Part shown: one piece after another, positions 1 through 64,000 of the stretch
Numbering within the stretch: position 1 is the stretch's first letter
How the letters are laid out: every line of letters begins with the position of its first letter
Assembly: GCA_051362555.1 (NCBI GenBank)
Contig: CM120649.1
Location: 16,940,567 to 17,004,566, forward strand
Source: Lingula anatina
Lineage: Eukaryota > Animalia > Brachiopoda
Reading direction: 5' to 3'
DNA: 64,000 nucleotides
Made by a program: the position numbers and the translations under genes
Notes under the pieces: generated by a model
Database searches by the model: none
Seen by the model: only the letters and a program-made list of their open reading frames with translations
What the model was told of the DNA's origin: nothing

Positions 1-433
1 ATTTTTACCTCTTATATAGCCTGCGGTGAGGAAGACAAAACGGTTTACTACTTTAATTCGAGTTCAAGATGGCAGTCGTCTATTAGATTCTTTAATGACA
101 CACGTAATTTCTGCTTGCTTTGACTGGTTGCTTGATGTTTGTTGATATTAGCAAAAATGCATGTAGGTTATTATACATAGATAGAAGCCGGATTGACCAT
201 GTGCACATTGAATGCGTAAAGGTTTATAACTTAAAATTTGAAAATAGATGGCAGGCGAACAGGAAGATTTCCTTTGGCGGCAATTTTATCTTTATTGATT
301 TTTCTTAATTCATTTTGCTCATGGGCAAATCGTCGTAAGTGTTCAGCATTTCTGGTATTGCACGACCTTAGTGGGCAGTTAAAGGTCCAATATGACAAAT
401 CCCTTCGCAGATTCAGACAGCGTTGTATTCAGT

Positions 434-630
434 CAGGCCTGTAGCCGGGGGGGGGGGGGGGGGGGGGGGGGGAGGGGGGGGGGGGTTCGGAGGGTTCAAA
501 AGAACCGCCCTTTTGCTGTGAAAAGGTCCACTCTGGGTAAAATTTGATCTAGGTAAATTAAGTTTTTATGGAAAAAGGTCCACTTTTTCAGAAAAAGAAC
601 CCCCTTTTGAAATTGCTAGCTACGGGCCTG
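434..630. mobile_element. MITE (CAGGCC-GTAGC termini, 5-bp TSD)
   Basis: Inverted termini CAGGCCTGTAGC / GCTACGGGCCTG; TSD TCAGT at 429-433 and 631-635. The paralogous site in copy 2 (about 7060) is empty. Confidence 0.8.
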
Positions 631-725
631 TCAGTGTACATTATGAGGGCAGGTTGGCAATAGTGAGCGGGTTTGAATAAATCCTAAAATGTCAACAGTA
701 AACCTTACCCACTGCGAGCATATTC

Positions 726-761
<36 letters not shown>

Positions 762-797
762 ATTAATTGTTCTTGTCTTTCAGAAAAAAAAAACGCC

Positions 798-3306
798 ATG
801 ATGACGAAGTTTCTGGCAAGCCTTTTAGTGCTTGGCCTTATGGGGCTGACTGCCGTGATTGGACAAGAAGAACGATTCCCCTCAAATCCAGACGGCGCTA
901 TATTCCGAACAACTCTCGAGGGCGGAACGTCGGTAGTGACCGGGTATTCAACAAACCAAGCCACATCACCGGATGGCAAATCCTACCCAGCGTGAGTGTA
1001 TTCACATCTGGGTCTTCTTTGATTGGAGAGCACGCGGTGTGCTGAGCCTTTATATTAACTGACGTTTTTTGTATTTTCTTTCTGTCTTTATTCCTTCTTT
1101 TTGTATTGTTACTTTTTTGCTTCCTTTCTCTTTATACCTTTTTTATTCCATTGTTATTTATCATTACCATTATCCGTACTAGTCTTTCTCAAAACATTAC
1201 TCATCGTTTAATAACATCATCAAGATATTTTTATTGTAACATAGGCCTACTGTTCTATTTCAATTTGTTTTCTGGCATTTTATTCTGTGATCTATTTTAA
1301 AATGCACGTGCACATTTTATTTCAAAAGGGTGGTCAGGGAGCATAGCGAATTCCCCACAAGAGCACCATTGGGTGGTGAGGACTCTCATCCACAGGACGG
1401 CGTCTCTGAGAATACAGGACAGGTTAACCCGAGGGCCAAGCGACAGGCCAGGTACACAAACTCAAGACATACATTATTTTCGTCTTTTCCTGCTTATGGC
1501 AGCTCTGGTTTGAGTAAGGGTGGGGTTGGGGAAGCTCTTCAAAACCTCCTGCTTAACTTCACAGGTACATTGTACGCCCCCCCCCCCCTCCCACCCCTCC
1601 AAAAACAGTTTAATCAAATTAGGGAAGCGAGATAAAAATTAAGTATGTTTGACCTACATACATGTATTTAAGTAAAATTGGTCTCGTCTACAATAGTATA
1701 TTATCACCTTTAGCAACGCCCGTCAGAAAAAACCTGGATCCGCCAGTGGATTGATAAATTAACAGCTGAAAAGATCAGCAGTTATAAAACTTGTATAAGT
1801 AGAAAATAATTGCAGAAATCTTGACATGTTTTCCAGCGATCTTGATGCTTTCTTAGCAAAGGTGATGTATTTTAATATTTTCATATTCATTTATCTATCT
1901 AATCATTTTATTTAATGTTCCGTTTTAGTCAAAATTATATATATATATGCCTCTATTTAGATAGCATTTACACAGCTTTGGTACGATTAGTTTGCCAAAA
2001 GTAAGAAAATGTTCGAATTTATTTCATCTGTAGATTAGTTCAAAACACAGCATCTTTTAAATATATACTTATTAACTAGTAATCATTTCATGTTTATTTG
2101 TCCATTCTAGTCTCTTCAGTCCTTGCCGGATGGTGCTCTACTGGGTCAGACCGTGGTGGGTGTACTGGGGAAATATTTGGTGGCCTGTCATGAACTCCCC
2201 CTGGTGGGGATGGCACTGGTATCACTGGTGGTATTGTCTGTAAGTTTTAATTATATTATCTAAATTCATATCGTACGTTAGAAATTAATGATACAGTATA
2301 GGTATTGAATTGTCTCGTGCCTACTTTCATTTTCTATATCTTTCTCCAGTGTTAATTGCTCTTCTTCGCAAATTTAAAATACTATAGAAGAATTGACTAT
2401 AGGGTCTTTTGAGGGATTTTAAAAATCTGCACTTAGACCAATATTTTATTGGTTATGGAAGGTTCAAGAGGGACAGTTTGGTGAGAGAATGTTGTCCTAA
2501 AATTTACACCTTTAGAAACTTGAACACATTTTGTTAAGTATAAGTGCGGTGTCCTTCATTTCCATTGATAGCACGGTGTGTCTAGGACCCCATTTCCAGA
2601 GATTAGATCGATCTACTTTAGATCGACCTACCTCCCTGGGGGTTCACGCTAAATTAGCTGTTAGCCGAGCGAACACGAAAGTTAATTACCCCCTTACAGC
2701 TGGTAGTAGGCGGGACGGACATTTAAGCCGGATTATCTGACAGTAATCTAGTGAGACTCCCCGCGGTGATAGATCGATCAAAAAGCTCTGGGAATACAGC
2801 CTAGGTGAAGTGCTGATTTGTAGCCTCATCTTTTTTCATACCCAAGACTACGAGCATTAAAAAATCCACAAGGGCAATAAAGTCATTTTTTTCAATGCAA
2901 ATATGAATTGCCACAGTTGCCTTCTTGATTTGGGATGGCCAAACAATAAATGAATAAAACAGGATATTGTAAGCTTTATGTACATATAATGTGCTTTCAG
3001 TGTTTCAATTGATTTCAACTTAGAACTATAAAATGATATTTTATTATGTGTATCAGATTCAGTCACTATAAGTGGGAAACTGTGAACAACATTTGGTTAT
3101 TTTATTTATTTATTTTTTTTTTCAGACCAAGTCTATGCAGAGCCGGCATTTATGACGGAAAGACTTTAAGATATCTGTGCTCGCGTTGTAGAACGGAGTG
3201 GGGCTGGATTCGTGTACCGATATGGTATTACTGGAGCCCACGTTGGATTTGGATCCGCGCACCTGTCGGGTGTTGCTGCGACATTAGGAACCAGTGGTGG
3301 TGCTGA
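798..3306 (+). CDS. Secreted Trp-rich cystine-knot (Spaetzle/neurotrophin-like) precursor, copy 1 (208 aa)
   Basis: Coding exons 798-991, 1329-1451, 2111-2239, 3126-3306; all introns GT-AG and phase 2; total 627 nt. Signal peptide MMTKFLASLLVLGLMGLTAVIG, acidic pro-region ending RAKR, then QASLFSPCRMVLYWVRPWWVYWGNIWWPVMNSPWWGWHWYHWWYCLPSLCRAGIYDGKTLRYLCSRCRTEWGWIRVPIWYYWSPRWIWIRAPVGCCCDIRNQWWC. Many differences between paralogs are synonymous in this frame. AATAAA at 3647-3652. Family assignment is by motif spacing only. Confidence 0.85.
2586..2801. mobile_element. MITE with 3-bp TSD (PIF/Harbinger-like)
   Basis: Imperfect TIRs GACCCCATTTCCAGAG / CTCTGGGAATACAGCC; TSD TAG. Empty site in copy 2 (about 8980). 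A second family member lies at 39571-39795. Confidence 0.75.
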
Positions 3307-3578
3307 GGCACAGGCCACGTGACGTCACGTCGTCCGATCGTCCTCAATATCAATACGTGAACGCTTGGTTGTATATTGCTTTGTAGCACTGAAGTACAAG
3401 TCAATAGACACTTTTGAAAGAACAATCGGTACGAATTCCTCATCTCATGTAATCTACCGCGTATCTTAGTCTGAAATTCAGAACAGGCTAAACTTGGACT
3501 TTTGACTTTTTGCATTTAAAGCAGATCGTTTGATATTTTTGTTTTTGACCCACTGGGCTTAAATACATAGTACTGTGC

Positions 3579-3618
<40 letters not shown>

Positions 3619-4336
3619 TACCAGTTTAGAAAGAGGCGATTAGACGAATAAAAAATCAAAAATAGATGGCTGTTATGTTGTTGGTTTCCGAATAAAACTA
3701 ACGATGACAAAGTACAATGGTTTCCCTTTGTGCAATAACTGTGCAAAACGCCACAAACTACATGATGCATACGTCACCTTCTACAAAGGTAGAATTTGAA
3801 AATACTTAAAAAATTTCTTCACATTTAAATGGGGGTGTCCTGAGAGGGGACAGAAGACACGAGCCCCGCATTTAGCTCTTTATAACTACCGAAACGATTA
3901 TCTTTTCAACGCCCTGACCCCCCTCATTTGACAAAACCCTGGATCCACAAATAAGCTTAATTATCAAATCAACAAATATTCGATCAGTTTAATTGTTTGG
4001 TTTTTTTTTAAATCGCTTATTTATTTCACTTCAAAAATGAGTTAGCTTAAATATAACGGTTGCTTTAAATTACCTAATTTGAAAGAACCGGAAAGGGTCC
4101 GTTTTCAATCAAAATTGATCATTTATCAAGTTGTGTCAATTCAGAGGGTGAAAAAGGTTTTGAAATTGCTTATTAAAGATCAGGACTCTTTTGATGCACC
4201 ATATTACTCTTATTTGTCTGACAGTTAAAGAAACTGAAAAAAAGAGATATATAGAGACACAATGTAGACGTTTCTGCCCTCGCAAACAAAGGGAATTTAT
4301 GTAGCCAAATGTTCACAAGCACAACGAAGCTTTTTC

Positions 4337-4372
<36 letters not shown>

Positions 4373-4632
4373 GCTCAAAAGTAAATAGGACTAAGGTCAA
4401 TGCGATTGAAAATTGTCATTTGTTAATGACGAAAAATATGATACAAAGTTAAAAAATGGGGGATAATCATACCTACCCATATTATATAATTGATAAAGTA
4501 AGTTAATGAGTGCAACCAAGGCGATATATGTGAAACACCGAAAGGTATTGGAGCAAACGTCGGCACAAGTGAAAAATAAAACCCCAAAAAATTTATTTGT
4601 TTATGACTAAAAACCAGAAAGTTTGAAATTAT

Positions 4633-5301
4633 CACCCTGAGCTTCAGAGATAACTTGCCACTAACCTCTTCACTATAGCCTATCTTCATCGTGTCAAGTT
4701 ACCTCTGACCACATTCGATTGCCTCCGCCGCCCGCCAATCAAATTTAAAGCCCGCACTCAATGACTTATTGAACGATCTAGCCAATGAACGCGAACGAGT
4801 CAAAGCGCGCTTTGTTCAAATCCGGACCAATCAAAGATAAGGCTGAATATCAGGGACTTGCCGTAACCTGTGGGCAGCACGCAAAATACATCATCCCTCA
4901 GTAGATAATGATGCAGGGCCTCAAACTGATCTGGTTTCAATTCCGATATACTCATATTTTGCAAAGAATCAAGAGATAACTTAACACATTAATTTACGTA
5001 GTCACTCGTAGGAGACGCCATGCTTTCTTTGTGTACGGTTATGCACTCGGAACTACTCGGATGTCTCCGCACTCGACAATAACTTTGTTGTTAGTATGGA
5101 GCTTGCGGAATCAGCCGAGGATTGCCGATTGACGGTCAACCAATCAGCGTTTTCACCAAACTTTGGTGAAAAATTTTGAAACATGGATTCGATTGGCTTA
5201 TATAAACTAGGTCAAACTATTTTCGTCAGAGGTAACTTGACACGATGAAGATAGGCTATAGTGAAGAGGTTAGTGGCAAGTTATCTCTGAAGCTCAGGGT
5301 G
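4633..5301. mobile_element. Non-autonomous DNA transposon with 77-bp perfect TIRs and 8-bp TSD
   Basis: 4633-4709 is the exact reverse complement of 5225-5301. TSD GAAATTAT at 4625-4632 and 5302-5309. No transposase ORF. Confidence 0.9.
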
Positions 5302-6249
5302 GAAATTATATGACGGTTTATGATTCGTAATTCTGTGAACGACTTTTGGATATAGTATTCCATCGATGATTTAAGGAAAAGTGTAGAAATTTTCGTGTCA
5401 GTTAGTTTTTTCATAGATCCCTTTATAATGGTCTAAGTTAACTTGCGTGCCTTTAATACAATACCGTCACGTTTTCATTTTGTAAATAAGACGCTGCGGA
5501 TCTTCCTTCGAGGCACGCACCACATTTAAAGACCATAAAATTAATTTTCAATTAGTGATTTCCACGTACAACAGCAAAAAACATCTATCATTTTTAAAAC
5601 GTGATTAAGACAAAGTCAAAGGAGCCAACGCTAATCCACCAAGGGAGATCTACAAGTACGGAATGCTTAATTTGCCTTGAATGCATTACTATATTGCCCA
5701 TCATATTGGATAGATTTCAACTTTTTTATTCTTAAAAAATAATATCTAATGAGAATAAGTAAACAGAAAGTTACGTGGGACGTCTCTGAAACACATGGAT
5801 GTCGAAGTAGAAGTTATGAAAAAACTTTTAATCCGTTTTTATAAATAATTCTCGTCGTCATTTTCACCCTATATATCCAAGCAAAACGTTTAATGAAATT
5901 TTGACTAGCTTCTCTGAAGATCTTAAAAATTGAGGCTTTGTTTTCAGTAACTGCCAGATACAGTGTTTGTCGTTTAATGCAAACAGTTGCAGATCTTGCA
6001 TATCAATTAAACCAGCAATTAATTTTTCTTTTTCAGGTTCACACATAAACATTATCTATCCATTTATTTATTTTCATTTCTTATTGTTCATCTATTTATT
6101 CATTCATTTTATTTTATTTTATTTTATTTCATTTTATTTTATTTTATTTTATTTTATTTTTTTTGGCAGACGAATCAAGGCCAAAACATATATAAATCAT
6201 GTTGTTTTTGCCATATCTCGTAATTGATCAATTAAGCGTCGCTAAATGA

Positions 6250-6381
6250 TGACTCATTTTAATTTACAATCGACACTTTTCTCTTTTATTTCCTTGACGA
6301 ATTGTATAAATACGACCCTTCCAAAATTCCAATAAAAGAATTTCTTCTGTGAGTTTGGAGTGCTGCGACTCATAAGCAAAG
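6250..6381 (+). promoter_or_regulatory. Promoter and non-coding exon 1 of copy 2 (AP-1-type site, TATA box)
   Basis: TGACTCA at 6250-6256, TATAAATA at 6305-6312, splice donor after 6381. The same arrangement and spacing precede copies 3 and 4. Confidence 0.65.
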
Positions 6382-6396
6382 GTATTGGTGTGTCAT

Positions 6397-6642
6397 TTTT
6401 ACCTCCGCCAAGGAGGTTATGTTTTCACCCCTGTCTGTCTGTCTGTTTGTTTGTTTGTCATCAACATAACTCAAAAAGTTATGGACCGATTTTGATGAAA
6501 TTTTCAGGATAGGTGGGAAATGGGTTAACTTAGAAGTGATTAGTTTTAGGTGGTGATCCGGATCAATTATCAATCAATAATCAATAATAATCAAAAATCG
6601 CTGCCACGGCGGAGGTCTGCGCTCTCGGAGTGCTTTTCTAGT
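6397..6642 (+). mobile_element. Non-autonomous Helentron/DINE-like element in intron 1 of copy 2
   Basis: Subterminal inverted repeats CCTCCGCC / GGCGGAGG, internal (CTGT)n(TTGT)n microsatellite, 3' hairpin GCGCTCTCGGAGTGC, ends CTAGT, inserted in a T run. Absent at the equivalent position of copy 1 (window start). Confidence 0.7.
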
Positions 6643-7196
6643 TTACTTCTTAAATAGTCTGGGGTGTATAATGCAAAATGGTTTAGTACTTTAATTGGAG
6701 TTCAAGATGGCCGTCGTCTGTTAGATTCTTTAATGACACACGTAATTTCTGCTTGTTTTGACTGGTTATTTGATGTTTGCTGATATTAGCAAAAAATGGA
6801 TGTAGGTTATTTTACATAGATAGAAGCGGGTTTGACCATATGCACACTTGAATGCGTAAAGGTTTATAACTTAAAAATTTAAAATAGATCGCAGTCGAAC
6901 ATGAACATTTCCTTTGGCGGCATTTTTATCTTTATTGATTTTTCTTAATTGATTTTGCTCATCGGCAAATCGTCGTTAGTCTCCAGCATGTCTGGTATTG
7001 CTGGAACTTAGTAAGGTCCAATATGACGAAGCCCCTTGCAAAATCAGACTACGTGGTATGCAGTGTACATTATGAGGGTAGATCGGCAATAGTGAGCGGG
7101 TTTTGAATAAATCCTAAGATGTCAACAATAAACCTTACCCACTGCGAGCAGATTCATTTTGTTTTATTAATTGTTCTTATCTTTCAGAAAAAAAAA

Positions 7197-9483
7197 ATGG
7201 GGAAGTTTCTGGCAAGCATTTTAGTGCTTGGCCTGTTGGGGCTGACGGCTGTGGTTGGACAAAAAGAAAATTTCCCCGCAAACCCAGACGGTGCTTTATT
7301 CAGAACAACTCTCGGCGGGTCGGCGGTAGTGACCGGGTTCTCAACAAACCAAGCCACGTCGCCGGATGGCAAACCCTACCCACCGTGAGTGTATTCACAT
7401 CTGGGTCTTCTTTGACTGGAAAGCACGCGGTGTGCGGATCCTCTATGTTAACCTGACGTTTTTTGTTTTTTGTTTTTACTTTCTTTCTGTCTTTCTTTAT
7501 TTCCTTCTTTGTGTATCGTTACTTTCTTGCTTCCTTTCTCCTTTCTCTTTTCTTAATTACATTGTTATTTCACATTACCATTATCCGTATTGGTCTTTCT
7601 CAAAATATTACTCATCGTTTAATAAATACATCAAGATATTTTCATTGTAACATATTCAATAATTTTTTCTGGTCTTTTTTCTGTGATCTATTGTAAAATG
7701 CACGTGCACGTTATTTCAAAAGGGAGGTCAAGCAGCATAGCCAATTCCCCACAAAACAACCATTGGGTGGTGAGGACTCTCATCCACAGGACGGCGTCTC
7801 TGAGATAGGAGGACAGGTCAAGATGAGGGGGAAGCGGCAGATCAGGTACTCAAACTCGTGACATAATTTCATCGTTTTCCTGCTTATGGCAGCTCTGGAT
7901 TGAGTAAGGGTGGGGGTGGGGAGCTCTTCCAAACCTCCCGCTTAGCTTTAGAGGTACGTTGTACCCCCCCCCCCCCAAAAAAAAAAAAAAAAAAAGAAAA
8001 AAACGGCATAATATAGCAAGGGAAACAAAATAAAAACCACGTATTGTTTATCCCTGTGATTGTTGTAAAATTGGTTTCTTCTCCTTTATTACCCCCCCCC
8101 CCTTCAGCAACCTCTTTCAGCAACAATACCCTGGATCCCCTGAAAAAGATCAGCAGTGAGTTAACTTGTAGAGCCTGATAAAAAATTACAGAAATCTTGA
8201 TAAGTTTCCCAGCTCTCTTTTGCCTTCTTTGCAAAGGCAGGTATTTTTTCTATTTTCCATTTTTGTTTAGCTACATTATTATTTTATTTTATTATATTTT
8301 TTAATACGATAATTTGCTTTTGAGTTAATTAATTACGATAAATAATTAAAATTAGGGCCCAGGCCCAAAAATAACCTAAAGTACCTTCGACAGATATTGC
8401 TCATATGCCAAAACTCAGAAAATGTTCAAATCAATTTCACCTGTAGTTTAGTTCAGCACTTTTTACATGTATACTTATTGGCTGGTAATTATTTCATACA
8501 TATTTCTCTATTCCAGTCAGATTGGTTTTTGCCGGGTGGTGCTTTACTGGGTCAGACCTTGGTGGGTTTACTGGGGAAATATTTGGTGGCCTGTCATGAA
8601 CTCACCCTGGTGGGGATGGCACTGGTATCACTGGTGGTACTGTCTGTAAGTTTTTATTGTATTATCTTAATTCCTATTGTACGAGTGTGAAATAAAGATA
8701 CAACATAGGTATTGAATTGTGTTGTGCCTTCTTTCATTCTCTATCTTCTTCTTCATAGTGAATTTTTTTCTGCTTGTTTGAAATACTATAGAAGTACTCC
8801 TATAAGATCCCACTGGGGATATTTGAAAGCCAAAGGACCAATAACATTCAAGAGAGGCAGTTTTGTTAGGGTAGTGCACATACTGCCAAATGTGGTCCTT
8901 AAATTGTACACGTAAACCTGAACACATTTTGTTAAGTAGAGATGCGGTGAATTTCATTTCCATTGATGACACGGCGTGTCTAGGTGAGGTGTTGATATGT
9001 AGCGTCATCTTTTTACATACGCAGGCACAAAGCCAAGACTACGAGCACTAAAGTACACAAGTGCAATTAAGTCATTTGTTTCAAATACAAATATTAATAA
9101 CTACAATATCATGCTTGATATGGGATAATCAAACGATAAATAAATAAAGCAGGATAAGCTTCATGCACGTGAAATGTCCTTTCAGTGTTTCAATTGATTT
9201 CAACTTAGAACTATAAAATGATATTTTATTATGTGTATCAGATTCAGTAACTAAAAGTGGGAAACTGTTAACGTCATTTGGTTATTTTTTTTCTTTTTCC
9301 AGACCAAGTCTATGCAAGGTCAGCATTGCTGACCCAGGGAATATAAGATATCTGTGCTCGCGTTGTAGAACGGAGTGGGGCTGGATTCGTGTACCGATAT
9401 GGTATTACTGGATTCCACGTTGGATTTGGATCCGCGCACCTGTCGGGTGTTGCTGCGACGTAAGGAATCAGTGGTGGTGCTAA
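7197..9483 (+). CDS. Secreted Trp-rich cystine-knot precursor, copy 2 (206 aa)
   Basis: Exons 7197-7384, 7723-7845, 8517-8645, 9303-9483, with the same 123/129/181-nt exon sizes and phases as copy 1. Cleavage site RGKR|QISQIGFC. Non-coding exon 1 ends at 6381 (AAAG|GTATTG). AATAAA at 9766-9771. Confidence 0.85.
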
Positions 9484-10720
9484 CGCACAGGCCACGTGAC
9501 GTCAAGTCGTCTGATCGTCTTCAAGAACAATAGGTGCTTGCTTAGTTATATACCGCTTTGAAGCACTGAATTACAAGCCAATATATATTTTTGACAGAAC
9601 AATCGGTACAAAATTCTCATCCCCTGTAATCTACCGCGTAACTTAGTCTGAAATTCAGAAAAGGCGACACTTGGACTTCTGTCAATTTGCATTTAAAGCA
9701 GACCATTTGTATTAGGCCCACTGAGCTTTCATCTGTATTACCAGTTTAGAAAGAGGCGATAGGCGAATAAAGAAATTAAAGATCAAAGGCTGTTATGTTG
9801 TTGGTTTTCAAATAAAGCTCACGGTGACTTAGACAGTACAATTGTTTTTCCTTTGTGCAATAACTGTGCAATACGCGCTACCAACTACACAATGTTGTTT
9901 TGTCTACAAAGATATTTAGACTTCATATTTAAATGGGGGGGGGGGGCTCAGAAGACCCGTGCCCAGTTCTCAGCTACGGAATCATCACTTCTCCCTCTTC
10001 AAAACCAGCAAAACGTGGTGTAAAAATTGATTCCCCCCCTCATTTGACAAAACCCTGGATCCACCAATAGAATTAATAATCAAATCAATCAGTTTAATTT
10101 TTTTTTTTAATTTTTTTTTTTTTAATTTTACGTCAGAAATGCTTTGCTTGAAATATAACGGTTACTTTAATTTTTTTTAATTTGAAAGAACCGGAAAGGA
10201 TCCGTTTTGAATCCAAATTTGATCTAGGTTCTATGCCTTTTGTCAAGTTGTGTCAATTCAGAGGGTGAAAAGGTTTTGAAATTGCTGATTAAAGATCGAC
10301 CCTTTTTTGATGCTCCATACTACTCGTATTTGTCTGACAGTTAAAGAAACCGAAAAAAAAAAGAAATAGACAGAGACACAATGTCGACATTTCTGCCCTC
10401 GCAAACAAAGGGAATTTATGTTGCCAAATATCCACAAGCACAACGCTCAAAAGTAAATTGGACTTAGGCGTATACATGTACGACCGAAAATTGTCATTTA
10501 TGAATTACGAAAAATATGATACACAGTTAAAAAACGGGGGATGAATATACAACCCCCATTCTATATAAATACCATAATATATAATTAATCAAGTATGTGA
10601 ATAAAGTAGAATAATGACCAACCAAGATTAATTAAGAAAGTATGTGAAATAACAAAAGCTATTGGAGCAAAATTTTGGCAAAAATGAAAAATAAAATCCC
10701 GAAAATTTACTTGTTAAATG

Positions 10721-11272
10721 GCTCACCGCCACCCTCGGCGACAGTCTAAATTATTTTCTTCGTCGCCTCAGCATGTCTGGAGTAATGATTCAGGTTTTAG
10801 AATCAAATAATTGAGAGAAATCATCAAAATCATCAACTACCAGGGTGTAGTTATATTCCTGGTTTACTAACAAGCAATAGTACATTACTGTGCTGTCAAA
10901 TGCTCTGAAATATTCATTCTCACAACTGCCACTTTTCTTTCTCCTAGTCCTACTGGGCCATTTTCTCCATTAACAATTTGATGATCAGTGAGAAGATTGA
11001 TCTACAATTTGAGCATATGCATACTGGGATGAATTGAAAAGTGCTGATTAGAGATACTAAAGTCTTGACAAGTTTTCTATATAAAATGCATATTTTAACC
11101 TTTCAATATCTTCTGTTCCTTTGGGAAGCTCCTTCAACACAAGCAGTGAACCTAGAAATCTTATAATTATAATTTTATATCCTTCTCATATTCAGAGACT
11201 TAAGCATAGAGCGGCACACATAGTTGCAATGTATATTTGCACCAAGCTAAACATGAAAGATCGATATAGATC

Positions 11273-11320
<48 letters not shown>

Positions 11321-11525
11321 TATCATTATTATTATTATTATAAAAATTTGATAAATTTGATAAATTATCCTCTGACAACATTGTCATGGTAACAAGTTGT
11401 CATGGCACATACCTGCACGGATGCACTAATGTCATTGGTGGTCCAGGCAGGTGAGGATGCGTCTCCATGGTAACAGTTTTTAGGCGTGAGCCTGACTGAA
11501 GTCCGGATACCTGATTCACTTTGAG
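10721..11525 (-). pseudogene. Degenerate duplicate fragment of ATG3 (exon 8, intron 8, start of exon 9)
   Basis: 10721-10777 aligns to 23407-23463 and 11413-11525 aligns to about 24899-25015. It still reads [20 protein letters not shown], but has indels and a TAA just upstream. Confidence 0.85.
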
Positions 11526-11541
11526 AAACTCACTGTCCTAT

Positions 11542-11736
11542 GATCCCACTCTACGGAGACTCAGATTAACGGATTAACACGCCCCCTATTGTTTCCAATA
11601 ACTTGTCAGTTTTCTCTATTTTCTACTCAATGCCAGGGGGAAGCGTGTTTATCTGTTAGTCTGATTACATTCAGCAAAAGTCCCCGTGGAGTTGGATCGA
11701 TCTCCGTAGAACGATATTTTCATTGGGAATGACCCC
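11542..11736. mobile_element. Degenerate MITE, related to 33452-33692
   Basis: Shares TTCTACTCAATGCCAGG..GAAG.GTGT and AGTCCCC..GAGT blocks and the TGGGAATG terminus with the copy at 33452-33692. Boundaries approximate. Confidence 0.55.
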
Positions 11737-12419
11737 GTAGACCCCAGCATAACGGTCTAATTTTAACTGCGTGACAATTTCCTCCTGTTTTCATTTTGTA
11801 AATAAGAAGCCAGGGATCTTCGTTTTAAGTACGCTCTTCATTTAAAAGCTATAAAATGAATATTCAGTAAGGGATTACAGCAGCAGCAAAACACTTTTAA
11901 AACGTGTTTTAAACAGCTAAACTGATTTTGCCAAAACCACCGAGGGAGATCTTCAAGTACCTCGCAGAATGCTTTAATTGCTTTGAATGCATTAATAAAT
12001 TACCATCGAATTGAATCGATTTAAATGCACTATAAAAAAAATCTTGAGAATAATAAACAGGAAGTGACGTGGGATATAACGATAGAACGGCTTTTGGTCG
12101 CTATTTCGATACTTAATGACCGACGTGAATTTCCTCCTTTCTATCCAATCAAAACGCTGAATGAAATTTTGATTGGCCTCTTTTTTCAGTAACCAACAGA
12201 TATGTTTTTTGATGCAGACAGTTTCAAAGAAGTTAAATGAAATTGACGCTTTCAGGTTCGATTTGAAAATTATTCTTTAGTTTTTTCATATTATTTATTT
12301 GTTTATTAATTCATGCGTTTTATTTTGTCTTTGACAGATGGATAAATGCCAAAACATTAATATATATCATGTTGTTTTTGCCAAATCTTTTGAATAACCA
12401 GTTGAGCGGCGCTGAATAA

Positions 12420-12552
12420 TGACTCATTTTAATTTTTAATCAAAACTTTTCTCTTTTATTTCCTTGTCGAATTCTATAAATACAACCCTTTCAAAATTCT
12501 AATAAACAGAATTTCTTCAGCGAATTCAGAGCGCAGCGACTGACAAGCAAAG
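12420..12552 (+). promoter_or_regulatory. Promoter and non-coding exon 1 of copy 3
   Basis: TGACTCA at 12420-12426, TATAAATA at 12475-12482, donor AAAG|GTACTG after 12552. Confidence 0.65.
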
Positions 12553-13825
12553 GTACTGTAATTTCGTTTTTATATTATTTTGCTTTTTAAATCGTATGCA
12601 GTGTATAAAGAAAAATGGTTCACTACTCGAATTGGAACTCAAAATAGGCGCCGTTTTTTATATATTTTAGTAATATCACATTCAGCTTCTGCTTATTTTG
12701 TGTTTGATGTTGGTTTACATCTATTTTGGATAATAAAGAAACACTGCAGGAGTTCATAGAGGTAAAAGTAAGGCTGGTCATTCTTGTACCTTTATTCGTA
12801 AAGGTCACTGTTTTAAAACTTAAGTGCAAAATTGATAACATTCAAATATGCGTTCAGTTTTGGAGATCCACTCATAAATGTACATCCAAAATTAATTTAA
12901 AGGAAGTTGTTTTGATTGCAAGGTCATATGGTCAGAAATTTCTGTATCATTTCCCCAAAAAAGAACACAAGCCAAGATTTCACGCCAAAACTCGAAATTT
13001 ACTGGGATAGATGGAATTTTCCCCCGACTTACCAACCTTAAATCTCCCTTTTGTGACACTCACCATAACCCTGTAACAATTTTTTTGAAAAATTAAAAAA
13101 AAATTCAAAACCTGCGCTTCAGCGCTGGATTGTCACAACGACTTTCTACAAAGGTTGAATATGGTTACTTTTTGCGCTGTTGATTAAGGCCATCTTTCTG
13201 TCAATTTATGCTTTAAAATTTGTAATTGTCCCCAGGTTAATTCAACGAGCAGCAATTCGTGCTCGTAGAATGCCTTTCACATTCCTGTCTTTTGTCTCTT
13301 AAAGTCGTAAAACACGACGGTCTGCCTCTGAGGCATTATGAAAGATAACCTCTGGTTACAGGGTCCGCTAGTTACTAATCTGTTACAATATTAGATATGA
13401 TATCAGAGGACAATGAAAGAATATATGAACGTGAAACAGGATGGTTTGAAACAACAGGAACGCAATGGACATTTTCCTTAACGGATGTTTGGTCTAAATT
13501 GAAATTTATCAATATTCATTTTCCTCTTTATGGAAATCGCCGTGATGGCTTAGTTTGTTTGGTGTCGTGTAAAGCTTTGCCAGGCCAGGCGGGACAATTA
13601 ACAGCCCAATTTGATGTAAAATCCCTCGCAAGTGCAGACGGCGCCGTAGGTCTATTTCCGTGTAAATCTTGAGGGCGAGTTGGCTTTAGTTTAGTTAGCG
13701 GATTTTTAACAAATCATCAGTTGCCACCTGATGGCAAACGTTGTGCACTCTGTAGGCCTATATTGTTTAGTATTATTATTGTTATTATTATTTAAAATTT
13801 CTTTTCTTTCAGACAAATTTTCGTG

Positions 13826-15902
13826 ATGACGAAGTTTCTGACTAGCCTAGTAATACTGGGTTTGACGGGCCTGAACGCGGTGGCTGGACTATTTCCGTTA
13901 ACAATTCACCCCCCTCCCACTGATTACACACTCCCACCCCCCACTGGAGACACACCACCACCACCACCCACTGATGATACAGAAGGATTTCCCGAAAATC
14001 CAGACGGCGCTATATTCAGAACAAATCTCGAGGACGGGACGTTGATAGTGACCGGGTTCTCAACAAACCAAGCCACGTCACCGGATGGTAAACACTACCC
14101 AGCGTGAGTATATTCACTTCTGGGTCGTCTGTGCTGATCCTGTATATTAACCTGGCTTTTTTCATTTTTTGCTTTGCTTTTTCCCCTTTTTCTTGTTCAT
14201 TACTCTCTTACTTTATCTCTTCCTTCCTACTCTTTTTTTAAATTTCGCATTACCTGTCCGTACGCGCCTTTCTTCAAATATTATACTTCTTTTATTATTA
14301 AACTATAAGATATTTTCATGTAACATGCATAATTCGATCTATGTAAGTAAGTTCTGTTTGGATGTTTAGTCTGTGATCAATTAGAAATACACATGCACAT
14401 TATTTCAACAGGGAGGTCCACGAACATAGCGAATTCCCCACACACCAACCAGAAGGTGCAGACGACTCTCACCCACAAGACGGCGTCTCTGACATACAGG
14501 CGCACCCCCACCTGGTGGCCAAGCGGCAGATCAGGTGTAACACTAATAACTTTTTTCTTCGATTGTTACAATACAATACGTATAACAAGGGAATCAAGAC
14601 ATAACAAGTAATTTGTGAATCCCTATGTCCTCGGATTAAAGTAAAACTCTTCTCGTATTATCCCTTACCTCTTCAGCAACCCGCGATTGCATTGGTAAAT
14701 TCAACATTTGAAAAAGATCAGCACGTACATGTAGAACCAGAAAAATTACACAAGCCTAGACATGCTTTACGAACTAACTGAATTAGGGTCCCAGACTCGT
14801 AGAACTTGGGACTGGAAAATTACTAATCTGCCAAAAGTCAGAAAAATAAAAAAAATTTATATTAATTTCATCTGTAGTTTACTTTAAAACACAACGCCTT
14901 TTACATATAAGATTATTGTCAATTATTTCATATATATTTGTCCATTCCAGTCAGATTAGTTATTGCCGGACGGTGCATTACTGGGTCAGGCCGTGGTGGG
15001 TGTACTGGGGAAATATTTGGTGGCCCGTCATGAACTCCCCCTGGTGGGGATGGCACTGGCATCACTGGTGGTATTGTTTGTAAGTTTTCATTGCATTACA
15101 TCCATTTCCTACTCGATGAATTAAAATAGTGATATTTTTTTAATTGTAGTACTTTTATTAACTACTCTATGAGCAAGAAATAATGATGAAATATCGGTTT
15201 GAAATTTGCGTGCTTCTACTTTGAAGCTTCGTCTCCTTGACAGTTGTATTTCTTTACTAGTTTGAAATAGTATAAAAGTACCCATGCCCAATAGGGTCCT
15301 ATAAACTTTTCTATAAGATCCAACAGAAAATTCACGTAGGAAACTTTTGAAATATCCATATTTGGACCAATAAGGTCGCTAGAGTAAGTTTTTAAAGGTC
15401 TTGCACATAGTGCCAAGCGCGGCGCGATGCGGTGAATTTCATTTCCATTAATAAGACGTTACGTCCTGGTGCAGTGTTGATTGTTGCCTCATCTTTTTTT
15501 CATACGCAGCCACAAAGCCAAGACTACGAGCACTAAAATAGACACAAGTGTAATTAAGTCATTTGTTTTCAATGCAACTATGAATAGCCACAGCTGCCTT
15601 CTTGATATGGGATAACCAAACCATAATTAAATATATAAATAAACTGAACGTCGAACGTTCATTTACGTATCAAAATGAGTTGCTGCTAGTTGAAATCATT
15701 TGATTATTCTTACTTTTTCAGACCAGGTCGATGCAGAGCCGTCATGTTTGAAGGAAGAAGGTTTAGATATTTGTGCTCGCGTTGTAGAACGGAGTGGGGC
15801 TGGAAACGTGTGCCGGTGTGGTATTACTGGATCCCGCGCTGGATATGGATCCGCGCACCTGTCGGGTGTTGCTGCGACATTAGGAATCAGTGGTGGTGCT
15901 AG
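13826..15902 (+). CDS. Secreted Trp-rich cystine-knot precursor, copy 3 (236 aa), with Pro/Thr/Asp-rich insert after the signal peptide
   Basis: Exons 13826-14103, 14412-14534, 14951-15079, 15722-15902. Cleavage site VAKR|QISQISYC. Reading frame intact. Non-coding exon 1 ends at 12552. AATAAA at 16255-16260. Confidence 0.85.
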
Positions 15903-16399
15903 TCTACACGTCACGTGATGTCACGCCGTCTGATTATCTTCAACAAAATAAAAAAAATACATGCACTGGCATAAATATTGCTTTGTAGGTAGCACTGGAG
16001 TATAATACGTTGATAGATATTTATGACAGAGCAATCGGTCCATAATTCTAATATACCACACGTTATCTACCGCGTAACTTTTTGTCTGAAGTACAGAATA
16101 AGCTATTACTTGGACTTTTGATTTTCCACGTTTAGATTTAAAGCTGACTACCGGTATTTGTTTTAGGCCTACTGAGATTTAATATATATAGTATTGTGTA
16201 ACCATATCTCTCTCTCTCTCTCTCTCCCTCTGTACCAGTATAGAAAGACGCGTGAATAAAGATATCAAATACGAATGGCTTTGATGTTGTTTGTTTACGT
16301 CAATTAATCATCTAAACTTAACCAAAACTGTTACGTTGCCTAAGACAGTGCCTTGTTTCCCTGGCATAAAAATGTTCTTGTGCTCTCCTCAATTGACAA

Positions 16400-16916
16400 A
16401 ATCTTAGATCCACCAAAATTATTTATCAAATCAACAAATCAGTATTTAATCTATCAGTTTGTTCTTTTATTTAGCACCATCATAGACGTATGTCTTGAAT
16501 TGCTTTAAATGTAACGGTTGCCTATTTCAAAATTACTGAAATTGAAACTGCACCTTTTATGGTCTTGACCGGAAAAGGTCTGTCTGAATAAAAAATTAAG
16601 CCAACACCTGTAAAATAATTATATAATTTTCAGATATTTGTTTTTTTCATAATAATCATGTGTAAAAAGTGTAAATCTTGATGTACCATATTAAAAAGAT
16701 TCAACTAAGCTCGGTTTACGTTACTGATTTATTTATTTGTAAGAACACAGATCAGTGTCACTCACGCTATAGCTACTTACATAAATTCATTATATTTTAT
16801 CTACAGTGGGTGTCATATTTACCCTGTAGTGATTGTTTGTCTGATTTACACATATCTGCCTTCTCAAACAAAAGGAATTTTTACAACATTCCCCAGGTGG
16901 ACTTTTCTACGTTATT

Positions 16917-16951
<35 letters not shown>

Positions 16952-17388
16952 TATTTTTATTTTATTATTTTTTTTTTGCATCTTTAAAAATTAATCAATT
17001 CAGTTAAATGCACTCCCTGGCTATTAACGGAATTAACACAGCTTTTAACTTTAATTTTGGAATCATACTTAGCCAGAGTTCCTTTTTTAATTTCTTTTAA
17101 TTCCATTTGTAAATTTTATGTTCTGCTTTACCAACAGTTGAGAACATCTCCCGCCTTGAAAGGCATACATTTAATATAAAGAATATTCGGTTCTCCCTTG
17201 CATAACAAGGCTAGGGCAGTTTTTCACATGGGTATTGGTTTTGTCTTTAAATTCTATGCAATTGATGCTATCTTCTGTTTTTACATGGAAAATGACTTAA
17301 GTAATCATCTTCCATACTGGAAATACGTGTAAATTATTCACCCACTCAAGTCATTTGCTAAGTAATATTCAATGCTCAATAGAAATTT
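16400..17388. repeat. Segmental duplicate of the region downstream of the ATG3 stop (probable 3' UTR; matches about 22270-23230)
   Basis: Long near-identical alignment, e.g. 17000-17385 versus 22832-23228. It ends at a sharp junction with the promoter sequence seen at 11821. Confidence 0.85.
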
Positions 17389-18001
17389 CGTTTTAAGTAC
17401 GCACTACATTTAAAAGATATAAAATGAATATTCAGTAAAGGGTTACTTAACAGCAGCAAAACAGGTATCATTTCAAAAACGTGTTTTAAACAGCCGTGTT
17501 TTAAACAGCCAAATCCACCAAGGAGATCATCAGGTACCTCGCAGAATGCTTTAATTGCTTTGAATGCATTAATAAATTACCATCGAATCGATTTAAATGT
17601 ACTTATAAAAATAGCTATCATGAAGATAAGCAACAGGAAATGACGTGCAACGAAAAATCGGATCTTGGTCGCTTTTTCGATACTTAATGTCCGACGTAAA
17701 TTCCCCCTTTCCATTCAATCAAAACACTGAGTGAAATTTTGATTGGCCTTTTTTTTCAGTAACCAACAGATTTGTTGTTTGATGTAGACAGTTGCAAATC
17801 TCGCATATTTATTAAAGAAATTAAATGAAATTGACGTTTTCAGGTTGAAAATTACTCGTTCATTTTTTCTTGTTATTTATTAATTTATTAATTCATCCAT
17901 TTTATTTTGTCTTTGACAGATGGATAAATGCCAAAACATTCATATAAATCATGTTGTTTTTGTCAGATTTTTTTAATAATCAGTTGGGTGGCCCTGAATA
18001 A

Positions 18002-18134
18002 TGACTCATTTTAATTTATAATCGAAACTTTTCTCTTTTATTTCCTTGACGAATTCTATAAATACGACCCTTTCAAAATTCCAATAAACAGAATTTCTTC
18101 AGTGAATTCAGAGAGCAGCGACTAACAAGCAAAG
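18002..18134 (+). promoter_or_regulatory. Promoter and non-coding exon 1 of copy 4
   Basis: TGACTCA at 18002-18008, TATAAATA at 18057-18064, donor AAAG|GTATTG after 18134. Confidence 0.65.
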
Positions 18135-19131
18135 GTATTGTAATTCCGTTTTTATATAATTTTGCTTTATAAATCGTATGCAGTGCATAAGGAAAAATGG
18201 TTCACTACTCAAACTGGAACTCAAAATAGCCGGCGTCTGTTATATTTTGGTAATATCACATTAAATTTCTGCTTATTTTGCTGTTGGTTTACATCTATTT
18301 CGGCTAATAAAGAAACACTGCAGAAGTTCATAGAGGTAAAAGTTAGGCTGGGCATACTTATATTATATTATACGTGTAACTTAATTCGTAAAGGTCACTG
18401 TTTTAAAAGTGCAAAATTGATAACATTCAAAAATGCGTTCAGTTTTGGAGATCCACTCATGTGCATGCAAAAATTAATTTAGTAGTTGTTTGATTGCAAT
18501 GTCGTAGGCCTATGTTAAAAATTTCTGTATCATTTTCCCATAAAAGAACACAAGCCAGGGTTTTCACGCCAAAACTCACATTTATCGAAATTTCCTGGGA
18601 TAAATGGAATTTTTCCCCAACTTCCCAACCTTAAATCTTCCTTTTGTGACACTCACCATAAACCTGTAACAATATTTTTGAAAAATAAAAAAAATCAAAA
18701 CCTGCGCTTTGAACAGCGCTGGCTTGTCACAACGACTGACCACAAAGGTTGAATATGGTTACTTTTTGCGGAGGCCATCTTTCTGTCAATTTATGCTTCA
18801 AAAGTTGTAATTGTCCTCAGGTTATTTCAACAAGAAGCACTTTGTGCTCGTAGAATGCTTTCAAAATCCTGTCTTTTGTCTCTTAAAGTTGAAAAACACG
18901 ATGGATTGCTTCTGAGGCATTATATAAGGTAAACCCTGACTACAGGGTCCGCTAGTTACCTCTCGCTATTACATCCCGTGTAAATTATTGAGGACAGGCT
19001 GGCTGTATTTAGTGGATTCTCAACAAATCATCAATTGCCACCTGATGGTAAACCGTAAACATACTCTGTATATTGTTTATTATTATCATTAATAAATTTA
19101 AGCCTTCTTTTCTTTCAGAAAAATTGTCGTG

Positions 19132-21854
19132 ATGACGAAGTTTCTGACAAGCCTTGTGGTGCTCGGTTTGACGGGCCTGAACGCGGTGGCTGGACTAATA
19201 ATTAGAGAACCGTATCCTACTTTGTTCCCCTTCAATCGCACATATGATCCCCCAATTGAATACACACCACCACCACCTACTGAAGACACAAAACCACCAC
19301 CACCACCAACAACCCCCACTGATGATATAGGATTCCCCGAAAATCCAGACGGTGCTATATTCAGAACAACTCTCGAGGACGGGACGGCGGTAGTGACCGG
19401 GTTCTCAACAAACCAAGCCACGGCACCGGATGGCAAACACTACCCAGCGTGAGTGTATTCACATCTGGGTCTTCTTTGACTGGAAAGCACGCGATGTGCT
19501 GCTCCTGTATATTAACTTGACGTTTCTTTCCTTCCTTTTCTTTTCTTTTTTCTTTGCTTTATTCCCTTTTTTCTTGTTCATAAGTTATTTTCTTTCTTCC
19601 CTCCTACTCTTTTTTATTGAGATAAGACAAGAGTTCATTTAGCCAATTATAAAAATCGGAAATCATTTTCCTTGTGGAGCAAGTTTAATAATACACAGAG
19701 TAAAAGTACTACAAAAGATAAATTAAGAATTTGGTTTTGAGATCAAATTAAAATGCGTCACTGCACTTGGGTAAAAGCTGTTTAAAACGCGTTTACTACC
19801 CTTAAAAGTTTTAAGTCTACTAGTGCTTGGTAAAAACGTAAAAAGTGGTGATGCAGGATGAGAAGAGTCTTCCATGGTGTTAACAGTTATTTTCTCCACT
19901 ATTAATTATACGATATTCCATGTAACATACATTGTTCGATCTATTTAAATATGTTTTCCTTGACTTTGTTTGTGATCTCTTAACAATATACGTTTACATT
20001 ATTTCAACAGGGAGGTCCACGAGCATAGCGAATTCCCCACACACCAACCAGATGGTGCAGACGACTCTCACCCACAGGACGGCGTCTCTGACATAGGCCT
20101 ACAGGCGCATCCCCACCTGGTGGCCAAGCGGCAGATTAGGTACTGCACGTAACACTAATAACTTTTTTCGTCGATTCTTACATACAATACAATGCAATAC
20201 AATGGCAGATCTGGCGTGCGTAGGTGGGAAAAAATCTCGTGCACTCTTCCCGCTTAGCTCCAGAGGCGCACGGTACCCCTTTTCCTCTAAAAACAGTGTA
20301 ACAAGGGAATCGAGACAAAACCAAGCAATTTATCAATCCCTGTGACCTCGGATATTTAAACTGTTCTCGACTACTATTCTATCCCCTACCTCTTTAGGAA
20401 CGATACCAAGGACCAGCAATTGCATTGGTAAATTCAACGTTTGAAAAAGATCAGCGTCTAGAACCAGAAAAATTACACAAGCCTTGGCATGCTTTATTAC
20501 GAACTTACTGAATTAGGGTCCCAGACTCGTAGAACTTGAGACTGGAAAATTACTAATTTACCAAAAGTCAGAAAAAAAAATTATATTAATTTCATCTGTA
20601 GTTTACTTCAAAACACAGCACCTTTTCTATATAAAGTAATTGTCTAATATTTCGTACATAATTTTACATTCCAGTTTGATTGGTCAGTGTCGGACGGTGC
20701 ATTACTGGGTCAGGCCGTGGTAGGTTTACTGGGGAAATATTTGGTGGCCTGTCATGAACTCCCCCTGGTGGGGATGGCACTGGAATTACTGGTGGTATTG
20801 TTTGTAAGTTTTCATTGTATTACATCCATTTCCTACTCCTTGAATTAAAATAGAGATAATTTTACTTAAATTGTAGTACCTTTATTAACTATTTTTAAGT
20901 AAGAAATAATGAGGAAATATCGGTTTGAAATTTCCGTGCGTTTACTTTGAATCTCCGTCTCCTTCCCCATTGACAGTTGTATTTCTTTGCTAGTTTGAAA
21001 TAGTATAGAAGTACTCATGTCCAAAAGGGTCTTTAAACTTTTCCATAAGATCCAACAGGAAATTCACAGGTCCGTAGCCAGCAATTTTAGAGGTGGGGTG
21101 GGGTTCGTTTTCTGAAAAGGTGGACCTTTTACCATAAAGTCCTCAAGTACATAGATCAAATTGTACCCAGAGTGGACCTTTTCCCAGCAAAAAGGGTGGT
21201 TCTTTTGAACCCCCCCTCCCCTGGCTACGGGCCTGATTAATGTAGGAAACTTTTGAAATACCCATATTTGGACCAATAAGGTCGAGAGAGTCAGTTTTTG
21301 TTTTGTTCTTGTACATAGTGCCAAGCGTGGCCCGATGCGGTGAATTTCATTTCCATTGATAAGACGTTGCGTCCTGGTACAGTGTTGATTTGTAGCCTCA
21401 TCTTTATTCATACCCAGGCACAAAGCCAAGACTAAGAGCACTAAAATAGACACAAGTGTAATTAAGTCAATTGTTTTCAATGCAACTATGAATTGCCACA
21501 GTTGTCTTCTGGATATGGGATAACCAAACGATAAATAAATAAATAAACGTTCCTTTATAAAGAAAACGTGGGCCAACAGGAGGGGAAACCAATTTAGAAC
21601 TATAAAATATGTGTACATATATCAAAATGTGCTACTACTAGTTGCAAACATTTAATTATTCTTAATTTTTCAGGCCAAGCCAATGCAGAGTCGGGGTTTA
21701 TGATGCCGGGTGGTATAGATATCTGTGCTCGCGTTGTAGAACGGAGTGGGGCTGGAAACGTGTGCCGATATGGTTTTACTGGAATCCGCGCTGGGTATGG
21801 ATCCGCGCACCTGTCGGGTGTTGCTGCGACATTAGGAGACAGTGGTGGTGCTAG
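19132..21854 (+). pseudogene. Trp-rich cystine-knot precursor, copy 4, with in-frame TAG in the third coding exon (pseudogene, null allele, or alternatively spliced)
   Basis: Exons 19132-19448, 20011-20139, 20675-20803, 21674-21854. TGG>TAG at 20721-20723 where the other three copies have Trp. All splice sites and all 9 Cys are otherwise intact (251 aa if the stop were read through). Confidence 0.75.
21067..21235. mobile_element. MITE, same family as 434-630, opposite orientation
   Basis: Termini CAGGTCCGTAGCCAG / CTGGCTACGGGCCTG; degenerate TSD ATTCA/ATTAA. The site in copy 3 (about 15335) is empty. Confidence 0.8.
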
Positions 21855-23311
21855 TCTACACGACACGTGACGTCACGCCGTTTGATTATCTTCAAAATGC
21901 ACGCGCATATATATACTGCTTTGTAGGTAGCACTGGAGTATAATACGTCAATAGATATTTATGGCACAGCAATCGATACAAAATTCTTATAGACTACCAC
22001 ATGTAACTTTTTGTCCAAAGTACAGAATAAGCTGACTTATTTATGTTTAGATCTGAAGCTGACTACCGGTATTTGTTTTAGGCCTACTGAGATTTAATAC
22101 ATAGTATTGTGCAACCATCTCTCTCTCTGTCTGTACGAGTATAGAAAGATGCGTGAATAAAGAAATCAAATATGGATGGCTTTGATGTTGTTTGTTAACA
22201 TCAGTTAATCATCTAAACTTAACCAAAACTGTGACGTTGCCTAAGACAGTGACTTGCTTCCCTCGCATAAAAATCCACCACAATTATTAATCAAATCAAC
22301 TAATCGGTAATTAATCTATCAGTTTGTTGTTTTATTTAGCACCAGAAGCAGTCAGAAAAGCATGTTTTTCTTGTTTTTTTTAAGTATAAATTTTGCCTTT
22401 TTCAAAATGACTGAAATTGAAACAACTGCACCTTTTATGGTCTCGACCGAAAAAGGTCTATCTGAATCAAAAATTTAGCCAACACCTGCAAAATAATTTC
22501 ATAATTTTCAGATATTTGTTTTCCTCATCATCATATGCCATGTAAAATAGGGAAAATCTTGATGTGCCCTACTAAAAAGATTCAACCAAGCTCAGTTTAT
22601 ATTATTCACTGATTTATTTATTTGTAAGAACGCAGGTCAGTGTCACTCACGCTATAGCTACTTACATAAATTCAAAATCTTGTATCTACAGTGGGTGCAA
22701 TTTTTACCCTGTAGTGACTGTTTCTCTGATTTACAAATGTCCGCCTCCTCAAACAAAAGGAGTTTATACAACGTTCCTCAGGTGGACTTTTCTACAATAT
22801 TTTTGCATTTTTTTCGGGCATCTCTGAAAATTAAACCATTCAGTTAAATGCACTCCCTGGCTATTAACGGAATTAATACAGCTTTTACTTTCAATGTTGG
22901 AATCATATTTAGCCAGAGTTCTTTTTTTAATTTCTTTAATTCCATTTGTAAATTTTATGTTCTGCTTTACCAACAGTTGAGAACATCTCCCGCCTTGAAA
23001 AGCATACATTTAATATAAAGAATATTCGGTTCTCCCTTGCATAACAAAGCTAGGGCAGTTTTTCACTGGGGTCTTGGTTTTGTCTTCAAATTCTATGCAA
23101 TTGATGCTATCTTCTGTTTTTACATGGAAAATGATTAAAGTAATCACCTTCCATACTGGAAATACGTGTAATCGAACTGATTCACCCAGTCAAGTCATTT
23201 GTTAAGTAATATTCAATGCTCAATAGGAATTCCCATCTTCCTTCTGATTTATACAGTAAAATATCATGTTATGTGACACTCTGATATGGAAACTCATGCT
23301 CTCCTACTGGT

Positions 23312-23973
23312 CTACATAGTAAAGTGTCTTGTGTAGTCATATTCTATACTTGGAATGACTGCTTGCACAAACTTGAGGAAAATCATAAGGTACATATGAA
23401 CCCCAAGCTCCCCGCCTCCCTCAGCGACAGTCTGAATTATCTTCTTCATCACCTCGGCATGTCTGGAGTTAAAGAGAGTAATGATTTAGGGTTAAGAATC
23501 AAGTCACAGAGATAAATCATCAAAATCATCAGACACAAGGGTGGTTTACTAACTGGCAGTAGTACATTACTGTGCTGTCAAATGCTCTGAAATATTCCTT
23601 CTCACAACTAGCCCTTTTCTTTCGTTTAGCCCTTTGACCCTTTGACCCCCTTTTTCTTTTTTTTTTTTTTGAGAAAATTGATCTTTAATTTGATGATATG
23701 TGCATTATGGGATAAACTGAAATATATGATTATAGAAATACAAAAGTTTTGAAATCTATCTATCTATCTATCTATCTATCTGACACTTCCCATAGAGCAA
23801 TACATACCAGGATATTGCATAAATGCATTAAACTGAGGGATCTATACAAAAGAATTGTAGATACAAGCTACTAAAACTGGATTCAAATATTCCCCAACAG
23901 TACCATGGTAACAATATATCCAGGGATGCTAGTGGGGTCCGAAAAGAAAACCTGAACTTTTTTTTGGCAAAGA

Positions 23974-24006
<33 letters not shown>

Positions 24007-27000
24007 ACAAATTGATTATGAAACAATTACTATATTTCAAATTTTATTTAATAAATATATTGCAATATATGTCATCACAACTTCATAGTAATTTTCAACA
24101 GTTGTTTCCAAGGATAATCTTGACATTGACAAGATGGAAGTGCCATCAGTACATAAACACCTACCACCCATAGTAGACAGTAATGATCCCTCACGTAAGC
24201 TTGATAATCACCAGCATGATAATGATAGTCACTAAATGTTAATCCCTTTCATTTATCATTTTCAAAGATTGGTAATGGCTTTCGTGGTAATGCCCAAGCA
24301 ACAAAAATGTGTAAAGACAACTACGTGCTTTGGCATGCTTAGTTGTTTTAGCATGGTTTTTCAGAGCTTTTTTACCACTGCTTCCGTACCGGATCACGTC
24401 GTTGCGCCATACACACCAAGCTTCTCCGGGGGACTTTCGCTTCCGAACATAGGTAGAAAAAAAATCGTCATTATTGTCCTTTTCCTCCAGCCAACTCCAA
24501 CTAAATCTATTTTTGACAGTAATGTCGATGTTTCTAATATCGTCTGTTCCCCTCTCCGCGAAATCCATTTAGTTTGGTTTAGTTCAAAATTCCGCGCACG
24601 CGGTGTCAAAACTTTCCACATGGGTGCCGACATTAAAGCCTACATTTCCAACCAATCAAGCGCCATAAATAAATCACGTGCTACGGTTGTGACTAGATAT
24701 TGTGTTGAAACGCAGCTCTGTCGCAATGGTTGAAATGCGACGTTCCTCTGACGCATCGTTCGTCCAGTCCGCGACCACGTTAAAAACGAGAATTCCGGAA
24801 CAAAATATAGTACCAGAAAATTTTATAACTGGACGCAAAAAACCGGAATTCCGGTAAAAACCGGAAGACTAGCATCCCTGTATATCACGGTAATATACCT
24901 GCAGGGATGCACTGATGCCATTGGTGGTCCAGGCAGGTGAGGATGTGTCTCCATGGTAACAGTTTTTTTGGCATGATCCTGGCTGAAGTCCTCGTACATC
25001 TGATCCACTGTGAGGGGCTTACGGTTCTAGAGTTATTAAAGAGGCAAATTATCAATAAAGATTTTAGTTAATTTAGAGAAAAAAAAAACTTTTGGTGCTT
25101 GTCTAAAACATTGGAATGTTATTGTACTTCCCTCTTTTAAAATAGAAATCTGACGCTGATTGAAGTTAATGTAACATTTTTTTGACATACACAATTTATA
25201 GAAGTGTCAAATTTTATTCCCCCCAAAAATAACCACCATACTTAAAGTATGAAGAAAGAGAAAATTAATACCGTAACTTCATATTAAACCGATGTTTGAC
25301 AGTCATTCTGGTAGTCGAATGGTGGAAGCAAAGCAAAGCGCTATTTCATATTTTACATAGACATACCTCATCATAACCATACAACCAAAGCCGAGGCGTC
25401 TGGTAGTATTTATCATATGTGATGTTTAAGTCGTAAGTTCTAGTCTGTAATATTCCGCTCTCTCCAGCACCTGCTGACGCAGCCTCAGTTTCCTGTTGGA
25501 CAGTGGCTGGGTCTAAGGTGGCCTGCAGAGAAAGAAAATAAACACAAGCCTTAACAAGGGGAGAGATGGATTTAATAGTTGGCATAAATAAATACAAGGA
25601 ATGAAAATCAAAAACGTTTTCATAAATCAAGATAAAGTGCTACATCTCTGTCATTTTTAATTTTATTTACTTGTTTATTTATTTGTTTGTTTGTTTTTTG
25701 AGCTTAAGCACAATCAATATCTGATTAGTTTTTCTGTAAGGGAAGTATAAGACACAAGATTTTTTTTAAAAAGTGAACATTTGAGGGAGATCAGGCAGAA
25801 TTTTGCCTGACTGTCCATCTGTATGTCTGTCTTTCAAACAAACTGCCAGTTTTCTTTGTCTGGCTCTGTCCTTATTTCATCTGTTTGTTTGTAGATCTAT
25901 CTGTCTGTCTTTTTGCCTGTCTGTCTGTTTGTCAGTTTCTTACAGTATCTTCAGCCTCCAGCATCCCAGACTCTTCAAATGCCTCCATGTCTTCTGCCTC
26001 TTCATCATCACCGTCATCCTCATCATCATCACCTCCCCCTTGTTGGGCTCCACTTGATGCTGCAGCACTAGCGCCACCCTTTGGGAAACATACAAAACAT
26101 TATAAGAATGAAGTTCACATGCTTGAAAGAGTTCTGGTCAGTTTTAACATATTTTGAGAGAGAGAAAAATATGAAAAAAGTTATGTGTCTGAAATATGTG
26201 AGCAAAAAACTGTTCATAGGTGACATCTACTTCTTTAGGTCCATTACTAACCTTAGAATCTAAAGTCATCTCAGCTACTGCATCTTGGACCTGCCCAACT
26301 GATGTGTCTAGAAATGAAGAGATTTCATTTTTAAAACAGGAGATGACTTTACAAAATAACTCTACGAAAAACCGGGATGTTATGCTCCCCCGCACACAAG
26401 TACACCTTCATGACAATCAAGTGCACAAAATCTAAAAGCTACAATTTCATCCAACTACCAAAGTCCGATTTTTTAAGGATCTCTGCGGCCTTAAAAATTG
26501 GCTAGTTGTGATTATGTCTCAAATAATACATTCAAACATAATCCCACCTGCAAAGTGATGAAGTGATTGTGTCAATATCTCTACTAACACAATGAAATAT
26601 TTGCCCACTTATGAAGTGGTGGAGAAATCAAGACAATATCTCAACTAACACAATGAAATATTTGCCCACTTATAAAGTGGTGAGGAAATCAAGACGATAT
26701 CTCAACTAACACAATGCCATATTAACCTACCAGCAAAGTGGTGAGTGTCCACCCAGCCCCCGTCTCCATCCTGGGTCTCTATCACCAGCTCGTGCTCCTC
26801 CTGGTGAGTGTCCATCTGCTTCACACGGCGGTAACATGGCACTGGAAGTAACAGCATTTATAAGTCATACTTACTTTACAATATTGATTAAATGTCATCT
26901 GCAATCTGCAGATTGGTTATCTCTGATATACGGTGCTCACAAAAATAATAAAAGAAAATAATAATTTACAGAATTTACATTCACAAGGTCAGAGTAATTT

Positions 27001-30000
27001 TCAGTTTTAGCATTAGATAGGACAGAAAGGTCTTTTTGTGATCAAATTTGCATAACTGAAGCTATTTTCTAGTTTTACCATTTTTAGTTATGAGAAACTG
27101 TTTCTCCCTGGGTAGATATGGTTTTATTTTGGACTCGTCTCCTGATGCCCACTGCCATGTAGGACAATGGTGAACAATGTGATCTCCTGCAGCTACAAAC
27201 TGGAATAAAACCAACACCAAGAGTTTGTGATGATGAAAATAACAATAAGAAGGAAAAGAGGGAGAAGAATAAATAAATAAATAAACAATGGAAAAATAAC
27301 AAATTAAAATAGAACATGAACATTTTTTTTATATATGTTATAACCCTTAAGTATGAGGAATCAATAACTTAAATATATGCCAGATATATACATTTTTTCA
27401 CTTTATCTTCAGTTTGAGGAAATGGTTTCATTAATTAAAAAAAGCTTAAAACAAGATGTAAGATGCAACAAGCATTTGAGATATAAACACAGCCCACTTT
27501 AAGAAAAGATGAGGATGCAAGAAGAATACAATCTCTAGAAATATCAGTTATTGATTTATATTCCCTTTTAAATCTTTTCAACAACATGGAAATGCAGCAT
27601 CACTAAGTGGAATTCTGATAGACTGACAATAATTATGTCTTTATGTATTTTAGTTTCCATGTGTTTAATTAAAAAAGCAGACAAATAACAGAAGCTGTAA
27701 TCTCTGTTTAACTTATTCAAATAGTTGACTTATTCTAAAACTATCATCAGTCTGCCATATTTTCATTTTCTACATGCAAAATGCAAGTAAAACTGAAGCC
27801 AAGACAGTAACTTTCTTTTTGTTCAGTTACTGAACAATGTTTTGGGCCAGTAATTTTTTTAAAGATATCTATTGGTGTCTGAAGGACCAGTAGAACCAGT
27901 AGAACCCAAAAAACTTTGGTCCAGCTGTTATGGTTCTTAACACTATCGGTCAAGCTTATAGTAACCCCAACCCTCTGTCATCAATTATCATTAAATAGCA
28001 CTCTCACTAATGTACGTAGTATAAACACTTGACAGCAGTGATCCCTCTGATCAGTAGACACAATGTATTTATATCAGCACACATAGAAATAAAGTTAGTT
28101 GTTGCAGTCAAGTCCTTCCTGGAGTTGTTTCATGGTGTCAGAAGTACGTGACTGTGTTTTATAACAATACAGTGAGCCAACGCTGATAACCAGTTGATAA
28201 AAAAGTCTTTCCACATGGAGCTGGGAGCTTTACCAGTACCTGCCATGAACTGGCATGCTACTGATGCAGTTCAGGAGTACAAGAAGTTCAAACAGATGTG
28301 CTATACTTTGATGGTCCACTAAAGAACAAATCTAAGACTGAAAAGATTGCGTACCTCCAGATATGGGCTGGAGAGACTGGACGAGACCTAGTTAGCACAT
28401 GGAACTTGACTGGGGATGAATCTAAGGAATTAAAAACCTACTTTGACAAATTTGAAGAATTTGTTAAGCCTAAAAGCAATTTTAGACTAGCCAGATTTAA
28501 GCTGAGGACCCTTACGCAAGGTAACGGGGAAACTGTAGATCAATTCTTGAAGAGAATTCGTTCTCTGGTCAGCGAGTGCAAGTATACCCAACCAGATGAA
28601 CAAATACTTGACACGCTCATTTTTGGATGCAAATCAGCCCGCACGCAGTCCAAATTACTGGAATTGGGTGAAACTCTGTCATTGGACAAGGCGATCGACA
28701 TTGCAAGAACTCAGGAAGCAACCTCGCAGCAACTCACAGACATCAATCGAGACGCCCAGGTCCATGCAGTCAAGCACAACAAACCGTTTCGCCATAAACC
28801 TACATTTAAAGGGACACATAAGAAGAGAGAAACTTCTACCATGGCCTCAAAGTGCCACCCCACAATGGAAAATCAGTGCAATAACTGTGGATCAAAACAT
28901 GATCATAGTAAAAGAGAGCTGTGCCCAGCATACGGCTCCACATGCTTTGGCTGTGGGAAACTTAACCACTGGAGAAAGTGCTGCCGCTCCGAGCACAAGC
29001 AGTCCACAATTCATCGTGGAAACAGGCCACACAGACACGCCGTCACTCCCAAGCAGCAAATGCATAGAGTGCATGCCTGCAGCGAAGACGACTGTGAGCC
29101 ACAAGAGACCAACGAGCTATATTTTAGCCCAATATACGTGGGCAGCATTGAAAGCAAGCGTGCTTTCATTAACCTGAAAATCAGCTCTGAGCAAAATAGT
29201 ATCACTTTTCCGTGCAAAGTTGATACTGGTGCCGATGGAAACCTAATCACGAAGAAAGACTATGCCAAATTATGCCCTAATAATACCAATTTGAAACCGT
29301 CTGGCGTCAAAATTGTAGCCTTTGGTGGTCAACGCATACCTCATTATGGATCATGCACCTTGACACTGACGTATGGAGGTTCAAATACTGAGCATGAATT
29401 TCACGTTGTCGAAACCAATGGGCCGACTATCCTAGGCATAGACACCTGCCAGAAACTAGGCTTAGTTACACTTAACTATGCTGTTGATCTGGAGGACATA
29501 CAGCACTCCAATGCTAACAATGCCCTTCTGGAACAGTACCCCGACTGTTTCCAAGGCATTGGCTGTTTTAAAGGGGAATACCACATTACCCTTGATCCCT
29601 CGGTGCCACCAGTGGTGCATCCACCACGCCGTGTACCAGAAGCGTTACGTGAGCCTCTCAAAGCGGAGCTCGAGTCTCTTGAAAAGAAAGGCATCATCGC
29701 TAAAGTAGAGGAGCCAACAGACTGGGTCAATTCGTTAGTCTGTGTCACAAAGGCTGATGGCAGCATACGCCTGTGCTTAGACCCAAAAGATCTAAATGCC
29801 GCGATAAAAAGGCCACATCATCGAATCCCAAGCTTTGACGAAATTTTACCAAGGCTTAGCGGAGCCCGCTATTTTTCAATTCTGGATGCTCGTAGTGGTT
29901 ACTGGAACATTAAACTTGACCATGAGAGTTCACTGTACACCACTTTCAATTCACCTCACGGTCGATACCGTTTCCTACGACTTCCATTTGGCCTTGTATG

Positions 30001-33000
30001 CGCCCAAGATGTTTTCCAGAAAAAGGTAGATGAAGCCTTCGGAGACCTAGACGGAATTACAGGAATCATTGACGACATCGTTGTCCATGGGAAAACCAAA
30101 GAGGAGCACGACAGAAATTTGCATCTCCTCATGGATCGTGCCAGAAAAATAGGCATCCGTTTCAATCCAGATAAAATGCGCATCAGATGCAGCGAAATTC
30201 CATTCTTTGGAAACATACTCAGTTCGGAGGGTCTACAACCTGACCCGAAGAAAGTGGAATCCATCCACAGCATGGATCCGTCCAGCAACCTCGCCGATCT
30301 TCAAACGTTTCTTGGCCTCACCCAGTACCTCAGCAGGTTCATACCCAACCTGGCTTCCATTTCAGCAGTACTGTGGGACTTAACTAAGAGCAAGAATGAG
30401 TTCGTTTGGAGCCCAGAGCATCACGCTGCAGTAGAGAAAATCAAATCTGTCATCACCTCACCAGAAACATTGCAATATTTTGACAGTAGCAAACCTGTAA
30501 CGATTCAGGTTGACGCATCGCAGCGCGGCCTCGGCGCCACTTTGATGCAGAACAATCGCCCTGTCGAATACAGGAGCAAATTACTAACAGAAACCGAGAC
30601 ACGGTATTCAAACATAGAGCGTGAAATGCTTGCAGTTGTACATGGATTAGAGAAGTTCCATTACTACGCTTATGGCCGCAAAGTCACTGTTGAAAGTGAT
30701 CATAAGCCTCTCCAATCCATATTCCAGAAACATGTGAACAATGCACCTCCCAGAATCGCAAGGATGATGTTGCGCATTCAGAAATATGATGTAACAATCA
30801 AATATGTGCCAGGAAAGAACATTCCAGTCGCTGATGCTCTTTCCAGATTGTCAAAATGCGAAGGTGACACCATTCAAGGTGTAGATGTCACAGTGCATGA
30901 GATCGACATGCAGCTGAATGCAAGCCCCACCAGACTAAAGCAGATCCGAGAAGAAACGTCCAAGGACGAGACGCTTCACTCTCTTCGAAACTTCATCACA
31001 AACGGATGGCCAAACACTAGATCAGAGTGTCCATCGCACCTCCACGACTATTGGAATTACCGTGATGAATTGTCAGTATTTGATGGCCTTATTCTAAAGG
31101 GAACTAGAATCCTGATCCCAACAACGCTTCAAGCAGCAGTGTTAGAACAGTTACACTATGCTCATCAAGGAGCTGAAAAGTGCAAACTTCGTGCCAAAGG
31201 ATCTGTATTTTGGGTCAACATTAATCGAGACATCGAAAACATGGTTAAAGCATGTGCACCATGCCAACACAACCAGAAGGCAAACGTCAAACAACCGCTA
31301 ATGCCACACGACGTACCACAAAAACCATGGCACACACTGGGAGCAGACTTATTTTTCATTGACAATGACAGTTACTTGCTCATATCTGACTATTACAGCA
31401 AATTTCCAGTAGTCAGAAAGCTGAACAATTTGCAGTCCAACACTACCATTGCTTACATGAAATCAATCTTTGAAGAATTCGGAATCCCGAGAAAGCTTAT
31501 CACTGGAAATGACACTCAGTTTACTTCGGCTGAATTCCAGAAATTTAGCCACGATTATGGCTTCGAGCACGTCCAAACAAGCCCCCACTATTCACAGGCC
31601 AATGGATTTATTGAACGAGCTGTTCAAACTGTTAAAAATCTGCTGATTAAATGCAAGGAAGCTAAAACCGATCCTCATATGGCCATGTTGTGCCTTAGAT
31701 GCACACCATTAGATCACAACATACCATCGCCAGCAGAACTCTTAAATTCTCGTGCTTATGATACCAATCTTCCTGCCATCCAACCCCACCTGTCACATGC
31801 CTCTTATGACGGTGAAATAAATGCATACATGCAAAGAAAAAAGGATAAAGAAAAGAGCAGATATGATCAGTCAGCCAGAAAGCTATCTGACCTACTTCCT
31901 GGTCAGCATGTGAGAGTACGACATCCCCAGAGTCACAAATGGGAACCAGCAATTGTAGATTCTACGAGACCAAACAGGAGCTATGTTGTAAAAACTAACA
32001 ATGGTGGTCAGTATGTACGCAACCGTATACACATACGTCCAACAGGAGAGAAATTCAATCAGTCTGACTTTGAAAACACCCATTTGCAAAATCATTCACC
32101 AAACAATGATCAGGAGTCCCGCTTTGAGAATTCAGAAGCAGCTCAGAACAAACAAGTGCCAAACACTGTGGATAACACTGTACCCCAATCACCAGTGCCA
32201 TCTCCACGACGATCTACTAGAATAACAAAAGCACCTGATAGACTGAACTTGTAACTTGTACATATGCATAAACAATGTCATATAGCTCTACTAGCTAGGA
32301 TTTTATTTATCACTGTATTAACTTTATTTTACTCACTTAAACTACATGCTTCACATGTGAGACTTCTCTTGCACAAGGTATTACTCAAGAAATCAAAAAG
32401 ACATTTATTCTCTGTTGCCACTATCAACCCTTTATTTAGCACCGATTATCTTTTCTAAAGGAAGAAGGGGATGTTATGGTTCTTAACACTATCGGTCAAG
32501 CTTATAGTAACCCCAACCCTCTGTCATCAATTATCATTAAATAGCACTCTCACTAATGTACGTAGTATAAACACTTGACAGCAGTGATCCCTCTGATCAG
32601 TAGACACAATGTATTTATATCAGCACACATAGAAATAAAGTTAGTTGTTGCAGTCAAGTCCTTCCTGGAGTTGTTTCACCAGCCTGCACCATATGACCGG
32701 TCTAGGGGCGTACCCACCTCTTCCGGTGTAATCACTCCAGTCTCCTTGAATTTTGACTCCTGAAAATAAAATGTGAAGATGACACGTCGTTTAATGTCAG
32801 AGCTGTATTTTGATAGTAAATCAGAACCTCCATAATAGATATTGAGCAAAATCAGTGCTTTGAAATTGATACATTACTATTTTTTTTCATTAGCTTCGAG
32901 ATGTATATGATCTCTGGGTACATTTGTCATGCCAAAATAGGTACTGTCTGATTTAAAGAATATAAATGCATCTATGAATAACCACAATGGGGTTGTAAAA

Positions 33001-34002
33001 ACAATGGTGCTGCATGGGATAATTTTAGTGTTACTGTCAGAAATGATATGCAGCCTGTTTCACACTGAAAAGAAATTAAACCTACTTTGCCATCACATAT
33101 TTCAAATTTGCTTTTTCTTCATGAATTCCCTTTGAAAATAATCTTGTGCAAAATTTCATTTTATTTGACACTTGTCTGTAAAATACACATCTGGCATGCA
33201 CCTATTTTGGCATGACATATATAGTGCCAGACGCAGGGTAGAACCAGCCGGATAGCTCAGGTGGTAGAGCACTCGCCCTGTTAGCGAGAGATCCCCGGTT
33301 CGATCCCTGGTCTGGCAGGTGACTTATACACTCTCCCAAAAATGCACTACACACAAGTAATATTTAATTCCAAATTCAAACATATGCAAGGGAAAAGAAA
33401 AACAGCATTACACTTGTTCAATAAACAATATACATGTAACAGGAAGACTGTGATCCCATTCCCAAAGACACCATCAACCCAACTCTGCGGGGATTCTCAC
33501 AAAGTGCAATCACTTTTACTAGATGACACACCTCTTTTTGTTTCCAATACACTAGTATTATAACCCCCTTTTCTGTATTCTACTCAATGCCAGGAAGAAG
33601 TGTGTCATTCAGTTAAGCTGACTGCTGTCAGCAAGAGTCCCCACAGAGTAAGGTCTATCCACGTGGACCGATGATGTCTATGGGAATGGGGCCTTTTGCT
33701 TAGGGAAGCATACTACCGATACATACACTGTAGACAGGTAGTATGAACATCTACTACTATATGCAACAAATGCAACAAGAAGAGCTTTCATTCAATATTC
33801 AGCAACAGGTGCAATGTTCTCGCCAGTGCTATCATCGTCCACAGTGATGACTCACTATCACACACACAGAAGTCAGAACTTCTGGACAGCAGCTCAAATT
33901 GTCGCCATCAATAATGATGACCAAACTTACCTTGAGTACAGGTGTAAAATACTCTGCTACGCCTAACGCACTTCCTTTGACAGCATTTATCACATTCTGC
34001 AT
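23312..34002 (-). CDS. ATG3: Autophagy-related E2-like enzyme ATG3 (9 exons, 323 aa)
   Basis: Exons 34002-33931, 32759-32718, 27199-27079, 26841-26731, 26307-26252, 26078-25944, 25522-25367, 25026-24899, 23462-23312; 972 nt, phases consistent. Reads [45 protein letters not shown]...[12 protein letters not shown]...catalytic HPCRHA...[22 protein letters not shown]. Confidence 0.97.
23921..24880 (-). mobile_element. Internally deleted DNA transposon (hAT-like) with a transposase N-terminal remnant, in ATG3 intron 8
   Basis: 13-bp TIR CAGGGATGCTAGT; 6-bp TSD TATATC at 23915-23920 and 24881-24886. The minus-strand remnant [31 protein letters not shown] resembles a decayed C2H2/BED-type finger. 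Superfamily is inferred. Confidence 0.8.
26535..26745. repeat. 61-bp tandem repeat derived from the ATG3 exon 4 end and donor region
   Basis: Unit starts at 26573, 26634 and 26695; each carries AAGTGGTG matching the exon end at 26736-26743. Confidence 0.7.
27926..28132 (+). repeat. 5' LTR
   Basis: TG...CA, 207 bp, followed directly by the PBS; contains TATAAA and AATAAA. Confidence 0.95.
28298..32254 (+). CDS. Gypsy gag-pol polyprotein (Gag with two Zn knuckles, protease, RT, RNase H, integrase)
   Basis: 1318-codon ORF: CNNCGSKH..C and [14 protein letters not shown] knuckles; VDTGAD protease; LDARSGYW and [10 protein letters not shown]; VDAS..EREMLA RNase H; HYAH..CAPC plus integrase core. 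Order PR-RT-RH-IN. The probable true ATG at 28215 is in another frame. Confidence 0.95.
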   Translation: MLYFDGPLKNKSKTEKIAYLQIWAGETGRDLVSTWNLTGDESKELKTYFDKFEEFVKPKSNFRLARFKLRTLTQGNGETVDQFLKRIRSLVSECKYTQPDEQILDTLIFGCKSARTQSKLLELGETLSLDKAIDIARTQEATSQQLTDINRDAQVHAVKHNKPFRHKPTFKGTHKKRETSTMASKCHPTMENQCNNCGSKHDHSKRELCPAYGSTCFGCGKLNHWRKCCRSEHKQSTIHRGNRPHRHAVTPKQQMHRVHACSEDDCEPQETNELYFSPIYVGSIESKRAFINLKISSEQNSITFPCKVDTGADGNLITKKDYAKLCPNNTNLKPSGVKIVAFGGQRIPHYGSCTLTLTYGGSNTEHEFHVVETNGPTILGIDTCQKLGLVTLNYAVDLEDIQHSNANNALLEQYPDCFQGIGCFKGEYHITLDPSVPPVVHPPRRVPEALREPLKAELESLEKKGIIAKVEEPTDWVNSLVCVTKADGSIRLCLDPKDLNAAIKRPHHRIPSFDEILPRLSGARYFSILDARSGYWNIKLDHESSLYTTFNSPHGRYRFLRLPFGLVCAQDVFQKKVDEAFGDLDGITGIIDDIVVHGKTKEEHDRNLHLLMDRARKIGIRFNPDKMRIRCSEIPFFGNILSSEGLQPDPKKVESIHSMDPSSNLADLQTFLGLTQYLSRFIPNLASISAVLWDLTKSKNEFVWSPEHHAAVEKIKSVITSPETLQYFDSSKPVTIQVDASQRGLGATLMQNNRPVEYRSKLLTETETRYSNIEREMLAVVHGLEKFHYYAYGRKVTVESDHKPLQSIFQKHVNNAPPRIARMMLRIQKYDVTIKYVPGKNIPVADALSRLSKCEGDTIQGVDVTVHEIDMQLNASPTRLKQIREETSKDETLHSLRNFITNGWPNTRSECPSHLHDYWNYRDELSVFDGLILKGTRILIPTTLQAAVLEQLHYAHQGAEKCKLRAKGSVFWVNINRDIENMVKACAPCQHNQKANVKQPLMPHDVPQKPWHTLGADLFFIDNDSYLLISDYYSKFPVVRKLNNLQSNTTIAYMKSIFEEFGIPRKLITGNDTQFTSAEFQKFSHDYGFEHVQTSPHYSQANGFIERAVQTVKNLLIKCKEAKTDPHMAMLCLRCTPLDHNIPSPAELLNSRAYDTNLPAIQPHLSHASYDGEINAYMQRKKDKEKSRYDQSARKLSDLLPGQHVRVRHPQSHKWEPAIVDSTRPNRSYVVKTNNGGQYVRNRIHIRPTGEKFNQSDFENTHLQNHSPNNDQESRFENSEAAQNKQVPNTVDNTVPQSPVPSPRRSTRITKAPDRLNL
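32472..32678 (+). repeat. 3' LTR
   Basis: Identical to the 5' LTR; preceded by the polypurine tract AAAGGAAGAAGGGGA. Confidence 0.95.
33246..33317 (+). repeat. tRNA-like sequence (pseudo-tRNA or SINE head) in ATG3 intron 1
   Basis: A box TAGCTCAGGTGG, B box GGTTCGATCC, stems GCTC/GAGC and CTCGC/GCGAG. The anticodon loop CCTGTTA lacks U33 and there are stem mismatches, so it is probably not a functional tRNA. Confidence 0.65.
33452..33692. mobile_element. MITE (GATCCCATTCCCA / TGGGAATGGGGC termini)
   Basis: Inverted termini resemble those of the 2586/39571 family; the interior matches 11542-11736. Confidence 0.6.
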
Positions 34003-36936
34003 CTTTGGTTACATGCAGTAAGTGGTAACGTAGAAAAAAATAATAGGTTCCCGTTTTGTTTCTGAAATCCACCTCTTCCGGATCTTTCCGGTCTCCTCAG
34101 TTGAAGAGTCATCGCTGCAAGACAGTCTACATCCGAGTTGATATGATCTTACACTACCGTCCAAAAGAACAAATCAACACAGACAGTGAACAAACAAAAT
34201 AGACAAATAAATAAATAAATTACAATTTTTTGGTCAATCCCCTCCCACAATTTTAACAACATGGATTACATAAACTTGAAACGTCATATTAGAACATGTA
34301 ATATTGATGTCTCAAAGAGGGAGAAAACCATGAGGAAAAAAAACTTTGCCCTGAATGGCCGCTAGTGGGATATATTGAGCCGGTTGCAGATCAACAATAT
34401 GATGAAAATGATGAAGCACCTTTAAATGGCAGTATCATTCATATTTTTAAACAGCCCATACTTCTACAACCTTTTTAATCAAAAATAAGCCATCAAGAAA
34501 TTTAAAGATGTCCATGTCAAGGCCCTTGCTGGGAGTATCTGTTGGCCTTGTGTGCTTTTGAAGTATAAAAATAATGACTAGTTATGTTTTAAAGTAAAAA
34601 CAATTATTTTCTCATTAAAATTATATCCATTAATCACCTATTTTAATTATCTTGATGCTCATTTTTTTCTTAACGTTCAAATACAGTTGTCAAAAAGTTT
34701 TAATCCACGTGAAATTTCCATGAGAACTTTGCAGTGCCATCCACACTGTCATAAGTTCCTGCTTGACAAATTCGTAGAGGCTATGGAAGCCTTGAATCCT
34801 GCCTCCACAGCAAGGACACATCCATTACTGTTAATTGCCCCTTATTTGTTGAGAAAGATCATAACAGTTTTAAATCCTTTTTTTAAGGGGATGGGGGGGG
34901 GGGGGACCTTTCCTCAGCTTACACAAGGCCTCAAACAAACTCGTAATCAGTGCTGCGAACATGTCGGCATTAACAGCCACCATATTTGCTGAACTCATAT
35001 ATATATATTTTATATATATATATGCACAAGGTATCTTCATTAAAATAATAATATTAAAAATAAAATAAAAATAAAATGAAATCATAATGAACTCACTCAT
35101 GCACAGAGTCCAAATGAATTTTAACAAACACTCATGAATGTCTGTGTGAAAGTCAACATTTATTGTAGCTTCATCAGGATTCTACAAATGTACATGCTTC
35201 AACACAGATATGTCTCTTCTTGGCATTAGCCCCACCTTCAGTATTCTTTAGTGTCCAACAAATGGCAGTGATAGGCTGTTGGAAAATTAACCACATATCT
35301 AACAAGATAAAATAGTTCTCTTGTTACGAATATTGCATAGTTATTATCATTACTGAGAAGTGCTAACTAATGTGGTTTAATATAAGTATGTTTTTCCAAT
35401 TTTTTTGGAATCTATTCACTTAAAAGAATTTTTATAATCTTTTTCCCAAACAAATTTTCATTGTGAATCCACACAATCAACTTTATTTATATCTTCAGTT
35501 TTTTATGCCATGAGGTTATATTATTAACTTAAAAACCAACAGTATTGATTAATATATTGGCTAGATCATCTGAAAAAACTTAAGAAAAAAAGTAATCATA
35601 GAAGTATCCTAATGGGGTATGGATATCTGTGTTATACTAGTGATTGTTCTTGTATTAGATTCCTATGAACAATTTTGCCTTGACACATCTATCACGAGTA
35701 TAAACAAGCATTTTGCTAAACACTTTTTATATACAACCTTAAACCACATAATAATCATCACATCATTATAACAGTACTTGGATGATATTCTTTCATAATT
35801 TTTACCTTTTAACAAAAACTTAATTGCAAAAAGAAAAAAGGCACTCCTAAATTTTTGGTATGACTAGAAAATGTATAAGAGTAATGTAAATATGACTGCA
35901 TTTCATTCAAGCACTTAATTATGTATTCCCTAAAATAACTATACATCATCATGCAAAAGTGAGTTAAATATAAAATATACATTCATATTACAAAGAAGGC
36001 AATCTGGGAAAGGCAGCTGCTGTGTGAACATCTTCATTATGAGAATTAAGTGATTAACAACATTTATATACAAAGTTGGATGGTGCAAGGTGACCTTGAA
36101 CGACCCATCACACACAAGGTCATAGGACAAGGTCAAATGTTAAAGTCATGCTCTTTCTTTTGCCATGCAGATTAACCTCCAGAAAAAAACACAATCAGCT
36201 TCAATAACATTAAAATTCCTGAGGTATCACAAGTGCCAAGCAGTTTTTCATTAACATTTTTTTCCAAAACTTGGAAATAAAAAAAAACTTCCAACTTCAC
36301 CTGACCTTCGCCTTGACCTTAGCTGTGATCTGGGCAGTGATAAAGTGTCAACTGACTGACTGCAGAGTAAGAATACTGCTTGGGTAAGTTTTTGTGTAAG
36401 CGTGGCCTGGCTTTGTTAAGTTAAACAAAACAAAACAACTCCAGGAATAAAATACATTATATCTTGAACACTTGAACCTAATATTGCAAGATTACTTCTA
36501 ACTCTGTATAATGGGGACCTCATGTGTGTAACTCTGCTCCCAATCAGTTGGAGGGATTTTCACAGAGTTTGATAGTTTAAGAAGTTTGAACTTGAGCAAT
36601 ATGCTTGAATAACACAGCACCTTAAGTTTATTATCTAAACTGGCTTTAAAACATGAAAACAGTAATATTTTATTTCTACATGAAGCCTTATGTATAAAAT
36701 ACACTGAACCTGTATATGGGGTATATTCTATAATACTAAATTCTACAAATGCTACATGTGGTTAAATCTATTAGAAAATACACTATCATATGCCTTTTAA
36801 AAATCCATTGTACAAAATGAGTATTTTTGCCTATTCTTAAACCAGTTTCTAATATCCTCACTGTATTAGAAAAAAAAAAAAGGATTTCAAAAACTTGAAA
36901 ATATATAAATGCAGAAGTAGGTGAATGTTGTTATCC

Positions 36937-39900
36937 CTATGGATTCCTCTGACAGACTGCACATCGGCTGACCCGGCTTCGTAAATTGCCAGCTTTGAGA
37001 GTTTGCGGTTGTGGATCAGAGAACTGAGACTGAGTATCTATAGTTGTCAGCCAGAAACTGAATTTGTTAGCGAAATAATGACAAGTGCCTCTTGCACCAT
37101 TACACTCGATGAAGGGTGTTGCACGGAAGTCCTCGAGACAGCTGCCGGGACTGATCAGACTCTGGCCGCCACCTTCGGCTCCTGCTGCCGTGTGCTGGAA
37201 AAGTTTTAAGGTCAAAGGTCAAATGTTTGATGACACGGCAGCTTAACATGGGCTCAGTTTCATCAATACTGGATACCACTATTCAACTGATAATTTATAT
37301 CCTCTTAGGCAGTTCTCGAGTGGGATAAAAGTGATGTTTCCCAAATGCTGGATACTTTTTTGTCTCTGATATTTCTATCAAACGGTTAAAATGACTGTTA
37401 TCCTCAGGACAGCTTTGCAGAGGATGACAATTATATCTAGCAGACAGTGCTATACATTGGAAAGTGCTATCCAGCATTGGTGAAACAAGACCCTGATGGT
37501 TATGTTTTTATATTAATCAAAATATACAATTAAAATTCATTTCTATGATATGATTATCATTTAAACAAAAACCATTAAAGTAAGACAATTAAATTTCAAC
37601 AAACTCTGTTGCACCTGCTAGCTACTACATCATTCAACTTACCATTGCAAAGCTATACCCAATCCAAAGTTCGCTCCATCCCTGAGGGCACCTTGGCACG
37701 TTCAAATCCTGGCTGTGGACAGCTATCACATTGGTGGGTGCATCACATACAACACACCTGCTGATGTAGGGCCTGATGTCATCCTCCATCACAGGCATCA
37801 TTGGGATGGGGGCGTTGGTGGACAGCCAGTAGGACTTGTCGTTTCTGCTGGCGTAATTGCACACGTTGTTGATGTTACAGAACAGGAAGGGCATGGTGCT
37901 GAATCTCTGCAGACACGAGCCTGCAAAACCTGGAAGTGGAAAAGTTCAGCGTGATATTTGTGATATTTGCATTGGGCTTGGAAAGGTAGGTGTCACTGAT
38001 ACTGATATGACTGCACAATGATGGTTAATCATGTGGGGTTAATATGCTACATGCTTAGAGGAGAATGGAAGATGAACTAGGAAAACTTGCGAGTGGAAAA
38101 TATTACTTATCATATAATCTAAGAACGGGACATTGTTATATCTGTTCACCTTGCATTTCAGCCTCTGATACTACCAGAAGTAAATTGGACATTGTTTTTC
38201 TTGTCTGTCCTCAGTTCACAACATTAATTACTTGGCTGTTGCATGAATACACCTTACTTTATCTTACCTTAAATAACAAAGTACGTGCAAGGCAGTCAGA
38301 AATCAATTCATTTTTCAGAACCTACTTGTATGTCAAAGTTAAGTGTCAAAACAAACAAACAAACAAACAAACAAACAAACAAACAAACAAACAAACAAAC
38401 CTAAATCCTGGTTGTGGGCCCTCTCATTGCCTTCAATATACAATAAACTGTACCCCTCCCACAACTGAGTGTTGCCAAAGGGGCACTTGGGGATGTTAGT
38501 GCTCTGACTGTGCTTGACCAGGAGATAGCCAGTGGGCAGGGTTTGTCCAGGGGGGCCCAAATCTCCTTTAGGTCCTGGGGGACCAATGTCACCTAGGAAC
38601 AAAGACGTGGGACATGATACATTATGAACAAATCCCTTTACCACAACATTTCTGGATAAATTGGCAATAGAGTATTTTAAACAAGAAAGTAGCTGTGCTG
38701 TCCAAATTAAGTCTCTATCTCTGTGCCACAAGTCACCTTAATATACATTTAATTTGGGTAGCTCTACCTCTGTACTACCCATCTCAACTTGACAATTTAT
38801 GATTATGACTACAAACAGAACAGTACAGACCAAAACCAGAGATTTCATCAAGCCAGAAACTGCATTTAAATGATCTATCTAAAAATTCTTTAAGATCATA
38901 TTAACCTGGTGATTTTCTTCAGTATGTGGAGATCAGATATTTTCTATCCTACCTGGCAATCCTGGTAGACCCGGAGAACCTGGTAGTCCTCTTTCTCCTG
39001 GACGTCCTTCTGCTCCTGGGAGTCCTGGCAAGCCTCTGTCTCCTGTCAAACCAAATGCGCCCTTGGGACCTAAAAACAGAAGAGAGAGATATTTAATGTT
39101 AATCTACTGTAACTAATGAAATAGTAATTAGAAATGAAAAGTTCCTTCCCAGAAGAACTAAAGAAACACCTAAATATTAATCTACTGTCAGTTTCTTCCA
39201 GAAAACATTTTCAAAATATTCATTTATGATGACACCATATCCAAACAACTTACCTGGTAGTCCAGGTAGACCACTTGGTCCCCTCTCTCCCTTCATTCCA
39301 GGGAGACCATCCAGCCCTCTCTGACCTGGCTCTCCCTTGTCTCCCCTCAGAGGCTGTGGTCCTGCCTGACCCGGCTCTCCCTTGAAACCTGGGGGTCCCT
39401 GGGCACCTGGAAGCATAGAACAGACCATGTGTGTCATGGCTATACTGGCTCTAGGTTATAACACATTTATCATTTCACTGTGATACTGATCACTGCATGA
39501 GGAAAGCACATATATAATGTGGAAATTATTCATAAAATTCATATTTATGTATGGAATACTAATTGTCTTAGGGTGTATTCCCAGAGATTTAGATCGATTT
39601 AGGGATTTAGATTTAGATCGACCTAACTCCCTTGGGGTTCACGCTAAATTGCAGTCAGCCAAGCGCGCACCATAGTTAATTACCCCCTTACAGCTTTTAG
39701 TAAGTGGGACAGACACTTAAGCCCATCAAGCTGACAGTAATCTAGTGAGACTCCCCACAGGGATAGATCGATCTAAAATCTATGGGAATGGGGTCTTAGT
39801 GCAGAAAATATACCAAGTCTCTTTAAGAAGGCTGAACGATGTATATGTTCCACAAACATCAAAACGCTTGCTCAGGGTCAATCACCAACAACAATCTGAT

Positions 39901-42900
39901 CTTTATAATTAACATACTTTATCAAGCACTGCAAATCAACATTTCATAAGGTCCAGCAGCCAACAGATAATGGCAAAGGCTATATTACCTGGTAATCCAG
40001 GAAGTCCATTTCTTCCTCCTGGGCCAATATCACCCTTGGGTCCTGGCATCCCAGGTAATCCAGGTAAACCATTCCCTCCAGGTTGACCACTTTCTCCCTT
40101 TGCACCTGGCTGACCATCTCTTCCTGTGGTGATAAATACACAGTACACAAATTAGTACATCATCTCATACTGGTCATTTAAATATATGTACTTGTACAAC
40201 ATGGTTAACACCTACGCTTATTTTTTGGTGATTAATAAGCAAATTGATAAAGAAACAAAAGACTTGCAAGTACACTGATGTCTCGTCAGTTGATAACAAA
40301 TACAATGCAGATCACAGTAATGCAGATTATTTTAGACCAAAGGTCTCCTAAAATTTTATTTGGTGACTTTTCATAACAGACATGCTCCTCTCTCCCTAAG
40401 CAAGAATGCCAGCTTTGGGCCTCTATCTAGGGCCAAAAGAGTCCTGGTCCTACGTACTGTTACTGTAACAGCGCCAGTTAACTATTTGAACCACTCACCT
40501 GGCAGTCCCTGTGGACCTGGTTGTCCTGGCAGACCATCAAAACCTGGCAGTCCCGGGTTGCCGGCCTCTCCCTTAGGTCCTGGTAACCCAGTCAGACCTG
40601 GGGGTCCCTCCAGTCCCGGCTGTCCCGGCAGACCATCACTGCCTCTCAGCCCAGGCTCTCCCTTCTCCCCTTGAGGTCCTGGCAGTCCATCCCTCCCTGG
40701 GGTCCCTTTCATCCCTGGGAGGCCATCCAGACCTGGGCGTCCCGCCTCTCCCTTGGGACCTGATGGACCATCCAGTCCTGGGAGACCTGGAAGGCCTGCC
40801 TCACCTAGAACATAATGCAAGGTTTTTATAGGGAGTATAGGTTTTAATACAGAAAATATAAGATCTTAATAGGGAAGCATAGGTTTTAATACAGGAAGAA
40901 TAGGTCTTAATAGGAAGTGAGTTCTCTACAGGGAGTATACATCTTATAATGAAGTATGGGTCTATTAATAAGAAGCAAGGTATGTATAGAAAGTACACGT
41001 CTAAACAGAAAAAATCTTAATGGATAATGGAGTTAGAAGTGAGATTACTGGATGACCAATATATGTGCAATAGTGTACAGTTTGAAGTGATTTGCTAGTC
41101 TCATTCTAAGCAGAAGACAAACCTTTCAGTCCCACAGAGTCCCGCCCAGGATCACCAGGTTGTCCCGGAAGTCCCCTCTGTCCTGTGAAGCCTTTCTCTC
41201 CCTTAGGTCCAGGCCTTCCATTCAATCCTGGGAATCCAGACTCTCCCTTGGCACCTGGTAACAAATACATAACAATCCATGAATCAGACACTGAGAAAAC
41301 AATGTGATCTATTCTCCACTGTAAATATCAAAATCTAATCTAATCTTAATCTAATCATCCTCCTTTTGCTATTAAATTTTGGTTGAATATTACAGGTAGA
41401 GTCTATTGCAAAGTGTGCAGGCATTAAAGGCATAGCCATACTGTTAAATTGATTTATGACTCAACAAAACATTCCAGAATGATATTCTACACAAGAGGTT
41501 CAGTGAAAACCATCAGCTGTTTCGTGAGTGAAATTTATCATCCGTTTTGTTGTGCATAATTAGGAGTAGTAATGATAACACCCTTCCCCCCCCCCCCCAC
41601 ACACACACAAACACATACCCACATTACACACTCCACTTACCTGGGTTACCAGGTAGCCCTGGCAGTCCAGAGTCTCCCTTGGCCCCTGGGGTACCTGGTC
41701 TACCCTCTAGGCCAGGTAAGCCACGGTCACCTTTGGGACCGTCTCGACCTGTGTAGGAAATGTAGCTTTCACTCAATAATTCAATTTTATACATGCAAGT
41801 AGTGTGTTACCCCATTCCTGCACTAAATACAAGCTTGCCAGTAATTATTGTGCAGTTCTTGCAATATATCACCATGTTTGTGGCAAATAGCTTGTTTGAA
41901 AAGAGCGCATTTATTAATATGCATTATGTATGAAACTCAAGTTTGACACTTAAGAGAAAACATCAACAAAATTGCAAGAAAGATGACACATTTATATGAT
42001 AAGTTTACTCAAGAACTTAGTGAATCAACTTTATTTCCCTGTAACTTGGGTTTTTACCTGGTTGTCCGGGTTGTCCAGGCAGTCCGTCCTCTCCCGGTGG
42101 TCCCTGAGCTCCCTCTAGGCCAGGTTGTCCTGGTTGTCCCGCATTACCCTTGGCTCCAGGGAAACCTGAGGGCCCTGCTGGTCCCACCTCACCCTTCTGT
42201 CCTGGGGGACCTGGCAGGCCTGACTGACCACGGTCACCTAAAAATTGACCAATGGTTTTAATCATTGTAAAAACCTACACCATGCAAAAAAACTCTAGGC
42301 ATCTATGATCTTTAGTCTTTACAAGGCTTGGTTAGCTAACAAATAAGTGTAATATGAAAATTTTCTATCTGAAAATCCAGCTTGTAGAAAAACAAGCAAT
42401 TTTGTGAGTTAAAGCTTATTTGTACATTTTTTACAACAACATCTGCAGTATATGCAGCATTTGAAGAGGTTATTTCAGATGTTAAGGGAGCACTAGCACC
42501 CCCATGTCGGCAAACGTAAGACAACATTAAAACCCTGATCGATCATTCCCTTGATTTTTCTAGCAGCCATATGTGCAACCCATAAGCAGACTTGCACACA
42601 TCTTCAATCATAGCCATAGGAGAAATGTTTCTTCATTTGATTTCTATGTGGATTCATTCATTACATTTATAACTATAGTTTATCTGCTCACCTTTCATTC
42701 CTGGCAGTCCATCAGCCCCAGGTTGTCCAGGGCTGCCTGGGAGTCCATTTAAGCCCTGGAAGGACAGAAAAACAGTGCAGACATTTCACTTGAGAATGTC
42801 AAAATATGATATAAAAATTTGATGTAAATTGACAAACAGTATGATACAATATAAAAGTTGAGAAATTGTTAGAATTTACTATCACAACTTCATTATTTGA

Positions 42901-45900
42901 AATACCAGACTTGAGAACTCTTCTTGACTAGTGAATATAAATGGCTCTTTTCACCAAATGCTCCTCACTTTTCTGCTTTACTCCCTTTCATAAGTTCACT
43001 TCGGACTGTCATTACTGATCAAAACTCATCTTGATCGTAATTCCATTTAGATGACTACAGTACATAATAGCCAGGCTATTAAGTTGTCAACTACCAAAGT
43101 GATGTGAAGCACAAAGGAACCCCATGTGATACAAGAAGGGCCGAAGACCTCCTTACTTACCCTGTCTCCCTTCATGCCAGGGAAGCCTGGTAGACCATCT
43201 CCACCCTTTGGGCCAGGTGGACCATTCTGTCCAGGTAAACCATCCAAACCAGGGTCACCAGGTAAACCTCTCTGTCCAGGTAGACCAATACCTGGCTCTC
43301 CTGCATTGCCCTTTGGTCCTGGGACACCTGGCAGACCTGGGGGTATAACAATGACCATCCAGTGAAAAATTCTTATAAACTATACATATTCTGATGCACT
43401 GAGTGTCTAATTAGGTGACAATCTGTTCTACATGTGTTGATAAAACAATTATTGCAAATTAAACGTTAATTTGTAAGTATTGTTCGGTACAAAATGTTTC
43501 TAGAGCTTGAACTTACATTTTGACAATGATTTATAACAATCAGTGTGATCTCCTACTCCGCAAAATGTCCTACAAATATCCAAGCATGGTCAAATATCTG
43601 TTTATACCATTACAAAGTAATGTATCTCAAAAACTCAGACCTGCACTGTGATTATATATATGGCTTCTTGTCATATTGACAGCCATCTTGAAGTAACTGT
43701 TGCCACGGAAATAACTAATCAGAGTACATACCTGGGTTGCCCCTGTCTCCTGGGAGACCTGGTTGTCCAGGTAACCCTGCATCTCCCTTTGAACCTGGAA
43801 ATCCTGGTTGTCCAGGCTGACCCTTAGCCCCAGGGTTGCCGTCAAAACCAGGGCCACCTTTTGGTCCTAAAAAGAGAGATGTACTCATCCTTTTTAAAGT
43901 ATTTAATGATTTCTTTATTAATTATTGGATATTTGCTCACTTCTGTTCCAGTGTTTATACGTAATCCCCTTCTGGTCAAAAAGAAATATGTACAGTGATA
44001 TTTCCCACTTCATACAGGTGAACAGTAATCAAATACAGGTGAAGGTAGCTCTGTGTGTCATACCTCTAGGTCCGTCCAGGCCTGGTAACCCTGGCAACCC
44101 TGGTCCTCCTACGGCTCCCTTCATTCCTGGTAGTCCTGAGGGTCCTGGAGGTCCTGGGGGGCCGTCAGCTCCTGGGAATCCTAACATGCCCATAGCACCT
44201 TTGGGACCTGGTAGAAGATAATGCACATAGTAATCACATCTGTTTTATCTATTCATTTATACATCTATCCATTCTCTCAATTATTCACACATTCTTTAAT
44301 TCTCCCACTCATTCTCTTATTCATTCATTTATTTGCACATTTCATCCACCCTTCCATCTATCCATTCATTCTCTCAATCATTCTTTCAATTATTCACACA
44401 CTTATTCATTCATTTATTCATTCATTTATTCATTCTCACATTTATTCACATATTTATTCATTTATTCCTTTATTCACTCATTGTCTAATTTATTCATTCA
44501 TTCATTCCTTTATTCACTCATTCTCTCATTCATTCCCTCCTGTCTCACCTGGTCCTCCAGGTAGTCCGTCTGCCCCAGGTCTGCCTGGTTGTCCAGCTGG
44601 ACCCTCCAGTCCCGGTAGACCAGGGAGTCCCGGAGGTCCAACATCCCCTTTAGGTCCATCTCGGCCGGGTTGACCTGGTAGACCAGGAAGACCGGCCTCA
44701 CCTTTTGGTCCAGCAGCACCTCAAGTTGAAATAGCATAAAATAATTATTAGAAAGTTTAAACTATTATAATACTAAACTGTTGATTGTTATCCATTATGT
44801 TAGGCTTGAAACTGAGGGTGACTTTATCAACAATATCCTAATGCACTTTATAAGAACATCGATACAACAGAACAAGACCGCTCACCAATTAAATATAAAA
44901 CACAGATTTTACTTTAATAAACATTTATGTTCAATTGAGCCAAACTAAATGCTCATTTTTAGGAAAGTAAATTCCACTTGCTATGACATAAACTACCACT
45001 ACTGAGTATGCACATATTTTGAGTTACAAGGTAACAGTCACTGGCTTGAGTGAAAAGTGGCAATATAAGATATCGTTTATTTCACTGCATATAAAGTATA
45101 ATAACAATTGTACATTTTTACACCCTCTGCTCACATTAATAAATAAAATATTTATCTTCCTTTAAAAACATTTCTAATAGGAAGTACTTTAGGACTCCCT
45201 AGGACTCTACAGAAATCCTATCTGACATCCTACAGGGCATCCTGTAGGAAACATGTCCTTTGGGACCCTATGGAACATTTCTGTATGGGTACACATGTAT
45301 AAATACCTGGCAGTCCATCCAGTCCATTAGCCCCAGGCTGTCCTCTGAGTCCTGGTTCTCCTGGACGACCCGGTTCACCCTTCACCCCGGCCAGAGAATC
45401 GCCTGGCAGGCCATCTATACCACGGTCTCCTTTAGGACCCGGGGCACCTGGCAAACCTGGCTGACCTGGAATAGTGGTTATGGAATATTGAATTTCCATA
45501 GAAAATGTATTTATTTGTCACAGCAGCACAGAAATTACACAGTATCCTGAATACAGTATTAAGAAATAAAAGTACATGAAAAATATATATTAAGGCATTC
45601 ACAACAAGAAGATCCATCCATAAATTAGCAAATGACACAGACTATGAATATTGAAACAGTATGTGGTAATACATTGACTACTACATTCAATGTTGCACAT
45701 TCCAATGAACTTCTTAATTTACCATCCATCCCTGGGAAGGGAATCCCATAAATTAAGTGGCAACTGAAACAACTATGAAGATAGAAACATTCTCTAGACC
45801 TGGTAATACTTTGTCTACTGTGTACAGTCAATGGCATAACCCCAGTTGAACTACTTACCATCCATCCCTGGGAATCCCATTAAGCCCTGGTCACCTGGAC

Positions 45901-48900
45901 CTCCTGGCTGTCCTGGCAGACCAGGCTCTCCCTTAATACACTGGCTGACTGGACCAGCAGGACCCTGCTCACCTACAGACACACACAAATGCAGTTAGCA
46001 TGTCATAATTACACCTAAATTCTTGACAAAATAAATTGTTTGATCCAAGACAAAAAGTAAAAATATTTATGCTGAATAAAATTTGTTTCATGATTGCAGA
46101 ATTTAAATTGTAAGGATAAGTTCTGAAATACCAGTTTTAAACACAAAAGCATTTTCCTGAAGTTTTTTTGAATAATTGTCATAATTCCAGAGCAAAATCC
46201 ATTGCAGGATAGTCTGTCAAAACGAGAGGCAAAAGAAATGGGTTCAGTCAAGTGTTACCTTTTGGCCCAGTGAGTCCTGTGAATCCTCGATCTCCTTTCT
46301 GGCCTGCTGATCCTGGTAGTCCTGGAAGTCCTGAATCTCCTTTCTCTCCACGCTGTCCAGTTAATCCTATATACAGCATATAATATATCATATTAAGATA
46401 TCAACAGTTAAAGATTGCAGAACAGTATTCTGAAAGAAGTACCAAAAGCTTTCCACAATTTATCATATTACAAAATATTGTACAGCTTTCTAGAGTTAAC
46501 ATTTATGCCAAATTTATCTCCCTTCTTCCCCCTGTTCCATTACCTCTGGGTCCTGGATCTCCTGGCAGACCTGGCAGCCCAGCGTTACCCTTGGGTCCTG
46601 GCTGCCCATCAAGTCCTGGCTGGCCCTTCTCACCTGGAAATGAGGTACAGTGTAGTATGGAGGTCAGCCAGCACTGTGTCAGATATGAGTAATGCACACA
46701 GAACATTGGTTTGAAGTAGTACATTATGTGTTTTTAATTTTTTTTTCAATCAGCATATAGTATCAACTTCTTGTTAACCTCATATATTTTGATGTCTACC
46801 TGGAGTTTCTTCATCTGTGAAATCAGTGCTTAGATCTGCCTTTATCTTTTACATTTGTTTTGATTTTCCTAATTGCTCATTCCCAATTCAACACTTTAAA
46901 TTAAAATTGATTTGATATATAATAGTGGATATATCTTTACCTGGTGCCCCATTGCGTCCTGGCAGTCCATCAAATCCCTTGGGTCCCTGGGGTCCGGGGA
47001 GACCCGGGAATCCACGCTCACCCTTGGTCACTATATTAGCTGGACCTGTATTAACAGATGAGGAATAAAGACCTAGTGTGTAATGCCACTGTATAATATA
47101 TTCTTTAACTAAGCTCTTCATACATTCATATGGTTAAATATTTCAATGAAAGAAAATCAAATATTTTGATTTCTTTAACAGAAGAAAGTTTGCGTAAGTT
47201 GTTCTAAGTTCTAACGCTAGTTAGAACAAGTGACTCTTGTCCTAATCTTGTTAAAAAAAGAGCAACGGAACCCACTTTTGACATAAATTTCTGTCACTTC
47301 ACTCATAACCAGAACAAAACATTCACAGAGTTACAGTTTGAGCACAGCACAGTCTGGGCATGTCACATTGGTATCAATCAACTCCACTTATATCTAAGCT
47401 TAAAGCATGCAATCATAACTTCACCTGCTTCTCCCTTTGCTCCCTTCTGTCCAGGTAACCCAGCGTTTCCTTTACCACCGTCTCTACCCCTGTCTCCCTT
47501 CTGGCCAGGGAGGCCAAACCCAGGTTCTCCCTTAGGTCCCTGCTGGCCTGGCACCCCTGGTCCTCCTGGACGCCCGTCCAAGCCAAATGGACCTGGTGGA
47601 CCCTAGGGTGACAAAGAATTCACCATTAAGCAGGGTTTAAGTTCAGAACGAAAAAGAAAACAGAAAGGCTAGAAATAATAGGAAAGAGGCATGTTTCACC
47701 TTTAGTTATTAAGAAGTTATGTAAAGCAGGTGAGATAAGAAAGTAATTGCACATATTTCTCTTTCAATAATCATATATCTCAAAGGAAAATGCACTGGAA
47801 TAACTAAGGTAAGTGTTTGAAATAGCAAGCAATCACTGTAAACTACTATGCTGAATACACTTACGGGGTCTCCCTTCATGCCAGGTAGCCCATTTCTCCC
47901 AGGTACCCCTGGCTGCCCTCTGTTACCAGGTGCACCCACACGCCCCTCTGGTCCTGCTGGTCCTGGCTCGCCTTTCTGACCTGGTAAAAGGAGTGAAATA
48001 CAGTTGGTAGTTAAAGTGTGTATTAGGTTTTAAGGAACAGACTGCAATGTCCATGTAAAATACACAAGGCCGCACTCTCGCACACAGCAAACATGTGCTG
48101 CAAGTTTTCATGTTGAGCGAAAGATTTTGTGTCATATTTAGCTTCCATTTTATCAACCAACTTTTGAAAAAGGTATTCCCTATTCCATCTTCTATTTAAA
48201 AGTGCCACTGAAGAAATACATTTGTGCATATTTACCTTGAGGGCCTGGGACAGTAATGGCTACAGCAGAGTCACCTTTAGGTCCAACATCTCCTGGTCGA
48301 CCATCCAAACCTGGGGCTCCCTGAAAACATAAATATCACTGGGGATTGTCCAAATGTGTGAGACGCTGCTTGGGATCACGACTTGATACAGACTTAAAAC
48401 ATGCATGGGTTGACACAAATTTCACCGTTTAACATTTGAGATGGTTTCATCTTTCAAAACAAGATGCAGAATGTATTACAATCCACAATAATCACCTTAT
48501 GCTTTAAATTTTTATTCTTTTTGTCAAACAGGTCATCAGTTTGCTTTCATGACTACTTCTCACTGTGCCTTAGGTTTTGCTTTTCGTTTTGCTATCTTCC
48601 TTTTCTTTCCTTTCCTCTTATTATTAATATTTTTTTGAGGGGGGGGGAGTTCAAGATCCTTTTGAAAAAGAGGCCAAAAAGTGGAGCATACTCACTGGAT
48701 TTCCCTGTAACCCAGGCAGGCCTGGTGAACCATCGTCTCCTCTGTCTCCAGCCACCCCAGGGTCTCCCTGAGGTCCTCTCTCTCCTGGTAGACCTGGCAG
48801 ACCATCCAACCCTGGGCCCCCCTTCTCACCCTTGAACCCTGGGACACATATCCCGCCTCTTTCACCTGGGGAAGGAATGGTTTTCAATTAGTTCCATGTT

Positions 48901-51900
48901 TTCAATTATTTCATTGACTTGTAAGACATGATATGAGAAAACTGACGACGTATCACAATGACATTAATAAAAACTGAAATAAAAAGTCTTATAAAATTTT
49001 GACTGTTATTTGACATAATATCATATAACCAGTGTGCTAATGAATTTGTAGGCTATCTTAATATACTGATTCCAATACAATCAACAAATTCTTTTGGACT
49101 GCTCTATTATAAGCATGGTACTTAATCAATTTTCAATTTGCTCTGCAGCAAGGTATTATCTCTTTAACATGGGAGACACACAAATCATGGGAGTTTGGTA
49201 TCCAACAATCACTGCTACCATCTGCACAAACAACCTAATTTACTTCAACTGGCAAGAAAAAAATTCACAATTAACTCTATGAACCTAAAATGAGAAGGCT
49301 GTTCTCTGGCAGCTCTCACCTTTATCTCCAGGTATTCCAGGCAGTCCATCTCTACCCGGGCGTCCACTATCTCCTGGCTGACCTTTCTGACCACGGTCAC
49401 CCTGGGGACCCCTGAACCCTTCAGGTGTGTTACCAGGGGGGCCTTGGTTGCCTTTAAATCCCCTCTCTCCCTTGTCACCTTTCTGTCCCTCGCGTCCTGG
49501 TAGTCCATCCCGCCCTGGTTGTCCCCGTATGGACCCTCCTGGCTCTCCCTTCATCCCTGGTTCTCCCTTGGATCCCGGCTGCCCTGGGGTGCCAGGGAGA
49601 CCATCCCGACCTGATAAACCTGAGGGGAAGACAGTCAGACGGTGAGACCATTTAAAAGAAATGTGTCCTTAAAATCGACAGATGTGAATTTTCTGGTTGA
49701 AAGAAAAATGGAGACTTTCTATAAAAACTTTATATTCAACTTTTTATGTTAAGATTATTGATTGCCTTTGCTACCTCAAATACTGCTTTTTGTTTATGTA
49801 AGAAGCAAATAAATAATTTAATATAGCTTTTTGAGAGAAAAAAAATATCATTGTAATCAATACTGTAGGTACATATTCTTCCAATACAAGTAGAAAGGAA
49901 AATGAAAACTTGACGACTTCTGGGTGGTATGATGTTCCAATAAGTTAGTTTAAAATAGTTCAGTTCTCCAAAATGCCATTAAGTTTTTATGAATAATAAA
50001 ACAAACCAAAACCAAAAGGTTTTACTTTTCACACCATAAAATATTCTCCCAGCATCTGTGTTTCAGTTTTAGAAAAACTTGACATTAACAAGCCATAACC
50101 CCATGTTAATAGTCTTGACTGGTGAAATCTGGACCCAAATGACCAATCATAAAACATGGATGTATTGGACCATGTCATAAATCCGAGTTCAAAGAATTCT
50201 TTCCAACTTGGGGTAAACGAAAGGTCATGACATCTGAGAAAGGGAGAGCATGGTCAAGTGCAAGGGTCTGGTACACTAATTCAGATAAGATAGGTGTTAA
50301 AGGGAGAAATTCTTATTTTTACACACACAGTATTTCTGAGTTTTTTCTTCAAGGAGGTAAAAATCAACAGGCAATGCTGATGGACAGTGGTTTGGAGTAA
50401 CAACCTGCCTGCTGTAAGTCTACCCTTGATTGATCTCTCATAATGCTTCCCTTACTTTGTTTCACCTTTTTTTCATCTAGATGTAAAGAGTGATAGCAGA
50501 GGTCAAATTTCGAGATCAAATTTGACATCACATACTTGATCTTCCACAGTGCCACATTTTAAAGATACATAACCAAAGACTGTTTCAAATAGTCAAATGC
50601 TACAATAGTATATCAAAACAGGACTATAGACGAGACAATAACATCTTACCTCCAGGCCCTCTATCTCCCTTTTCTCCCTTGGGTCCATCAAATCCCTGTG
50701 GTCCTGGGGGTCCGGGCAGACCTGGCCCTCCACTCTCCCCTTTCATACCAATGTTTCCCGGGACTCCTTCCAGACCTGGCAGTCCTGGAGGCCCTGGTTG
50801 GCCCTTGGGGCCCTGTGGGCCTGGGGGACCTGGGGGCCCATAGTTACCTTTACCGCCCTGAAATCACGTTTTCTTGCTGTGTATATTGCATATTGAGTTG
50901 ATTTTTTGGAGTTTTATTCTAAGGACTATTCTCAAATTGTTTGACTTTTATTCAGATGACTTACTTTTCTTCCAAATATTCTAAGAGGAAAAAGGTGTAT
51001 GCATTACAGAGAAAAAATAGGAACATAAAACAATGAAAAACAAACAAATTCAAGGAAAGAGTTAAAATATATCATACTATTTTATTTTCTTTTAACTTTT
51101 CTAAATTATTTAATGATTTTCATCCATTAACCAGTAACTACTGCCAATTCAAGTCCTTGGACAATACAGGTCTGTAGCTAGCAGTTTTAAAAGTTTTTTT
51201 AAGTGGGCCATTCATCCTCTCAATTGAGCCAACTTGAGAAACCTTGATCAAATTTGGATTCATAATCGACTTTTTCTGGCCAAAACGACAGCTCTTTCAA
51301 ACTTCTGACCCGGAGACCTTCAATACTTACAGGGGGACCTGGGGGTCCTTGGTTTCCTTTATAGCCACGTGGGCCACTGGGGCCGGTATCTCCCTTCAAT
51401 CCTGGCTGGCCTGGACGCCCTGGGAACCCATCCTCTCCCCGGTCACCCTGGGGATAATAATAAATAAATTGCTTATGAAAAGTGATAAAATTATATATTT
51501 TAAACTTTCTAGTGACAATTTAAATTAGTTCAAAGGATTAAAACAGTAAAAATACATTGGATCATTTTAAAAATATAGGTTTTATAATTTTGAATGAAAA
51601 AAGATTTGCATAACTTTGATGTATACATACATTTTTTTTTTAATTTTTGTATTAAAATGAGGTATACTTACCTTGAATCCTGGCTGTCCTGCTAATCCTG
51701 GCACTCCTTCTTTACCCTGTTCATAAACATAAGCAGTATTTGAGTAGTATACCTAATTCAGCTTCTAAAGAAACAACTATAATATTTACTGTATAAGATA
51801 TCATATCAAAACACATTTCATCAAAATTCATCCGCATTATTGACATTATTTTCAATTAGCATCATGCAGATAATGAGATTTAAAATTTTAATTAATTTTA

Positions 51901-53741
51901 TATTAGTTTTTCTTATAACAATGTAGATATCGAGTTCTGAAATATGTAACACAAAGTATACTGTGTATATATTTCAAAAGTCAATGTTTACCCTAGGTCC
52001 AGCTGGTCCCGGGACACCCTTCTCTCCCTTCATACCAATAGTTCCTGGAACACCCTGGAATATCACACAATCCAATCAATGGCCACTCTTTTAGTTTAAG
52101 ATAAAACAAACAATTCAGAGCATGAAGCATGTTAAAATCATGCTCATTATAATATATCTTTCATCAGTAAATAGAAAATTGAACTACCTAAATTAAGCCC
52201 AATATATGCATGAAAACCAAATATATGAATTAATTATTTAATATGTCAACTCAAAAAAACAGAATCTAGTTATAAACTTCACTACATTCATGAAAAGATT
52301 CTACACAGAGTCAAGAAGTGCAGTCAACTTACAGGTAGTCCACTGGCACCATCAAAGCCTGCATTTCCTATAGGTCCTGGCTCACCCTACAGAGAAACAT
52401 ATTCCACAGTATAAAACACACCGTAATGCTCCATAATTCAATTTGTATGCATCTGCTTTGTGTTTGTGTACCTTTTAAGTTTAACTGCTTTCCTTTATTT
52501 CAGCAAGTACACCTTAAGAGTCTTTTACTTTTAAGTGTCATGGATAATAATTTGCAAACAGTCTTAAAATCTATCACATCTAGAAAATGGTAATAAGTAG
52601 TTCTTAATAACGCTGATTCAAAGAATGGGGTTTTAAATAATGTTCAGAAAGAGGAAAGATATATTCTTGACTATAGAAGCTGAAATGTTTGTATACTTTT
52701 CTTTCTTTAAAATGCCACAAAATCTTTTAATGAAACAAGTACACTTTTTGAGATGCAATAATGCAAAATATTTAAGTAAATTTATTCCCAGTCATTTAAA
52801 AATAAATCCTCTATCAACCCATCAATGGGACCTACTTAATACCAGAGGCAGACCACACTGGTGGGAGGATGGTGGCATTCGTTCTGTCCAATTTCAACAC
52901 CGCTTTAATTTCACATCCACCTTTGTTTTAAAACAAACTCAATGATCTGTGTGTATACATATCTCCAGCTCTTGCTGTGTACATAATGGCAGGTTTCCCT
53001 AAAGCAACCAGCTCAGACATAACAGAGAAATACACTGTATAGACTGCTGTATTTTGTTGGGTCAGGACCAATGTAAACCAACGGTGAGACAGGTGCCCCA
53101 TAGCATGGAGAAAAGGGGGGAGGGAATTCTCACAAAATTGTATCTCTTTTTTTTCTGGATAAATAAAGACTATGTTTTAGCTTGCCAATACAATATGGCC
53201 ATTATATTCTTGAGCTAGTGCAGATGTTTTCTTTTTTCAACATTCAATATGAGATCCATTCAGAAAGGGGAAAACAAGGCGAGGAATGTACAGAATATAT
53301 ATAGAGAAGAGGTTCAATGCTGTAGACTACATAAAGTGAGGTGTTTATGAATTCAATTTATTTCAAATGCCACTAACAAGAAGATGATAACCTTGGTATA
53401 TACAGTGCCAGCTATGATGTGTGGCCAATCATCACTGAGTTTATATACACATACTTTCCATGAGGAAACTCCCATAACTCAAGAGACCTGTATGGAAACA
53501 GATGCAGGAGGGGAAGAGAACAGACTGGGGGATTGTGTCATATGTACCATCTCTAAGAGGGGGAAAACTCAAGATTTAATATATCAATAAACAGGCAAAT
53601 CTTCTTACTTCAGAAATGAAAAGAAAAATTGCCACCTCTGTGAACTGCCAGGGCATATGAGGCAGCATGGAAAAACTTGGATCTAAACTTTTAACTGTGA
53701 CCTATCTCATTACCCATGCCTACACAATAACCATGGCACAT

Positions 53742-53792
<51 letters not shown>

Positions 53793-55737
53793 TAATACAG
53801 AACACTGCCTATTTAAAGTAAGCAAATAAAAAAATATCAGTATAAATCAAGTTAGTCTACTGACATTTTCCACTTTATCTACCTCTGTGAAAATGACTGA
53901 TAGTTCAGTGAAGAGTTTTAACAATGTAAAACTTTTTCCCTTGAGTTTAGGTGGGTGGGCTTGTATAACCTAGGTTTCTATCCAAGAATAGCAGCCAAGC
54001 CAGGTCACATAAACACCCAAGCAGATCAAGAACAATGGGGAACAATATGATGTAACACACGAGGGATTTCTACACACTTCTTTGTCAAAAATCAATTTTC
54101 TGTTCCACTGCTTTCCATCTGTTAAAAAGATTATGATTTCCATGTGTTTTTCAAATTTTTCTACAAATTTGGGGAATTCTTTTTGCACTTGCCTGTGATG
54201 GGTGCAAGGTTATTGGCTAAAAACGGAGGTAATGCATTACTTCTAACAGTTTTTTTCTTTTTTTTTTCTTAGTGTTTTAACATGTGACTGTGCATATGTG
54301 CATGTTTTGTTACATGGCACGTATGTGTGTGCATGTTTGTGTCCATTCAGATTGTACATGCTCCACATACATAAAATTATACATTAAAATTCCAAAGAAC
54401 TTCCCAAAATATATCTTTCAAAAATGACTTCCCAAAAACTACACATCTTATTCAACTAAAACGTACTAATGAACATCTCTTCAATCAAAATGAAAGTGAA
54501 ACTGATTCCTACCTTCATTCCCTTCATTCCCACCTCTCCCTTTGGTCCAACTATGGGCACTACCATGGAGGTATTACCAGATACGAAAGGACAAGATCCG
54601 GGGTCTCCCTTGGGACCTCGTGAACCAGCTGGCCCAGGTAACCCTGGCTGTCCCTGTCTTCCTATACCTGGGTTACCTTTATCACCTTGTGGCCCCCTCA
54701 CTCCTGGAGGACCCTGGAGTTAAAGTGAAAAACATTGTGATAACAGACCACTTCTCATTGTGTTTTACGAGGAGGCAGGGCAAAGGTTTATGATTGGTCT
54801 TTTTAAGTTAAGTGTGAACTGTTAAAAAAACTGTCACTCACAGCACAACCACACCTAACACAATGCTTACCTGGGGTCCTGGTTATACAGAGACCAGTAA
54901 AGTCACAGCCAACACACTGTCACTCACAACACAACCACACCTAACACAATGCTTACCCGGGGTCTTGGTTGTACAGAGACCAGTAAAGTCACAGCCAACA
55001 CACTGTCACTCACAACACAATCACACCTAACACAATGCTTACCCGGGGTCTTGGTTGTACAAAGACCAGTTAAGTCACAGCCAACACACTGTCACTCACA
55101 ACACAACAACACCTAACACAATGCTTACCTGGAGTCCTGGTTGTACAGAGACCAGTAAAGTCACAGCCAACACACTGTCACTCACAACACAACCACACCT
55201 AACACAATGCTTACCTGGAGTCCTGGTTGTACAGAGACCAGTAAAGTCTCAGCCAACACACTGTCACTCACAACACAACCACACCTAACACAATGCTTAC
55301 CAGGGGTCCTGGTGGTCCTTGTTCTCCCTTCATACCTGGGGAACCATTTAATCCTGAAGCACCCTAGAGAAAATAAAACACAAAACCATGTTAAATCTTT
55401 GGCAATGGGGAAGCTATATAATATGTAAAGACACCAATAACACAGCAGAGAAGACAGTGATTTCATTAATAAAAATATTTTTATTTTTTTCCCATAAATA
55501 ACTAAATAAATATGGTTTAAATAACTGGCTGAGACTTACTGGTGGTCCAGGTCGGCCATCGTATCCTGGTTCACCCTGGAATTACAAAGAAAACATACTA
55601 AAAGTTGCCTCTGACTTGCTAGTCCTATGATCCAAGTTATTAGAGGAAGGTACTATGTTTTTTTTTTACTTCTGTTTTTCTTCTGTAAATACTGTATACT
55701 GTTATGCTGTAGACTTTAGGATCAAAACTTTTTTTTA

Positions 55738-55796
<59 letters not shown>

Positions 55797-58263
55797 GGTG
55801 GAACTCTTTATAGCTTCATGTTTATCAGATATTCCATTCAAGTTATTCTGTACTGGTACATTAATTATAATGACCTCGTGAAATATAATGCATAATAATA
55901 TACAACTTAAAGGCAGCTTAACTCAATTTCTGATTTCCTACTCATTTTTTTCAAGACCTTCACAAGCATATTATATTTCAGTTCAGGCTTTAAGCTTTCT
56001 TTAATAATTACCTAACTTAGGATGTATCAATGAAAGTCTAATAAAATAATCAACTCTAACTAAATCAGTTGCTGTAGATTGGACCTAATGAGACCTAATG
56101 CAGTTCACAAATTTCCGCTGTATGGTCAGTTCAAGAGTGGCAAACAAACGCTACATTCATATGGTGGAGTTAGTCCAATGAAAATATCAGTATAGAGAAA
56201 TAACCCAGATGGGAAACAAATCTTTCAATCAAATTCATTTCCTTCTCATTTCCTCAGTATATCGGTTAATCTCTAAAGGGTCCAGTCCATTTGCCCACTA
56301 AATGTTGACACCCACACAGAAATAAAATGAATCAAATTCTATCAGCTCAATCTTTTGTTCCTAAAAAAACGATAAAATCTTTTCAATTCAAATTTTCTGG
56401 AATAGGAGGTGCTGAATGTTTATAGCTTACAAACAAGATTGTTATCTGCAATGGAGTTTGAAATATTGCATTATCTCTCTCAGGGCCACACTCCCATTAC
56501 TGACAGCCGACAGAAAAACGGTAATCAATACTTTGAAGGAAATTCTTCAGATTATTTAAGTTTATGATCACTAGTGCCCTATTTGACTGGATTTTGTCTA
56601 CTGGAAATAGGCACATTGTAGACTTCTGTCCTGATAACTTTCTGAGCCAGTTTGTACAGAGCCGGAATGAAGAAAGATTTAATACAGATTAGCTGTTACC
56701 TGGGGCTTAAATTCAAGCCCATTTTCATCAAATTTAACCAAAGGATAAACAAAACTAGATGATATTTATATACAGCAACTGATAGGGGAAAACTCCCATC
56801 CAGTTTATCAGAATTGTTTCAGGTGCTAATTATTCATCATACTCAATGCACCTTCAAAATCTGATGGTACATATTCAGTTTCTTTGTGTCCCCAAATCTG
56901 AATCAAATCACATTTTGATTTTAAGGAAATTGTCCATTTGCATATGGCAGCACAGGAATGGGTCCAAACACAAGCAAAATATGCACTAAATCATCGTAAC
57001 AGACACGTTTGATCACGGTCTTTGAAATGACAAAGCTGCCTATCAAACTAATGTAATCCTATACGAGTTCAAGCTCAGTGGCTCATTGTAACAGCATGCC
57101 AGCCTCTAATAGATACGTCTCACCACTGACACCCTGACATTTTAACATGTACAAATACCGTAACAGAATATGTTTGCATGACTTCTTTTTCTTGGATCTG
57201 TCAAATAGTAAAAAAAATTAGTCACACCCTTTCATTTTTTTCTTTTTTTCTCATTTTGCTGACTGATTTATTTTCATCTAAATAAGAAATCTGTTCAACA
57301 TGTTAAGCTGACTGTTTCAGAGAGCATTCACAACAACAATGTTGATCAGCTGACTAACAGATCCCCTGATCAAATATGGCCAACCCACTTGAAACCCCCC
57401 CAATGGACACTGAATAGATTCCCCACAGGGATTATGCAGCTAGGTTTCAAGTGGGCCAGCAATATTTGAACCACAGATTTTTTAGTTTAGAAATCAACTC
57501 TGTTGTGAATACAGCCTTACATAAGCGCCAGGCTGGTAAGCTGTGAATTGCCCCATTCACAACAGCAGACTAACAAGTCCGCAGGTCAAATATGGCCGAT
57601 CCACTTAAATGCTTCCCCATTGGAATCTATTCAGTGTCTAATAGCGCATTAGAGGGCAATCTTTTTAGTGTGTTGCCATATCTGACCCGCTGACCAGTTA
57701 GTCTAATGTTCTGAATGCAGTCAATATCTCCAAGTAGTCCAATAGAGAGAACTTTACCAGTGGACCTGAAAAGGGTTACATAACAGAAGCACTGCTGAAG
57801 TGACAACATACCTTAGCTCCTTTGATTCCCCTGTCCACTATGGCTGGTTCACCTTTCTGTCCTCTGGCTCCTGGAAATCCTGGTGGACCCTCTGGGCCAA
57901 CATCTCCTGGAAGACCAGGCAGACCTGGCTCTCCCTAGCATAAGATACTAATATTAAGGTGTATGGAATAAAGTGGTAAATTGTCTTATCGGTTTTGTGT
58001 GAGAATTAGGCTGTTTTATTGAGGAATGACAATCTTTTAAAACAACTTTTCATTCTTTATATTTTTCAATGATTGTGTTTTTAAGAACTTGTCTCAATTT
58101 TATGGTAAGTCATTTTCAGAAATCAGATCATCAGATGACATCATGACACACATACATTTTTACCTTGCAGCCATTTGGCCATGGGTTTGTTTATACTTAC
58201 CATACTGCCATTACAACCATCCAACCCTGGAATTCCTCTTGGACCCTGAGAACCATGGAGACC
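36937..58263 (-). CDS. COL4A2: Collagen type IV alpha2-like chain, 5'-partial (35 exons, about 1651 aa in window)
   Basis: Interrupted Gly-X-Y exons from 58263-58201 (7S-region GLDGCNG) onward, all with consistent splice phases (4956 nt total). NC1 domain in 38592-38401, 37929-37643 and 37194-36937 has alpha2-type signatures [40 protein letters not shown]. The Met (PMMP) and Lys (TLKAG) used for the sulfilimine cross-link are present. Candidate AATAAA at 35159-35164. Confidence 0.95.
39571..39795. mobile_element. MITE, same family as 2586-2801, in a collagen intron
   Basis: Internal sequence aligns with 2600-2790; TSD TTA at 39568-39570 and 39796-39798. Confidence 0.75.
44250..44535. repeat. 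Degenerate (TTCA)n microsatellite in a collagen intron
   Basis: Repeated ATTC/TTCA/TTTA units. Confidence 0.7.
54831..55314. repeat. 86-bp tandem repeat (about 5.6 units) containing copies of a collagen exon end and splice donor
   Basis: GCTTAC (minus-strand GTAAGC) ends at 54870, 54956, 55042, 55128, 55214 and 55300, exactly 86 bp apart. Confidence 0.9.
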
Positions 58264-58685
58264 CTGAAATACAGAACAAACACATATGATTTCATTGCTC
58301 ACCCATGTTATTTCTCCATGTTCCAATAGATAAATGGAGTCAGCAGTTTTCAATCATCTAATATATTAGAGTATATTCTTAACCATGAAATCCAAACATG
58401 TTGCTGTCTAACACACATCTGAGTCAAAAGTAACAATCCAGGTGTTCAGTTAATAACTTTACACTTAAAGAAACAAGATACATCTAAAACAGAAAACATT
58501 ATGTCAAGGAAAATTCAATACAGACTGTAGGACATAATGTCTATTAATATTCAGAAAAAAACGTGCTCAAATATATCCATATAGTTCTATATAGTCCAAC
58601 AATACCAGGAAGATATTTACACAGAATGAAGAAGGCTGAGCAAGGTTTCTACTTGTACCCCTCACATTGACTTAAAACGATATAT

Positions 58686-60782
58686 CCCAGCGGGCAAATC
58701 AACATTGAATCAATGTTGAATCAACGTTGAAACTATGTTGATATGACGTTGACTATGAAAGTTGACTCAACGTTGAACCATCAAGGTTGAATCAACATTG
58801 AGGTATCAAGGTTGACGGTCAACGTTGAAACTATGTTGATATGATGTTGACTATGAAAGTTGACTCAACATTGAACCATCAAGGTTGAATCAACCTTGAG
58901 GTATCAATGTTGAATCAACGTTGACGGTCAACGTTGAAACTATGTTGATATGACGTTGACTATGAAAGTTGACTCAACGTTGAACCATCAAGGTTGAATC
59001 AACCTTGAGGTATCAATGTTGAATCAACGTTGACGGTCAACGTTGAAACTATGTTGATATGACGTTGACTATGAAAGTTGACTCAACGTTGAACCATCAA
59101 GGTTGAATCAACCTTGAACCATCAATACCTCAATGTTGAATCAATGTTGAAATAAAGTTGAATTTGAAAATTGAATTAACGTTGATATATCAATTAGGCT
59201 ATCAGGATATTTGATTGAAATTTGCCTGATGGCTGAAGGTGTTCTCCATGATCAAGCATTTCTTGAAATAAAAAGACTCAGATCTGAAAAGGGGGGGAAA
59301 TTAGGAAAATTACCTACAAAAAAAGGTAATTTCGGAAGAAAAGGGGGGGGGGTCCAGACCCCGGGACCGGGACCAGTTTGATGCTCAGTGTAACGGACCA
59401 AAACAGCCCGAACATAAAAAAACACAAACAACAACTACTAGTAACTTAACTATGAATATAATATATTACAAACAATGAACATACACTACATACACTAACT
59501 ACATGTAATCCTATCATGTTGCATAAACTTTAACATTTGTCAAATACAGTTAAATTCTAACAGATTCGTAGACAGTTAAGTTTTGAAGACGCAATGTCAC
59601 AGTTTTACGAGTCCTTTTCTGTTAAACGTTCCTCCTGATAGTGTGGGGTTTTGAAGACGCAATGTCACCGTTTTCCATGTCCTTATCTGTTGAACGATCC
59701 TCCTGATAGTGTGGTGTTTTGAAGACGCAATGTCACCGTTTTCCATGTCCTTGTCTGTTGAACGATCCTCCTGATAGTGTGGCCTCACAAAGTACTGTTA
59801 ATAAAGTACAGTTTTTGTACTGTAAAAGTGTTACACACTGTCCACACTCACGTGTTGCATCAGATCATGTTATCCCGAGTCTCGCACTTAATAACAGTCC
59901 CGCACTTCATTTACATTATACAAGTATGCAGGCACATACGGTAATTACTCATAAAAATTAAACAACAAATTAGCTTTACTAAAATAATTATAACGTCACA
60001 TCAGGTAGTTAAGATAATTAAAAGAATACAAAAACAAAGGGTCACCAGTCTAATTTTTTTCTCACAGCTAACTTAAATTTCCAGAAAAACAGGCATTTTT
60101 GGCTTTTTCAAGCTTTTTCTTCAACCTTGAGTAAAATTTTGTCAATTTGCCATAAAGTAAGATTGGTGACCCTATGTTTTTTTTCTTTTTCTTAAAGATA
60201 ACCTGTGGAAAGTTAAAAAAAAAAAACTGACGACCGCTTTTTTCACAAAATTAATTTTAATGAAAATGGGGTAAAACCAGCGTTTCATGAGGGGTAATTA
60301 CCCCTATGCATACCTTTCTAGTGAGATAATCATTTAAAACTATTATCAAGGTTATGATTAAGGTTATAAAGTTAAGGTTGGCCCAATGTTGAGATATAGT
60401 TGATATGTCAACATTGACAAAGGGTTTACAAACACAGGTTGATTCAATGTTGAAATCCTGTTGATCTATCAACATTGAAAACTGATTGACAAAGAAAGGT
60501 AAAATCAATCTTTGAGACCCTGTTGATCTATCAACATTGACAATTGGTTGACAAGAAAAGGTTGATTCAATGTTGAAATCCTGTTGATCTATCAACATTG
60601 AAAATTGATTGACAAAGAAAGGTTAAATCAATGTTGAGACCCTGTTGATCTATCAACATTGACAATTGGTTGACAAGAAAAGGTTGATTCAATGTTGAAA
60701 TCTTGTTGATTTATCAATATTGATGGATCAATATCATCTCAACCTATCCTCAATGTTGAATCAACGTTGAGTGCCCGCTGGG
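58686..60782. mobile_element. Non-autonomous CACTA/EnSpm-like DNA transposon with subterminal palindromic arrays
   Basis: Termini CCCAGCGGGCA / TGCCCGCTGGG; 2-bp TSD AT. Left arrays of 98-109 bp and right arrays of about 123 bp, rich in TCAAC(G/A)TTGA. Internal 68-bp repeat x3 (59581, 59649, 59717). No transposase ORF. Confidence 0.8.
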
Positions 60783-61462
60783 ATACCACTAATACCAGCA
60801 CCAACGGATTCATATCAAACTTTCCCCCTCTATCTGTAAACTATAGTTGTGTGAGAAGATGCCGGTTTTCCCTTGACGGTACTGTCGCTTAAAAGGTATT
60901 TCCTGAAGAGAGTGTTTTAGGATGAATGAACAAACAATTGAGATCTAGGGGCAGTCAAGAGAAGAGGAGCAATCTTGAAGATGGTTATCATGGGAACTAT
61001 TTCTCCTTATGTCCATATAACGATCCCAAGAATATTGCACAGATGTAAGATGTTAATCATCTTCTGTGCAGTACATCAACAAAATATGAGACTAATCAGC
61101 ATTGGTCCCATTGACATTTAACATGTGTCTGCAACTGTTTCAATTAAGTTTTTCATTTCAAGATGATCCCAAGAAAAGTGGTTTGAATTTCTAACAGGTA
61201 TGAGTCAGAGAAGCTTCAAGTTGTCACCATGGGGTCCTTAGTCCTTACTGGTTCATTCCTCTTGTAAGGTTCAGAGACAGTACATTTCCATATCTGTCAA
61301 ACTAAATTTGATACCAGAGAGAATGAAATATTTTTTGTCCTGTCATTCATTGATAGGGGGAAAACTATTTGGTTGCATCTTCAACAATATAATATGGTAT
61401 ACAGACTTTGCTTTCTTTTCTATCGAACACACACACACACATCAACCCTTCGACCCTACTCC

Positions 61463-61512
<50 letters not shown>

Positions 61513-64000
61513 TTGCCAAAATAGCACATTTACTATCTCTCCCAATTAAAGAACCTCCAACTAATTCCACACATTCTCTGCTGCCTCTTCCAGGGATACC
61601 CACAATGCATGTCTAATTGAATGTGAAGTGTTCTGCAGCACAAGTGGTGTTCTCCCATCAAAAGGTGTTCAAAGCCCCACAGGCTGAGAGATAAAGGTGC
61701 ACTCTGTCCCTGCAGAGTATTTGCCTGGAAGTATCTTGCTAAAATAAACACAAGCCATTGGATGTCTGCTTGAATCCTCATGTACATGTCTGGAAACTTT
61801 ACAATTATCTTTTCATATCTTTAAAAAATTGCACATTTACATTTTTTTTTCGTATTTCAGTTATTATGTAAAGCCATTTGTTTTGTCAGTTTATATATAT
61901 TCAAGTATGAGTATGCATGCATGTCTTTCCATTTGTTTCTAATAATAAGAAAATTATCACATTTTCCCCTGTATGAAACTTAATGCATGGTTCTTCCAGA
62001 AACTAACATGGAATCTCTCAGGCCTAAGACTGGCTTTTGTTCTAGAAACTGGCACAGAAAAATCATATTACCAAAACCGGATAAAGACTTTTAGCAAAAG
62101 TCATCATTTACAATAATGTCTGAGAACCCCAGCAGATTACGTAGCAGGGAATAAATAAACTTAAATGTCACTTTTATTCCACACTTAAGTATATTTTTCT
62201 TAACCACATGGTTAAAGGCTAAACCCTTTTTCTCCCAAATCTGCTTACGGTAATAACTCACCAATTTGAAACACCACACTTATTCTGATAAACATCATTA
62301 TTTCAAGATTTATAATGCATCCACTCTTACTCACGAAAATATTCTGACTCAAAATGGACCCACTAATGAGAATTTCAATTATGAAATATTAGGGAATAAT
62401 AAAAATCAGAATAAAGTTTAAGGAGAAATAATCAAAACATTAGGTTAAAATTTAGTGGGACACCTACCCTAAGCAACTCTGAACTCATTTGAGACAAATG
62501 CTCTGACTCACTAAGCTTTATTTAACTTTCAGAAAGTGCACTTTTTCTTATAATTGCAATTCACAACATAATTACTGAATATATATATCATAATACACTC
62601 TAGCCTGAAATATCATACTAACAATAAATATCTGATTTCAGTGAAATCCCCTGCACACTATTCAAGGATATTGCGAGTCCAAAGAATATCTGATGATTGA
62701 TATTAGAGTAGGGCATTTAATTTCAGGTAATGCAATAGATAAAATAGGCTTTTTAAATTATGATAGGAAGCACAACTTAGAGCTACAATGAATTAAGATT
62801 AAATATATCTGATTAAGTACTAAAAATGAAATGATATGAAAATTAAATTTTTGAAAGCTCTCAGTATTTGAATTACAGTTAAATTTGAGATAGTGTTTGA
62901 ACAACACCCCCCCCCCCCCCCCCAAGTCATCCCTTTCCCAACACTACTCCCTAAATTTAGAAACTTGTCTGGCTGGCTGGCCTGCTTGGCCATTTGTTGA
63001 ACTGTGATTTCAGTTGCAAACGGAAGCCAACCAAAACCAAACTACCCATACCATCAGATCTGCACAGGAGGATGAAATTGAATTAATAGGAGAAGGCTGT
63101 ACAAATGCCTTCTATGCTTTTTTTTCAGGAAATATAGACCAAATCTCTCAGTGTTTTTATACCATTGCTGTCTAGACCCTGATTCATACCATATGTAACT
63201 TCAGGTCAGATATATATGCAATTAGGCAAATTCACACAAAGTGAACCTGACCCTGAACTGGACTGGTGCAGATATTCATTCATAAGAAAAGACTTGACTG
63301 CATTACCTCAAGCATAAACCACAACATTAACAGCTTACAGTATACATTATTTTAATGAAGGAGAGAGTTGAACTGGAAGCATCAGGGAAGAGTTCCAGTA
63401 ATGCTGCACTTCCTTCCAAATAAAGGAAATACTGAAATTTGCATATGTACTCTCTGCAAGAGGTGATACAATCAACTTTTCACCTTCTACTAGAGGTAGT
63501 TCAGTCATCCTTCAAACAACATATTTCAGCTAAATGTGATGTAAAATATCAATGCCAGTGCTTACAAAAGCATTTTTAGCAATTCAAACCCCTAAAAGCT
63601 GAAACCCTTGTAACTCTTGGACTTGTGTGAACTTTCTATGTTAGTCAGCACTAATGAGAGCCACTGTGAAATAACCCGGCCAGTTTATGTGAACTATTAA
63701 CAGTTAACTGCCTACGCTATCAACTGGCTTGTAAAAAGACATTGAAACTGAGTGACGATTGGAAAAAAATAAGAATTGTGAAATGGAAGAAAAAAGAAAA
63801 TTGAGAAATTAGGAAGAAACACGATAGTCAATCCAAATTGGAAGACACAGTTAGAATGAGAAAAATTGCTGGGTGCTGACTCCTAACATATAATTTTTAC
63901 ATAAGCACCAATCTTTTTTTTTTTTTTCAATGACAACAGCAATACGATTGTTCAGGACCATCTATTCTGTTTCCATGTTTTCACTTTGAAAAAGAGCAAA

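Follow-up and report, generated by a model that had tools for sequence, protein, structure and literature searches.

A tandem cluster of Lingula anatina genes for putatively secreted precursors with a tryptophan-rich domain of predicted neurotrophin/Spaetzle/coagulogen fold

Organisation of the Gene Cluster

The window analysed here is a stretch of 64,000 nt from the Lingula anatina assembly GCA_051362555.1 (CM120649.1, positions 16,940,567-17,004,566, forward strand). At positions 798-21854 of this window, on the + strand, lies a tandem cluster of four paralogs with four coding exons apiece and a common predicted plan, composed of a signal peptide, a pro-region, a KR site and a 105-aa domain starting with Gln. 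All introns are of the GT..AG type (12/12) and of phase 2 (12/12), and exon 3 (129 nt) and exon 4 (181 nt) have the same length in all four copies. Relic exon pieces are also present in the cluster; a fifth copy was not found within the 64-kb window.

In copy 1, coding exon 1 (798..991, with ATGs at 798 and 801) encodes the signal peptide and a conserved pro-region hairpin motif, and its translation is identical to the N-terminus of the RefSeq model P0001 (64/64 residues). Exon 2 (1329..1451) contributes the remaining pro-region, an R-A-K-R site and the start of the mature part, exon 3 (2111..2239) knot cysteines I and II with a Trp-rich finger 1, and exon 4 (3126..3306) a variable loop, finger 2, knot cysteines III-VI and the stop codon. 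Copy 2 comprises coding exon 1 (7197..7384), exon 2 (7723..7845, with an R-G-K-R site), exon 3 (8517..8645) and exon 4 (9303..9483), with AATAAA at 9766 and 9811. Copy 3 (exons at 13826..14103, 14412..14534, 14951..15079 and 15722..15902) carries a Pro/Thr/Asp-rich insertion in coding exon 1, and copy 4 (19132..19448, 20011..20139, 20675..20803 and 21674..21854) a longer, Pro/Thr-rich one. The sequence-only reading, which had four paralogs of identical exon architecture encode the domain, thus stands for the architecture; copy 4 as read is without a complete domain, because an in-frame TAG (20721-20723) replaces a Trp codon of its exon 3. This stop may reflect a pseudogene, a (null) allele or a base error; in four RNA runs, its region is of low depth and free of joints.

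Expression

Eight RNA runs were chosen by the species label Lingula anatina. All three junctions of copy 2 are spanned by reads in one of them, namely 7384-7723 by 15 reads (run X4), the joint from exon 2 to 8517 by 26 and 8645-9303 by another 26, so that the splicing assumed previously is confirmed for one copy. One paralog is abundant in two runs (depths of 509 and 259 at position 2190, at ~11 million reads each) and was not seen in the other two of the four runs compared. An artefact or a repeat-derived reading frame is ruled out by the conserved intron phases, the dN/dS values given below and the spliced reads.

Precursor Processing and Composition of the Mature Domain

The N-termini of the four copies are hydrophobic (KD 2.2-2.8 over 11 residues), and KR followed by Gln is found in 4/4 copies, in agreement with the earlier proposal that Gln is the first mature residue. 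Judging from these sequences, the precursors are predicted to be secreted and to undergo furin-type cleavage, with pyroglutamate at the new start. The extended (R)xKR site proposed before is present as R-x-K-R in the first two copies, whereas the other two have KR alone, and KR before the knot is absent from 4/11 aligned relatives.

The pro-regions carry net charges of -3, +1, -14 and -13 in copies 1 to 4, respectively, compared with +7 to +11 for the four mature domains, so the charge balance differs between copies. Hence, the label "acidic pro-region" applies to copies 3 and 4, barely to copy 1 and not to copy 2. For copy 2, the copy shown to be expressed, the associated suggestion that an acidic pro-piece holds a cationic effector in solution does not stand, its pro-region having a net charge of +1. 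A pro-region motif is retained in 8/11 aligned members by pattern match and forms a hairpin in the AlphaFold2 model.

Recomputation for the 105-aa mature domain of copy 1 gave exactly the counts reported earlier—20 Trp (19%), 8 Tyr, 9 Cys and a net charge of +8. A folded domain with about one fifth Trp is far beyond usual protein composition; at an assumed background of 1.3%, 20 Trp in 105 aa have a binomial P of ~1e-17, and this value, together with purifying selection and the spliced reads of copy 2, argues against chance. Leaving the copy 4 stop aside, 19 of the 20 Trp positions are common to all four copies.

Cysteine Framework

The cysteine register was set by aligning a paralog with the PDB sequence of Spaetzle (PF16077; Drosophila Spz C-106, PDB 3e07/4bv4). 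The six knot cysteines, with C-x-C at the end, are in register in 10/11 aligned members, the 11th being truncated, and the spacings III-IV (13) and IV-V (30) equal those of Spaetzle in this alignment. Knot cysteine IV, previously assigned to C67, is thereby placed at C64, and since both spacings match Spaetzle, C8-C64 is likelier than C8-C67; the predicted knot is, thus, probably C8-C64, C45-C95 and C50-C97.

Likeness to Spaetzle extends to the predicted signal peptide, pro-region, cleavage and C-terminal knot of ~105 aa, and to a W-x-x-V motif in finger 1. In contrast to Spaetzle, the Lingula domain contains three extra cysteines and 19% Trp, and the residue before knot cysteine V is Gly in all ten complete members instead of Cys, a point on which the sequence-only reading needs correcting. 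This Cys is the interchain cysteine of Drosophila Spz. Furthermore, the Gln before knot cysteine II is kept in 5/11 aligned relatives and replaced by His in the Trp-rich clade including the window copies. This Gln is described as conserved in PMC2586362 (its position here being taken from the PDB alignment). Going by the alignment, these two features of signalling members, the conserved Gln and the Cys before knot cysteine V, are lost in the window copies.

Fold Assignment

The mature domain is predicted to adopt a neurotrophin/Spaetzle/coagulogen-type cystine knot. The Spaetzle/neurotrophin-type fold proposed before is supported by four lines—a Pfam paralog match, PDB sequence, ESM Atlas and a structural model—which are only partly independent of each other. 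Against Pfam, neither the exon queries (0/10) nor the closest full-length relatives (0/3) gave a match (0/13). Three of six distant paralogs match Pfam Spaetzle (model positions 3/4-94/95 of 96) at 16.9-23.7 bits, i.e., below the gathering cut-off of 27 bits. The matching paralogs are the less Trp-rich ones. A match of one paralog to DUF4184 (E 0.04) was dismissed as chance. The best PDB sequence match of a paralog is Drosophila Spaetzle (E 0.63) with cysteines in register; P0001 or profile A2 as the query gave no match at E<=10. In the ESM Atlas, the top cluster is Spaetzle at 0.87, to be taken as a lead only, and the best unnamed clusters, at 0.80, are uninformative.

A first model from a 3-sequence alignment (pLDDT 40.5) was kept out of the searches. 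The AlphaFold2 model from an 11-sequence alignment reaches a pLDDT of 77-87 in the mature part, with one block at 65, and is nearly all beta, with two long beta-hairpin fingers predicted. In Foldseek, NGF-family chains come first, with probabilities of up to 0.99 and E between 0.05 and 0.4; no match reached E<=0.001. A structural search of 48,161 chains returned cystine-knot proteins throughout ranks 1-10 and three chains at Z>=5, all of them coagulogen or NGF. Horseshoe-crab coagulogen (PDB 1aoc; Z 5.5-5.7) is the best or tied-best match, tying with NGF at the top (Z 5.7, rmsd 3.5, 109 aligned). Since all Z-scores are under 8, fold support is moderate.

None of the three known systems is a close match. 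Spaetzle, which the window copies do not match in Pfam, shows weak structural likeness, the solved structure 3e07 being found at rank 50 with Z 2.4. The neurotrophins (NGF, NT-3, NT-4, BDNF; PF00243) share the dibasic precursor processing and align structurally (VIA Z 5.0-5.5 over 86-96 residues), but lack a sequence-level match (identity 13-20%, rmsd 3.6-5.4 in the structural alignments) and differ from the Lingula proteins in composition, extra cysteines and tandem expansion. To coagulogen, sequence searches gave no match, neither in the PDB (P0001 or profile A2, E<=10) nor in Pfam; identity in the structural alignment is 13-14%, and kinship is shown to superfamily level only. Coagulogen is clipped in a clotting cascade, and a helical segment masks it, whereas in the Lingula precursors a KR site is accompanied by a pro motif predicted to be a beta-hairpin. 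Consistent with the sequence-only reading, no characterised family matches closely in Pfam, PDB, Foldseek or among named relatives. Likewise, the literature searched, also by locus id and accession, holds no description of the family, nor of any such Trp-rich form of the neurotrophin/Spaetzle/coagulogen fold.

Relatives and Selection

All named relatives found come from Lingula anatina, where they represent 12 RefSeq loci and are uncharacterised; their knot regions contain 10% to 21% Trp. The rise in Trp took place on a growth-factor scaffold of which less altered paralogs persist in the species. No relative outside Lingula was among the matches (3/4 candidates; 8 hits in 1.84 billion; 7/1912; 1/1). 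This is no proof of restriction to Lingula, since the word seeding of the search is insensitive, missing three of its own query rows, and brachiopod and phoronid proteomes are perhaps scarce there.

In the three intact copies, the Trp core has a dN/dS of 0.05-0.09 and is, on these sequences, under purifying selection; together with the 19/20 shared positions, this indicates that the Trp content is selected. A single loop evolves fast (dN 0.32-0.69). In this loop (46-61), copies 3 and 4 differ with a dN of 0.39 vs 0.14 in introns 2 and 3, and copies 1 and 2 by 11 nonsynonymous changes and 1 synonymous change, counts that are small with ~36 nonsynonymous sites; in other copy pairs, loop dS exceeds dN. 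Gene conversion could also produce this pattern. The cluster undergoes birth-and-death turnover, and dosage is amplified by tandem duplication.

Proposed Function and Alternatives

Our preferred reading, held tentatively and at somewhat less than even confidence, is that the KR-cleaved, secreted domain assembles with itself, after loss of the pro-piece, into an insoluble coating or matrix outside the cell. Candidate sites for it would be chaetae, periostracum, pedicle cuticle, mucus and an egg or larval coat. More broadly, the domain likely acts as a sticky secretion that self-assembles, and less likely as a signal of the hormone type. While the precursor is being secreted, the mature domain would be covered by the conserved pro-region hairpin as by a cap. 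By strand parity only, W71, W73, R75 and W79 of finger 2 lie opposite I74, V76 and I78, and finger 1 has aromatics on both strand sides; a Trp/Arg face and an Ile/Val face on finger 2, combined with aromatics on both faces of finger 1, would therefore leave no polar face. Release of the pro-piece could then allow aromatic and cation-pi stacking, and C67, C96 and C105 may form one further internal bond and one possible cross-link. As one paralog without C96 retains both C67 and C105, C96 is probably the unpaired one of the three. A precedent is coagulogen, a clot protein that is activated by cleavage and then polymerises, according to PMC3634835. We give lesser credence to the evolutionary extension that, independently of coagulogen, a signalling fold was turned into a bulk, cleavage-triggered Trp material in Lingula, with intermediate paralogs (10, 14 and 20% Trp) retained.

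In favour of a material we counted the coagulogen precedent, strand parity, the loss of two features of signalling members, Trp conservation, the abundant paralog and the pro-region hairpin. Counted against it were Z-scores under 8, the tie with NGF, the fact that function does not follow from a common fold, the failure to find the family in two shell proteomes and the 4/11 relatives without KR. In these proteomes, no match was found among the 14 novel shell proteins in Table 26 of PMC4595640 (an indirect comparison of P0001-3 and the four window copies by length, mass and pI), and no accession or motif match occurs in the supplement of PMC13425148, a 97-protein shell proteome. A role in the shell-mineral matrix is, thus, unsupported, with the caveat for both comparisons that tryptic proteomics might miss Trp-rich proteins if they are cross-linked. 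If the domain does assemble, it would be the second example, after coagulogen, of the neurotrophin/Spaetzle fold as a material, and its Trp/Arg chemistry would be relevant to underwater adhesives and to the organic parts of lingulid bodies.

Less probable, on balance, is a defence effector, whose released Trp/Arg domain would bind microbial membranes or chitin/glucan walls at mucosal or burrow surfaces and kill, trap or agglutinate. Since such an effector possibly acts by polymerising, this overlaps with the self-associating coating. Cationic Trp/Arg-rich prepro antimicrobial peptides exist as a class, and the Lingula precursors resemble them in the prepro layout, the cationic, Trp-rich (+7 to +11, 20 Trp), disulfide-bonded mature part and the multigene turnover, visible as tandem duplication, a stop in one of the copies and relic exon pieces. 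However, the Lingula knot is far larger and of growth-factor type, and the first two copies have a neutral pro-piece instead of an anionic one. On/off expression between RNA runs and a loop diverging faster than some introns would suit defence; yet the loop counts are small, other pairs have dS > dN, gene conversion could mimic the pattern, and an arms race between host and pathogen would not be expected to leave a core of 20 Trp nearly invariant. Antimicrobial Pfam families gave no match with the exons and closest relatives. Both Spaetzle and coagulogen have roles in innate immunity (PMC3634835, PMC9427763). The cationic mature domain, hypervariable loop and birth-and-death turnover also fit a defence role.

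A receptor ligand appears rather unlikely. Here, the cleaved knot would bind a Toll-like, Trk or p75-type receptor, with the variable loop giving specificity and the Trp residues making dimer and receptor surfaces. The precursor layout and knot are of the family type (PMC2586362), some Spaetzles are cleaved by furin and a Trp-loop touches Toll (PMC9427763), one survey counts 25 TLRs in Lingula (PMC8609888), and NGF-family chains head the Foldseek rows. Nevertheless, 19% Trp with hydrophobics predicted on both faces seems ill-suited to a diffusible ligand, the conserved Gln and pre-V Cys are lost, solved Spaetzle ranks low, and one paralog is highly abundant. As a ligand or defence protein, the family would represent an expanded Spaetzle-like family in a spiralian; within this group, one survey detected no orthologue of Spaetzle in a nemertean and took its TLRs to be activated directly (PMC9835746). 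The precursors are small and testable under either reading.

Very improbable, finally, is an optical or gamete-surface protein, i.e., a UV absorber or high-index filler, or egg-coat/sperm recognition with a diversifying loop: sample-restricted expression, the variable loop and a computed extinction of ~120,000 per M per cm at a mass of 13.4 kDa, equivalent to ~9 per mg/ml at 280 nm, would fit, but the absorbance is a consequence of composition and indicates no purpose.

Gene Cluster and Precursor Layout

Four genes lie in tandem on the + strand (798-21854). Every one of them has four coding exons, separated by three GT..AG introns in phase 2, and they read as precursors of one common order: a hydrophobic N-terminus, 80-125 residues of pro-region, KR, and then a domain of 105 residues that starts with Gln. 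Across the copies, this domain has 20 Trp, 7-8 Tyr and 9 Cys, and its net charge is +7 to +11. The counts given for the copy-1 domain in the sequence-only reading are exactly right, and its layout of four paralogs releasing this domain holds except in copy 4, which carries an in-frame TAG at 20721. Of its further attributes, an acidic pro-region is clear in copies 3 and 4 alone (net charge -14 and -13, against -3 and +1 in copies 1 and 2), and the R-x-K-R form of the cleavage site is limited to copies 1 and 2.

Judged by intron similarity, the units arose as the pairs 1+2 and 3+4; a search with the family profile found no further member in the window. A splice-acceptor-like sequence precedes the ATG of every copy, so that an upstream non-coding first exon is probable. 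Relic pieces resembling the exon-1 pro-region motif lie on the + strand at 18984-19055, upstream of copy 4, and at about 13682-13738, upstream of copy 3.

Evidence for a Cystine-Knot Fold

The cystine-knot fold proposed earlier is supported by the agreement of several lines of sequence and model evidence. No Pfam family is matched by the window exons or their closest relatives; among six distant paralogs, three match Spaetzle (PF16077) over almost the whole model, all below the cut-off (E 7.7e-5, 0.004 and 0.01), and for one of these the top PDB sequence match is Drosophila Spaetzle (E 0.63), with the cysteines in register. By this alignment, the knot comprises C8, C45, C50, C64, C95 and C97, with spacings III-IV of 13 and IV-V of 30 that equal those of Spaetzle; C67 is an extra cysteine outside this set, and the C8-C67 bond predicted earlier is, therefore, probably wrong. 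In the ESM Atlas, a Spaetzle cluster ranked first (0.87, 180/256 features), which is a lead on the tool's own scale.

AlphaFold2, given 11 sequences, returned a nearly all-strand model with a mean pLDDT of 67.3, the mature domain lying at 77-87 bar one block at 65. The top Foldseek rows are NGF-family chains, with nothing at E<=0.001. In a VIA search of 48,161 chains, only three reached Z>=5, namely coagulogen (5.7; rmsd 3.5, 109 aligned) and NGF (5.5 and 5.2), followed by other cystine knots and by Spaetzle itself at Z 2.4; on their own, these values are middling.

The copies are best placed in the superfamily and not as Spaetzle orthologues, because they fall short of the Pfam cut-off and two Spaetzle/neurotrophin residues are missing. 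Excerpts of PMC2586362 list a Gln among the essential knot residues; at the aligned position, five relatives keep Gln and the Trp-rich clade has His. Where Spaetzle has a Cys ahead of knot Cys V, all 10 complete members have Gly.

Relatives within Lingula

The fold is already known, and the genes pre-exist as unnamed database models; no description of the family was found in the literature searched, and a term-level search of the two Lingula genome papers for Spaetzle, neurotrophin and tryptophan found none of these words. An exon-4 search retrieved three Lingula anatina RefSeq proteins, all named "uncharacterized". The first, XP_013415300.1, is identical to copy 1 in exon 1 (64/64) and nearly so to copy 2 in the remainder (139/143); the window, therefore, comes from L. 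anatina itself or from a very closely related animal. This mosaic of copy-1 exon 1 with copy-2-like exons 2-4 may stem from assembly collapse, from a chimeric model or from an allele produced by unequal crossover; RNA run X4 links copy 2 to its own exon 1.

Searching 1.84 billion representatives with a profile yielded eight matches, all from Lingula, and a second profile search added one; RefSeq family loci total 12, some possibly allelic. No relatives outside Lingula were found in these searches, in which brachiopod and phoronid proteomes may be scarce and word seeding is insensitive, and so far the family is seen in this one genus in the databases searched. Knot-region Trp amounts to 10-14% in seven aligned members and 20-21% in four; these four group with the copies of the window in a single supported clade (100/98; 99/96 in a second tree; both unrooted, with deeper forks open). 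This Trp composition, together with the surviving intermediates, is surprising and easily tested. Four relatives (P0003, P0004, P0010 and P0017) lack KR ahead of the knot and may be uncleaved or cut by another protease. P0012, a 380-aa model, looks like a fusion of two members.

Residues and Selection on the Scaffold

Among the three extra cysteines, C67 is invariant, every complete member has C105, and one member lacks C96. Strand parity in the model would place W71, W73, R75 and W79 on one side of finger 2 and I74, V76 and I78 on the opposite side, and aromatics on both sides of the finger-1 strands. In the core (residues 14-45 and 62-105), dN/dS is 0.05-0.09 among intact copies and 0.18-0.36 in pairs with copy 4; in the loop 46-61, dN reaches 0.32-0.69. 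The pro-region motif, modelled as a hairpin (pLDDT 70-76), keeps its pattern in 8/11 members.

Transcription and Splicing

RNA evidence was drawn from eight of nine listed Lingula runs, of each of which either 6% or about 25% was read. The family is transcribed and spliced, on in some samples and off in others. All three predicted junctions of copy 2 are joined in X4 (15, 26 and 26 reads), in a nearly uniform orientation that fits + strand RNA. Copies 1 and 3 have no listed joints and practically no exon-2 depth in any run, and copy 4 (exons 1-3) has no joints in the four runs examined for it, which have none for any copy. A more distant paralog appears in X7 and X8, where the exon-3 core alone aligns (depth 509 and 259 at 2190) and loose read ends continue as coding sequence near the relative P0018; it is not seen in X1 and X4, and the other four runs were screened at a stricter likeness that may miss it. 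Intronic and intergenic repeats at 2586-2800, 4290-5340 and 6400-6650 draw many reads in every run; these come from transcripts of other genomic loci, and the depth that they add over copy 1 is not copy-1 expression.

Possible Functions

By analogy with the route known for the family (PMC9427763 and PMC2586362, in part), the precursor would be secreted and cleaved by a furin-type protease, releasing the knot. A flat domain of two fingers whose every face carries aromatic or aliphatic residues would be unlikely to persist as a dilute soluble ligand. Coagulogen, according to portions of PMC3634835, is the same fold turned protease-activated polymer; given this precedent and the hydrophobic faces, we favour, at a little short of an even chance, a self-associating secretion. 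A defence effector, possibly overlapping with such a secretion, is a distinctly less probable reading to which the cationic charge, the fast-evolving loop and the gene turnover would lend themselves. A receptor ligand is unlikely, even with the 25 TLRs reported for Lingula in the available part of one survey, and optical or gamete roles are very improbable. Against a shell-mineral role may count that neither of two comparisons found the family: none of the 14 novel shell proteins in the accessible text of PMC4595640 matches the three closest relatives or copies 1-4, the set compared out of all paralogs, in length, mass and pI, and the portion of the PMC13425148 supplement consulted held no match for the family accessions (a set outside which P0018 falls) or motifs searched, two same-prefix places apart.

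Other Features of the Window

A Ty3/gypsy-type LTR retrotransposon on the + strand (27926-32678) is a recent insertion: its 207-bp LTRs (27926-28132 and 32472-32678) are identical, and its gag-pol frame of 1329 aa, with RT, RNase H and integrase, is open. On the - strand, a type IV collagen gene extends from about 37600 to 58300 and probably beyond, with a C4 domain exon (37637-37945) and 38 Gly-X-Y stretches. A 109-residue open frame at 24242-24568 (- strand), without a Pfam match, is possibly a transposon remnant.

What the first reader, a model, noticed from the sequence alone, without database searches (positions are those of the whole stretch)
3139..3168. One hypervariable 10-residue loop inside an otherwise nearly invariant domain
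Between the third Cys and RYLCSRC the four copies read RAGIYDGKTL, KVSIADPGNI (9316-9345), RAVMFEGRRF (15735-15764) and RVGVYDAGWY (21687-21716), with length conserved. Copies 1 and 2 differ at 12 of 30 nt (8 of 10 aa) here but at only 5 of the next 135 nt. The mature N-terminus also varies (QASLFSPC, QISQIGFC, QISQISYC, QISLIGQC). Inference: diversifying selection on a specificity loop displayed on a constant aromatic scaffold, as in immune effectors, toxins or gamete-recognition proteins.
Basis: partly seen in the sequence, partly recalled or inferred. Interest (0 to 1): 0.75.

Follow-up and report, generated by a model that had tools for sequence, protein, structure and literature searches.

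The report
Tryptophan-rich Spätzle-like brachiopod gene cluster
Four neighbouring gene copies, matching genes of the lamp shell Lingula, encode tryptophan-packed proteins that are likely secreted and predicted to share the fold of the fly immune signal Spätzle and of nerve growth factor; one short stretch differs sharply between copies, probably through selection, and would set what each copy binds.

Summary
All relatives found are uncharacterised Lingula anatina proteins. Language-model features, a sub-threshold Pfam match in distant paralogues and two fold searches agree on a Spätzle/NGF-type cystine knot: signal peptide, pro-region, KR site, 105-residue mature domain with 20 Trp and 9 Cys. 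The variable stretch is a predicted beta-hairpin between putative knot cysteines III and IV, the least conserved internal segment family-wide and, in insect Spätzle, a Toll-contacting region. Loop omega is about 3 and standard site tests are significant (p 0.003-0.01), but significance is lost when double-nucleotide changes or a loop-specific synonymous rate are allowed. Loops of copies 2 and 3 were unchanged in every other sample that covered them: paralogue divergence, not allelic hypervariability. Copy 2 is spliced as predicted; copy 4 has a stop upstream of its loop. Verdict: a real, apparently undescribed aromatic variant of the cystine-knot cytokine clan; adaptive divergence probable, partner unknown.

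The parts
798..3306 (+). Gene copy 1: exons 798-991, 1329-1451, 2111-2239, 3126-3306; 208-aa preproprotein
   Evidence: GT-AG introns, open frame; no splice joint among the rows shown
3139..3168 (+). Variable segment of copy 1, mature residues 51-60, predicted beta-hairpin between putative knot Cys III (C50) and Cys IV (C67)
7197..9483 (+). Gene copy 2: exons 7197-7384, 7723-7845, 8517-8645, 9303-9483; 206 aa; transcribed and spliced
   Evidence: 15, 26 and 26 reads across the three predicted introns in run X14
9316..9345 (+). Variable segment of copy 2
   Evidence: no other letter listed at depth about 36 in run X14, nor in a 145-nt contig of run X8; same ten residues in P0001
13826..15902 (+). 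Gene copy 3: exons 13826-14103, 14412-14534, 14951-15079, 15722-15902; 236 aa, proline-rich acidic pro-region
   Evidence: depth under 1 in the two bins over exons 3-4 in 4 of 4 RNA runs laid
15735..15764 (+). Variable segment of copy 3
   Evidence: same 30 nt in contigs of runs X3 and X8, same last 23 nt in X10
19132..21854 (+). Gene copy 4: exons 19132-19448, 20011-20139, 20675-20803, 21674-21854; in-frame stop at 20721-20723, probable pseudogene, null allele or assembly error
   Evidence: the stop was not checked in other samples
21687..21716 (+). Variable segment of copy 4, downstream of the stop; 5 of 10 residues shared with the distant paralogue P0002

Best explanation
The four tandem genes encode preproproteins that are likely secreted and likely cut at a dibasic KR site to release a cationic 105-residue domain of 19% tryptophan, predicted to fold as a Spätzle/NGF-type cystine knot, and the variable ten residues are a predicted beta-hairpin that probably diverged under positive selection after duplication and would set which partner each paralogue binds, most likely in defence at body surfaces. 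Shown: gene structure, composition, splicing of copy 2, strong constraint on the scaffold, loop divergence above non-coding divergence, loop constancy within paralogues in the samples seen. Predicted: the fold, and the loop's place between knot cysteines III and IV. Inferred: (1) the pro-region (acidic in copies 3 and 4, with a motif conserved in distant paralogues) keeps the aromatic, basic domain soluble until cleavage; (2) the odd ninth cysteine makes a covalent dimer; (3) the Trp-rich fingers give a constant sticky face or dimer interface, while the hairpin and the free N-terminus, which by knot topology (recalled) lie at the same basal end, form the variable face; (4) by analogy with insect Spätzle that face meets a leucine-rich-repeat receptor or a microbial surface. 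My odds by step: cystine-knot fold 0.9; positive selection contributed to loop divergence 0.6-0.65; role as defence ligand or effector rather than building material 0.45.
For: Fold: ESM Atlas features give Spaetzle first for P0001 103-207 (0.87, 180 of 256 features) and for P0009 (0.91, 195 of 256), and the Atlas model of P0009 matches a Spaetzle cluster at TM 0.62 over 97 residues. Pfam Spaetzle covers profile positions 3-95 of 96 in P0009 (E 0.0043), 4-94 in P0007 (E 0.01), 3-94 in P0016 (E 0.017). P0009 aligns to the window's clade at 97.8% probability over 98 columns. The mature-domain model (pLDDT 74) has Foldseek top hits NGF (prob 0.99, E 0.023, TM 0.40), then NT-3, NT-4, BDNF. All nine cysteines are kept in 8 of 9 family members, the ninth being a partial sequence. 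Selection: M1a/M2a p=0.010, M7/M8 p=0.010, M8a/M8 p=0.003 on the mature domain; 2 of 136 null simulations reach the observed statistic; loop omega 2.5-3.3 in 9 of 9 fixed-site fits with a shared synonymous rate, p 0.0001-0.004; neutral simulations with the best window chosen after the fact reach the observed value in 2.7% (all codons neutral) or 1 of 3000 runs (region-wise omega). Analogy: in mosquito Spz1C a basal extra cysteine (Cys-59) sits in the area that binds the Toll concave surface, Drosophila Spz has an insertion there that enlarges the interface, and binding is paralogue-specific (PMC9427763, passages). L. anatina has 25 TLRs in the table of PMC8609888 (passage).
Against: No window-clade protein matches any Pfam family (0 of 4); the three Spaetzle matches score 16-18 bits against a cut-off of 27; no Foldseek hit reaches E 0.001 and RMSDs are about 10 A; no PDB sequence match of the clan. 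Only 1 of 5 mature models exceeds pLDDT 70. Selection is not significant with double-nucleotide changes in site models (p 0.14 mature, 0.56 whole gene), without copy 4 (p 0.057), or with a loop-specific synonymous rate (p 0.17); non-coding 30-nt windows reach the loop's level in 149 of 1528 (copies 1-2), 20 of 1384, 58 of 204, 25 of 247, 0 of 130 and 0 of 389 windows. The segment is the least conserved internal one across nine family members (identity 0.11; 10-23 residues long), as relaxed constraint would also give. A distant paralogue shares 5 of 10 loop residues with copy 4, so there is no constant turnover. 19% Trp and a relative read about 800-fold deep in run X17 suit a bulk product better than a trace signal. 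No receptor, tissue or infection data.
Confidence: 0.45

Rival explanations
1. The same cystine-knot proteins have been turned into extracellular building material (chaetae, periostracum, pedicle cuticle or mucus): the tryptophan fingers would stack on chitin or on each other, as horseshoe-crab coagulogen uses this fold to gel, and the loop would tune packing or cross-linking in different tissues.
For: 20 Trp, 7-8 Tyr and 2-4 His in 105 residues, rising from 9-12% Trp in distant paralogues to 19-20% in this clade; different family members dominate different RNA runs, one with 751-824 reads at each of four matching places in a quarter of run X17; coagulogen is among the weak fold hits (E 2.2); the Lingula shell is an apatite-chitin composite (PMC13425148, passage).
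Against: Family motifs were not found in the supplements of two Lingula shell-proteome papers, which is weak because those files may hold no sequences; structural proteins seldom need omega above 1 in one hairpin (own knowledge); copy 2 is only moderately expressed where seen (depth about 36 in 1,262 million letters).
Confidence: 0.3
2. The loop is simply the unconstrained part of the fold; relaxed selection plus clustered or multi-nucleotide mutation, or a short conversion tract from a paralogue outside the window, produced the contrast, with no adaptive meaning.
For: Site tests lose significance with double hits and the loop test with its own synonymous rate (p 0.17); non-coding DNA shows up to 1.75-fold excess of adjacent mismatches (194 against 110.5 expected for copies 1-2); the segment is the least conserved internal one family-wide; informative sites in the loop favour a different grouping (3 for 13|24, 2 for 12|34) than the prepro region (2 against 31); copy 4 is broken.
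Against: Copies 1 and 2 differ in the loop by 11 non-synonymous and 1 synonymous change; the excess holds in all six pairs; the fixed-site test stays significant with double hits (omega 2.5, p 0.003-0.004) and without copy 4 (p about 0.001-0.002); the mutation rate would have to be about 1.5-2 times higher locally to make the window ordinary (108 and 905 of 3000 runs); length and residue pattern are kept within the clade.
Confidence: 0.25
3. The loop is an allelically hypervariable recognition site under continuing arms-race or balancing selection, as in gamete-recognition proteins, or a venom-like toxin scaffold.
For: Secreted, cysteine-rich, tandemly duplicated, omega above 1 in one segment. 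A fifth loop type (that of P0003) occurs in runs X3 and X8 and could be an allele.
Against: Copy-2 loop unchanged in the window, X14, X8 and P0001 although X14 and X8 differ from the window at two scaffold sites, one a replacement; copy-3 loop unchanged in X3, X8 and X10; the P0003 type occurs beside the copy-3 type in both runs and differs along the whole protein, which suits a separate paralogue. No match to a toxin or gamete-protein family.
Confidence: 0.08

Closest known systems
Spätzle family of Toll ligands (Pfam PF16077)
   Same: Signal peptide, pro-domain, about 105-residue C-terminal domain; best feature and model match; sub-threshold full-length profile match in paralogues; furin-type processing is known for Spz2 and Spz5, and duplication with paralogue-specific binding for mosquito Spz1C (PMC9427763, passages).
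   Different: Below the Pfam cut-off; 19% Trp; nine cysteines with a CCC run; glycine at the position just before putative Cys V where Spätzle has its interchain cysteine (position recalled); no Toll binding shown; found only in Lingula records.
Neurotrophins (NGF, BDNF, NT-3, NT-4; PF00243)
   Same: Top Foldseek hits of the mature model; dibasic cleavage site; similar C-terminal finger.
   Different: 14-18% identity, no Pfam match, three extra cysteines, tandem expansion with a fast-evolving hairpin rather than strong conservation.
IL-17 / Trunk / PTTH ligands
   Same: Same clan (PMC11087794, passages); appear in the feature search at 0.83-0.86; the PVGC-x-C ending resembles IL-17 (recalled).
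   Different: Rank below Spätzle and NGF in both searches; no Pfam IL17 match.
Horseshoe-crab coagulogen
   Same: Cystine-knot relative used as a bulk defence material (role recalled); weak fold hit (E 2.2).
   Different: Different size and composition; no sequence match.
Lingula anatina LOC106177158, LOC106177174, LOC106177234, LOC106177248 and five more distant proteins
   Same: The family itself; P0001 (LOC106177158) has copy 1's exon-1 sequence and copy 2's loop.
   Different: All named records read 'uncharacterized'; none carries a precomputed Pfam domain among those listed.

Membership tests
Cystine-knot cytokine clan (Spätzle/NGF/IL-17) | Six conserved cysteines spaced I...II...III...IV...V-x-VI | tested here: met
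   C8, C45, C50, C67, C95, C97 present in all four copies and conserved family-wide; the assignment to knot positions is inferred from spacing
Cystine-knot cytokine clan (Spätzle/NGF/IL-17) | Two long antiparallel beta-fingers matching the clan's fold | tested here: met
   Strands 10-28, 40-45, 59-80, 83-104 in the model; NGF top hit, prob 0.99 but E 0.023 and TM 0.40; paralogue P0009 TM 0.62 to a Spaetzle cluster
Cystine-knot cytokine clan (Spätzle/NGF/IL-17) | Knotted disulfide connectivity I-IV, II-V, III-VI | not testable with these tools
   Model coordinates are not returned; needs disulfide mapping or a structure
Cystine-knot cytokine clan (Spätzle/NGF/IL-17) | Secreted preproprotein with a protease site before the domain | tested here: met
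   Hydrophobic N-terminus (judged by eye, no predictor run) and KR-Q at the domain start in 4 of 4 copies; cleavage itself not shown
Cystine-knot cytokine clan (Spätzle/NGF/IL-17) | Acts as a dimer | not tested
Spätzle (PF16077) | Reaches the Pfam gathering score (27 bits) | tested here: not met
   0 of 4 close relatives match; 3 of 11 further family sequences match at 16-18 bits
Spätzle (PF16077) | Interchain cysteine directly before knot Cys V (position recalled) | tested here: not met
   G94 stands there; the extra cysteines are C64, C96, C105
Spätzle (PF16077) | Binds and activates a Toll receptor | not testable with these tools
   No receptor data
Neurotrophins (PF00243) | Profile match to NGF | tested here: not met
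   No PF00243 row; no PDB sequence hit
Arms-race recognition loci (gamete-recognition, polymorphic immune effectors) | dN/dS above 1 at the recognition site | tested here: inconclusive
   Significant in standard models, not in double-hit site models or with a local synonymous rate
Arms-race recognition loci (gamete-recognition, polymorphic immune effectors) | High replacement polymorphism among alleles at that site | tested here: not met
   No loop variant of copy 2 in 2 of 2 runs that covered it, none of copy 3 in 3 of 3 DNA runs; small sample, contigs drop rare variants

The most novel reading that the evidence does not exclude
Lingula has its own expanded family of at least nine Spätzle-like proteins that are endogenous ligands of its 25 Toll-like receptors, each paralogue addressed to a different receptor by the fast-evolving basal hairpin, with the tryptophan fingers anchoring it on chitin or microbial membranes. 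That would put ligand-gated Toll signalling in a spiralian, where TLRs are assumed to sense microbes directly.
Probability: 0.2. Interest if true: 0.85.

Novelty: new variant of a known kind. Interest (0 to 1): 0.6.

Why it matters
Spätzle orthologues have been sought and missed in spiralians, and their TLRs are therefore taken to bind microbes directly (PMC9835746, passages). A brachiopod family that hides below the Pfam threshold because of its extreme tryptophan content shows such ligands can be overlooked, and names concrete candidates and a concrete ten-residue determinant to test. If instead the proteins are structural, it is a growth-factor fold turned into an aromatic biomaterial in a chitin-phosphate animal. 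Either way a set of 'uncharacterized' Lingula proteins gains a fold and a testable specificity site.

Tried and rejected
No whole genome is held for this window, so copies upstream of position 1 or elsewhere could not be listed; tblastn found no further copy beyond 22 kb in the window. Pfam on single exons found nothing. The full-length model was poor (pLDDT 46) and its Foldseek hits had E above 2; only the mature-domain model was used. Depth over copy 1 comes largely from a repeat at about 2586-2795 and says nothing on its expression. Homogenisation of the scaffold by gene conversion was considered and is not needed: scaffold pS (0.22) is not below intron divergence (0.09-0.22). A compensating frameshift in the loop was rejected by inspection of the codons. 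Other reading frames of exon 4 hit stops early. Motif searches in supplements of PMC4595640 and PMC13425148 found nothing; long cells are cut and sequences may not be held. Three papers that bear on the claim were not held: the two Toll-Spätzle crystal-structure papers and the 2018 survey of Lingula immune genes; the last may already mention this family. No earlier finding of this scan was returned.

Full report
Observation. The first 22 kb of the window hold four direct repeats of about 6 kb. Each is a four-exon gene on the + strand with GT-AG introns in the same phases. The products are 208, 206, 236 and 251 codons long: a hydrophobic N-terminus, a pro-region, a KR-Q site and a 105-residue mature domain with 20 Trp, 9 Cys and net charge +7 to +11. 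Copy 4 has an in-frame stop at 20721-20723, before its loop. Copy 2 is transcribed: run X14 has 15, 26 and 26 reads across its three predicted introns.

Identity. Searches of 5.8 billion proteins and of 1.84 billion representatives returned nine proteins, all named as uncharacterised Lingula anatina proteins. P0001 matches copy 1 in exon 1 and copy 2 in the mature domain, so the window is Lingula anatina or very close. No relative outside Lingula passed the thresholds; brachiopod sampling in these databases is probably thin (own judgement). Loose read ends in run X17, 751-824 reads at each of four places, translate by eye to a P0004-like paralogue not in the window, so family members are used differently in different samples.

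Fold. Pfam finds nothing in the window clade. The ESM Atlas feature search on the mature part of P0001 ranks Spaetzle first (0.87, a lead only), then NGF, IL-17 and Noggin clusters. Distant paralogues close the gap: P0009, P0007 and P0016 match Pfam Spaetzle over nearly the whole profile at E 0.004-0.017, below the curated cut-off; P0009 scores 0.91 by features and its Atlas model matches a Spaetzle cluster at TM 0.62; and P0009 aligns to the window clade at 97.8% probability with every cysteine of the clade in register. An AlphaFold2 model of the mature domain (best pLDDT 74, the other four 43-65) is all beta, and Foldseek ranks neurotrophins at the top (best E 0.023, prob 0.99, TM 0.40; none at E 0.001). 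These lines are individually weak but agree, and I put the cystine-knot fold at 0.9. Membership of Spätzle proper is not established: the Pfam cut-off is missed and the Spätzle interchain cysteine position (recalled) holds glycine.

Where the loop lies. By spacing, the knot cysteines are C8, C45, C50, C67, C95, C97, with extras C64, C96, C105. Residues 51-60 follow C50 and in the model form a hairpin (strand 49-56, turn, strand from 59). Across nine family members the 51-63 segment has mean identity 0.11, against 0.62 and 0.74 for the finger-2 strands, and runs from 10 to 23 residues; the N-terminus (0.12) and the finger-2 tip (0.17) are the other variable parts. In mosquito Spz1C a basal cysteine at position 59 lies in the area that binds the concave face of Toll5A, Drosophila Spz has an insertion there that enlarges the interface, and binding is species- and paralogue-specific (PMC9427763, passages). 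That this region lies between knot cysteines III and IV is my recall; the two crystal-structure papers were not held.

Selection. Loop pN averages 0.47, scaffold pN 0.037 and scaffold pS 0.22. My own codon models give M1a/M2a p=0.010, M7/M8 p=0.010, M8a/M8 p=0.003 on the mature domain, with omega about 2.4 for 29% of sites; 2 of 136 null simulations reach the observed statistic. With regions fixed in advance, omega is 3.2 in the loop, 1.2 in the N-terminus, 0.6 in the prepro part and 0.16 in the scaffold; loop omega above 1 holds under three frequency models, without copy 4 and with double hits (p 0.0001-0.004). Because the window was chosen after the fact, I simulated best windows: 2.7% under all-neutral codons, 1 of 3000 under region-wise omega, but 108 and 905 of 3000 if rates are 1.5 or 2 times higher. 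Against: site models with double hits give p 0.14 and 0.56, dropping copy 4 gives p 0.057, a loop-specific synonymous rate gives p 0.17 on about 7 synonymous sites, and single non-coding windows reach the loop's level in 0-28% of cases depending on the pair. Four sequences cannot settle this; I put a contribution of positive selection at 0.6-0.65.

Paralogues, not alleles. On copy 2, run X14 shows no other letter in the loop at depth about 36, though it differs from the window at two scaffold sites (one replacement, one silent); a contig of X8 spans the loop without difference; X3 and X10 did not cover it. P0001 has the same ten residues. The copy-3 loop appears unchanged in contigs of X3, X8 and X10. 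A fifth loop type, that of P0003, occurs beside it in X3 and X8. The distant paralogue P0002 shares 5 of 10 loop residues with copy 4, and positions 51, 52, 54 and 56 keep their chemical class in 6 of 6 close members. The pattern suits bursts of change after duplication followed by constraint, not continuing allelic diversification. The sample is small and contigs drop rare variants.

Mechanism. I commit to a secreted, dibasically processed cystine-knot protein, probably a disulfide-linked dimer, whose aromatic fingers are constant and whose basal hairpin and N-terminus give each paralogue its partner, most likely in surface defence (0.45). The main rival is a structural role on chitin (0.3), favoured by the tryptophan load and by the very high read depth of one paralogue. 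Relaxed constraint alone (0.25) explains the loop but not the function. Gamete recognition or toxin (0.08) has no support.

Novelty. Full-text searches found no paper with Lingula anatina and tryptophan-rich (0) or with Lingula, spatzle and cystine knot (0); one mussel Toll paper with Lingula anatina, Toll-like receptors and spatzle (listing only); nothing on this family in the listings. The library misses most subscription papers and accented spellings, and the 2018 survey of Lingula immune genes was not held. A brachiopod neuropeptide survey has no occurrence of spatzle, neurotrophin or cystine in its main text (PMC8557429, passages). A nemertean study found no Spätzle orthologue and takes spiralian TLRs to be activated directly (PMC9835746, passages); L. 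anatina is listed with 25 TLRs (PMC8609888, passage). The clan is described in PMC11087794 (passages). I rate this a new variant of a known kind, interest 0.6.

Noticed in passing
window 27926-32678 (+): Intact Ty3/gypsy-type LTR retrotransposon: 207-nt LTRs 100% identical, CCAGC on both sides as target-site duplication, 1329-codon open gag-pol frame with RT, RNase H and integrase; a very recent insertion.
   Followed up: partly
window about 38300-49700 (-): Exons of a type IV collagen gene (Gly-X-Y repeats and C4 domain, E 1.6e-14) downstream of the cluster.
   Followed up: partly
P0001 against window 798-991 and 7723-9483: The database protein has copy 1's exon-1 sequence joined to copy-2-like later exons: unequal crossing-over, conversion or a mis-joined gene model.
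   Followed up: no
window 20721-20723: In-frame stop in exon 3 of copy 4; the rest of the gene and its splice sites look intact, so the loss is recent or an assembly error.
   Followed up: partly
window 874-991 and the matching parts of the other exons 1: A pro-region motif of about 35 residues is conserved in all copies and partly in distant paralogues and is predicted as a small beta-hairpin; it may chaperone the aromatic domain.
   Followed up: no
window 9406 (copy 2, mature residue 81): Tyr-to-His variant in all 15 reads of X14 and in a contig of X8, at the finger-2 tip, the family's second variable site.
   Followed up: partly
window 4627-5307: Element with 95-nt inverted ends (93% complementary), well covered by RNA reads in three runs; MITE-like.
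   Followed up: no
window 54739-55402, 58682-59126, 60362-60757: Minisatellites of 86, about 109 and 61 nt period.
   Followed up: no
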